Origin: Azolla caroliniana
Taxonomy: Eukaryota > Plantae > Polypodiophyta
Assembly (NCBI GenBank): GCA_043228905.1
Contig: JBHGNT010000004.1
Span: forward strand, 24,428,001-24,492,000
Direction: 5' to 3'
DNA: 64,000 nt
A program made the translations under genes and the position numbers. Of this stretch, positions 1-64,000 are shown piece after piece; position 1 is the first letter of the stretch; each line of letters begins with the position of its first letter. The notes below the pieces were generated by a model, which saw only the letters and a program-made list of their open reading frames with translations, searched no databases and was not told the DNA's origin.

Positions 1-57
1 TTGGAAGGATATGGCACAACGAGGCAGAATATACTAGCCATATATACTGAGTAAAGA

Positions 58-185
58 AATTATATGTATGTATGTATAATGTATGTATATGTATAAATGT
101 ATATGTACGTATAAGTTTATGTATACAGTATTTATCTATATGATATATCTATAAGACTATATGTATATCATATATGTATATATAT
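58..185. repeat. (TA)/(TATG) low-complexity microsatellite
   Basis: Degenerate tatg/tata repeats visible directly. Confidence 0.6.
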
Positions 186-1565
186 CAATTTTCTTTCCCA
201 CATCATGACTCATCTCGGCCACATGTGGTAGAGAATTTCTTCTTCGATGGTAGATGGGAGTCCGGTCGCCAATCACCCGTGATGATGCCTCTTGTGCTTT
301 TCGCCTACACAGTCACTTGATTGTTCTGTAGTATAGAATGTGTATAGGCTTCTCCGAGTGCTCATTGGTAACTTGCAGTTTCTGTGTTTTGCATGATGAC
401 TTTGCCGAAGAACGGAGTCATGTAGGGAGCTTTTTGAATAGCTCCGAAAAGGTGTGTACGAAAAAAGGAGTACCTTTCTAGATTATTGGCATGGGTTCGA
501 GCCGAACAAACGGTTCTGTATGGGATTGGAGTTCATAACAAAAAAATGGACAAGAATCCCTTGGTCATTAGAGCTCGACATTCATAACAGAAAGATTACA
601 GTTCCATTTATTAGAACATCCCTAAGTTTTCGATTGAATGAAGGATGGAAGACCTTGGCTTCATACTTCTATTAGACCATCTTTTTTAGCAATTCTGAGT
701 GAGTGATGAAGGCCTAACATCAATGAAGGAGTGTCGTAGAGGAGTAGTATTATTTCATCCCCTCCATGTAACATCCACCGCTACAAGCTAGATGCACTCA
801 TTGATTCATTGGTTTAGACAACATAACGTTACCAAGATATGTATGGTTCATAGAAGGAATAGAGCATATCCTCGCTTCAAAGCCAATTAGCATAGGGTGG
901 TTGGGTTATTACATGCTCCGATGGTCTTTCCTTGTCATGTTATCGTTGTTTGTGGCCCAAAGTGCTAACTTATCATTGATTTTTGTATCAGGCTTCTATT
1001 TCTCAACTTTGTTTTATATTATCATTATTTGTCACCTTCAATCAAACCCTATCCTTGCACAAATTCCTCTCATAGTCATAGTGTGCACTCTCGAATGTGA
1101 CATTCATTAGTAAAGTTCTTGAACATCAAAAGTTGCTACCCACTTTCACATGTATTATGTGAAAATGTTATATTTTGTCTCCTACATCATATTTGACCAC
1201 CGAAGACGATAATGATCTCTCTCTCATAGAGTTTGGTTTGCTATTAGTTTGATGGTCATTCTTGTTGATATTATTTGATGGGAAACAATTTAACACATAA
1301 ATATCATTCTAGAATTTAGGGTTTCTATTCATCAATATTTATATCCACAACATTTGTTAGTCGATTCTATTCGCCCTTTTAATTGTATGTGTAACATGTC
1401 CAATGGCCATGAAGTTGCATCCTTCTCTTTTGCTTTTGGCATGGATGACCATGCCTTGAGTGCACACATTCTAGCATATCGCCCATCCATAGGCATGTAA
1501 GTTATATGATATGCTTTTGAAAATCTTTTTTAATGATCCTCATCCATGTTAAATGGTTGTCAATC

Positions 1566-1835
1566 TGTCGAGAACTGAACGCTCCCTATATGCAACGCTC
1601 GGCCACAACCAAGCTTAGATTCATGCACAGAAAATGGGAAATAAAGAACGACACAAAGGAGAGAAAAGGTACACAAGATGTTTACGTGGAAAACCCAAAC
1701 TAAGGGAAAAAACCACGGCAGCCCACAGGCTGCAAACTATCACTATGTTGGAATGTACAAACAGTGAGTTCACGGAGGCAATGACCTCGTGCTCACGATC
1801 TTCGCCACAGGCGGCGGTTACAACAGAGGCAACGA

Positions 1836-1872
<37 letters not shown>

Positions 1873-2380
1873 ACTGTTACGCGCTCTAATCTCGTGCAAA
1901 ACAAGAATGACAACGACAACTCTCACTAAAGGTTTGCCCCAAGTCATATTTATACTAATATGACTTTTCGGCTATTTACAAATACAGCCTTGATGGACTC
2001 TCAAAAACATATTTACGAATATGTCTCTTCATCCGGTTCTCACCGGGTCTGCACCATCCGGTTCTCCGTAGCCGGGTACTCCTCATCCGGTCTTCACTGG
2101 GTTTGTATCATCTGGCTCTCCGTAGCCGGCTACTCCTCATCCGGTCTTCACCGGGTCTGTATCATCCGGCTCTCTGTAGCTGGGTACTCCTCATCCGGTT
2201 CATACCGGGTCTGCACCATCCGGTTCTCCGTAGCCGGGTACTCCTCATCCGGTCTTCACCGGGTCTGTATCATCCGGCTCTCCGTAGCCGGGTACTCCTC
2301 ATACGGTTTCGGCCTCGGCCGAGTTTGTTCATCGACACTGTTCTTCTCCCTTCCCATCCGGAGGGACCTGTCTCCCAACA
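1566..2380 (-). repeat. 3' LTR of copia-1 (815 bp)
   Basis: Near-identical to 14383-15141. Minus-strand TATAAATA at 1947-1954 and a (GA)n tract. PPT AGGGGGAGTT adjacent at 2381-2390. Confidence 0.95.
2025..2294. repeat. 54-bp CCGG-rich tandem repeat x5 in LTR U3
   Basis: Unit ctcYtcatccgg...tccgtagccgggta repeated 5 times. It produces the 18-aa periodicity of ORF 1960-2550. Confidence 0.9.
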
Positions 2381-2390
2381 AACTCCCCCT

Positions 2391-4719
2391 TCACTCCGGC
2401 ATGGGGTGTCTTACCAGTCCGATTCTCTTCCGGCATGCATCCAGCTTGTCGGGTATCAACACTTTGGTCAGCATATCTGACCCATTCTCGGCCGTGTGGA
2501 TCTTCATTAGCGCGAACTCCTGGTCATCTACTCTTTCCCGGATCCAATGATACCTCCGCTGGATATGCTTCGTCCGGGAATGGTAGGCCGCATTCTTAGC
2601 AAGGTGGATGACACTTTGACTGTCGCAATAGAGTTGGTATTCATCTTGCCGGATACCGAGCTCTCCGATGAAGTCGTTCATCCATAAGATTTCCTTACCG
2701 GCTTCCACAGCCGCCATGTACTCCGCCTCTGTGGTTGACAATGCAACCGTCTTCTGCAGCCTCGACTGCCACGAAACAGCTCCCCTTGCATATGTCATTA
2801 CATACCCGGATGTAGACCGGCTGGTATCCACATCAGCCGACATGTCCGAATCGGTGAAACCGTCAAGTTGAGGTTTTCCGGAGCTGAATCGGAGACACAT
2901 ATTTGAAGTGCCCTTCAAATACCGGAGTATCCATTTGACCGCGTTCTAGTGCTCCTTGCCGGGATTGCTCATAAACCGGTTCACCACTTCGACTGCGTAT
3001 CCTATGTCCGGTCGGGTACAAACCATTGCGTACATCAAGCTCCCGACGGTAGAGGCATATGGAATCTTCATCATATCCGCCTTCTCTGCTTTCGTCTTTG
3101 GGCTTTGCTTACCGGATAGCTTGCAGTTTGCCGGAAGTGTCGATCCGACCAGTTTCGCATCTGACATGTTGAACCGGTGAAGCACCTTTGTCACGTACTT
3201 CTCCTGTGATAGCCATAAGTGCTTCGCTGACCGGTCCCGAATGATGTGCATCCCCAGCATCTGTCTTGCCAGACCCAAGTCTTTCATTGAGAAGGTCCGG
3301 TTAAGAGCCTTCTTCAACATCCGTATTTTGACTTGGTCATGTCCGACGATCAACATGTCATCTACGTACAGAAGGAGTATCAGGAAGTCGCCTCCTTCAA
3401 ACTTCTTCACAAACACGCAGTGACCGGCCTGCGTCTTGTGGTACCCTTGATCGGTCATGAAGGAGTCGAACTTCCGGTACTATTGTCGAGGGGCCTGCTT
3501 TAACCCGTAGAGGCTCTTCTTCAACCGGCAAACCAGGTGCTCCTTCCCTTTCTCCACGAATCCTTCCGGTTGCTGCATGTAGATCTCTTTTTCGAGGTCA
3601 CCGTGAAGGAATGTCGTCTTCACGTCTAGCTGCTCTACCTCGAGGTCCATGCTTGCCGCTATACTCAGCACCGTCCGGATGGAGGTCATCTTTACTACCG
3701 GGGCAAATATCTCGTCGAAGTCCACGCCCTTCTTCTGCTGGAACCCCTTCACCACGATCCTGGCTTTGTATCTCGGGGGGTTGCCGGCATCTCCCGGTTT
3801 CAACTTGTACACCCACTTGTTTCAGAGTGCCCGCTTTCCTTTCGGCAACTCCACCAATTCGTACGTATGGTTCTCATGCAGGGAATCCATCTCATCCTGC
3901 ATGGCACTCAACCATTTTCAGCTGTGGGTGTCTTCCTTCGCTTCTTCGAATCTTTCTGGCTCCCCCTCATCGGTCAGCAGAACATGCTCTGCATCCGGAA
4001 ATCTCCGGGGGGCCCTTCTCTCTCTGAGAGGATATCTCTGTCTCTGGGCTTCGGTGACCGGCTCATTCATCTACTCTTCATCCGAATCCGATTCGGGGTC
4101 TTGGCCGGTTCCGGTTTCAGCTTCCTCTACTTCTTCTTCAGCCCGTTCAGTATCCTCACCGTAACCGTCTGGTCCCTCGAGTGCTAACCGGTCTCTTGCC
4201 GGTTGGGTCCGCTCATCGTAGAGTCGATCCTTACCGGTCGACTCAGAGTTCATTATCTTCTTCTCATGCTCCCAGTCGGCGAGCGTCTTGTTCTCCATGA
4301 AGATAATATCTCGACTCCGGAATACCTTCTTGTCGACCAGGTCTCACAGTCGGTAGCCGAACTCATCGTCACCGTAATCGAGGAATATGCATGGCCGGGT
4401 CTTTGGATCTAACTTTCCTCTCTGGTCCTTAGCTATATGCACGTACGCGAGACACCCGAACACCTTCAGATGCCGATAGGATACTTCCTTACCGGTCCAC
4501 ACTCTCTGTGGCGTGTCTCCGTCCAAGGGTATTGAGGGTGATCTATTTATCACATATGTCACCGTCGACAATGCCTCAGCCCAAAACTTCTTGGGTAGTT
4601 TTGCATGCGCTAGCATACTCCGGACCCTCTCCATTATGGTCCGATTCATCCTCTCGACCAGTCCGTTTAGTTCCGGCGTCTTCGGCACGGTAAATTCGAG
4701 TTGGATTCCCTTCGAGCGG
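2391..4719 (-). pseudogene. copia-1 pol 3' part (integrase C-term, RT, RNase H) with in-frame stops
   Basis: Motifs HGDLEKEIYMQQPEGF, LYGLKQAPR, LLYVDDML, STTEAEY and RTKHI. All ORF fragments share one frame. Confidence 0.93.
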
Positions 4720-5806
4720 TGTCGTGGCGTGGCTCGCCTAGAAGCGTAGCGTTGCGTAGACAAAAGATATCGTGAAAGTGAGGAAGGAATCACTGGGATT
4801 ATGGACGGAAGAGACGAAAGAGTAGAGATAGATAAATAGTGATCAACAAGATATGACAAGATAGGATATAGAATGATATTTGAAGCAATAAAAGAGATTT
4901 ATAATTATTTGATGAAAGAGTTACAAAAGTGGTTGTTCACATCGTTGAACCTCCGAACTTTGTCTTGCAAGGTAATCGCTCTTCTCTTTCTTGATCGTCG
5001 ACCACTACAATCTTCACTTCAATATTTTAATGAAGATAAGGCTCGAACCGCCTCCCTCTTGTTGAGAGTTGACCACCACGACCGCCAAGCTAGAGCTCCA
5101 CCTTTCTCTTGAACTTCTTCCTTTCTTTCTCTATTTTATGGTATCTCTTATGTAATACATAATTTGATTGATATCTCATACATATCCCCCTTTGATCTTC
5201 TCTTTCACCATTTAAATAGGTGCCCCCATGCATATGATGCATTGGAGGGTACAAATCATGCATGTAGTGCATGAAATGCATGTGATGCATGATCGCCATT
5301 TGGCATTCATGCATTACATGTGATGCATGATAAACATCTCGCTCATTTGAGCTTTTATGTATGAAACAATATATGCAATAACAATAAACATGAAAACATA
5401 ATCTTAAAGAGAAAGGGCCTAGCCTAATGGTAGGTGTGTTGACTTTAGTGTATGAGGTCGTGGGTTTGAGTCTCAAAATACTATTGAATACAACATGCAA
5501 CTTTATTTTTATATCATGAAGCAAATCCTTTATGTAATATAAAGTATATATAAAGTATGCTTTATTTTCTGAATATTATTAGTGTAGAGTAAATGGTAAG
5601 ATTTGAGAGTCATAGGGTGGGCTTATTGGTTCAAGTCCTCTCTTGTTCGTGTAATATAATATATTTATATATATATATATATTATTTTTCTATACATATA
5701 TATAATATTATCATATGTGTTGTTATAAAACATTATCAAATGTTATTTTAGTTACGTATTTATCTTATTGTAGACTTTTAATGTGAAGCTTTCGTACTTC
5801 ACGACA
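4720..5806 (-). repeat. 3' LTR of gypsy-1 (1087 bp)
   Basis: Duplicate of 11543-12631. PPT AGAGGGGGTGGA at 5807-5818. Confidence 0.95.
5420..5638 (+). other. Two tandem tRNA-like A-box/B-box modules inside the gypsy-1 LTR (second copy 12243-12461)
   Basis: TAGCCTAATGGTAGG...GGTTYGAGTC and TAGAGTAAATGGTAAG...GGTTCAAGTCC have identical, tRNA-like A-to-B spacing. The first retains D- and T-arm pairing. Confidence 0.55.
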
Positions 5807-5846
5807 TCCACCCCCTCTAGACCTGCACATCCTCCGGCATGTGCCA

Positions 5847-8800
5847 CTATCTTTCATCTTCATGTTGATCTATCGGAGGAGGTTCAAGCTCAAACCTTTT
5901 CTTAAATACTTTTATCCTCTTTCCAGCTACCACGTTTAGGATTAGTGTCCCATCCAATTCACTAAGCTTATAAGTAAAGTTATCATATACTTTTCTTACT
6001 ATATAAGGCCCAAACCATCTTTCAGCGAACTTGCGGACGGTGCTATGTTGATTATCTAAACTGCTATCGTACACGAGCACCCAATCTCCTTCTTCTATTT
6101 TCTTAGGTCGAATTCTATGACTTTTATCAAAACGGATTTTATTCTTTAGTCGAGCCTCCTTTAATCGTTGGGCTGCTATTTCTATATCTTCAGGTCGACG
6201 CTCTAATTGTTGAATTCGCAAAGCAAGTAATTCTTCTCTGCTCACCTCTTCTCTCCATGGAATAGATATCCATGACATAATTGATTCTTCTATCGGCATG
6301 ATGGGCTTTTGGCCAAGTATCAATTCAGCTGGCATGTATCCTGTTACTGAACTATGAGTTGTTCGATCCGCCCATAGTGCATAAGGTAGCATGCGTGGCC
6401 AATCTCTTATTTTACCTTTACAGCTTTTCACGATCGCCTTAACTATTGGGCTATGTCCTCTTTCGATCTTTCCATTGGCTTCTGGATTATACGCAGTTGT
6501 AAGTGATAATTTGACCCCTATTCGGCTGAAGAATTCTCTAGCTTCATCAGAGTCGAGTTCTCCTCTATCTGCAATTATTTTACCAACACACCCGTAACGA
6601 CATATTACATCTTCTAACAAAAATTTACATACAGCTCTAGTTGTTTTTTGTCGTAGTGGTCTTCCTTCTACTTGGTTTGTAAGGTCTTCTCTTGCTAGTA
6701 CTAAATATCGCATTTGACCTTCCCCAAGTGGCATTGTCACTAAATCAACCATCCATTTATAATGCATTGATGATGAATATGTTGGTTTTAGCTCATCTCG
6801 ATACCGGATAGTTGAATACCTCTGGCAAACCTCACAGGTTTCCACAAATTTCGTTACATCTTTATACATATGTGGCCACCAATACTTTTCTTTCAACTTC
6901 ATAAATGTCGCCCATATGCCTCTATGTCCTGCCCACAAACTATCATGGAATTCATTAATTAATTTTCTCTTAATGTCATCCTTACAAATGACTCGAAGAG
7001 GATTTTCGGTTGGCCTTTTTGGACGCCTCCATAAATGCCCTTCATGTAAAAAAAACTTGAATGCTCGTCTTCGAAATTCATTTAATTGTTTCTTCGACCA
7101 TGATGGGTTGGCTTCTTGAGTCTTTAGAAAATTTCCTATTTCTAACCATTGACCTTCATACTCTGTGTCTTTGAACATTATACTTACATTAAACTCATCA
7201 TGAGGCGTAATAGATTCTTGATGAGCAAATTGATGGCTTGTAGTTGCCCAGTTCCTATATTCAGTTTGCATCACCTTTTCATTTATGAACCTTGCCCTTG
7301 ACAACATATCTGCAACTGGGTTGTCTTTTCCCTTTATATGCCGCAATTCTGGGTTCATGGTTCTGATGTATGCAATCCACCGAAGCATTGCAATATCTGG
7401 TGTCGTGCAACTTGCTATCATTCCAATGAGTGGCAAACAATCTGTTTCAACCACTACATCTGCTCCGATCAAGTAATCTCTATCTGTTTTTAATGCAGTA
7501 AGCAAACCCCACAATTCTCGTTTAACTTGTGCATAGTTTCTTTGTCTTTCATTTAATATCTTTGCTCCAAATCTGATAGCATATCGATGTTGGTCTTCAT
7601 CTTCTTGGTTGATAACCCAACCGATCCCGATTGGGCTAGTATCAACTGTTACTATAATTGGTCTTTTACCTTTGTAGTCTGGTTGACGAAGAACTGGTGT
7701 TTTCAGTAATGCTTCTTTCAGCTGTTGAACAACTTGTGTATGTTCATCAGTCCAAATAAACTTCTTTCCTTTTCTTAAAAGTTGGTAGAGAGGATCTGAG
7801 ACATGTGCAAAGTGTGGTAACCAAATATGATAAAACACACATGCACCCAAAAATCTTCTCACCTCTGTTACCGAGTCGCAAACTTCCTTCATATTTTGTA
7901 TTGCGTTAATTTTGATCGGTGAAGGCTTCCTCCCATACCACCCACACATATGACCAACTATTAGAACTTCGTTTTGCCCAAAGCAAGACTTTGTTCCTGA
8001 TAGTGTCAAATGTACCTGCTCAAGCTTATTTAAAATATTTTCACAGTCATTAATGTGATCCATCACAAACTTTCTGCAACCATTTCCAACCATAGTCTCA
8101 TCTTTCTCTCTTTCTAAGCATCCCTCCTTAATAGGAATATCATCTAAAAATGGCATAGTTACCTTTGGGATGTATTCATGTAGAACTTTGTTCATTGCAT
8201 TCATCATATGAGCAACCGAATTCGTCGCACCTTGAGGTAGAGTGCACATTCGAACCAACCCAATTGGTGTTTTCATTGTTGTGATATTGCGACTATCAAT
8301 TGCTAGTTGAAATTGGTCGTATCCTGAATATAGGTCTCCCATAGAGTAAATCGCTCTGCCAGCAAACGCTTCCGCAAATTCATCAACGATCGGTCCGATT
8401 CCCGCATTTCGGATTGTGACTTTGTTGACTGGTTGTAGATCTTGAATGAATCTTAGAGAACCATCTTTCTTTGGAACTGTGAACCATCTATTGGAGTATG
8501 GTGCATTTGAAGGCTCTAAAATCTTCATCTTGACTTTATCCTTCAGCAACTCCAACAATTGAGGTAATCGAGCTCTCGGTACTGCAATAGGTTTAAAATT
8601 CCAAGGAATATGAGGGATAGTAAATATTACCATTGGCGTCACCACCTTTGGATTTACACAACCAATCTCCTCAGCTTTGAATGCAAACGCTTTCCCATGC
8701 CTAAAGATCATTTCTTTGAAAGTCACGATCTCTGATTGCAGAAGAAATTCACCCCTTCCGATTCTCAAGTTATTTATTGTCTCCGAAGTGAAGTGATGTC

Positions 8801-9380
8801 CGATCTTCTCTATTGGTCGAAGCATAGGCTCGGTTGCTGCTGCCTCCATCTTCTCTTCACTACCAATAGGTAATGGTACTGCAGCAGGTTTGACCTTTTT
8901 ATCTATTGTTTTGTATTTTGTATTACATAAACTTTCTACTTCTTCATATTTACAATTATACCTATCAATCTCATAATACATATCAATTGAGTTTACATGT
9001 ATCTTTCTAACATTCTCATCATCTTCTTTCAAATACATTTCTAACTCTTCTAAAGTATTTGCAAAAGAAATTTCTTCCATAACACTTTCAATCTGCTCTT
9101 CCATTTCAAGTACTCCAGTATCCTTCAATGCCTGCTGAAACAGATTAGCATTCTTTTTCAAGTTCCTCTTGCATTCATACATCCTAGTCACACATATAGC
9201 ACCACTTTCAGAAACATGAAATGACTTATTCATATGTTGTAATGCCCTATATGAGGGTCTTTTAATAATGGGACTATTGCAACCCTCACTCGCAACAGTC
9301 CTAGTCAAAAACCTGATTATCAAAATCATCACAATCTTTTGGTATTGAATGATCACGAAGCTCTTGCTTGTTCCTCTCAT
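5847..9380 (-). CDS. pol: gypsy-1 Pol (RT, RNase H, integrase with HHCC finger and GPY/F motif; no chromodomain)
   Basis: Uninterrupted 1177-aa ORF with DLYSGYDQ, LPQGATNS, PFLDD, VTVDTS, HDSLWAGHRG..CEVC, ADRGE and WFGPY. Probably expressed by frameshift rather than from its own ATG. Confidence 0.93.
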   Translation of the reverse strand: MRGTSKSFVIIQYQKIVMILIIRFLTRTVASEGCNSPIIKRPSYRALQHMNKSFHVSESGAICVTRMYECKRNLKKNANLFQQALKDTGVLEMEEQIESVMEEISFANTLEELEMYLKEDDENVRKIHVNSIDMYYEIDRYNCKYEEVESLCNTKYKTIDKKVKPAAVPLPIGSEEKMEAAATEPMLRPIEKIGHHFTSETINNLRIGRGEFLLQSEIVTFKEMIFRHGKAFAFKAEEIGCVNPKVVTPMVIFTIPHIPWNFKPIAVPRARLPQLLELLKDKVKMKILEPSNAPYSNRWFTVPKKDGSLRFIQDLQPVNKVTIRNAGIGPIVDEFAEAFAGRAIYSMGDLYSGYDQFQLAIDSRNITTMKTPIGLVRMCTLPQGATNSVAHMMNAMNKVLHEYIPKVTMPFLDDIPIKEGCLEREKDETMVGNGCRKFVMDHINDCENILNKLEQVHLTLSGTKSCFGQNEVLIVGHMCGWYGRKPSPIKINAIQNMKEVCDSVTEVRRFLGACVFYHIWLPHFAHVSDPLYQLLRKGKKFIWTDEHTQVVQQLKEALLKTPVLRQPDYKGKRPIIVTVDTSPIGIGWVINQEDEDQHRYAIRFGAKILNERQRNYAQVKRELWGLLTALKTDRDYLIGADVVVETDCLPLIGMIASCTTPDIAMLRWIAYIRTMNPELRHIKGKDNPVADMLSRARFINEKVMQTEYRNWATTSHQFAHQESITPHDEFNVSIMFKDTEYEGQWLEIGNFLKTQEANPSWSKKQLNEFRRRAFKFFLHEGHLWRRPKRPTENPLRVICKDDIKRKLINEFHDSLWAGHRGIWATFMKLKEKYWWPHMYKDVTKFVETCEVCQRYSTIRYRDELKPTYSSSMHYKWMVDLVTMPLGEGQMRYLVLAREDLTNQVEGRPLRQKTTRAVCKFLLEDVICRYGCVGKIIADRGELDSDEAREFFSRIGVKLSLTTAYNPEANGKIERGHSPIVKAIVKSCKGKIRDWPRMLPYALWADRTTHSSVTGYMPAELILGQKPIMPIEESIMSWISIPWREEVSREELLALRIQQLERRPEDIEIAAQRLKEARLKNKIRFDKSHRIRPKKIEEGDWVLVYDSSLDNQHSTVRKFAERWFGPYIVRKVYDNFTYKLSELDGTLILNVVAGKRIKVFKKRFELEPPPIDQHEDER
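9251..9314 (-). other. Programmed ribosomal frameshift signal: slippery G_GTT_TTT, 5-nt spacer, H-type pseudoknot
   Basis: Stem1 GGACTGTTGC/GCAATAGTCC, stem2 GTGAGGGTT/GACCCTCAT and A-rich loop CATTATTAAAA lie exactly at the ORF1/ORF2 overlap. Confidence 0.75.
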
Positions 9381-11475
9381 GATTTGGGCGAACGGTCATA
9401 AATTGTACAGTTCGTCGTCCATCTTCACTACGGATTTTCGCATAGGCAGAACCATTGTCGAGGACTTTGGTCTCCATCCGTACGGCTGTAATGTATGGTT
9501 GCCCCAGGATTATTGGATAGGTAGATCCTTCCTGCACAAAGAAATGTTGATCTACCTCTATATCACCAATAGTAACCTTTACATTTGGGCATGCACCAAA
9601 TAAATCTTCCGTGACTGATGTGGCAGCTTTTACTCGCCAACCATGTTGAGTATCAATTGGCCATCTACCTTTCCTGTAAAAATCAGCACTCATTATATTT
9701 ATTTCAGAACCATGATCAATAAGTGCCATCACGGGGTCTGGAACATTTCCAATCTTCACATGATGCTCAGTAGTGGCTCTTGCCCAACATTTGAGAGAGT
9801 AATGGCTTCTTACATCTGTTGAATTTATCATTGAGGTTGATGCATGTTGAGAGTCAACAACAATATTGTTTGACTCGTTGCTCACCACTTCATATGCCAC
9901 CTTCGGATTTGTCTCTTTAACCTGCTCATTTACTTGCTTCTTTCTTCGCACAATATCAATTATTTCATCATGAAATTCCTTTTTTGCAATACCTAACACT
10001 TCTCTTAGTGTAAATTCTACTCGACTGTCTAGTATTCTTGTTTCTAAAACTTTCTTTAAATCTGTATCCTTTTCAATATCAGACATTAATTTGAATGAAG
10101 GACCAGATTTACCTTTTTCAACTTTTGCGTCCATCTCTTTTCTTTTGCTTTCTCTTGTTTCATGCTTTTTGGTTGAGCCAATCTCCTCATCCGATCTTTT
10201 CCTTTTTTCTTCCACTATCACCTCATGCTCTTGGTGTTTTGCCATTTGAGCATAGACTGTCATAACATCTACTGGAACATCCCATCCAGTGTTTTTCCTC
10301 ACAGAATCTCCGGCAACACGAAGGTCTTCCATCTTCATCTTTTGTTTTTGTGCGGTACTTACAACCTTCTCCCAGAATGGTGATCGGGATGGCATGTCAT
10401 CGAGACGCACCCCTGCCGTTGCCGAGTAGTACATTGCGGAAGCCTTCTTTGCTTCAGCTTCTTCAAATTTAACCTTAACACCACCATCACCAAAGTTCTT
10501 TGTAAGCAGAGATCTAGTTTCAGTTAAGTAAATGTTACCATTTTTCCAATAGACCAAGTCTCGATTCTCCATGTCTTTATATTCTTCACAATCACGTAGA
10601 CGATGGTCGAGACTATCACACCACATGCATCGAGGTCGAAATGGTTCCCTTGACCTCGAAGTCTGACCATTCTCAAGCTTTGCCACTTTAATTGTTAGAT
10701 CTTTCATACTTTGAACTAAATCATCAAGCAAAAACTCACTCTTAGTTCCCGTCATTTCTCGTGGTTGATGGACCATTTCGTGTGATGGTTCTCGACCAAG
10801 TCTTTGAACTTCGATGTTTTGCTCAAGCCGATTTGTGTTTCCCACATGTGGTATTTGTAGCATTACACCATTCCTTTGCATTCTTTTCATAAATTTATTA
10901 CAAGCATTTGTTACCTCATTCCAATCTGTCGTTATACCATCCTCGGTATTTGGCACTTCAAGCATAAATTCCAATTCTTTTCTATATCTCTTGTCAACTG
11001 CCTGCAAAAATAAAGCAACCTTTTGCCAAGACAAAGAATTTCTTTCTTCTGGCTTTAGGTGTCCATACATCCTATCAAACTCTCTTTTTGTGTCAGACAC
11101 AGATAACCCTTTATCTTCTTTTAAGATCCATTCATGAAATGAACGCATAGTAACTCGAGAGAAATCCTCACGAGCATATTCAGACACAAGTGCTTCTTTG
11201 AATGCATTCCAATCCAAACTATGCAATGCTTGTATTTCATGAATTCTATCTCTTAATTCCATGTCCACTAATTTATAAAAGTTTGCTATCATATTGACAT
11301 CATTTATACCAAACATTTCCATTTCATCATAATATATATTCACATACTTCGAAATATTTGTGCCATCAAACATACCAATCTTCTCTCGGACTTCTCGTAA
11401 GGCATGAAATAATCGATCTTGATTCAACTTTTTAATAAACAACATTACCGGATCCATTGTACTCGTACTTGCCAT
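9301..11475 (-). CDS. gag: gypsy-1 Gag-protease (ORF1)
   Basis: 724-aa intact ORF with zinc knuckle CMWCDSLDHRLRDC, aspartic protease motif ALIDHGSEIN and IILGQPY. Confidence 0.9.
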   Translation of the reverse strand: MASTSTMDPVMLFIKKLNQDRLFHALREVREKIGMFDGTNISKYVNIYYDEMEMFGINDVNMIANFYKLVDMELRDRIHEIQALHSLDWNAFKEALVSEYAREDFSRVTMRSFHEWILKEDKGLSVSDTKREFDRMYGHLKPEERNSLSWQKVALFLQAVDKRYRKELEFMLEVPNTEDGITTDWNEVTNACNKFMKRMQRNGVMLQIPHVGNTNRLEQNIEVQRLGREPSHEMVHQPREMTGTKSEFLLDDLVQSMKDLTIKVAKLENGQTSRSREPFRPRCMWCDSLDHRLRDCEEYKDMENRDLVYWKNGNIYLTETRSLLTKNFGDGGVKVKFEEAEAKKASAMYYSATAGVRLDDMPSRSPFWEKVVSTAQKQKMKMEDLRVAGDSVRKNTGWDVPVDVMTVYAQMAKHQEHEVIVEEKRKRSDEEIGSTKKHETRESKRKEMDAKVEKGKSGPSFKLMSDIEKDTDLKKVLETRILDSRVEFTLREVLGIAKKEFHDEIIDIVRRKKQVNEQVKETNPKVAYEVVSNESNNIVVDSQHASTSMINSTDVRSHYSLKCWARATTEHHVKIGNVPDPVMALIDHGSEINIMSADFYRKGRWPIDTQHGWRVKAATSVTEDLFGACPNVKVTIGDIEVDQHFFVQEGSTYPIILGQPYITAVRMETKVLDNGSAYAKIRSEDGRRTVQFMTVRPNHERNKQELRDHSIPKDCDDFDNQVFD

Positions 11476-11519
11476 GTTGATGTTGATCTTTACTTTAGAT
11501 GTCTCTTCTACTTCCCCGT

Positions 11520-11537
11520 TTCACGTCGGGTTCACCA
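11520..11537 (-). other. Primer binding site complementary to tRNA-Trp 3' end
   Basis: TGGTGAACCCGACGTGAA matches the recalled plant tRNA-Trp 3' end ...TTCACGTCGGGTTCACCA. It sits 5 nt from the 5' LTR. Confidence 0.8.
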
Positions 11538-11542
11538 AATTG

Positions 11543-12631
11543 TGTCGTGGCGTGGCTCGCCTAGAAGCGTAGCGTTGCGTAGACAAAAGATATCGTGAAA
11601 GTGAGGAAGGAATCACTGGGATTATGGACGGAAGAGACGAAAGGGTAGAGATAGATAAATAGTGATCAACAAGATATGACAAGATAGGATATAGAATGAT
11701 ATTTGAAGCAATAAAAGAGATTTATAATTATTTGATGAAAGAGTTACAAAAGTGGTTGTTCACGTCGTTGAACCTCCGAACTTTGTCTTGCAAGGTAATC
11801 GCTCTTCTCTTTCTTGATCGTCGACCACTACAATCTTCACTTCAATATTTTAATGAAGATAAGGCTCGAACCGCCTCCCTCTTGTTGAGAGTTGACCACC
11901 ACGACCGCCAAGCTAGAGCTCCACCTTTCTCTTGAACTTCTTCCTTTCTTTCTCTATTTTATGGTATCTCTTATGTAATACATAATTTGATTGATATCTC
12001 ATACATATCCCCCTTTGATCTTCTCTTTCACCATTTAAATAGGTGCCCCCATGCATATGATGCATTGGAGGGTACAAATCATGCATGTAGTGCATGAAAT
12101 GCATGTGATGCATGATCGCCATTTGGCATTCATGCATTACATGTGATGCATGATAAACATCTCGCTCATTTGAGCTTTTATGTATGAAACAATATATGCA
12201 ATAACAATAAACATGAAAACATAATCTTAAAGAGAAAGGGCCTAGCCTAATGGTAGGTGTGTTGACTTTAGTGTATGAGGTTGTGGGTTCGAGTCTCAAA
12301 ATACTATTGAATACAACATGCAACTTTATTTTTATATCATGAAGCAAATCCTTTATGTAATATAAAGTATATATAAAGTATGCTTTATTTTCTGAATATT
12401 ATTAGTGTAGAGTAAATGGTAAGATTTGAGAGTCATAGGGTGGGCTTATTGGTTCAAGTCCTCTCTTGTTCGTGTAATATAATATATTTATATATATATA
12501 TATATATTATTTTTCTTTACATATATATAATATTATCATATGTGTTGTTATAAAACATTATCAAATGTTATTTTAGTTACGTATTTATCTTATTGTAGAC
12601 TTTTAATGTGAAGCTTTCGTACTTCACGACA
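11543..12631 (-). repeat. 5' LTR of gypsy-1 (1089 bp)
   Basis: Duplicate of 4720-5806 with a 2-nt (TA)n length difference. Confidence 0.95.
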
Positions 12632-12635
12632 GCGG

Positions 12636-14353
12636 CAGTACTCCTCGAACTGCCCCCGGTATTCTCCTCCGTTATCTGCTCGAACTGCCTTCAGCTTCCG
12701 GCCGGTTTCTCTTTCCACTCTTGCGTGGAGCTCTTTGAAGACGGATAACACCTGATCCTTCATCTTCAACGGTGTGGCCCACAGCTTCCGGTTGTGGTCA
12801 TCTATGAACGTCATGAAGTACTGCGCTCCGGCATGTGACTTCGTGTCTACTTGACACACATCCGTATGCACCAACTCCAGTGGTGCATTACGTCTCATCG
12901 GTGGCCTTGGTCGGAAAGAGGTCCGGTTTTGCTTACCGGCCAAACAATCAGTGCACTTCTCCAAGTGCACGTTCTTCACTGGAATGAGGTTGTTGTCTGC
13001 AAGCCTCTTCATCCCCTTCTCGCTCATATGACACAGCCTCTTGTGCCACAACTCACCGGCAGTGTCAGATGCCATGTTCACTTCTTCCGGACATAACCGG
13101 GCACTCATCAGGTACAATGTGTTGACCTTCCGGGCCCGAGCCACAATTAGGTTCCCTTTGCTGAACTTCATGACACCATTTCGGATGCTACCCGTGTAGC
13201 CTTCATCGTCTAGCCGACCGGCTGATATCAGGTTCAGACGAACCTCCGGAACGTGTCGGACATCCTTCAGCAGCAACTTGCATCCGGTTGGTGTTGACAG
13301 CCACAAGTCTCCTATGCCGACAATTCGGCATGTGCCTTCATTCCCCATCCGGACACAGCCGTGATCACCGGCTGAGTAGGATGAGAAGCATTTTCAGTTC
13401 GGGGTAAGGTGGAACGATGCTCCAGAGTCTACCACCCAGGTCATCTCGTCGCCGGCAAGGTTTATCTCACTCTCCTCGGTGATGAGCATCAACTCTTCTT
13501 CACTTGCCGCGATTGTCGTTGTTCCCTTCTGATCCGGCCCCCTCCGGTCTTTACCGTTCCAGTCCGGGGTCCGCTTCGAATCGGTACCGTCGGTCTCCTT
13601 ATCTTTTCGGAAATGCCGACAGTTCTTTTGGAAGTGTCCCGGCTTGCCGCAATAGAAGCAAGTGGGCCTCCCCCTTGACTTTGACCGTGTCCCCGACTTC
13701 TGCCGGTTCTGGGGACTACAGTTTCTATGTCTTCCGCGTTCCGATTCGGTAAGGAGCGCTTTGGAGTCGGAGCTCGTATCCTTATCTTTCCGACGCGCCT
13801 CCTCATCTAGCAAGCTCGACTTTACTCTTGCTAGGGATAACCGTTTTCCTTCCGGCCCGGCGTTGCCCAAAGTGACAACCAATGTCTCCCAGCTATCCGG
13901 GAAGGAACCGAGCAGGAGTAGTGCTAGTACCTCATCGGCGAGAGGTACTTCCAATGAAGTTGCCTAGTGGATCAGCCCCTGGAAGGCATTCATGTGCTCC
14001 GCCATGCTAGAGCCATCTTGGTACCGGAGTCTTACTAGCTTCTGGAATACCGAAACCTGATTAACAACATTTTTGTTTTGAAACATTATGCTGATCTTCT
14101 CCCAGAGCTCATGAGCTTTGCTCTCTTCATTGAAGTTGTTGTACAGGCTCATGTCGATGAAGCACCGTATGTACGCCATTGTCTTCATGTGCATCACCTC
14201 CCATATCGCGGCGTCGATTTTGTCCGACCTCTTGTCCCCGAACTGAATCGGCAGCCAGAGGTCTTTAACCACGAGCATGTCCCTCATCTTCGACTTCCAC
14301 ACTGAATAGTTGGAGCCGGTGAGCTTGAACATGCCGCCAAATGATTTGTCCAT
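12636..14353 (-). pseudogene. copia-1 gag, protease and integrase N-terminal part with in-frame stops
   Basis: MDKSFGGMFKLTGSNYSVWK start, CFYCGKPGHFQKNC knuckle, WVVDSGASFH protease, LWHKRLCH..CTDC, VHTDV and ADNGGEY. Confidence 0.92.
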
Positions 14354-14368
14354 TTTTTGTGTCGTTTT

Positions 14369-14380
14369 GCTCTGATACCA
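14369..14380 (-). other. Primer binding site, tRNA-iMet
   Basis: TGGTATCAGAGC, 2 nt inside the 5' LTR boundary. Confidence 0.93.
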
Positions 14381-14382
14381 CT

Positions 14383-15141
14383 TGTCGAGAACTGAACGCT
14401 CCCTATACGCAACGCTCGGCCACAACCAAGCTTAGATTCATGCACAGAAAATGGGAAATAAAGAACGACACAAAGGAGAGAAAAGGTACACAAGATGTTT
14501 ACGTGGAAAACCCAAACTAAGGGAAAAAACCACGGCAGCCCACAGGCTGCAAACTATCACTATGTTGGAATGTACAAACAGTGAGTTCACGGAGGCAACG
14601 ACCTCGTGCTCACGATCTTCGCCACAGGCGGCGGTTACAACAGAGGCAACGATCTCTTTCTCTCTTTCTCTCTCTCTCTCTCTGTATACTGTTACGCGCT
14701 CTAATCTCGTGCAAAACAAGAATGACAACGACAACTCTCACTAAAGGTTTGCCCCAAGTCATATTTATACTAATATGACTTTTCGGCTATTTACAAATAT
14801 AGCCTCGATGGACTCTTAGAAACATATTTACGAATATGTCTCTTCATCCGGTTCTCACCGGGTCTGCACCATCCGGTTCTCCGTAGCCGAGTACTCCTCA
14901 TCCGGTCTTCACCGGGTCTGTATCATCCGGCTCTCCGTAGCCGGGTACTCCTCATCCGGTTCATACCGGGACTGCACCATCCGGTTCTCCGTAGCCGGGT
15001 ACTCCTCATCCGGTCTTCACCGGGTCTGTATCATCCGGCTCTCCATAGTCGGGTACTCCTCATACGGTTTTGGCCTCGGCCGAGTTTGTTCATCGACACT
15101 GTTCTTCTCCCTTCCCATCCGGAGGGACCTGTCTCCCAACA
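14383..15141 (-). repeat. 5' LTR of copia-1 (759 bp; four 54-bp units at 14840-15055)
   Basis: Duplicate of 1566-2380 lacking one 54-bp unit and 2 nt of the (CT)n tract. Confidence 0.95.
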
Positions 15142-15559
15142 CAATCTTCCATGAACTTCCTTATTGGAACCACTTATTTATCATTTATATTCTTGATCTA
15201 ATGCATACTTTTAAGAATATTGCATGTTAAATGAATGATCATGTAATTGGGAAACACAAGCATCGAAGTGTACTAGAAGGCTTATAAGCTATACATTTGA
15301 GCCAAGAGTTCATAGATCAATGAGGATGGAAATTTGCCTCAAGCTTCTTGGGCCTTACTGAAGGTTGTTTGGATTGAGGCCAAAGATGATCAATTTGTGA
15401 GCATCTTCTTCTTCTTTATTTTTAAAAGATATCCTGTCACTAGTGTAAACATTTTGCAAGATTTTAAACTCTTAGATGTGATCGGCGGGGGAAACAACCA
15501 TATCAGAGGTTGAAAATGCCAATAAGGAGTGTCGTAATTGGATGTCATGAATGGAGTAG

Positions 15560-18500
15560 CTGTCCAGATGATAAGAAACTCAAGCCATTGAACAATTTTA
15601 GCATAAGAATCTCCAACTATACTATCCTATTGACCCTTCAAAGTATGAACTATGTATAACCAAATATTTGAAACCAATTAAGCTTGTGATGTTTTAAGTT
15701 GATGGAAAATGAGAGACCACCGAGCCTTCCAGATGCGATATACAGTGGTACTACTCAGTATCTCCCATACTTGTTCGACTTCCTTTCGTATTCCTGAAAA
15801 CTGTAATGACAACAATGGTAATGACATTGTATGAACACTTCCAGATTTAGTGTAAAATCCATGGTCCATAGATTCAATGTCATAATGGAACGCATGACAG
15901 ACAAGTGATGTCCAAACCACCATGTCCCAAGTGAAAACCAATGGGGGAAAATAGTTAGCAAAAATTCTAAGGAGATGTTGCGATATCAACTGAGACTCGA
16001 TGCATTCCCATAAACAATGTTAAATTTGAGTTTCCATTTGTAAATGGCATCGAGCACAACCAGAAGATACTCCCATCCTATGCAAGCATGTGCCAACTGG
16101 CTCAATGTACAAGTAACCATTGTATATGCAATATTTGGTGTGGTTGTTTTCTTGCCCATAAGATAACCTAGAAATTTGCAAGGAATTGAGGAGTAATACC
16201 TTGTTGATTCCAATATTGAAATGCAATTGGTAACACATCCCACGTATCTGAAAGCACATGTCTTCCCATATGTACAGAATATTGGAAGAAATTGAACTTG
16301 TGACTTGTAAAAGGATCTGTCCACTGATAATCAATTGGGTCCCAATCTAATTTGAATACCGGTTTTTTAGCCAACACCCACAACCTCCAATGTGCCCTTA
16401 TTTCCTCTATCATTGGATCAATATACCATTTACGACCGGCATATCCGATGACCATTATCTTGTGTTCAATAGCATAAGGGTAATCTATCACCATTTCCCA
16501 TGATGGAGACAATTGGTTTGTTTCATCCACCTCAAAAAATTGGTAGGTCTTATCATATGAATACCCCTTAACATCCAAGAGTACTTCCAATCTTGAAAAA
16601 ACCCAACACATATATGGTTAGAGTTATTGGGTGGTATGGGGAGTCTACTCATAGCTTCCTGAATTTGTTGATACATTATTTGACCGCCATGCACATTACC
16701 TAGGATTCCTTTTGAATCCCATGAACGTGATAAAAATTCTTGCCAAGTCCGAACTGTTTTCACAAGACCTTCTGTCATTTTTCCCCACGATAACCGTTGT
16801 CTAGAACCCATCACTAAACCATCTGAGGTTGTAAACAACGGGTTCCAGACTATCCTTTGTCTGAGATAATCAAGATAATGTTTGGGGTTGGGTTTATTGC
16901 GGAGCAAACCAGGTAATACTTGTTTCCATGATGAAAATAATGTCCTAATATATTTGTCTTCCCATCACTAGTTGAAGGTACTCGGAAATTTTCCTTAAAT
17001 ATCCAATTTACATCCTTCGATTAGGGGGCATCTAAGCGAGGAGAGAAATCTGAACAATGGTCAAGTAATAATACTTTCCATATGTCTTGCCCCAGCGTAA
17101 ATCCTCTAATGAGCAACTTACTTAACAATGCTCTTGATTGATTTATTGGATCAATAATACCTAATCCTCCTTTAGAACGAGGTAAGGTAATAACATCCCA
17201 TTTCACTTTAGATTGAACATTGCCTTCTGTTTTACCAGACCACAAGAAATTACGAATCAGTTTATGTATTTTCAGAATACATGACTTGGAGAATATCCAA
17301 CATGACAGAACATACCATGTTGAAGCCAATAAAACGTGATTGGCAACTACAATCCGGCCAGCAAAAGATAACTTGGCTGACCTCCATAATAACAACTTTT
17401 TCCGCAATGACAATCGGAGGGGTGCCACTTGATTTTCCATTGAAAGATCAATACCTATCGTACATCCTAGGTACAAAATTGGGCAACCTAATGGTATCCA
17501 CTAAAATTGCATAGCTACATCCCCCACCCAAAATGCAAAGGACTTGTTCCAATTGACCAGTGCACCTGAAGCCTTGCAGAATGTGGATATGGCCAATTTT
17601 GTTTTTTGGAGATTTTCCGAATCACCTTTAAGTATAGGGCAGTGGCATCTGCAAATTCAACATCCCTTACTTTTATATTTGAGAGTGGGATGCATAGTCC
17701 ACATATACCAATATCACCAACATTCAAAAAAGAAATCATTGGCTCAGCAAAAAACAAAAACGGGAAGGAAGCCAAAGGACAACCCTGACGAATTGACCGA
17801 GAAATAGAAAACAAAGGGCCATAATTCCTAGCCAGTAAGAGTCGGCTTTGTGCAGAATTATATAATGAAGAAATACCTCTTATCCATTGTTTTGAGAAAC
17901 CAAAATGAGCCAATACAACTTGTATAAATTCCTAGTCAACACAATCGTAAGCTTTCTCAAAATCAAGCATAACAATGGCCAACTTTTGATTAGATTTGGC
18001 TGCCAAGGCAACAAAATTCCCAAAATGTATAAACATTATCCAAAATGCTCCTTTCTCAAATGAATCTTGTTTGAGTCAGATGTATAATTGTAGGCATCAT
18101 AGTACTAAGTCGTATACTAATTGTTTTATCTAGGATTTTATACATTGTATTCAGTAGTGTAATCAGACGCCATTTCTTGATGTCCAGTGAAGGACCGTCT
18201 GATTTAAGGATAAGGTAAATTAGTCCTTCTGTAAAATGTGAAGGCATATTACCCTCTTGAAGAATTTGTTGGAATGTTATACATCAATATGCTTTAAACA
18301 AGTCCCAATATTTAATGAAGAATGTTGGGGTTAGACCATCCATACCTAGACAACAATTTTTAGGCAAAGCTTGAAGTGCTTCACTCAATTCATCATAAGT
18401 AAGAGCATCCTAAAGACGCACATTCATATTTTGTGTTATTCTTGAATTCAACTTATTCCATACACAGGACCAACTTATTAAATCCTATCGGAAAAGGAAA

Positions 18501-19000
18501 CAACTGACAATAAGTTGGAATAGTATCGTGTGGCTATTTCTCTCATCACTTGAGGGTTAGATGAGATAGTCCCATTCTCATTTTGTAGTTGTTTGAGACC
18601 ATAATTCAATCACTTATAATGAAAAACTATTGTCTAACAACTGATTTTTTGGAATCTTCATATTGGAGAATTCTTTAAGGTTTTGAGTCAAGACTTAAAG
18701 AATAACTGGAGCATGATCAGAGAAGGTGATTCCTGGCATTATATGTATTGTACCAGTTGTTGAAAGATATTTGCAAGATAAGTAGAATCTATCCGGGCTA
18801 GATAAATTAGTAACATTTACATGCCTATCTGATCTTGAAAACAAAAGTGAGGTGTTTGTATGAACCATCAAAGGAGCGCGCCAAGCATCTAATATTTGTA
18901 AGGAAAACACCAATTGTTCCCACATTGCTAATTCATGGCCATGTATCGTGGTTGAGCTACATCCCATTCTATCAAAACATGTCCTAGTGTTCCAGAACAT
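15560..19000 (-). mobile_element. Degenerate LINE (L1/Tx1-like) ORF2: endonuclease, RT and C-terminal zinc finger
   Basis: Fragments read FSDHAPVIL (APE), KKWRLITLLNTMYKIL, RQGCPL, EFADAT, YLG, LPRSKGGLGI and CARC..ET. Many stops and frameshifts; boundaries approximate. Confidence 0.85.
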
Positions 19001-20417
19001 GTCCTAGTGTTCCAGATAGAATAGAACCATAACAAGAAATTCTAAAAGTATTTAAATGATGTTCTTGTACAAAAAGAAAATCTAGGGATCCTCCACCCAC
19101 TACGCATTTGTTAATTTCTTGATGGAGACGATGTTTGTATCATTTATATAAGGGCCCCCCTAACCCCTGAGCATTTCATGACATCACTCGCATTTAAGGA
19201 AACTTAGGTTGTTGTGTCGCCATTTTCATGTTTTTCGCTAATAGCTCCAAATTGACCTCATTGCCATCTTGCTCACCACCATCTTGCTCACCACTTAGCG
19301 AACATGATAAAGGTATCACATCATGTACCTTGTGAGCATCTTCTTGATTTGTATGACGTTTAGGATGTAAGGTGTGTTGAGCACCTCTCTCATTCTCACT
19401 CTTTGATCGTCCACAACCTCATGTGCGCATGCACTCTCAATTCCCATTATCTCAAAGGGAAGAGATCCCATCTCACATAGTACAAACATGAATGTCAATT
19501 ATATATTGACTCGAACAAGCTTCCTTAGCAAGAAATCTTAGATGATCATATTATAGGACTTGAAGGTAAAGTATGATCCATGGGAACAAATCGTCACATT
19601 TTCCTTAGCATGTAGTAGTGAGTCTCAAAATTCAAATTGAGACTACGCAATCTAAGAGATAAACTGCATGTAGGTATAGATTCAAGCTGAAAACATGAGG
19701 ACCAAAATCAAAAGTGATCACACATTGTATTGCAATAGCATGATGGCCACTAACTCACTAACCTAGTGAAGACAGCCCAATGAGTCTCCTCACCTATGCC
19801 CTAACACCCTCATTCCACCTCAAAGAGAATGTGAGATGGAGGAAGTAATGGTGCAGATCATTATGAGTCGTATGAAAGGGGATGGGACAAGGAAACACTC
19901 AAGAGGCCAACAAAACAAATGTAACCGCACATCAGTACAATGTTCATTAGCGGTGACAACCCAAGAGCACCTAAACCTTCAGAGCACACTTGACTCATAC
20001 AATTCTAGAATTGGTTGCACAAGGAAGTAGGACCAACACAGATCTCTAACAATTCAGATGTAAGCCTACATAATTATTTGGAAATGGAGGATCCATCCCT
20101 CCATTGTGGGTGAAGAATCCCACATAGCAACTTGTAGTTGCTCCAGAGGATGCCAATGGGGTCCTTTCGTTTGAATGAATCGCCGCCCCAAGTTGGTTAG
20201 GTGAGGCCAGAAGTTCGTGTTCAAACCCCGCTATCCCATCATGTGGTCATTGAGTAAGTTAGTGAGATTTGAACCCAAATGCATTACTTTGGGCAAGATT
20301 GAGGCAAACTTAGTAGATAGTAAGGAGATTAAAAGAAGCTTGTATTTCTTGTAGAATGAAGAGGGAACACTTACATCATGGAGTGATATTACAAATGAAC
20401 ATAGTTTTGTTGCTCAA

Positions 20418-22592
20418 CTAATGTTCATAGTGATCATGGAACAATTCAGAGCAAAGCTCATGGAAAACCTTGACGATGGTGGGGTGGTACTCCTCAGGGT
20501 TGAGGGAGAGGTAACACTGCAAGAGCTGTTGGAGTGGGCGGCGTCCTCGTAGCCCTTTCGCCACAACCATCTCCACCATCGATTCTTTGAAATCATGGTG
20601 CGGATCGTACGAGCTCTTCACCATAGCCACAGCTCCTCCTCCTCCTCCATTACTGCTAGTACTAGTACCCTTCCTATTCATGGCACCATGACCACATGAA
20701 TTCATCATCATGTTGCCATGCATACGATCGATCCGATTGTTCCCGGCAGGGCCAGACATCATCATTTCCTCGCCCACCAAAGATCTCGATGATGATGATG
20801 TGGATGCCGATGAGAATGATGCCGATGATGATGATGATGAAGGTGGAGGTGAGGGAGATGCCAATGCCGATGGTGATGGTGATGGTGATGGTGATTCTCC
20901 TCCCTCCATATGCTCTCCTTCGTAACCATCATAATCGCTTAGTATTTGTATCTCGCACGAAGTTGTCGAAGCCCACATCTGGGCAACCTCGTCTTCATCT
21001 AATTCATCATCAATCTCGTATAAGCCACCCGAATTCCCTTGTTTACTTTCTACTACATTGGCCTTGGTCTCGGCCGAATCCATGTCCATCTCTTCCTCCT
21101 CGGTGTAGTCAAGCCTGTGTCGATTCAAGCCGTAGAGCGGAGATCTCCTCCACCTAGCATTACTCGAGCGCATGTGTCCATGTCCATCCGGAGACCCCGC
21201 TCCTAGCTCAGATGTATCACTATTACCGTTGGTTCCCACATCCGCATGTTCGACACATTCCGGAGCCTTATCATGCAGGAAATGGCCATGGCCATGGCTA
21301 TGGGCATGCCTGGCCATGGCATTACTCAAGGACTCACATGAAGGCAATTGCTGAGCCTTGGCATTCAGCTTCATCTGCTTGATGGAGTCTCGGAGTTCGG
21401 CCAAAGAGATGACCTTCTCATGGAGCTTCGCAGCCGCAGCTGCAGCAGTTGCAGTTGCAGTTGCAGTCGCCATGGCTGGAGAGCCAGTGTTATTGCTATC
21501 CCAGCTGATTTCAGAAGCTATGGCGGCATTCGAGCTCACAGATCTTTGGGTACTCTCAGTACCTGCAGGAGTATAAACAGAGAAGCTGCTGCTGATGGTA
21601 CTACCAGCAGGAGTGTACAGAGCAGTGCTGCTGCTGCTGCTGCTGTTGCGGCTGCTACTGGCTATGGTGCTGCCATTCAGATTGCTGTTGGAGCTACTGC
21701 TACCTGGGGATTCATCTTCTTCACCGATGTGCCTGATGCTTTTCTGACGCGCCACATCCATGGCCATTCGACCTCCCTCTTCCACCGTGCTTCTGCTGCG
21801 TAGCTCTAATGGCATGGCCACATCTGCTAGGTCCACTGCATTCTCGTCTTCTGTCCCCCCTGCACTGCAGGATTCCTCCACCATACCATGCCGAGGCACC
21901 ATCGCCGATTCCTCGAAGACCTTATTAGTAGTAGTGGTGGTAGTGGCTGCTATGTCCACCACGTCGTCTGCAGACTTGCAGACGAGCCGCGAGACCACAT
22001 TGCTCTTCGTCGCCGTCCCGAAGCCTGCGGGAGGCCCTGAATTCATAGAAACGGTGAGCTTCTGGTGCCATTTCACGTGATCGCGTTTGCTACCCGCCAG
22101 TGTCTGATGATCGTTGATGGGATGGGGCGATGGGAGAGCCGCATTCGACGCCCTTAGCTTGCGAGCTGCCATGGCGGCGGCCTTGCTCTGAGAGCTGCTC
22201 ACAGTGGCTCTACATGTACAGCCTGCATCCACCACCATACACTCCCGCACTTCCTTACCCTTCCGAACAACTCGAGTGCTCAAGGCCTGCGTGTGATACT
22301 GATTCTTATGAAGATTGGAGTGTTTGACTGCAACATAGGGTTTAGAAACACGGTTAGGGTTAGGGTTAGGGTTAGGGTTAGGGTTAGGGTTAGGGTTACC
22401 CCTGACCACACTTTGATGATGAAGGATACCTTCAGAAACCTCTGTTTTGATGGCTCGTCGATCATCATCATCATCATCATCACAGCAGGTTGTAGCAAGC
22501 TGCTCATTGTCTGCTTGACCTGCAATGGTGCTGTGATCGTTTTGCTTGTAGAACCAGATATGGGGTCTCACATGGAGCAACCTGAACCTCAT
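20418..22592 (-). CDS. OFP: OVATE family protein (transcriptional repressor OFP), intronless, 724 aa
   Basis: C-terminal OVATE domain AVAMVKSSYDPHHDFKESMVEMV..LQQLLQCYLSLNPEEYHPTIVKVF. N-terminal MRFRL..PHIWFYK resembles the OFP1-4 N-terminal motif. Confidence 0.93.
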   Translation of the reverse strand: MRFRLLHVRPHIWFYKQNDHSTIAGQADNEQLATTCCDDDDDDDRRAIKTEVSEGILHHQSVVRGNPNPNPNPNPNPNPNRVSKPYVAVKHSNLHKNQYHTQALSTRVVRKGKEVRECMVVDAGCTCRATVSSSQSKAAAMAARKLRASNAALPSPHPINDHQTLAGSKRDHVKWHQKLTVSMNSGPPAGFGTATKSNVVSRLVCKSADDVVDIAATTTTTTNKVFEESAMVPRHGMVEESCSAGGTEDENAVDLADVAMPLELRSRSTVEEGGRMAMDVARQKSIRHIGEEDESPGSSSSNSNLNGSTIASSSRNSSSSSSTALYTPAGSTISSSFSVYTPAGTESTQRSVSSNAAIASEISWDSNNTGSPAMATATATATAAAAAAKLHEKVISLAELRDSIKQMKLNAKAQQLPSCESLSNAMARHAHSHGHGHFLHDKAPECVEHADVGTNGNSDTSELGAGSPDGHGHMRSSNARWRRSPLYGLNRHRLDYTEEEEMDMDSAETKANVVESKQGNSGGLYEIDDELDEDEVAQMWASTTSCEIQILSDYDGYEGEHMEGGESPSPSPSPSALASPSPPPSSSSSSASFSSASTSSSSRSLVGEEMMMSGPAGNNRIDRMHGNMMMNSCGHGAMNRKGTSTSSNGGGGGAVAMVKSSYDPHHDFKESMVEMVVAKGLRGRRPLQQLLQCYLSLNPEEYHPTIVKVFHELCSELFHDHYEH
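22354..22395 (+). repeat. (TTAGGG)7 inside the OFP CDS, encoding (NP)n
   Basis: Seven perfect TTAGGG units. Confidence 0.95.
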
Positions 22593-23108
22593 GTCGCCTT
22601 CTTGAGTACATACACTCGCCCACCTTATAGCAAAACCCTAAATTTTGTAATTTGGAAAATAAAAGAAGAAGAAGAAGAAGAAGAAAAAAAAACCCCTAAG
22701 AAGACATGGCTATGGCGGTGGATACAGCTAGATGGGCCTAGTCTCTGCGTCCATTATTATTTGCGCGAGGATTCATGGAGATGGAGATGGAGATGGAGAT
22801 GGAGATGGAGATGGAGAAATCATTAGACTTGTGTCTAGCAGACATTGATGTGGGTTGGGGTCCTCTGTTTTTTTTTGCTTTTCTTTTCTTTGTTGTGGCC
22901 CTTCTCTCCTTTGGACACACTGTGAACAGAGAGACAAACACAGAGAGGCAGACACAGACAGACAGACAAATAACACGCAGAGAAACAGAGACAGATGATA
23001 CACACACAGAGAGAGAAACAGAGAGAGAGAGAGAGAGAGCCTTTTTGACGTTACCTTACGTGTGAAAGCAGTACAACAAACACACTGATTGTCTGCATGC
23101 ATTAAATG

Positions 23109-23144
<36 letters not shown>

Positions 23145-23750
23145 ATCACACTACTGCCATGATGCCACAGCCATGGCCATGGATCTTGCAGAGCCACCAC
23201 CATAGCCATAGCCATCGCCATAGCCATCGCCATAGAGCCATGGATGCATAGCCAATGATCATAGTATGAACCATACGTACGTGCATTCGCATCCGAGAAT
23301 GTCACCATAGCCTCAGGGCTCGTGGTTTGGGTGGTGGGGAGGCAAGGGATTCGTGGATCCTTCGAGTATGGTAAAAAGTGTTTTTAAAAAAAAAAAACCA
23401 TAAGAATGTTTTGGTAACGCACGCATTCGTTTTCATTCGTATGAAAACGAATATTTGCCAATGCATTCGAGTATATTACGTACTATGGCCATCACCATCA
23501 CCATAGCCATGGCCACATATATATATATATGTCACCCCATGGCCTTCCTTGCCATCCATGCATGCCCAGTGACCGAAGAATGCCCATAATTTGGGCGGCC
23601 CTATCGTGTAGGGGAGACCAGCCCCCGGACATTCCGGATCGCGTGCCTCCATGTAGTAGCATGGAAGAGAAACAAGGGCCCAATATATAAGGAATGAAAT
23701 CTCGGGACACACACGCAACACGCACCCCATCCCTTTAATCGAACCTTATT
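22593..23750 (-). promoter_or_regulatory. Putative 5' UTR/promoter of the OFP gene, rich in microsatellites
   Basis: Telobox AAACCCTA at 22633-22640, (GAA)n, (GGAGAT)n near 22777-22817, GA/CT tracts near 23010-23140, CATGCA motifs, TA tract near 23517-23530. TSS not determined. Confidence 0.45.
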
Positions 23751-26700
23751 TGGTTACCCCCCAAGTATTTGAGAGTATCGTTTTATCCGCCAACAATCTT
23801 CGGGTTGGCATATATTGCAATAACCATGTACTGCTTCTGATCGCGACCCCATAACAATCCTCTTTGAGGCAAATGCATACAAAAAACGCACTCTTCCCTT
23901 GGGTGTGATGAATTCACACTGGTAAAAAAGAGAAAAAAGATAGAGGGTATTATGAATTCATCATATTATCCCCCCTACCAAGCACCCATACTTTTGAGAA
24001 AAATAGAATTGAGGTTGGGTACTTGGGGAAATTACAATGAAACTTTGGGGCATTGTGTGGAATGCTTAGATTGCGTAGCAATTAAGGAACATTTGAAACA
24101 ACGTCCTGTATTGTGATTAATTTTCCTAGTTGGGAAACAAATGTGCAACATTGATGATCAAATAATGGGGCATGCATCATCAAAGAACTTGTCAAACTTT
24201 TCTTTTCTTTGTGTAGATTGGTTGCAACAACATCGGAGTGAAAAAGAAGATACGGTTCCTCATTGGAGTTATTGAATATAAACGGATTAGGAAGTATATA
24301 TACGTTACAAAAATCTTGAAGTGTGCAAGATTGGGCCAATCTTTTCTTCATCTTTCCCAATACTTGGCGTACTCCGAATTCCTTAATTTTCTACATAATT
24401 GGGTAACGTTTTCAAAACCTTGGTCATAAAAAAAGAAGCCTAAATGTTCTCAAAATACTTGAAAATAGTTCTTGGGCAAATTATTAGCTCCTAATTTAGT
24501 TTGGGACTTAGGCACAATAAGAATGGTATCTAGTAGGATGTCAATTGCGGTTACCAAGAAAACAATCATGATTGTCAAACTATTCATGATTTCTTGACAT
24601 GGATTCCTTTCTTTGATAAAGTTGCCAAGGCATTAGGCTAATTTGGCCCCTAAGTTACCTATAGTGAGTAATTTTCCCCAACTATTTGATAGTTGTTGTA
24701 ACTTTGGTCCAAATTGTGGTAAGCTAATACAAATTATTGAGGATTCATCGGAGACCAATAATTGTAAATAGCTGTCTCTCTCTCTCTCTCTCTCTCTCTC
24801 TTCAAGATATATGTATTTGACTTGGGATTCCCATTCCTTCCCAACTTTCACGAGATGAAGCCACACACTTTTCTCTTAAAAAGACTCACAATTTAATGTT
24901 CCTCATCCCCAAAGAAAGCAATACGAAAACGGGGGAAACACGTAAATTCTTTAAAATGTACATTGGTTTTGTAAGCATTCATTAAACTTTCAAAGCATGC
25001 ATGTCATTGAATTACAAAGGCTTCATCATCTTCTCATATTTGTGAAGTTGTTGGTCTCACATACATATTTTTCCTAATGAGTTATGGGCCCAATCATTTT
25101 TTTCTTTAACAATGAGATCATGAGACCCCACAAATGGAATGCATCTTTTTCCTAACTCGTTATGGGCCAAAACACTTTCTTTCTCTTTGTTATTCCAATC
25201 ACACACGCTTTATTCGAGGCATTGGTTTATTCATGCATTCTCAACAGTCTTGGGCTCAAGAACTCACGCATCGACAAAAAACATTATAAGAAACTTATAA
25301 ACCCTTTGGTATATCATGTAATTTGTGCCACGAGCCTCATACTTCTACACAAGTCCCAATAACTATACACTTGAGTTATGGTTCGGCCCTATTCACTAGA
25401 AATGGAACTTTGATGGTGTCAACCTAAAGTTTTGAGTTTTCACAATGCCTAAAAGCAAGATCATGTCCATGGACATGCGAAGCATTGATTGTGCAGCTTT
25501 GACAATTGAGCACAGTATAGTAAACAAACCCAAGTATATATCAACACATCAACAAGATTTAACTAGTATTTGCCAAAAGAAAAACTAGTAGAGGTTCTTG
25601 TGATTAATGTGGTGTTTTGTTTTGCTGTGTTGGACTTATAGAACACAAACCAATGATAGGTTTCCCTTGATTCTTGAATAAGGATTGTGCCCCTTTGTGT
25701 GATGTAGCAACAAACTGTTAACTTGTCTTATTTTGATTCACATGTTTCTTAGTAGTTGGTACTTGCCCACTAAGAGTCAACACATAATCAATAGTTAATT
25801 CATGATTAATTAACACTTAATCAATTTGTTCAAATAAAATGTTAGTGGAGGGTAGGCATGTGACTGGATATAGCAACAACTCAACAGAAGTTGTATGCTT
25901 CTTCCTTCCATGGAGCAACATTTACGTGATATTTTCATAGCCAAAGATGATGGAGGGGAGATCACTCATCATCATCTTTCATGTTCCATCATTAATGAGT
26001 TGTTTACATATATGCATTCTATTATTGACTAGAAAATACCTACTTTTCAACAAGAGAATATGTAATTGGAGCTACACAAAGTTTTTTGATTATGGAATAA
26101 ATGTGATTGTAATCCAGAGAATCTTGCTTACATACTAATGGACATGAAAGCTTTAACCTCATAGGTTCACACTTTAACTTTACAAAATTTGAGAACAACT
26201 ACACGAGGTCCAGTTTTTACTAAGAATTTGTCCGTGCATCTAGCAATGGCAACATTTGCATGAGTATCTTCCCTTCACCATTCATTAGGTTGCTAGGAAT
26301 ACGATAAATTCGTTGGACTTTAAGATGCTACAACATTCAATTGAACTAGTCTGTCCTACTGCCAAACAATTGACGTGACTATGATGAGTTGAATAAGACA
26401 AAGTGTTGTCGAGCTCAACATTTATAGCAGTTGGTCCCAAAATCCTTTCAAGCATCTATATCTTCAAGATTTTTCGTTCACCAAGGGAAATTTTCATTCA
26501 ATTCGATGACGATTGAAGATGTGAAGCTTACCCACCTTCATCTAAGTGCTTTCTCCAAAGAAGCCAATTTACCAACTAATGCTCTTTATGGATTGGAACC
26601 TCGTTGACAAGTAACACAACAATTAAAAAAAGTGACATCTTTTCCCAAAGAATATGAACTAAGAAATTTCCTTGTTATCATGGGAATTTGAAACCATATT

Positions 26701-28180
26701 CATTTCAAGAAGAAGCATCTATATCTTTTGCCGTTGGAAATTTTTAACCACATTAAAACTCTCCTTTTTAGGTCCACTATTCATTCAAGGGAGAATGGTT
26801 TCCTCCGCTTCCAACAGTTTCCATACAATGCGAAAAACTCACATCATATTAAAGGTAATGTAAAAGTACCCCTCCTAATTTTGAAAATATAAAATCCAAC
26901 ACTCATAAGAACTCTAATGTCACAAGTTTCTGACCACCTTCCTCTCTCTATAACATGAGAAGTTATACTAAAAAATTGCAAGTTAGTATTATCAAAATCT
27001 CAATAGATACCAATATCTAGACTATAAGATTAAAACATATACACCTCATAGGTTGTTCGCTTGTTCAAGAACTTAAAATATAGATAAAAAGCGAGAAGGT
27101 AAGATTGTTCATGTTCAGTTATGAAATGCCTCGTCTTAATTGTACAATTATGCTTGAGAAGTCTTGACTTGAGCCTATGATGCTTCACATTACCTTTTTT
27201 GGGTGTCTCATTCTTCTCTAAAGTTGTTCAGGGCATTTCCTTGACATGTTAGCGGGAGATTTAGAAAAGACGAAGAGAAAGAGAGTGTGAGAGAGCTATA
27301 CATATATAGAGGAACTATCGTTAAGAAAGAGACAGAAGTTGACAAATTTAGAGAGAAAGAGTAGACTATAGAAGATTGTGAACTTAAGACTATGAGAGTA
27401 TTAATTAATCAAGGTTCAATTGTCATTAATCTCCATCATGTTTTTTTTTACCAATGTTTGCATTAACATTTCAACATACACTTAATATGAGTGAAATTTT
27501 TTACATTTTCCCTTCATTCAGATTTTCACTTGTTTGTATATAGAATCCCATGATGTAGAGTAAATAAAGAGAAGGACGATGTTAAAGTTTATGACAAAAT
27601 AGTATTAAACTATAGGACTCCTCAGTTATCGTTGATTCTCATTTCTCTACTCATTCATTTCACCTTTTCAGTTTTCCTCACATTGTTTTGACAATATGTC
27701 TATAAATCAAGGTAGATGGGTGTTAGATCATCCACTGATTAGAGTAAGCAAAATTACACCCAAAAGAGGTTTTCCAAAACAAAGTGAATCTGTGAAGAAA
27801 ATCTATCTACAACAAAGCTTCACCACTCTTGGATCTTACACAATACTCCTACTATGTCATAGCATTTGGCGTGATACCAATGTTTTATGCATGCCTTTGT
27901 AATATGTAGTTAGGTGAGGATTATGCTGTTTTGATTATGGCTGTTCTTCGATGTAATTCTTTTGCTAACTAATGGGAAGTAGTGTTTTTTTTTGGAAAAA
28001 AAAAAAAATATGTAGTTGCGTGTGTGTAGGTGCATGTACTCTACATATGATTCCATGAATAGATGATGTTTTCATATTCATCTATTTGACATGTATTAAA
28101 TATGTGAAGTTAACAACTAAAGGTATCTTCATGTAATCACACACAAACACCCACAAACACTCACACGCATGCGCGCGCGT

Positions 28181-28182
<2 letters not shown>

Positions 28183-28230
<48 letters not shown>
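28183..28230. repeat. (CA)n microsatellite
   Basis: Perfect dinucleotide run. Confidence 0.9.
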
Positions 28231-28232
<2 letters not shown>

Positions 28233-30299
28233 GACTAAGAAAATGGTAGTAGCATATTGATTCATAGTTTCCATTATCCACATTGATTTGGTTTTGGATC
28301 CTTGACATGGTAAGGAGGTCTATTTTATTTTGCAAAAAAGGGATCATAGGAGCTCTAGCGTAAGTCACTACTAGATTGTATTAACCGTAGATTTTTGGAT
28401 GGAGAAAATGGAGTCCCTATATTATGATAAATTGCTAATATTGCATAGACCCATGTGTTTGACAAGAAGACAATGAAGAATGAAATAGAGATAAATTATA
28501 TTATGTAGAATGCTTAAGTTGATTACAATGTGGGTTTGTCACGAAGAAACTTATGTCTCATGTGCTCCTAAGTGATTCTAATCTCTCCTCATCAACCAAC
28601 TATGCAAAGAGCTCTTCGTTGTCCTCAAACATAAAGATAGCATCAAATTTTTATTGTTTTATATGTAGTCCTTGTGATATGTCCTGTTTTACTATAGTCG
28701 TGGCATCTAATTTTGGTTGATTTTCACCATTCTCTTTAAGAAATCTTGTCTAGCATGCATGATCTGTATTAATTGTCTTTTGAGGTGGTCCTATCTACAT
28801 CTCTTCACATCTGAAAAATGTGGATAATTCTCCAAGGGGAAGTGGGAGAGTTCTCATTAGAGTAGTCATTGTCCTGACACGGCCATTAGATTTTGCAAGT
28901 TGGGCATGAATACGATTTTGTGTTATCTTAACGTCCATTTTCGCCAACCCCTAGTACTACTAGCCGAACTCGAAGACATTTTATCGTCTTGACAAATATT
29001 TTAAGGCCTTCACATTGTCATTCACTTGATTAGAGAAAAACTAATGATTAAGGATCTGGATCTTGAGCTTGTTCTTGGTTTCATATGGTTATGAAGAACT
29101 ATTGCTAGTTTATCCTAAAGACATTTTATCACCATGAAAACTCTTGCATTCTTAAAAAATATGCAATGTTGGAGATTTTAAAGTTTGGGTCTTTAAGAAA
29201 TGCCTCTTCGACCCTTTGATAACAACAATGGAGCTCTATTGGGTTGAGGCACAAGGTGGGGTTGTAGCATCCCTAAAACCACATGGAAAGATTTTGAAAA
29301 TGTTTGGAAGCATTTCCTTATGAGGTTTTGTTAAGTTACGCCACAAACACTATAGATGTGCCTACTTCTAGAGATTGTGATCATGGAAAGTGTTGTTGAG
29401 TACATGCTTAAGGTTAAAAACCCTTTACCTCAACTTCCTTGATTCACATTGGAAACAAGTAAAGTTTACCTCAATTTTCTTGAATAATATGGGAAACAAA
29501 TAAAAGGATCCAAAAGAGGCACAAACGCAAAATTCTATGTTTTAGATGGATAATGAAGAAATGGCTTGGAAAATGAGTTGAATTACGATTGATTCATTCT
29601 ACTCCAATAGATTCAATTGTGAATAAGGATTTTGGCAATGCCATTATAGCACAATGTGAGAAAGATATGGAGTCTCACATTTCACAAGTTGCATTACATA
29701 TGTTGCACCAAACTACAAGTCATTGATATTGAAACCACACAAGTCATTGATAAATGTTAGAGCCCATTGCGTTGCTTGCCATGTACACAATTGCTTCCAT
29801 ACAGCTTGGCTCATGTTCTTTTCAATGAAAGATGGGAGGTTGAGGCATAAGTAGGGAGGATCATCGACTATGCATATTTAGCCCTAAATAGGTTTGATTA
29901 TTTGTGTAATATACTTAGATATGTGCTCTATCTTTGACTCGACTTTTGCTTTTCATATGCTATTAATATAATCCTATCCCTACACACATTTAATATTGTG
30001 CCAACTCAATAACAAATAGTCATTTGTAAAATTCTTCAACATCGACAATCACTATCAATTCTATGCATACTAGATGAAAATGTTCCATTTTTTCATCCCA
30101 TAAGTTATATTTGACATTGAGGAGAACTACATAGATTCCACATTCTGCACTATCAATAGGAACACTCAATGGTAAAATTCAACACTACACAAGCTATAAG
30201 GAAATATTTGACTTCTAATTACATAGGTCATATTGGAGAGAATTTAGTTAAGTAAAAATTTTAAAGCCCCCATATTGAGGGTAATTTGGTATCAACAAT

Positions 30300-31100
30300 C
30301 CTACATCAACCCTGGACTAGCAATTGACAATCAACAATCCTAGGTCCAACACTTGGTTGATTTGCAACCATCCTCAACAATATTATAGAAACAATCTTTG
30401 ATAGTGCATTCATGACATCCTCTGATGTATACAACTTCAATAGATGAATTTGGTTCTTCTGTATACAAGCTTGGATGAAGTGATGTTACACCTTGTTGCT
30501 TGTCGTTGAGTACTGCAATGGAGACATGGGCTTTGGTGGATTTCTCCCATGTCACTAGGTGAGAAAGCCACAATGTTTCATTGTATGCTTCAATTACTAG
30601 TTTTTGTTGTCACACCTCCTTGCAATTATAAAGTTTCAACCTCCACAAAATCAATCTTCTTGTGGACTCAACGACATAGCCCGGAGTCAAAGTCTTTACT
30701 AGGCACACAACCAACTACTATGGAATCACCCTCTCCAAAGCTCAAGGTTTGGTGTCTTGTACCACACAGGTACTATATGATGCTCATCACCACTTGCCAA
30801 TACTTCATGTCGATAATGTCAACTTGCTTACCACTCCAATAATGTGATGTTGAGCCTTATGCCAAGCATGGAATACATTAGGCTATTGTCTACAGATTAG
30901 TATGGAACTTTTTGCAACACCTCCCACTTAGATTTGGCTTTAAGAAATTTCCTTACTCAGTCTCATGTTTGACTCTCCTCATGGAGAACCAATCAATTAT
31001 CTTGGTGAGGTACTCTCCTTGAAATAGATGAATTCATAGATTCTTTATTGCTTGAGTGATCTACATACCCAAAATGTTCTTTGTCATCCACTCAAAGGAT
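30300..31100 (-). mobile_element. Highly decayed Ty1/copia RT-RNase H remnant
   Basis: The minus strand reads ILGM*IT, GEYLTK and WQVVMSII*YLCGT, resembling copia ILGM.I..QEKY..K and HWQAVKRILRYLKGT. Boundaries approximate. Confidence 0.55.
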
Positions 31101-34100
31101 GAGTAGAATTAGGTTCCCATTTGAACATCTGCTTATGTACACACAAAAATTCTCATTGTTGTGACAAAATTGCCCCAAAATATACATTCGAGCGACTCCT
31201 TGCGGAGAAAATGATAAATAATCTAATTCCATTTTTTTACCACTATGCATGAACTACGAAATCCACAAGCATTTTTTGTTTTTTTAACAAGATAATTGTT
31301 AATATATATCATATCACTTAGGATTCATAGGATTTGCTATCATTGCAAACAAGACTTTTGAAAGCAATAGATTGCATCTTTACAACGATGGAAGGAGAAA
31401 AAGATACATTTCATATTTGACATGTCACATCTATAGATGCCGCTTCTATTGATAATTTATAACTATATTTTCTATTGATAATTTTCACAGTGTCTCTTGT
31501 GGTAAATATCGTTTTAATGAAGATATGATTTCTTATTGGATAATTGAAACATCACAGTCAAATCCCATTCTAGGTGGTATCACAATAAAATTATTTCAAT
31601 AATACAACATTAAGTATACAAACACATAAGCTACCTTATCCAAATCCCTATAAAAATAGAAGTGGTGTCACCAAAGAAAAGTGGATTCCAAGTTTTTGAG
31701 GAACAAGGATACTCTCTAGTGAAAAAAATTGAAGATAGTGGTGTTACTAGAGAATAACTTGTTTCCCAAAACAAAACATGTCACCTGACTTGAATTAAAG
31801 TTTATGTGACACTATTAGTTGTAGGAAAAGGAAGAGGTATCGCATGAAGCATGCGTGATTCAATGCTCTTTCAATTCGATTACAAAGGAAAATTATATGT
31901 ATATCTTTGTATAATGCTTATTGAATCATGCCATCTTTTAAACATCGTACACTTGATTTTGACCCAACATGTATATAATTTTCATATTACAACTATAGTT
32001 TCTGAGACAATCACCATAAATGAAAGATCATAGTCGGATTTGTACATATTACAATTTTCATTTTTCGTACATCTATCAATAAATTGGACCAACTAGTATG
32101 GGAGATGCATTTATTCATGAATAGACAATGTTTTCCCTTTCATTAGGAAAAATGTAAATTTTATTAAACTAGTTTATAGGATAAATTTGTGGTAGTGTAA
32201 TTTAACGATTGCAACTTTACACCTTCATTTGCTTCAGACTTGGGCCAATAAGTAAATATATTGGATCAAATTAGAGAGGTAATTTAAATCTAGTCATGTT
32301 ATGTTATACTATAACATTACGCATGGGTCTATTAGAAAAAAATTATTATTTATTTTGTTGCTTGCTTCAATTGAAACAATATACCTTTGGTTGCACCATA
32401 ATAATCATATATTTACAATATTTATGTATTTTGTGTTGAGAAATGCATGTAGAATTGTCAATCCATATGTTGAAAGCAAGAATGATAGAGGACCATTCAC
32501 TCTAAACCTAGAAGAATTCGATGAAATCCAACAAGCTTTATCCATGGAAGCTTTAGTCATTTATTAAATTCAACAAAGCATGACCACTTGTAGAATGCAA
32601 ATTGTTTGTTTGTGATCCCTCATACAATGATGATCAAGATGGTGTGAAAACATTGGATTCCGAAAGAAGTCAAGGAGTACAAAGAAAGACAAATGGATCT
32701 TGTAGGAAAATCTTCCCAAGACCAGTTTAATCCATCAACAAATCTGACACTAGTGTTCTACGAAGATCTGATTAGTGACATCAAATGAAGCGAACATTGT
32801 CTTCCATCAACCAAGCCCAAAAATGGAACATAAGGAAAATTTATAGTTCACCCATTGAACCATTCCCCATGGATTTTTTGGTGGTAAAGAATATCACTAT
32901 CAAGGATCAACATTGATTGTTTGATGATTTGGTGGAGAAGTTATAGATCAACAATGAACAATTAAAGGAGACATGAGTTTCACTTGGAAGAGTATATTAG
33001 AAATTCTGATTGTTAAGAACCTTGTAAAGAGCTCATGTATATATTTGATAATGGCACTCTCCATGAGACTTGAGAAATACGTTACACAACATTATCATGT
33101 TAATCATTGAGGCAAGCAAACAATACTGACCATGAAATAGTGGCTCTATGAGGACAATTGAGCCAACTATAGGTAGAGGGTGATTAGACAATCATTCCAA
33201 GAGGTAGAGGAGTGGGCCATAAGAGAAATATAGAAATATGGATTGTGTTTAAATTTCTTCATAAAGATTATCAAACAAAATCCAACAATTAGAGAAACAT
33301 GACAACTCCTAAAATTGGACAAATTTGGGTGAACACTTTTCTCAATAAGACAAAGGAAGAGAGGCCATGAGCCATAAGGTGAACTAAAGAGCTTATCTAA
33401 GTTTCTCAACAATGTTGTTGGCCTAAATCAAACTTTAAATTTGAAGAAAATCGTGTGAACTTAAGTGATCATTTAGAAAATTTTCAATTGTGTAGTGGGT
33501 AGCTTTGAATAACATACCCCCACTTGGAGGGAAATATTAACGAGTTCGCTCCGTTGCACTTGTCCTATGAGTTGGCAAATGTCTTGCTAAGAGAATTAGG
33601 CTATTTGGAAATGATCTATTGTTAGTTAACCACTATAATCAGTAACATGTAATTAGTAATTAGAAATTCAAGTTTTAATATATTTGGTTAAAAGCAAGCG
33701 AGGTTGTGTAACTAACCAAAAGTTTGATACAAAAAGCTCTAGGAAAGAGATAATCTCCAAATAATTGATAATAAATAAACAAAGGTCAAGGTTATATTTG
33801 TTTGCAACTCATTTTCATGATTCATGCAGTGGCACCCTTATTCCTTAATTTTTTTAGTCTATGACCTTTGTTTCTCTCTTCCCTTGTTTTCTTTCTCTTT
33901 ATTATGAAGTGGGGGTATTTCTCTTTCTTTGTCTTCCTTTGTTTTTATGCCTCCTCCTTGTTTCTCTTTCTTTGTTTTCTTTCCCATTATTGTTTTGCTC
34001 CCTTCCTTGGTTTTTCATTATTGCCCCTTCCCATTTGTCTCTCTTTCTCGATTAACCGTTCCCTCATTTTAGATGATGAATCCTACTCATAAAAATCGAG

Positions 34101-34749
34101 GCAACGACCAATAATACGCTGACAAAGGCAAGCACCCAATAAAGGTGGAGAGTTTGTCAACATCATTCAACCTTCTTCACAACATAGGATTTTTGGTTTG
34201 AGCTTTCTCATGCATAGTTTTTGTAGCTCTAACGTGGCAAATTTCGACCATGTTAGATATGTATGATTTGGTTCACCAAGGATTTCGACCAATAGACCTT
34301 ACTATTGATGTTAGAGTTATGATCTAATGTAAGCATATGATAAGGATAAAAGATAGATAAATAAGAAAGGAGCGACAGAAAGAAGGGTGCTGATCCACCC
34401 GACCACCCCCAAGTGAAGGGATCGAGATGGACTCAAGCCTCGATCGGTGTCCCATACCACCGTTGTGGCGTCGAGTTGTACCTCGTGCTGGCGCACTCGT
34501 TACAAGAGTTGACCCACCACAATGTCAGAGTCTCGACGTAGTCGATAATGTGTCAAATGAGGGTAGCTAGGCCTCATATTTATAACCAGACCTAAGGCCC
34601 CCAAGCAAGTTCACACTTGGCCTAATGGGTTGTCTCAATCCCGAGGATTAAAAGTAATCCTCCCCTTCTTTACACTCTCGTTTAACCCTCACACTTTATT
34701 CACGTGTATATAATACTACGGTAAATTCTCACCATGGGATATTATATGG

Positions 34750-35813
34750 TCATGCCTGTAACATACTGCCCCTCTTTAAAAGATTGCACTCTTGCAATGG
34801 AAAGTTAGGGAAGTTAGTTCTAAGAGTATTTTGATGTTCCCATGTGGCATCTTTTATAGACTTATCCATCCATTTAATTTTAAATTCTCGGATTATTTTA
34901 GAACACAATTTTTTTGTTTTAACATCGAGAATTCTTTCAGGTACATGTGGTTTAGAAGATAATTCTTCAGAAGTAACCGGAGTTTTAGTTGTCACTGTAT
35001 TGTCGCCAGAACAAGGAAGTTCTTTTAGACAACTTACATGAAAATCTGGATGGATTTCAACGTCATCAGGAAGAGCAAGAAGATAGGCTGATGAACCAAT
35101 GCGTTTGAGGACTATAAAACGTCCACAAAACCGTGGGGCTAACTTAGCGCACTTACTCGCAGACAATGTCTTAGAATTGTGAGGTACACGTAAAAATACT
35201 TTCTGTCCAGGGTTGAATACACGAGGTTGCCTATTATGATCAGCATAAGAACACGCTCTATCTTGACTTGTTTTTATATTATCTCGTGCAATATGCAGCA
35301 TATCTTGCATATCCTGAAGAAAGTTTTGCGTACTTCGCAACTCATCATGATGTATATTAACATCAATCGGGGCTCGTGGCTGAAAACCATACATCAACAT
35401 AAAAGGACTATATCTCGTCGACGCATGCTTGGAGCTGTTATAAGCAAACTCCAAAATTGGGAGATAACGTTCCCATTTTGTTGGTTTTGTACCAACATAT
35501 GCACAGAGCATGTCCTCAATAATTTGATTTACTCGTTCTGTCTATCCATCAGATTGAGGATGATTCGTGGAGATCATGCTCAATGTAGTTTCTAACTTCT
35601 TAAAGACTCGCATCCAAAAGTCGCTAGTAAACTTTGGATCTCGATCACTCATGATGTCCATCGGTAACCCATAAAAACGAAATAACTCGTCAACGAATTG
35701 GTAAGTCAATTCAGGAGCTGTTACCATGGTTTTAGTAGCAATAAATCTGGCCATTTTAGATAGTCGATCAACCACAACCCAAATGGCATTGTGGCCTTTT
35801 TGGGTGTGAGGAA
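34750..35813 (-). pseudogene. Chromoviral integrase with C-terminal chromodomain
   Basis: SDRDPKFTS, HPQSDG, KLAPRFCG and the chromodomain PERILDVK..FKIKWMDKSIKDATWE. Confidence 0.88.
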
Positions 35814-36047
35814 GGCTATGTTGGGAATAAAGGGCCATCGTGCCTTTTATTAGTGCACGAGTGTGAACGCACTCGTAGCACACTTTTGAGTTGTATATAC
35901 ATAATATCTAAAAACCAAAAAAGAGGTACACTCTTTTGTACCCAAGACAACGCACATCTCTCTCTCTCCCTCTCTGTTTTTGACCTAAACCCTAATCCTC
36001 GTGCTGCCTTCAAACTGGTATTAGAGCCAAGGTTTCGGGTTTTATGC

Positions 36048-36165
36048 AGAGAAAAGTTTAGGGTTTTCTGCAGAGCAGAGTTTAAGGTTTTCTGTAGAGC
36101 AGAGATTAGGGTTTTCTGTAGAGTAGAGATTAGGGTTTCTGTAGAGCAGAGTTTAGGGTTTCTGC
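36048..36165 (+). repeat. ~24-bp tandem repeat x5 with telobox-like TAGGGTTT in the copia-2 leader
   Basis: Units approximately agagcagagWttagggttttctgY. Confidence 0.8.
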
Positions 36166-39100
36166 AGAGCAGGTCACGTTTTCTGCAGTGCAGGTTTGGT
36201 CCTCCGTTTGGGCTAGAATCATGACTAGTAGCACTGAAAGTAGCCACCTTATGCACATCAAGAAGCTTGAGGGTGCACATAACTTTGCAGTTTGGAAAAA
36301 GCAGTGCTACAACATCCTGCTGCAAAAGAAGCATGCAAAGCCTATAAAAGTCAAAGGGGTAAAGCCTATAGATATGGACGAAGATGATTGGCAAGAGTTG
36401 AATGAGCTTGCACGCTCGACTATTGAGTTGTCGATTTCTGATGCCGTGCTTTTTAATATCGAAGGTTTGGACTCCGCCTATTCTATATGGATTAGACTAG
36501 AGGAACTGTATGCCCAAAAGACGGCAGCTAGCAAAGTTTATTGGCTTAAGAAACTTATGGATTTGCGTATGACTGAGGGCACACCCATGTCAACTCACCT
36601 GAGTGAGTTCAATTCCATTTTCAGCCAGTTGATTGCCTTGAAATTCATCATTGATGATGAGTTTAAGGCCACGTTTTTACTTTGCACCTTGCCAGAAAGT
36701 TGGGATACTTTCAGGACTGCTATGAGCAATTCAAATGCGATGCTTCTTTATGCCGATGTAGAGAGTTCTCTACTCATGGAAGAGATGAGTCGGCAAAATA
36801 ATGCATCCAATAAGTCCTCTAGTGCGTTGCATATGAGGGGTAGGTCATAACAAAGAGGCAAATTTGATAGTTATGGCCGTAGTAAATCACGTGGTAAAGA
36901 TGTAGAATGCCATCATTGTGGCAAAAAGGGTCACTTTAAACGTGATTGTTTCAAATGGAAGAAAGAGAAAGGAAAGGGCAAGAAGATAGATGATTTCATA
37001 GAAGAAAAGAGAGACATTCAACCGAGGAAAGGCAATACTAAAAGTGAAGAGGTGAATGTAGTCACTCATGATAGTGATAGTGGAAATGATGTACTCTTTG
37101 TTTCATCATGCCATAGAGAACATGCTTTACTTGCAGATACGGATGGTGACATGCACACTTGGATACTCGATTCCGGTGGTTCTTTTCACGTCACCCCTCA
37201 TCGTGAGTGGTTTTCAGATTACATAGGGGGTCGACATGGTGTTGTCCATCTTGGGGACAACTATGCATGTGAAATTGCAGGTATTGGCATTGTGCAATTA
37301 CAGTTTCAGCATGGTTCTGCTTTCACACTTCAGCATGTACGACATGTACCTCAGCTCAAGAAGAGCTTGATTAGCATAGGACAACTAGATGATGATGGAT
37401 TTCACACAACCTTTGGTGATGGGAAATGGAAGATTTGTAAGGGATCTAGAGTTATTACCAAGGGTAGTAAAAGTGATACTTTGTATCCTCTCCATGTATC
37501 TAGTGTGAGTGACCATGTTGTTGCCATAACCGAGCAACCTAGTGTTTCTTTGTGGCATGGCCGGTTGGGACACATGAGTGAAACTGGTATGAAAGTACTT
37601 TCTCGTTTGGGTTACTTGCCGTGTCTTCGTTATGCTGATTTTGAACATTGTGATCATTGCATTTATGGTAAACATGTACAAACATCTCATAAAAAGTCTG
37701 TTTTGCTGAAGTCGTCCCCGCTTGAGTTAGTACATTTAGATGTATGTCAGATGCCAGGGCTATCATTAGGGGGAAAGAAATACTTAGTCACTTTTGTCGA
37801 TGATGCTACATGGAAGGTATGGGTTTACCCTATTCGTAGCAAGGATGAAGTGCTCGACAAATTTCGAACATTTTTGGCATTAGTTGAGAATCAAATTGAT
37901 AAGACACTTAAGTGTCTTCACTCTGACAATGGTGGGGAATATGTGTCCAAGGCTTTTCAAGCATTTTGTGACAGCAGAGGGATAAAGAGGGAACTCACTG
38001 CCCCTTATAATCCACCCCAAAATGGAGTTGCAAAGTGTATGAATAGGACTATTCAAGATAAGGTCCGTACTATGCTGTCTCATGCTGCATTACCCCATGG
38101 TTTTTGGGCAGAGGCTGTTATGATAGCTATTCACTTGATTAATCGGTCACCTAACAGGTCTTTGGGAAGGGGAATACCCCAAGAAGAGTGGTCGGGCAAG
38201 CCACCTTCATATGCTCACTTGAGAGTGTTTGGTTGTGAGGCTTTTGTGCACATTCGTAAAGAACAACGCAACAAACTTGAGCCAAAGTCCTGCAAATGTA
38301 TTTTCCTAGGATACGGTGACTAGGGTGAAATGGGGTATAGATTGTGGGATCTCGAGAAAAGAAAAATAGTACGCAGCAATGATGTTATCTTCCGGGAAAA
38401 TCGCACGCATAAACAACCCGAAAAGACTGAGGAAGTACGTAGGGTTGTATTCCGAGAAGAAATACCTTTTAGACAGGAAAATGTGCCCGCTGTACAACAG
38501 CAAACACCTGCTGTAAAATTACATGCAAATGCAGAAAATGAGGTTGGAAATGATCATCCAGTCTTTGCCAATAATGATGAGCCACCAAATGTGCAGGAAT
38601 AGCTAGAACAACAAGCTGTGAATGCTGATTTGCAGGCTGAAATGCCTGGACTGCAAATTGAAAATGATGATTTGCAGGCTCAACAGCTACCAAACAATGA
38701 GCATTGGGTTAGGAGATTGTCTAGAGTTACTAGACTGCCTGACAGATTTGTTCCTGATGCAAACAATGTGACTGATTATGTCATGGTAACTGATTGTGGC
38801 GAACCGACTTGCTTCAAGGAAGCAATGGACAGACAAGACAATAAGAAATGGTATAAAGCCATGTTGTCAGAGATGGAATCTCTTGAGAAAAATGATACTT
38901 GGGATTTGGTGCAATTGTCTAAAGGGCAGAAAACACTTCCATGCAAATTGGTTTATAAAATGAAGGTCATTTCTGATTCCTCGCCAAAGTACAAAGCAAG
39001 ATTGGTTGCAAAAGGATACAAGCAGGAATATGGAGTTGATTTTGATGAGATCTTCTCGCCTGTAGTCAAGATGACTACATTAAGAATCATTTTGGGCTTA

Positions 39101-39456
39101 GTTGCAGCTGAAGATATGGAGCTCATACAGATGGATGTGAAGACCGCCTTTTTACATGGCGATCTACATGAAGACATATATATGCAGCAACCTGAAGGTT
39201 TTGTCACTAAAGGCAAAGAGAAGATGGTTTGTAAGCTCAAAAGGAGTTTGTATGGGTTGAAACAAGCACCAAGAGAATGGTATCATAAATTTGATGCATT
39301 TATGCAGTTTCAAGGTTTTCGTAGAAGTCAAGTGGACCCATTGCTTGTACACCATGAAGGCAGGAGATGGCAGCCTGATTATCTTGGTTTTGTATGTTGA
39401 TGATATGTTGATTGTTGGCAAGGATGTTCATGCCTTGAATTCATTGAAGCAAAGCC

Positions 39457-40159
39457 TGTTAGGAAATAGGTCCCTCTGGATGGGAAGTGAGAAGAACAGT
39501 GTTGATGAGCAAACTCGGCCGAGGCCGAAACTGGATGTGGAGTACCCGACAACGGAAAACCCAGTGAGATCCGGATGTGGAGTACCCGACAATGGAGGAC
39601 CCGGTGAGAACCGGATGACGAGTACCCGGCAAGGAAGGCCTGGTGAGAACCGGATGACGAGTGGCCGGCAAGAGCCGGATGATGCAGGCCCGGTGAGGAG
39701 TGCTCACTGGATGAAGGGACATATTCGTAAATATGTTTCTGAGAGTCCATTGGGGCTATATTTGTAAGTAGCCAAAAAGTCATATTAGTATAAATATGAC
39801 TTAGGGCAAACTTAGTGTAGGAGAGTTGTCATTTTTGTTGGTGCAAGATTTGAGTGAGTAACTGTGTACAGAGAGAGAGAGAGAGGAAGAGGTCATTGAC
39901 TCTGTTGTAACCGCCGCCTGTGGCGAAGATAGCAAACCCGAGGTCGTTGCCTCGATGCTTTACTGTTGTACATTGTGATATAGTGATAGTTTGCAGTCTG
40001 TGGGCTGCCGTGGTTTTTTCCCTAGTTTGGGTTTTTCCACGTTAACATCCTGTGTACTCTTCTCTTCACTGTGTCGTGCGTTCATTACCCGTTTTCTGTG
40101 TTTGATCCTAGGCTCGGTTGTAGCCGAGCGTTGTTCATCGGGAGCGTGTATTCTTGTCA
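39457..40159 (+). mobile_element. Solo LTR related to the copia-1 LTR family
   Basis: TG..CA ends with TSD AAGCC at 39452-39456 and 40160-40164. Reverse-complement similarity to 1566-2380 (TATA, GA tract, CCGG repeats). Confidence 0.92.
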
Positions 40160-41265
40160 AAGCCTTCATGGCAGCTTTGATATGAAGGATCTTGGTGATG
40201 CAAATCACATCCTTGGCATGCGAATACTCCGAAACCGATCGAAAGGGGTACTCTTTCTATCTCAGCAGGAGTATATCTCTAAGGTTTTGTAGCGTTTCAA
40301 TATGGAGGGGGGGAAAACAATTGGGGTTCCATTGCCTCCATATTTGAAACTCTGTGCAGAAGACAACCCTACATCTGATGATGAGAAGGCTGAAATGGCT
40401 AAGGTTCCATATGCTTTTGCCATTGGCAGTTTGATATATGCGATGGTTGCTACACGCGCTGATATTGCCTTTGCAGTGGGAGTGGTTAGTAGGTATATGG
40501 CAAATCTCGGCAAAAAGCATTGGGAAGCGGTGAAAGGTATTATGAGATACCTCAAAGGCACAAAGGACTTGTGTATTTGCTTTGGAAAGCAAAAGGCATC
40601 TGTCGTTGGTTTTATGGATGCGGTGTTGCGTTGCTACGCGCGTGCGTGGAGAAATGAGGCGGGACCACCGGGGTCTTGAACCGAAGAGCAGGTGATAGGA
40701 GGGGAAAGAGAAAGAGAGAGACGACCGGTTACGTATGAGCAAAGAAACACAGGGGCACGGCCCGTCAACGCAGAAAACACGAATGGACACAGAGACAGAG
40801 AGACACGAATGTTTGTATATTAACAAATGACACAAAACAACAGAGCACGTGAGCGGTTACAACCGAATAGGCCGGCGAACAGATGCTGATGCTTGTTCGT
40901 CTGCGCACGAAAGGGGATAGGATGAAGGTGCTGCCGGAAGCACACGGGCGTTCCTCGAAGCAGCGCGAGCCTCCCGAAATCCTGCAGAGAAGAGCGATGG
41001 AGAATGAACAGAGGAGAAGCGTTCGGTTACAGTTCGACAACACTTCGTCCTCCTCAATGCGCAATCCCTTCTCCCCTGTGTCTCCCTCTCTTTTATAGCT
41101 TCAGGAAGGGAGCCGTCTCCCTCATTTACTTCCTACCTACCGAATCTAACTACCCCCGGATATGCCTATGTACCTAATTCCCTATTATATACATTAAAGG
41201 GCGTGCACGCGTGAAGAGCCGGTTCACGCGCGCTATACACCGATTGCGCTAAGGGACGGTTTTCT

Positions 41266-44200
41266 TCACGACATCCGCCCCCACCTAACCGTGCATCCAC
41301 CGGTATTGGCCAAAATTGTGCTCTGGTTGGAGAAAACCGGTCCGAGTTCCGGTTCTTCGTCCATCGGTTCGTCCTCCGTTTCGGACTGTTCGTCGTCGTT
41401 GTCCAGGCCTCTTAGATCCGGTTCGCCGTCGTGGCGCTTCTTGAACGCTTTGATCCGCTTCCCTGCTACCGGTATCGCCATCCTCGTACCGTCGAGTTCC
41501 GCCAGGTGATACGTCCCGTTGTCGTTGGCGCTCGTTACCACGTAAGGCCCGAACCACCGCTTTGCAAACTTCCGTGTTGCCCGGTGCTGGTTGTCGAGGC
41601 TGCTGTCGTAGACTAGCACCCAGTCTCCTTCCTCGATTTTCTTTGGTCGGAGCTGGTGGGTTCGGTCGAACCGGGCTTTGTTCCTCATCCTCGCCATCCG
41701 AAGTCTCTCCGCTGCTCGTTCCACGTCCTCTGGCCTCCGCTCGAGCTGCCGTATACGCATCGCTAGCAGTTCTTCCCGGCTCATCTCGTCTCTCCAGTCC
41801 ACTGTCGCCCAAGAGGAGATTGTCCGTTCCATCGGCATGATCGGCTTCTGTCCGAACATGAGCTCTGACGGCATGATCCCGGTTACCGAACTGTGTGTTG
41901 TCCTGTCCGCCCACAAGGCATAAGGTAACAGTCGTGGCCAGTTCCCGACTTGGCCTCCGCATGCCCGGACTAATGCTTTGACGATCGGTCCGTGTCCGCG
42001 CTCCACCTTCCCGTTCGCCTCCGGATTGTACGCTGTGGTGAGCGAGAGCTTGACCCCTAACCGGTCGAACAACTCCTCGGCCTCTTCGGCGTCCAACTCC
42101 CCGCGGTCAGCCACGATCTTCCCGACGCACCCGTACCGGCATATCACGTCCTCGATCAGGAACCGACACACAGCCGCGGTCGTTTTGTTCTGCAGGGCTC
42201 GGCCTTCCACCTGGTTCGTCAGGTCCTCCCGGGCCAGCACCAGATATCGCATCTGCCCTACGCCCATCGGCATCGTCACCAAATCTACCATCCATTTGAA
42301 GTTGATGACTGGAGGGTATGTAGGGTGAAGCTCGTCCCGATGTCGGACTATGGAGTGTATCTGACAGCTCTCACAAGTCGTCACGAACCGATGTACGTCC
42401 CGGTACGGTCTCGGCCACCGGTACTTCCCCTTTAGTTTCTCGAACGTGGGCCACGTTCCACGGTGTCCAGCCCAGGGGCTGTCGTGGTAGGCCTTCAGTA
42501 ACTCCTCCTGTTCCTCCATCGCCACTACTTGGAGCGGGATGCCGTTTCTCTTCTTCGGGTGCTTCCACAAGTATCCGTCTCGGAGAAAGAATCGGTACGC
42601 TTTCATCCGGATCCGGTTGGCCTCGTCCTTTGTCCATGACGCGTCCGACGTCATCGTCCTTAAGAATCCTCCAATCTGCAGCCACTCCCCATCGTACTTG
42701 CTCTCGTTAAAATCGTTAAGCGCCGGAGTGCTCCCCCCCTCGGTTGTTACGTAAGCCGCCTCGAAGAAGTCCACGCCGACTTCCTCGTCCTCCGAAACCA
42801 TGCCGCCCTCGTCGTCGAATTGCGCCCTCGAAAGCATGTCGGCCATGGCATTGTCTTTCCCGGAAATGTGTCGTATTTCCGGATCTAGGGACTTGATGTA
42901 CACTATCCACCTGAGCATTGCCAGGTCCGGGGTTGCGCATCCAGAAACCATGCCCAGAATCGGCAAGCAGTCCGTCTCGATAATCACCTCCGTCCTGATC
43001 AGATAGTCTTTATTGGCCTTCACCGCCGAAACGATACCCCAGAGTTCGCGTTTAACCTGGGCGTATCCTCGCTGTCGCTCGCTGAGGACCTTCGCACCGA
43101 ACCGGATTGGGAACCGAATGCCGTCCTCATCTTCTTGGTTGACAACCCATCCGATCCCGGTTGGACTCGTATCTACCGTTATGTAGATGGGAGTGCCTTT
43201 CTCGTAGACAGCCTTCCGGAGTGCCGGAGCTGCAGCAAGAGCCTCCTTCATCTTTCGGACCGACTCCGTATGCTCGTCTCGCCACTCGAATTTTCGCCCC
43301 TTTTTCAGCAACCCGTAAGGCGGCTCGGCAACATGGGCGTAATGCGGGATCCATATGTGGTAGAACGCGCATGCTCCCAAGAACCTCCGTACCTCCGTGA
43401 CCGAGTTACAGTCGGGCTTCATTGCGGAGATGGCTTCCACCTTAGCCGGAGACGGTTTCCGGCCATACAGTCCGCATAGATGTCCGACGACCATGATCTC
43501 TGATTGCCCGAAGGCCGATTTCTCCCGGGAGAAGGTGAGCCTCGCATCCTCTAGCCTCTGCAGCACCCTCTCGCAGTCGTCAATGTGTGTCGCCACGAAT
43601 TTCCGGCATTCGTCCGGTCCGATCGTTTCGTCCTTTTCCTCCACCGGACATCCCTTGATCGGGATGTCGTCCAAGAATGGCATGGTGATGTCCGGGATAC
43701 AATCCCTCAACACCTTGTTCATCGCATTCACCATGTGGGCCACCGAGTTCGTCCCTCCTTGTGGCAGGGTACACATCCGCACTAGGCCGAGTGGAGTCCG
43801 CATCGTCGTAATGTCTCTGCTCTCTACGGCTAGTTGGAACTGATCATACCCCGAGTACAGATCACCGACCAAGTAGATCGACCTTCCGGTGAAGGCCTCT
43901 GCGAACTCGTTTATCGTTGGTCCGATTCCTGCGTTCCGAATGGTCACTCTGTTGACTGGTTGCAGGTCTTGAATGAAGCGCAACGTCCCGTTCTTCTTCG
44001 GTACAGTAAACCACCGGTTCGAGTACGGGGTGCTCGACGGTTCGAGGATGCCCATATCGACTTTTTGCCTCAACAGCTCCATCAGCTCCGGGATGTGAGC
44101 TCTCGGTACCGGAATTGGTTTGAGATTCCACGGCACATGCGGTACCGTGAATATCACCATCGGCTTCACGACTGTCGGGTCTACGCACCCGATCTCTCCC

Positions 44201-44610
44201 GGTGAGAATGCGAAGGCTTTCCCGTGCCTTCCGAGTATTCTCCGAAACCGGTCTTCTTCCGCCGGCAGTAGGAACCCGCCCCCGCCGATTTTGAGCTCCC
44301 GTAGCATTCTGTCGATGAAGGTGTGTCCTATGCAGGCCGGATCTCGTAAACTGGGGTCCGACGCGACCCCCTTGATTCGCAACTCGCTGCCCTCTGGTAA
44401 GGGTGCCGCGACTGGCCTTACCTTTCGGTCCACAGTCTTGTACTTCGTGTTAACCCGGGCCGTCCGATCCGACTCGAGCCCTCGACTGATGTCCGCGATG
44501 ACTTCGTACATCTCTTCTGAACAAACCGGTATCGTCCGGTCCTCTTTAAGGCCCTCTCCGACCACCTCTTGCAGTACTCCCAAGGTATCGTCGAAGGAGA
44601 CCGCCTCCAC
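41266..44610 (-). CDS. pol: gypsy-2 Pol (RT, RNase H, integrase); N-terminal extension to ~44850 broken by one TGA
   Basis: 1114-aa ORF closely similar to gypsy-1 Pol (PFLDD, WMVDLVTMP, ADRGELD, WFGPY). Confidence 0.9.
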   Translation of the reverse strand: MEAVSFDDTLGVLQEVVGEGLKEDRTIPVCSEEMYEVIADISRGLESDRTARVNTKYKTVDRKVRPVAAPLPEGSELRIKGVASDPSLRDPACIGHTFIDRMLRELKIGGGGFLLPAEEDRFRRILGRHGKAFAFSPGEIGCVDPTVVKPMVIFTVPHVPWNLKPIPVPRAHIPELMELLRQKVDMGILEPSSTPYSNRWFTVPKKNGTLRFIQDLQPVNRVTIRNAGIGPTINEFAEAFTGRSIYLVGDLYSGYDQFQLAVESRDITTMRTPLGLVRMCTLPQGGTNSVAHMVNAMNKVLRDCIPDITMPFLDDIPIKGCPVEEKDETIGPDECRKFVATHIDDCERVLQRLEDARLTFSREKSAFGQSEIMVVGHLCGLYGRKPSPAKVEAISAMKPDCNSVTEVRRFLGACAFYHIWIPHYAHVAEPPYGLLKKGRKFEWRDEHTESVRKMKEALAAAPALRKAVYEKGTPIYITVDTSPTGIGWVVNQEDEDGIRFPIRFGAKVLSERQRGYAQVKRELWGIVSAVKANKDYLIRTEVIIETDCLPILGMVSGCATPDLAMLRWIVYIKSLDPEIRHISGKDNAMADMLSRAQFDDEGGMVSEDEEVGVDFFEAAYVTTEGGSTPALNDFNESKYDGEWLQIGGFLRTMTSDASWTKDEANRIRMKAYRFFLRDGYLWKHPKKRNGIPLQVVAMEEQEELLKAYHDSPWAGHRGTWPTFEKLKGKYRWPRPYRDVHRFVTTCESCQIHSIVRHRDELHPTYPPVINFKWMVDLVTMPMGVGQMRYLVLAREDLTNQVEGRALQNKTTAAVCRFLIEDVICRYGCVGKIVADRGELDAEEAEELFDRLGVKLSLTTAYNPEANGKVERGHGPIVKALVRACGGQVGNWPRLLPYALWADRTTHSSVTGIMPSELMFGQKPIMPMERTISSWATVDWRDEMSREELLAMRIRQLERRPEDVERAAERLRMARMRNKARFDRTHQLRPKKIEEGDWVLVYDSSLDNQHRATRKFAKRWFGPYVVTSANDNGTYHLAELDGTRMAIPVAGKRIKAFKKRHDGEPDLRGLDNDDEQSETEDEPMDEEPELGPVFSNQSTILANTGGCTVRWGRMS

Positions 44611-44784
44611 GGCTCCGTTGATTTCTTCGCTGGGCCCGAGAACTCCGCACGCCCGAAGTCACTCCTCCGCCCTTGTCTTTTCTCGGCCAACGACGCCGAC
44701 TATCGTACACTCTCCGTTGTCGGAGAAACAAAACTTCCTACTTATGGTACAAGGATTCTTCGGTTTCGCCTCTATCGTACATTT

Positions 44785-44850
44785 GTGGGGTTTTCCCAGA
44801 GCATCCGGACTGTCGTGGCCCCACGCCTTGACAACCCTCTCTAAAAATCC
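44785..44850 (-). other. -1 ribosomal frameshift signal: G_GAT_TTT, 6-nt spacer, H-type pseudoknot
   Basis: Stem1 GGGTTGTC/GACAGTCC and stem2 GTGGGG/CCCCAC. The pol frame is -1 relative to ORF1. Confidence 0.7.
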
Positions 44851-46995
44851 TCTCGGTTCTCGCCACCGAGGGACTCGCGGTTTCGCTCGTGGTTTGGTCG
44901 CACCGTTAGGAATTGGACCGAATGACGCCCGTCCTGACTCTTGACCCTCGCGTAAGCCGACCCGTTGTCTAGCACCTTGGTCTCCATCCGCGCTGCCGTA
45001 ATGTACGGTTCTCCCAGTATGACCGGGTGTGAGGACGTCTCCTGCACAAAGAAGTGCTGATCTATCTCGACGTCGCCGATCTTGACTCGCACGTTTGGGC
45101 AGGCCCCGTGTAGTTCCTCGGTGGCACGAGTCGCCGCCTGTATCTTCCACCCGTGCTTGGTGTTGATCGACCATTTCCCCTTCTTGTAGAAGTCCATGGA
45201 CATCAGGTTTATTTCCGAACCGTGGTCCACCAGCGCCACCACCGGTTCCTGAACATCTCCGATCTTCACCAGGGTTTCCGTGGTCGCTCGGGCCCAGTGT
45301 GGCCTCAAGTAGTGGCTCTCCGCCCACTCGTCTTCCATCGCCATTTCCTCCATGTGCGTCGCCCGCACCTCCACCGGCCTTTCCGGTTCTGTCTCCGTCG
45401 ACAGCCTCTTCCTCTTCACCAAGTCTACGATGGAGTCGTGGAACTCCTTCTTGGCGATTCCGAGCACCTCCCACAACGACAGTTCCACCTTGCTGTCGAG
45501 GATTCGTTCTTCGAGGACCTTTCGTAGGTCCGTGGTCCTTTCGATCTCCGTGCCCAACCGGTATCCGCCCTTCTTGTGGTTATCCCGGGCACTGGTCTCA
45601 CCGGCCTCGTTCTGTTTCGGCCTGAATCGGGTTTCGTATCTCTGTGAGGGTCCAGCCCCTCCGGTTTTACCTACCCATTTGTCTTCAACCAGAGCCTCGT
45701 AGTTCTGGCAAGCTGCTTCGACGAAACCCACCTTTTCTCCGACCGGGTCACTCCACCCAGTTACCTCCTGGACCCGCTTCTCCGCGCGGTCCGCCTCGTC
45801 TTTCTTTAGTCGGGCACCGGCGAGGCCTTCCAGCACCGTCGGCCAGAACCCGACTTTGCTCCCCTTCTGGGCCTCGCTGCCACCGGACCCGAATACCGGC
45901 TGACGCCGAGTAGTGGACGGTCTCCGCGTGCCGGGCCGCCGCCTCTTCCATCAACCTTTTCATTCCTCCTCGCCCGTCGTTTCGGTTCAGCGCCCTCCAG
46001 GTATCGCTGGCGTGCACCCGACCTTCCCACAGGTATACTACCCGGTTTCTCAAAGCCTCCGCAAAGTCCCCGCAGTCTTTCCGGATGTGGCCGACCTCGT
46101 CGCACCACATGCACCTATTTCCTGCCGGAGGCTGTCGGTCACGAGCCTGTTCGCCACCTTCCCTCCGAGCCTGGGCGATCTGGAGATCCTTTACCGCCCG
46201 TGTCAACTCCTCCAAAGTTGTCCCCCCGGACGAGCCTCTGACCACGCCGGTCGAAGCCGAACCGGTTTCGAGCCACTCCCGGGTCTCTTCCCGTCGTGCT
46301 TGCGGTATCGGTTCGAGCTTCCTTGCTGCGACAGGACCCGCCCCGGTCACCCCTGTATCAGCCCACTCCCACCTTTTGTCAAAACGACCACAGACTCTTT
46401 TTACCACGGCCCAGTCGGCCATCAGCCCGTCTTCGGTTTCCAGTAAGGAGCCCACTTGCTCCCGATCCCGTGCGTCAACCGATTTGACAAACAGTAGGAC
46501 ACGACTTGTGTCTAGAACGGTCCGATCGAGCGCCGAAAGGCGCGCAAAGCGTTCCTGAAACTCCCAGAGGAGTACCGACGCATTTCTTCCTTTGTTGGGG
46601 GACTCCACCCACTCCATGAAGCCCCAGTTCGAAAGTCGAAGCGCGTCATCCAGCCCGTATTTCTCTAGGAGCCGTCCTTCGAACTCCTCCCAGGTCCGGC
46701 TCTCCGCCCGGACCTCGAGCACCTCCGCATGGATGCCCGGCATCGCCACTCGAGGGAATCCGGCAAGACGCCTCTCTTCTGGAATATCCCTCATCAACAT
46801 CTCCGCCCGGTAGGACGCCAAATAACTCGTGGCATCCTTTCCACTGAACCGGCTGATCGTATCGACGATCGCCTCAATAGCCCTGTCAAGGGCACCGGTG
46901 CCCTCGCGCGCGCTCACTATCCGGTCCACGGCCGAAGCCATGGCCTCTGCAAGATCCGACCCCCTCATCTTCTGCTCCTCTGCCGCCTTGTTCAC
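44841..46995 (-). pseudogene. gag: gypsy-2 Gag-protease with a frameshift near 45850-45890
   Basis: ORFs 45748-46995 (CMWCDEVGHIRKDC) and 44841-45836 (ALVDHGSEIN) are together colinear with gypsy-1 ORF1. Confidence 0.88.
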
Positions 46996-49900
46996 ATCGG
47001 GTTCACCAAATATGTCGCGTTGCTACGCGCGTGCGTGGAGAAACGAGGCGGGACCACCGGGGTCTTGAACCGAAGAGCAGGTGATAGGAGGGGAAAGAGA
47101 AAGAGAGAGACGACCGGTTATGTATGAGCAAAGAAACACAGGGGCACGGCCCGTCAATGCAAAAAACACGAATGGACACAGAGACAGAGAGACACGAATG
47201 TTTGTATATTAACAAATGACACAAAACAACAGAGCACGCGAGCGGTTACAACCAAACAGGCCGGCGAACAGATGCTGATGCCTGTTCGTCTACGCACGAA
47301 AGGGGATAGGATGGAGGTGCTGCCGGAAGCACACGGGCGTTCCTCGAAGCAGCGCGAGCCTCCCGAAATCCTGCAGAGAAGAGCGACGGAGAATGAACAG
47401 AGGAGAAGCGTTCGGTTACAGTTCGACAACACTTCGTCCTCCTCAATGCGCGATCCCTTCTCCCCCGCGTCTCCCTCTCTTTTATAGCTTCAGGAAGGGA
47501 GCCGTCTCCCTCCTTTACTTCCTACCTACCGAATCTAACTACCCCCGGATATGCCTATGTACCTAATTCCCTATTATATACATTAAAGGGCGCGCATGCG
47601 TGAAGAGCTGGTTCACGCGTGCTATGCACCGATTGCGCTAAGGGACGGTTTTCTTCACAACATCAGACTATGCTGGTCACGCAGACTGCAGGAAGTCTAC
47701 TTCTGGGTATGTGTTTACTTTCACAGGAGGAGCGGTCTCTTGGATCTCCAGACTACAGAAGTGTGTTGCATTGTCTACTACAGAGGTAGAGTATGTTGCT
47801 GCCACTGAGGCATGCAAAGAGGCTTTATGGCTTTAATATCTAGTGAGAGATCTTGGCATTACAGAGTTACCTATTCTTCATTGTGACAGCCAGAGTGCTA
47901 TCATGCTAGCTCGAAATCCCGTCTTTCATGCAAAGACGAAGCACATAGAGGTGAAGTATCACTTCATCAGAGATGTACTTGACAACAAGAGCATTGAGCT
48001 TGTCAAAGTACATACAAATAATAATCCTGCAGATCTTCTTACGAAGGGTCTTCCAGTTGAGCAATTTGCTCATTGCCGACAGATGATGGGAGTTGGATAG
48101 ATGTATGTATGTAGTTCAGCTTTGTACATACTTGGACTTAGTTGACTTTTTTTTTGTTTTTTGTTTTTCTCAGGGCACATTGCCTTTAGGTGGGAGATTG
48201 TTGGGAATAAAGGGCCATCGTGCCTTTTATTAGTGCACGAGTGTGAACGCACTCGTAACACACTTTTGAGTTGTATATACATAATATCTAAAAACCAAAA
48301 AAGAGGTACACTCTTTTGTACCCAAGACAATGTGCATCTCGTTCTCTCACTCGGACTCTCTCCCTCTCTGTTTTTGACCTAAACCCTAATCCTCGTGCTG
48401 CCTTCAGGCTAACAATAAAATCCATTGATATACTTTCCCACTTATTATTGGGAATGTCCAAGGGATGTAAGTCATGCGGTTTTAAGTCGCTCGGCTTTGT
48501 TAACTTGACACTGGTGACATTTAGTCACATAGCTATGTATGTTTGGATGCATCTTAGCCTAATAGAATTGAGTGGAGGTGAGAAAGAGTGTACGATGTAT
48601 TCCAGGGTGTCCTGCTGAGGGTGCATCATGGCATTAAGAAAGAATTCTCTTTTTGACCACATGCAAATTTGGAACACAAACCTTCCCACTATGGTAGAGT
48701 AGATCGTTAGGAATGTGGAAGTATTCCTTCGAGGATGTGGTGGTGTTTGTTCCAGACTCAACTTTTGCCTAGTATTTCGCAAAATAATTGTCATCAGGAT
48801 ACTTTCCTTGAAGGTGATCATAAAGATTTGATGTTATTTCAGTGAAGCTAAGCATGTTAACTTCACGGATGTGACTTAGTGCATTAGCGAAAGTGTTCAT
48901 GGAACCTTTACGATATCTTATGGAAAAATCAAAGTCCTAAATGAGATCTGCTCATCGTGCCTTATGACCTTTAAGGTCTTGTTGGTCACAAAATTATTTC
49001 AAGGACTCGTGGTCCGTAGTTACCATAAAACGATTTCCATAAAGATGCCATGTCTTGAGCACATGAATAACTACAAATAATTCCTTTTCTTGCACGGTAT
49101 ACAGACATTGAGCAGAATCAAGTTTCTTACTCTTAAATGATATTGGTTTTCCATCTTGATATAGGATGACACCTATAACATAATCACTTGCGTCAAATTC
49201 AATTTTAAAAGGTTTTGAAGGATCTGGTAAAAGAAGCGAAGGAGCCTAGCACACTAGGTCCTAGAGTTCCTTAAAGGCGAGGTCTAGTGTAGCATTCCAC
49301 ACAATAGGTTTTGTAGACTTACACATTTGACCTTTGAGAAGATTGGTAAACGTTGTCATCAATTGGGAGTAATTACAAAGAGATTTTTGCAAAAACTCAA
49401 AAAAAATCAAGGAATGATTGAACTTCTCGATTATTCCAAAGAGTGGGCCAAAGTTTGACTTTCTCGATGTGAGAAGGACCAATTTCAACTCCTCGTTCGG
49501 TTATGAGATGTTGAAGATAAGTAATTGATTTCTTAAAGAACTGACATTTTGAGATCTTCGCGTACAATAGTTTGTAAAACAAAGCGGACATGTTTAGCAT
49601 GTTCTTCTAATGTACAACTATAAACTAGAATATCATCCAAGAAAATGACGACAAATTTTGCAAGTTGTTCTTGGAAAATGTCATTCATTTTGTTGTTGAA
49701 ATGTGGACGGAGCAAATTTGGTCAAACCGAAAGGCATGAACAAAAACTCATAATGCCCATAGCCCGTACGAAGATCAAGTTTCGTAAAATACTGAGCTCC
49801 CTAGAGACGGTCAATTAGATCGTCAGCCTGGGGCAATGGATATGAATTCTTGATCGTCGCTTTATTCAAGCGTCGGTAATTAATACACATACGCCATGTG

Positions 49901-51342
49901 CCCTCTTTCTTTTATACCAAGAGAACAGGTGCACCCCATGGAGATTTACTATAACGTATATAACCCATTCATAAATAGTCATTGAGTTGCTTAGATACCT
50001 CATCCTCTTCGGATCAACTTAAGCGATAAGGAGGTATACTTATTGGTGCAACACCAGGTACAATATCTATACGATGGTTTATATTATGTTTAGGAGGTAA
50101 CCCATGTGGTAGTCCACACGGAAAAACATCACAAAAATCATTTAAGATTTCATCAAGTTGTTGATGTTCAAAATATGATAAACACGTTCGACTTCACAAG
50201 GAAGGTTCGCGCATTCCAATTATAGATTCTTTCTATAATCTTGCTATTTTAGGCAATTTTCATAAACTTGATACATCATTATCACATGTTTTAAATAACA
50301 TGTAAAATTTGCTATTTTTTTCATATTCGACAAGTTTCAAAATGATAATTTCTAAAATTGAATAGTTTTTCAATAAATGTTTAAATGTTGATGGTCTACA
50401 GATATGAAATGTAGTTAACTTAAAGAAAATCACAATGGTTAACTCAAGGCACAAGTTAAGATTAATGGTTTCACCATCTTGGGGAGATGTAGGTTCCATA
50501 AGTGGAATTTACATCTATTTTTAGACTTGAAAATGTTTTAAGTATAAGAGGTAACATTGTTACAATCCTTAATGTTATCATCTATACATTTATTGCTCAT
50601 TAATATCCATAAATTCACAACTCAAGAAATGTATACAATATTCATAAACTATTTTGATAAATCCATCACTCCTAAAATGTAAACGATATTCATAAACTGT
50701 CAAAACTGCCAAACTTAGATTTAAACATTAATATATCAATTTGAACATATCACATAGTTATCAAGGTATCCAAAATGCTCTCCTTTTCTTCATTTTAAGA
50801 ACTCCCCTACAAAATTTGTGAAGTAAATGGCATTTGCAAGGTTCAATTACCATCAACACAATTATTAATGGTTTTTCGTTAATCAAGGAAGCACATGTTC
50901 ACCATAAGGTATGTTGTGCAACATACTTCTTTACAAGATCGATATGTATATATTTTACTTTTGTAAAAACAAAGATTTTAGTACAATTCGAGTGAATGTA
51001 AACCCTAAACCTCTTTTATTTGAAAAAAAAGAAGATTTCTAAACATGAACTCCATACATTGTATCGAGTTGATGTAAAAAACAGAGTTTTCATCACAATT
51101 CCATACAATGTATCAAATTCATGTTCAAAGTTTTTTTTCCCAGATTTAAAAATAAATAAATAAAAGAAATCGAGTTTCAGTTCATGAAAAAACCAGATTT
51201 TTCACCACAATTCAATACAATGTATCGAGTTCATGTTTAAAGTAATTTTTTTTAATTGTTTTCAAATTGTTTCAATTTGTTTATTATTTTTTGGAAAAAA
51301 AAACCTTCAACATGAATTCGATACATTGTATCGACTTGTGAT

Positions 51343-52371
51343 TAACAATCGGCAATGGTTCCGTTCGGTTCGAGAGGGCCAAAACCGAACCGTTTACAAT
51401 TTCTGAAACCTGAACCGAACCACGAAACCATTAAACCGAACCATTTTTTTTTTCAAACCGTTAAGCCACTAAATCGGTAAAATCGTGGTTTCGTGGTTGG
51501 GTTTCGGTATTCACCTTAGGTCAAAATTAAAATTTTTAAAATTTTAAAATTTTGAGAATTTTCCAAAATGTGAGAACAAGGCGTGAAAATAAAAAAGTTT
51601 ATTAAAAACAATTTTAAATTTTTTAAAAATTGTTTAAAAAAGAAAGAAATAAAAAAACCGTTAAACTGTTGTCGCGGTATTCCGCGAGTATGTGTAAGAT
51701 CTTAGGCGGGACCACGGGGGTCTTGGACTAGGGAGTAGAGGGGGAATGGAAGCTTCACTCGAGAGGAGAGGAGAAAGATTAGGACATGAACATAGAATGG
51801 ATGGAACAAGAAGATAGATGGAGAAAGAAACACAACAAGTTATATTAAGGCTCCGTGAACGATTACAACCATGGCCGCATAGGCCGCACCAAAACGACTA
51901 CAAGAAAACCCTAACTGGATAAGTAAAGTAAAGAAGATGATGAAGAAGAAACCCTAAGCAAAACCCTAAACCCGAAATGGTATGAAGAAGAAGAATAGTA
52001 AAACCCTAAACGAAACCCTAAAACCGAAATAGAAACCCTCGACCTAAGTGGTATACCCTTCTCACTCAAAATAGGCAACCCCTTCACAAGAGACCCCTCC
52101 CTTCCTTTTATAGCCCAAGGAGGGAGAAACGTTACAATGTGGGATGAATTCTCCCCCTTATTCTATACACTATTTTCCTACTATACATGTGCACATGTTG
52201 CACCCTTCCGACTTGCCCATTCCATCCCAGTTTCACACCAAAGTCGGAAATCTTCACGACACCATTTAAACCGCGGTTTTTGGCTGTTGAAACCGAATTG
52301 AACCAGTGAAACCCTTAAACCACGGTTTCATGGTTCGGTTCGGTTCAAACTGAACCGTTTGCCGATTGTTA
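51343..52371. mobile_element. hAT-type MITE
   Basis: TIR TAACAATCGGCAA/TTGCCGATTGTTA. 8-bp TSD CTTGTGAT at 51335-51342 and 52372-52379. Subterminal AAACCG/CGGTT repeats. Confidence 0.85.
51670..52261 (-). mobile_element. Solo LTR of the gypsy-1/gypsy-2 lineage
   Basis: Ends TGTCGCG..CTTCACGACA as in gypsy-2, and shares GGCGGGACCAC.GGGGTCTT. Flanks CTGT/CCAT are consistent with a CCGT TSD decayed by CpG deamination. Confidence 0.85.
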
Positions 52372-53699
52372 CTTGTGATGAAAACTCTGGTTTTCTCATC
52401 ACTTAAAATTTAATAAAGAAAACAACCCAAAATAAATGGAAAAAAATCACAATTGTTTTTAAAAAACCCAAAAAGAAAACTTTAAACATGAACTCGATAT
52501 ATCAAGTTGCTGTTGAAAACCCTGTTTTCCAACACGAACTCGATATAATGTATTGAGTTCATGTTTAAAGTTTTTTTTTTTTGGGTTTATTTAAAAAACA
52601 AATTTGATTATTTATTTATTTATTTTGGGTCTTTTTGTTTTTAAAATAAATAAATAAATTTGAAGTGATGAAAAAACCAGAGTTTTCATCACAAGTCGAT
52701 ACAATGTATCAAATTGATGTTTAAAGTTTTATTTTTTCAAAAATAAAAAATAAAGAAATTGAAACAAATTTACTTTAAACAGGAACTTGATACATTGTAT
52801 TGAATTGTGGTGAAAAATTTGGTTTTTTCATCAACTCAAGCCTGATTTTTTTATTTTTTAAATCTTGGGAAAAAAACATTGAACATGAATTTGATACATT
52901 GTATGGAATTGCAAGGAAAATCTTGTTTTTTACATCAACTCGATACAAGGTATGGAGTTCATGTTTAGAAATCTTCTGTTTTTTCAAATGAAAGAGGTTT
53001 AGGGTTTACATGAACTCGAATTGTACTAAAATCTCCATTTTTACAAGAGAAAAAAATGCATATCAATACTGCAAAGAAGTATGTTGCACAATAAGACACC
53101 TTATGGTGAACATGTGCTTCAACGGCTACAACCGACTCCTTATCACAGGTTGCACTTACGTACTACTATGCTTACGTATCCGAGACACAAACACTGAATT
53201 AGTCGTAGCTATACACAGAAACTCAGAGAAGATAGTATTTTATTATCAGGCGTTCTTTTACATTTCCCAAAAATTACACGCACCTCCTTAGGAGGTTTTC
53301 TGCCCTTTATATATGCAGGGTCTAATTAGTCGTTCACGCTTCCCGCGTGAACCGTTACATACGTTACGCTTATATATTTTCTTATTCCTACGCTTTTGGC
53401 CGTCGGTTACTATTCCGGCGGACAACATTGATGAACAAAAATCCATTAATAATTGTGTTGATGGTAATTGAACATTGCAAATGCCATTTACGTGGTCCAT
53501 AAAATATTCTCGTGGTTCTTAATCACCACTTCAAGCAGTTAATGTTGATCTTCATAGTTTGGTTCATCTACAACAGAGAAACATTTATGTGGAACTAAGG
53601 ATGACAACATGACAACATTTATGTGGAAACTTGCAAGAACTCAAGGTGGGGATTTTAATAGCTACAGATGTAGATGGCCATGACCTAAGGCACCAATTC

Positions 53700-55945
53700 T
53701 GTTAGAGACATACACTAATGTAAGCATTAGATAAGGATAGAATATAGATGAATAGATAAAAAGGAGAGAGAGAAAGAAGGGTGCCGATCCACCCGACCAC
53801 CCCCGAGCGAAGGGATCAAGACGGACTCGAGCCTCGATCGGCGTCCCATACCACCGCCGTGGCGTCGAGTCGTACTTGGTGCTGGCGCCGTCGCTACAAG
53901 AGTTGATCAACCACAAGACAGAGTCTCGACGTAGTCAACCAGATCCCGAAATGAGGGTAGCTAGGCCTCTATTTATAGCGATACCCAAGGCCCCCAACCA
54001 TGTTCACACTTGGCCTAATGGGTTGTCTCAATCCCGAGGATTTAAAAGTAATCCTCCCTTTTTTACACTCTCGTTTAACCCTTACACTTATCCACGTGTA
54101 TAGAATATTACGGTAAATTCTCACCATGGGATATTATATGGTCATGCCCGTAACATACTCCCCCTCTTTAAAAGATTGCACTCTTGCAATGGAAAGTTCA
54201 TATAGACAAAACTTCTCAGCTATGTTTTCGCGTTCCCATGTGGCATCTTTTATTGATTTATCCATCCATTTTATTTTAAATTCTCGGATTTCTTTAGTAC
54301 ATAATTTTTTTGTTTTAACATCGAGAATTCTTTCAGGTACATGTGGTTTAGAAGATAAATCTTCAGAAGTAACCAGAGTTTCAGTTGTAACTGTATTGTC
54401 GCCGAAACCTAGAAGTTCTTTTAGATGACTCACATGAAAGACTGGATGAATTCCAACACCATCGGGAAGAGCGAGACGATAGGTTGATGACCCAATGCGT
54501 TTGAGCACTGTAAAAGGTCCACAAAACCGTGGGGCTAACTTAGCGCACTTACCCGTAGACAATGTCTTAGAATTGTGAGGTACACGTAAAAATACCTTCT
54601 GTCCAGGGTTGAATACACGAGGTTGCCTATGATGATCGACATAAAAACACGATCTATCTTGAGCTGTTTTTATATTGTCTCGTGCAATATGCAACATATC
54701 TTACATATCCTGAAGAAAGTTTTGCGTACTTCGCAACTCATCATGATGTATATTAGCATCAATCGGGGCTCGTGGCTGAAAACCATACATCAACATAAAA
54801 GTACTATATCCCATCGACGTATGCTTGGAGCTGTTATAAGCAAACTCCAAAATTGGGAGATAACGTTCCCATTTTGTTGGTTTTGTACCAACGTATGCTC
54901 GAAGCATGTCCTCAATAATTTGATTTACTCGTTCTATTTGTCCATCGGATTGAGGATGATCCGTGGAGCTCATGCTCAACATAGTTTCTAACTTCTTAAA
55001 GACTTCCGTCCATAAGTCACTAGTCAATTTTGGATCTCGATTACTCACGATATCCATCGGTAACCCATAAAAACGAAATAACTCGTCAACGAATTGGTAA
55101 GCCAATTTAGGAGCTATTATTGTGGTTTTAGTAGCAATAAATCTGGCCATTTTAGTTAGTCAATCAACCACAACCCATATGGCATCATGGCATTTTTGGG
55201 TGCGAGGAAGGCTAGCAATAAAATCCATGGATATACTTTCCCACTTATTGTTGGGAATGTCCAAGGGATGTAAAAGTCCTGTGGCTTTAGGTCGCTCGGC
55301 TTTGTTAACCTGACATTGGGGACATTTAGTCACATAGCTATGTATGTCAGGACGCATCTTAGGCCAATAAAATTGAGTGGAGATGAGAATGAGTGTACGA
55401 TGTATACCAGGGTGCCCTACTGAGGGTGCATCATGGCATTAAAACATAATTCTCTTTTTGACCTCAGGCAAATCTGGAACACAAACCTTCCCATTATGGT
55501 AGAGCAGACCATTAGGAATGTGGAAGTATTCCTTCGAGGATGTGGTGGTGTCTGTTCCAGAGTCAACTCTTGCCCATTATTTTGCGAAATAACTTTCATC
55601 AGGATACTTCCCTCGAAGTTGATCATAAAGATCTGATGTTATTTCACTGAAGCTAAGCATGTTAACTTCATAGATGCGACTTAGTGCATCAACGACAGTA
55701 TTCATGGAACCTTTACGATATCGTATGGAAAAATCAAAGTCCTGGATGAGATCAGCCCATCGTACCTTACGACCTTTCATGTCTTGTTGGTCACAAAAAT
55801 CTTTCAAGGACTCGTGGTCCGTAGTTACCACAAAGCGATTTCCATAAAGATAATGGCGCCATGTTTTGAGCGCATGTATAACTGCAAATAATTCCTTTTC
55901 TTGAACGGTATACCGACATTGAGCAGAATCAAGTTTCTTACTCGT
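53700..55945 (-). mobile_element. Second 5'-truncated chromovirus copy (3' LTR 53700-54155, chromodomain integrase, partial RNase H)
   Basis: Colinear with 34309-35813 plus 48412-49130. PPT at 54156-54166. Confidence 0.9.
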
Positions 55946-56903
55946 AGAAATAAAAAATCTACAATTGGGTTTTATAAATGTATATGCTCATAATGCGTCA
56001 TCAGATAGGAGAAGGTTATGGTCTTATCTACGTGATACTTTGCCAATGTGGATCATTGGTGTATGGTCAGAGATTTTAATATGATCGAGGATATGTTGGA
56101 TAGAAGTGGAGGTAGCCAAGTTGTTTTATATAGTTCGGAATTAAGCTTTTGGGAGAGGTTGTGCTTTAAGTATGGTTTTCAAGATACTTGGCACTCTTCT
56201 TCCTTTAGCAAACATGTTGAATCCTTGTAATTCTCTAGATTAGATAGACGGTTGTTGGGTACTAATCTAGATCAATTAGACAAATTGTATGCTAATGACT
56301 TCTTGCTAAAGTTAGGAGGTTCATTACATATATTAGTTGGGAAAACTTTCTCAGATCACTCACCTCTTATTGTTACTTTGAAAAAAAGGGAAAAATGAAG
56401 GCCTTTAGGACACCTATACCTTCCTCTTTGTATGATGATGTTGTCATTAGAAGAGATGTTTTAGTAATTTGGAAGGATACAAGTGTATCACAACTGATGG
56501 GGTGTAATAAATTTGTGGATGCAATTGCCAATGTTAGTAATTGGTTTTGTAGTAAAGCAAAGGAGGACCGATGTCAATTAAAAAAAAAGATAGCGAGTAC
56601 TAAACAAACGGTTGTTTCTTTGCAACATTTTCAACAACGTATGCCATGAGCGATGTGGGTGATGTTTGAATTGAATAATAGAATGGATAAGCTTTCTAAA
56701 CTACAAAATGTTTGGGCTCAATGCACTTATAATTCATTTGCTACAAAGTGGGCACAAGTGGGGGATAAAGTCTCTGCCGATTTTTTCAAAATTGTAATTG
56801 CAAAAAAATCTTGTAATGGGATGAAACAACTTCAGAGGGATGATGGATCCATTACGGAGGATGTTGAGGAAATGAGGCATATTGCTACATAGTTTTATAA
56901 ACA
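55946..56903 (+). mobile_element. LINE ORF2 fragment (APE endonuclease and linker)
   Basis: GFINVYAHNA, WCMVRDFNMIE, FSDHSPL and VGDKVSADFFK. Similar to the LINE at 18-19 kb. Confidence 0.8.
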
Positions 56904-58166
56904 CGCTCGCGTTCACAAGTGGAAGGATCACGCATAAATGGAAGGATAAGGAATATTTTGATTGATTTTAGTACTTTTTCAATGATTTTACAAAACACAT
57001 TAATACCAGTATCATACATGTTCAAATATACTATGAAAAAGGTTAAAAATCCACTATTTTTGTGATTTAGAAAAAGAAGAAGAAGAGGAATTTCAAAAAG
57101 TTACATTCTCAATTTATATCACAAACTTTACAGCCAATGTTATTTTATAAGAAACGATTTTTTAGAAATCATAAGAATTCAAAACACATGCTTTTATATT
57201 GCTCGATTTGTTACAAGCGGAATGTAGTTACACTTAATAGCCAAAAATACATTCATGATCACTCCTTTACGGAGAATCACTATTATAACTAATGTACAAT
57301 GACGATTCCTCCTCGTCATCCTCGGATGTACCAATCAATGCATTATCTTCGTCATAAACCAAATGGTTTGACTCTAGATTATATGTAGCAGATCTCGTTT
57401 GCCTTCGACTCAAGCCACCTTGTAGACCTGGTAATTTTTCTTTTATTATATCTATTGTTGACTTCCTTAATCGTCCGGCTTTTGTAAGCGTGAGGTCGTA
57501 CACGATGATATCCACATCAGAGATATCAAGGGTCGAGGTGTTACGAATGTTTCGCTTCCTCTTCCAACCTCCCCTTGTCGTTGGGCATTCAATAATCTCC
57601 AATGTATACTTACTTGTAAAAGCATTTGCACTTCTAGTGTTGTACCAATAAACGTTTAGGGACTTGATCGTGTTTTCTATTTCATGCATTAGCACTTCTA
57701 GAATTTTACCAACCCAAAATTAGTGGTCATATGAGTTCTCATCAGCCGGCGTTGCAATCAACATCCCCGCTGCGAGCTCTTGCAAATTGCCTTGCCATCT
57801 AGCTTCGGCTACTTTGGTCATCCTTGGTCCCACATAAATGTCTCTTTGTTGTGGATGGACTAAACTGTCATTAATCGCATTTGTTGGTTGCTCCGGAGTT
57901 TTATTTACACGATCATGTTCTAGCGACCATGTGAATGGTGTTTCCAAATTCCAATTATCACCGAATACACAATTGTCTATAATTCCTTTCCAATCACTAA
58001 AAAATACATCCCACCATGACGTGTCTTGTTGTGCGGCATATTTCTTGGCATCCTCAATATGCTTTCTTTTTTCTTCTAAGGCTTGGAGCCATAATTGTTT
58101 TTGTTCCGATACCAAGTCACTATGCAACTATCCTTTCTTCTCAATTGGCATTTGTTTAGCTCCATG

Positions 58167-58479
58167 TGTTAGGAAACAGATCCCTCCGGATGAGGAGTAC
58201 CCGGCTACGGATGACCCGGTGAGAACCGGATGATGAAGACCTGGTGAGAACCGGATGATGAGTGCCCGGCAAGCGCTGGATGATGCAGGCCCGGTGAAGA
58301 GTGATCACCAGATGAAGGGAAATATTCGTAAATATGTTTTTGAGAGTCCATCGGGGCTATATTTGTAAATAGCCGGAAAGTCATATTACTATAAATATGA
58401 CTTAGGGCAAACTGTTGTTTATGATGTGTGTGTGTAGCTGTTGTCATTCTTGTTGGCGCAAGATTATAGCGCAGCCGTG

Positions 58480-58544
<65 letters not shown>

Positions 58545-58840
58545 GAAGAGTTCGTATCTCTGTTGTAACCGCCGCCTGTGGCGAAGATCGTGAGCATGAG
58601 ATCGTTGCCTCCGTGAGCTTACTGTTGTAATCATTGTGATATAGTGATAGTTTGCAGTCTGTGGGCTGCCGTGGTTTTTTCCCTAGTTTGGGTTTTCCAC
58701 GTTAACATCCTGTATTCTCTTTTCTTTCCTGTGTACTCTTCTCTCCTTTGTGTCGTGCATTCATTATCCATTTTTCTGTGCTTCGATTTTAGACTCGGTT
58801 GTGGCCGAGTGGTGTGCAAAGGGAGCGTGCATTCCTGTCA
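58167..58840 (+). mobile_element. Solo LTR related to the copia-1 LTR family
   Basis: TG..CA ends with TSD CCATG at 58162-58166 and 58841-58845. Similar to 39457-40159. Confidence 0.92.
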
Positions 58841-60554
58841 CCATGGACAATTGTACTCGGCATACAAAGTAATAACTCGCAATCACCTTCAGGTTCCCAT
58901 GTTGTAGAAGATGAATATTGTTTAGCATACAAATGCGTAGAACCACTTATTTCATTTTTCTTTATCATAAAAATGTGATTGAAGCTTATATTGTTTAACT
59001 GGGCGGCACTTTAACATTCCCAACACCCCCATCTGATATATATCTCTTAAAGTCATATACCTCCTTCAAGTGTAACACTTTTGGGCGTGGTGTATATGCA
59101 TCATAAATGACATCAAATAGTTTTGGTAATGTGAAAGCATCATGCCGAGACAACAGTTTGGAGAATGTGCTAAACATATGATCTATATGATCATGTGTGT
59201 GGCCAACCAAAAGAAAATTGACTTTCACTTTTCTAAACAATCCTTGGTTGACCAACATACTTAGACAGCCAAACTCAGTTGAATTTTTGTTCTCTCTAGT
59301 AGTATTGTCCAATTGAATGTATAGAACAGGGGGGAACGGTTGGCCCCATGACATCAAAACTTGGTGAATCACTGTAACTGTTAGGTTAGGGTCATTGTGA
59401 ACATTGGGGTATGTAATGAAGATGTGAGGTCCAACTAACCTATTATAAGCCAAGCATCCCACCAAGTGCATTTGAACAAGGCACTCATCATTGATGTCTT
59501 TGGGGAGCCTCCGCATATGTGGCAAGCACGTCTTCTTTTGGTCTATGCCATCTATCATTAAGCACATGTATTGTTAGGGCCTCTTCAAACACTTCTCTCT
59601 ATGATGCATCGCCTTCTTTCATTCTAACGATTGTGCCTCACGATGCCCCTGTAGTAACTTCTTACGCATATCCTTTTCCATTGATGTCTTTGCACCTTTA
59701 GCCAAACTTTTAAGATTTGCACAAATGGAGCAATACCCCATGCGCACTTTACGTGGAATGATAACATTTGAAAACTGAGCACTCCATAATCTTGTGAATT
59801 GGTTATATGTGACAGATTTATTACGTGAGCCCACCATATCAGATTGATAGACATCATAAACTTCCCGACGTGTGTAATTATCAGAGAGGTGCATCCTACC
59901 TGTAGTGGGCATTACTTCACAATTTAACTGAAAGTAACTTTTCATCCAACCAATAGCATGTCTTCCACTTGCACCTTTCATACTTGGAACCTCTTTACAA
60001 TTGAGCATCTGATCCCCGCTAAGTAGACGTTTTTGTACTCTATGTAGCCACATGTTACTAACACATGACACAATTTTGAATGCAACTCTACATATTTGTT
60101 GTGCATGGAAGATATAATACTCAAATGATACTTTGATCCCCGTACATTTGTCAGACACTAGTTGCATATGTGACCCGAGGTAAGTGTCTTGGTCATCACC
60201 AGTCATCGAAAATAGTATCGCCTTAATTCTCGCAACTTTGATTTTCCAATCAAAGACATACAACCACAAGCACAACATATTTTGTTGACATCAAATCCAA
60301 TATGCTTATCTGATGTCACCAAGTTAAATCTGGCCAGACGAATTCTACGTGGGATTCTTCTAATATGCATAGGACTTCCAGATTTCTCTTCTTGCATAGA
60401 AGTTGGAGTAACCTTGTTACAATCCAATTCTTTGTTGTGACCATCGCCCATGATATTCGATGTTTCATTGGCACTACTTTCATTCTCCGTATCTTTATTA
60501 ATATCGTATTCTTCAATAGAGAACTCTTCACATGTGTTGTAGGTGAAGATGAGC

Positions 60555-60706
60555 TCAGACAATACTCTTCGATAGAAATGGGTGAGTCTATCGACAAACA
60601 ATATTCTTCGATAGAAAATGGTGAGTCTATCGACAGACAATACTCTTCGGTAGAAAACGAAGAGTCTGATGACAAACAATATTCTTCAATCGAGAACGGT
60701 GAGTCT
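60555..60706 (-). repeat. 39-bp tandem repeat x4 at the transposase 5' end
   Basis: Reads (SIEEYCLSIDSPF)-like x4 in ORF 60316-60714. Confidence 0.85.
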
Positions 60707-60930
60707 TCACTCATGGCTTAAGGTCCATTGAGAGCTCTTTAAGTTATGTGCTTGGGCCAATATAAAAAATTGATAATGTCTTCTCTAAACATAAACTCCT
60801 CTCTAAACAGAAGCTCCCTCAATATAATGTCTATATTATTTAATATTATATTAATACAATAAATAAAGATATTATTTTTAATATAATAAATTTAGGAATG
60901 CGCTATTTGCCCCTCCTAAAAATACAAACC

Positions 60931-61032
60931 TTTTGGCTATTTTGGCCCCCCTATTTTGGCTAAACCACCACCACATCCCCCCTCCCCGCCCCCTAAAAAA
61001 AAATGGGGGGGGGGGGGCTAAAATAGCCAAAA
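60931..61032. repeat. Small inverted repeat in the divergent intergenic region
   Basis: TTTTGGCTATTTTGGCCCCCC ... GGGGGGCTAAAATAGCCAAAA. Confidence 0.7.
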
Positions 61033-61407
61033 TAGCCTTTTCAATCATTGGTTCATTCATGGCCACATCTTTAATACAAAACATTAGAGTCATAAAAATG
61101 TTGCTTTAAGTATTCAATCATTGTTTCATTCATGAACCTCTATCATTGTTTCCTTCATGACCTTCAAAGGCATTGTATGTTAGTTTGAGTATAAAATAAT
61201 CATTAATATGTTAGTTTGAGTATTTAATCATTGATTCATTCATAAGCATCATTTAATTTAAATCCATTAGAGAGTCATTGGTACATTCAAGATTATGTAC
61301 TATATAAAGTAACTAACTAACTCTTTCTTAGGTCTAACTAACTAACCTTAAGCTTACCAACCCTAGTTAAAGTGATTGTGGTTACTTTAACCATAGTGGT
61401 CAATCCT

Positions 61408-61415
61408 TATAAATA
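61408..61415 (+). promoter_or_regulatory. TATA box of the ParB-like gene
   Basis: CCTTATAAATAGG about 30 nt before a TCACTCA initiator-like site and 135 nt before the ATG at 61550. Confidence 0.55.
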
Positions 61416-61549
61416 GGAAGACGTCCTCATTTCTCAATCACTCACGTGCAGAACAGAGCACACAAGCACACAGAGCAGACAAAGCACAAAGAGCCCATAG
61501 CACGCAACACCAAATTGTCATCTCCCCCTAAGCATCGACAACGAGAATC

Positions 61550-64000
61550 ATGTCTTCGAAGAAAATCGAGCACCAAGAATCCAGGTAAGTGCTTGGCAGT
61601 CCAAACATTTTTGTAAATATGTTTTAGCACTCAAGAACTCGATACGGCGTATCGAGTTCCTGTATAAAACACAAACTGTGTACAGGAACTTGATACGGCG
61701 TATCGAGTTCATGTTTAAAGTTTGTAGGAACTTGATACGGCGTATCGAGTTCATGTTTAAAGTTTGTGTTTTAAACAGGAACTCGATACGCCGTATCGAG
61801 TTCCTGTTTAGAGTTTGTGTTTTATACGTAACGAGTTCCTGTTTAAAGTTTGTGTTTTACACAGGAATTCGATACGGCATATCGAGTTCCTGTTTAAAGT
61901 TTGTGTTTTACACAAGAACTCGATACGCCGTATCAAGTTCCTGTTTAAAGTTTGTGTTTCAAACAAGAACTCGATACGGCTTATCAAGTTCTTGTTTAAA
62001 TTTTCTATTACATACGGGAACTCGATACTGCGGATCGAGTTCCTGTGTAAAGTATGTGTTTTATACATGAACTCGATACCTTGTATCGAGTTCATGTTTA
62101 AATTTTGTGTTTTATACATGAACTCAATATGCCGTATCGAGTTATTGTATAAAACACAAAATTTAAATAGGAATATTGTGTCTTTGGGGGAACAATTTGG
62201 TATGTGTGAAAAGATACCAATTTTATGTCCAATTCAGACTTTTTTAGTGACATTTGTTACATTTTGTAACATTTAGCGGCCTTACTTAAAAAGGTTTTAT
62301 GACCTATAATAGCTTAAAATAATAGAAAATAACCCATGAATTACCTTTATGATATACCAAATTTAAGTCTATCGTATTAAAATTCTCAACAATATGGATA
62401 TGGAATCAATATAAGCCATACCTACCCTTCAATATCATACATATCCTGGTATAATTATTAAGATATATAATTTTCGAAGTTGAATAGCCCTTACTAGATT
62501 TAAATTCTGAATAAAGGTCTATCATGTTCACAGAAGGTATGATTGATATTTAGAGTTTAGCATAAATCGCCTACTAATTTTTGTCTTGATCTACTTATGT
62601 ATATTTTAATAAGTAACCTTAATCTAGGGAACCAACTAGCTTATATTTTCGCACGTCCTTTCTTAAATAGGTCATTTGAGAACTTGTCGGACCGACCTGT
62701 GAAGAAAATAAAGCTCCGGCTTCAGGGCTCTCCAATTGAGACCCGGAAACTAATAGTTCCTCAGAACATGAAGAGAGGAAAAAAAACTTCTCTTTAACGA
62801 GGAGACAAAATCTCAACCATCTGATGATGTTAGCCAAAAGAAAATGTTAGCAGCTACTGGTGGTGAGGGCCTTCCTGACCGTGATCTAACGGAAAAGGAA
62901 TGGTGTATGTAGTACGTCGACTCCAACAAAAAAGTCGTGCTTTATACAGCAAAGAAGAAGGGTGATGATCAGCTTGAAAATGACACCGCATTTATGTATG
63001 GCCATATTCTACGATTTGACTAAGAATGTTTAGATTCAACCAACATTCTTGTAATGATAGAGTGCTCGAAGGGGGTACGTAAAGTGTACCTTTCTGAAGA
63101 TCGACTAGTAAAGGAATCTTGTGGGCCAGAATCTTTTAAAAAAGATCTACGAAGCTCACAAAACCTTATTGTCACCTTGAGGCCTTATATACAAGGCCAT
63201 GTAACTCTAAGGGAGCCCTTTCCCTCCCTAGTGAAGGCCTCGAAAAGGGCATCTAAAGTGCAATCAAGACCAGCAAAAAAGAAGACCACTAAAATGTCAG
63301 ACTCCGACTCATGAAGCTCAAATGAAGATGAGGACACTAGGGGGACACCAGGTGTTGAGCTGGCATCGAGTGTGTTGTCATCCAAGTAGAATAAGATACG
63401 GAGAGAGTTAATGCAGCATAAATTGGTGAGAAAAGGGCAAGTGTTTAATTTGCCTATAACACACATCCATCGGCCCCCTGTAGATGAAAAAACAGGACGA
63501 AGACCACTTGAGATCAGAGAGCCACACCGAATGCATGTTCAAAATCTCAAGAAAAAAATGAAAATTAATCCACATGCTACCGTTGTGTCTTTTATTGTTA
63601 TGGTGGATCCCGAAGAATGTGAAGCCACTAAAGAATTCAACATAAGAAAGCATGATCAATACAATTACTTTGTAATTGGAAGATCGCATTCGGCGGAGGC
63701 ACGTCAGCAACTTGTGAGAGAACATCCAATGACTTTCTTCTTCAAGTATGCCGAGTGCAAAATTTAGGTGTGCCTCAAAACTGAAGAGGCAAAGCTATTG
63801 GCATGGGACCACAATAATGATAATGACTATAGGGAGAAAATGTCATCGATTGAGCGTATAAGGTTCTTCCACCACTATTACTTGGACGTCAAACAAAAGT
63901 TCGGTGTGAAGCTACATCCAGGCCTACGACGTCAATGCTAGCATGAAGTCGGCATTGTGGTGGATGATAATGTTAAGTCCGATGGTCTTCGGAAATATGA
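61550..64000 (+). pseudogene. Spliced gene encoding a ParB/Srx-like domain protein, decayed and running off the window edge
   Basis: Exon1 61550-61584 (donor AG|GTAAGT), intron to 62627, exon2 in phase. 63411-64000 reads HVQNLKKKMKINP..FIVMVDP..YFVIGRSHSAEARQQL..EEAKLLAWDHN, resembling the ParB N-terminal fold. Stops are mostly explicable as CAG/CGA>TAG/TGA. Confidence 0.6.
61632..62173. repeat. ~51-bp tandem array of palindromes (10 full + 1 partial)
   Basis: Consensus ACAGGAACTCGATAC-GGC-GTATCGAGTTCCTGT plus linker TTAAAGTTTGTGTTTTAT. The first and last linkers are inverted. Confidence 0.93.

Follow-up and report, generated by a model that had tools for sequence, protein, structure and literature searches.

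A predicted −2 ribosomal frameshift signal with a downstream pseudoknot between Gag-protease and Pol in a Ty3/gypsy retrotransposon lineage of seed-free plants

Described −2 frameshifting and related plant elements

Natural cases of −2 ribosomal frameshifting named in the available passages of reviews are phage Mu, the arteriviruses and the Trichomonas vaginalis virus TVV1. Arteriviruses use the slip site RG_GUU_UUU for −2 as well as −1 shifts, with AG_GUU_UUU in PRRSV nsp2 (excerpts of PMC7618472; also PMC11818727), and the attribution of this site to arterivirus nsp2 in an earlier note on the DNA studied here agrees with the former source as far as its excerpts go. The stimulator in PRRSV is described there as a complex of nsp1beta and PCBP on a C-rich motif 10–11 nt downstream, without an RNA structure. 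In an engineered reporter, by comparison, a U6A slip site combined with the IBV pseudoknot gave −2 frameshifting at spacers of 5–8 nt (Lin, Gilbert and Brierley 2012, PMC3458567, available parts). The statement of the earlier note that short spacers favour −2 slippage is likewise borne out by reporter studies, in which, according to the accessible text, the optimum lies 1–2 nt below that for −1 (PMC3458567, PMC4937337). Among the Trichomonas vaginalis viruses, TVV1 is reported to produce its polymerase by −2 frameshifting and TVV2–4 have the polymerase in the −1 frame (PMC3622925, in part). The passages available on TVV1 and phage Mu describe no pseudoknot stimulator.

For plants, the accessible text of PMC5009743 gives G_GAU_UUU with a stop close behind as the −1 site of the pea enation mosaic umbravirus, and refers to a 2003 survey reporting pol in the +1/−2 frame together with a conserved structure in Sirevirus and other plant elements. 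Phygy is a lineage of non-chromovirus Ty3/gypsy elements with a 4-bp NCGN target duplication, a length of 7656–9968 bp, no extra domain and a tRNA-Trp primer (Neumann et al. 2019, PMC6317226, available sections); its ORF organisation is given in these sections as not determined and no frameshift signal is described. The literature searched, which for the most part did not extend to subscription papers, supplements or element database annotations and was partly available as excerpts, yielded neither a −2 frameshift in a retrotransposon nor a description of the signal of the Ty3/gypsy lineage presented below.

The element and its junction

The window, a 64,000-nucleotide stretch of Azolla caroliniana DNA, contains a Ty3/gypsy element with the following features, given in window coordinates:

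4720–12631, minus strand: Ty3/gypsy element of 7912 bp, carrying the predicted shift site
11543–12631, minus strand: 5' LTR, 99.36% identical to the 3' LTR
11521–11537, minus strand: primer binding site, likely for tRNA-Trp, adjoining the 5' LTR
9301–11475, minus strand: ORF1, Gag and aspartic protease, 724 aa, ATG at 11475, C-terminus VFD-stop
9307–9314, minus strand: slip site AG_GTT_TTT, at which the −2 shift is predicted; PRRSV nsp2 is cited with the same octamer
9302–9306, minus strand: spacer of 5 nt, containing the −1 stop (9307–9305) and most of the ORF1 stop (9303–9301)
9251–9301, minus strand: predicted H-type pseudoknot, stem 1 pairing 9301–9292 with 9280–9271 and stem 2 pairing 9289–9281 with 9259–9251
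5847–9311, minus strand: pol ORF with linker, RT, RNase H and integrase, starting at the predicted landing codon, frame open from 9395
4720–5806, minus strand: 3' LTR, with a purine tract upstream at about 5807–5820

The two LTRs differ by five substitutions and one 2-nt gap, and the element is flanked by a 4-bp target duplication GCGG at 4716–4719 and 12632–12635, which reads CCGC on the element strand. We take the primer binding site to match tRNA-Trp. ORF1 showed a weak match to DUF4100 below the Pfam cutoff; its protease label is based on the name 'Peptidase A2' carried by ORF1 homologs and on a DHGS motif, which we presume to belong to the protease. No chromodomain was detected in the element with Pfam. 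ORF1 has named homologs in Physcomitrium, Adiantum and Riccia, and relatives of the element occur in mosses, liverworts and ferns. As in Phygy, GCGG fits the NCGN pattern, the length of 7.9 kb is in range and there are homologs in Physcomitrium; the primer may be tRNA-Trp. On target site and length, Phygy is a candidate lineage for the element.

The element sits inside a copia-like element (1566–15068) that is split by the insertion and has LTR-like repeats at 1566–2253 and 14383–15068 with 95.5% identity. Elsewhere, the window holds a 739-codon low-complexity ORF (20418–22637, minus strand), whose C-terminus presumably resembles an OVATE domain, as well as arrays of short self-complementary repeats at 50888–53120 and 61620–62173, accompanied by a pair of inverted repeats of 430–450 nt, which may represent a non-autonomous DNA element.

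ORF1 ends in the codons CAG (9315–9313), GTT (9312–9310), TTT (9309–9307), GAC (9306–9304) and TAG (9303–9301), and pol lies in the +1/−2 frame; both had been stated in the earlier note and are confirmed here. Unshifted ribosomes stop one codon past the slip site. Also as described before, a ribosome shifted into the −1 frame would run into TGA immediately, and reading through the ORF1 stop in the 0 frame ends after four codons. Two related loci, L001 and L002, share the slip site, the 5-nt spacer, the pseudoknot and the +1/−2 phase of pol; their −1 frames end without a new codon (L001) or after about 5–6 codons (L002). The constituents of canonical −1 frameshifting are present, namely the heptamer G_GUU_UUU, a 5-nt spacer and a predicted H-type pseudoknot, but in all three elements the downstream pol ORF is not in the −1 frame, unlike in canonical pseudoknot-stimulated −1 frameshifting.

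The earlier description of the pseudoknot (5 nt after the slip site, stems of 10 and 9 bp, A-rich loop) was reproduced in our model, which comprises a 5-nt spacer, a 10-bp stem 1, a 2-nt loop 1, a 9-bp stem 2, no loop 2 and an 11-nt A-rich loop 3. In a custom pair-count search it scored 44, compared with a maximum of 31 in all 73 windows tiled along the element, and none of 200 mononucleotide shuffles reached this score. Stem 1 alone gave folding z-scores of −3.4 and −4.2. ViennaRNA, which cannot model pseudoknots, predicts instead a 12-bp hairpin, which draws on two bases of stem 2. In an alignment of 18 chosen junctions, 84% of the stem 1 cells were paired and 13 cells carried two-sided changes; none of 500 shuffles reached this and slid controls were 23–46% paired, in a control that ignores relatedness and with the structure taken from the window sequence. 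Within the window element, L001 and L002, 55 of 57 stem cells were paired, with seven one-sided and zero two-sided changes, and the shuffle control was uninformative. The outer pair and the junction pair of stem 2 are each broken in one of these three rows.

The junction resembles that of PRRSV nsp2TF in having the octamer RG_GUU_UUU in the 0 frame, a productive conserved ORF in the −2 frame and an immediate −1 stop. It differs in that a predicted pseudoknot lies 5 nt downstream, while the arterivirus C-rich motif CCCANCUCC was absent 10–11 nt downstream in all three −2 elements. A pseudoknot with a long stem 1 is shared with the engineered U6A/IBV construct; that artificial reporter, however, has another heptamer, whereas the signal in the window is natural, selected and accompanied by −1 sister families. 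With TVV1 and phage Mu it would have a natural −2 shift in common, but their slip sites differ and neither is a retroelement. Sireviruses are Ty1/copia elements. Their shift is placed at a gag/pol junction with a hairpin and its mechanism is unsettled in the available passages, whereas the junction of the window element lies after the protease.

Slip site and phase within and beyond the family

The earlier note had raised the alternative that one T was lost from an ancestral six-T −1 site, and the number of Ts was therefore followed in contigs from 8 of 24 listed sequencing runs, covering six studies, organisms A–E and a leaf metagenome, with indel thresholds of 1% for one set of runs and 2% for the other. 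No indel in the T run was listed in any of the eight runs, at summed contig depths over the slip site of 114, 1455, 1363, 2435, 922, 2503, 37 and 43; contigs lose rare variants and one of the eight runs may be the source of the window itself. Nearby indels were restricted to 9253 and 9289, in one contig each, in the 1% set and to 9479–9484 in the 2% set. No six-T form was listed for the contigs of these runs or occurs in L001 or L002, and the six-T pattern had no match in the whole window. Moreover, all five listed members of the close-family cluster that reach the end of ORF1, and the representative, end in VFD. The loss of a T in this copy is thus contradicted by five Ts in eight of eight runs and in the sister family represented by L002, and also by the −1 relatives, which carry GAT and no extra T, the closest ones with the same five-T run. 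The five-T AG_GTT_TTT is a property of the family and not a defect of the copy.

Among the substitution variants listed (6 and 26 more exist), those in stem 2 mostly preserve pairing; this holds for 9289, for 9252 and for the change of 9281 to C. The stem-2 junction pair is lost when 9281 becomes A, as in L001 and organisms D and E, and changes at 9251 and 9257 in single contigs of low depth are further exceptions. A CAG-to-TAG variant at 9315, directly 5' of the slip site, had a depth of 327 out of 1332 in run X7 (about a quarter) and 56 out of 2197 in run X8 (3%). Such copies, which we infer to be unable to make Pol at the slip site, are possibly a non-autonomous subfamily. Single low-depth contigs in runs X13 (depth 24) and X17 (depth 32) skip or replace the junction, at 9254–9322 and 9302–9335, and may represent diverged subfamilies. 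Run X20 is probably DNA and silent on expression.

To place the junction in its lineage, the best 80 of 184 loci from a metagenome contig scan were taken. The pol frame was callable in 58 of them, with 55 in −1 and three in +1/−2; the other 22, two of which have no ORF1 stop, are outside these counts, and L063 and L067 among them look −1 by eye. Combining the callable loci with the two elements in the window and removing identical junctions left 45 distinct junctions. Of these, 41 are −1, with the heptamers G_GAT_TTY (38), G_GGT_TTT (2) and G_GTT_TTC (1), and three are intact +1/−2 junctions, namely the window element, L001 and L002, all with AG_GTT_TTT. The remaining one, L069 (G_GAT_TTT), was rejected as a +1/−2 junction as it has stops between the junction and RT and is decayed. 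The umbravirus heptamer is that of the 38 −1 sisters (last base C in two of them) and not that of the −2 clade. Among the ORF1 ends of 120 listed out of 178 homologs, 82 read x[D/N/G]F, two read VF-x and 14 are of other types; in the other 22, D/G-F stands five residues from the C-terminus. From the junction counts, a frameshift after the protease would be a lineage-wide feature, in the form of a −1 signal with a pseudoknot.

Several observations concern other members of the lineage. The second window element (40624–47664, minus strand, junction at 44841) has G_GAT_TTT_TAG, a pseudoknot and pol in the −1 frame, so the earlier reading of this element (gypsy-2) as G_GTT_TTT_TGA was wrong; its LTRs are 96.6% identical, ORF1 is split, a pol-frame stop lies about 185 nt past the junction, and the flanks hold no matching target duplication. 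A pseudoknot search that allows only 0–1 nt in loop 2 misses this element. In the −1 families of L039, L056, L057, L059 and L060, ORF1 ends within the pseudoknot, five codons past the slip site, which is G_GGT_TTT in L057 and L059. Genome contigs contained two loci of the lineage, L081 and L082, the former with a −1 type junction; these plant-lineage elements in a cyanobacterial genome bin and a Streptomyces assembly are likely contamination. The exact −2 junction pattern occurred in 2 of 82 loci. A homolog search with the gag region, which matched four proteins, revealed no further close family, and no relatives were found in viral contigs.

The +1/−2 phase has been maintained over a long time. 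The pol ORFs of L001 and L002 comprise 1153 and 1100 codons. Between the window element and L002, ORF1 is 74% identical at the amino-acid level (dS 1.39, omega 0.11) and pol 82% (dS 1.05, omega 0.10), without stops in 1098 aligned codons, which indicates that pol has long been expressed from this phase. The linker 3' of the pseudoknot has an omega of 0.21, which argues for constraint on the pol frame near the junction. In L002, the pol frame carries a stop 26 nt upstream of the ORF1 stop, so that the shift has to fall within a 26-nt overlap; there, the slip-site TTT is the sole codon with cognate re-pairing. In quick trees with SH-aLRT support only and some long branches, the window element, L001 and L002 formed one clade (support 100, 99 and 99) within a group of −1 families (97). 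As only three −2 elements from two families were found, a single evolutionary origin is suggested. A basal placement of the clade, with the deep outgroups, was rejected (p-AU 0.00165). The protein P0215 from Calypogeia fissa, a distant ORF1 homolog, has a VFY-stop end as in the L002 family; a tree test rejected its placement in the −2 clade (p-AU 0.0053), and judged by its sequence it possibly comes from an independent −2 junction.

The landing codon is TTT in all 41 −1 junctions. In 37 of them the stem anchor follows the heptamer at a distance of 6 nt (four were not called), compared with 5 nt in all three −2 junctions. In 16 of the 41, the best model has a physical spacer of likewise 5 nt or less because stem 1 gains a pair, as in 9 of the 15 −1 rows of the covariation alignment; spacer length alone thus does not divide the groups. 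The heptamer probably matters as much as the spacer, as it decides if −2 re-pairing is possible. L054 (1255–1310), with GG_GTT_TTC, a 6-nt anchor and pol in −1, offers a natural control for spacer dependence, although its contig has low coverage and is partly decayed, with a stop in the pol frame after 187 codons.

Mechanism, alternatives and implications

In the proposed mechanism, some ribosomes would slip back two bases at AG_GUU_UUU, stimulated by the predicted pseudoknot 5 nt downstream, and produce Gag-protease-Pol. With GUU in the P site and UUU in the A site, tRNA-Phe would re-pair perfectly on UUU two bases back, and the match of tRNA-Val to AGG would be poor; the arterivirus nsp2 site is alike in this. 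Ribosomes slipping by one base would stop at once in the window family or after about 5–6 codons in the L002 family. The signal may have originated from the G_GAU_UUU −1 signal of the lineage by a net one-base change, which would move the upstream frame without disturbing the register of U run, landing codon and pseudoknot. G_GAU_UUU would be unable to support −2 re-pairing in the A site (AUU), whereas G_GUU_UUU would be able to do so. In the sisters, with GAT TTT over the T run, a −1 slip would put the A-site tRNA-Phe on the first three Ts; in the −2 clade, GTT TTT lies one base further on. Since the alignment from the T run through stem 1 is gapless between −1 and −2 junctions, a −2 slip would reach the same TTT, 7 nt before the stem. 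L003 and L004, near in the tree, read CAG GAT TTT TAG and have one base more between CAG-G and the T run, and so a single base could explain why heptamer and phase are new and the spacer is shorter. Points that weigh against a −2 slip are the poor re-pairing in the P site, the dependence of this octamer in arteriviruses on a protein stimulator whose C-rich motif the three elements lack, and the CAG-to-TAG variant ahead of the slip site.

Other routes into pol have to be weighed against this. A +1 slip at or next to UUU, with the pseudoknot and the nearby stop acting as they do in antizyme, would end in the same frame, and the antizyme site with its pseudoknot is reported to shift by +1 in mammals but by −2 in budding yeast (PMC3458567, available parts). 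Perfect +1 re-pairing of UUU is confined to L002, whereas in the window element and L001 tRNA-Phe would sit on UUG and only −2 re-pairs perfectly. Furthermore, a sense codon and not a stop comes after UUU, and the sisters go backwards onto the homologous TTT; we consider a +1 slip unlikely. Two successive −1 slips, that is a tandem −1 slip followed by a slip of the P-site tRNA-Phe with UGA in the A site, would yield the same product as a −2 slip. The five Us do allow pairing of tRNA-Phe at 0, −1 and −2, and the −1 stop is immediate in the window element and L001, but L002 has a sense codon in the −1 frame at this place and nevertheless keeps the phase, which makes this route very improbable.

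Expression of Pol without a ribosomal frameshift, by splicing, reinitiation, a subgenomic RNA or polymerase slippage on the T run, appears quite unlikely. Both CAG|G and TAG|G resemble splice acceptors, the latter with a U-rich stretch on its 5' side, the CAG-to-TAG variant retains YAG, and all three elements share a phase-compatible GC dinucleotide 52–58 nt before the stop. This GC has a poor consensus, though, and would leave introns of only about 45–60 nt, while a phase-compatible GT donor 3' of the protease is absent from the window element and L001 and the last 700 nt contain no GT donor that the two families have in common. The window element and L002 share a Met at about codon 40 of pol, which could serve a route of this kind, but the residues ahead of it are conserved in the pol frame and slip site and pseudoknot are retained. 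Five Ts are generally a short run for polymerase slippage. Least credible, at a very small probability, is a damaged −1 signal, caused by a one-base loss in this copy or an assembly error, or a non-autonomous clade that never makes Pol. Homopolymer errors are frequent, the decayed relative L069 has a spurious +1 phase, and the loss of rare variants from contigs would permit a rare six-T master copy; against this stand the T run free of indels in all eight runs, the VFD ends throughout the close family, the intact pol with its low omega and the 99.4% identity of the LTRs.

We therefore regard it as likely that a pseudoknot stimulates −2 frameshifting from Gag-protease into Pol, and that this signal descends from a −1 signal; the −2 option as such was already put forward in the earlier note and would fit all of the comparative evidence, which is drawn from sequences. 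It is also fairly probable that the clade of the window element has the first −2 frameshift of a retroelement that is both natural and essential, and the first for which a cis pseudoknot is the only stimulator, and that it arose from a −1 signal by one base with the landing codon still 7 nt from the pseudoknot; P0215 is perhaps a second, independent switch.

According to the available parts of the literature, the best-studied natural −2 frameshift needs a protein stimulator, and the −2 shifts shown to be driven by structure come from engineered or heterologous reporters. The lineage described here has two extant sets of signals with one pseudoknot register and different predicted outcome (−1 versus −2); they form matched natural cassettes, which could test how slip-site re-pairing and spacer tension set −1 versus −2. 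If true, the one-base switch with a fixed distance of the landing codon would be a natural test of the mRNA-tension model. For a widespread Ty3/gypsy lineage of seed-free plants, the ORF organisation would be settled as Gag-protease, frameshift and RT-RH-IN, and elements of this lineage with pol in the +1 phase should not be annotated as broken.
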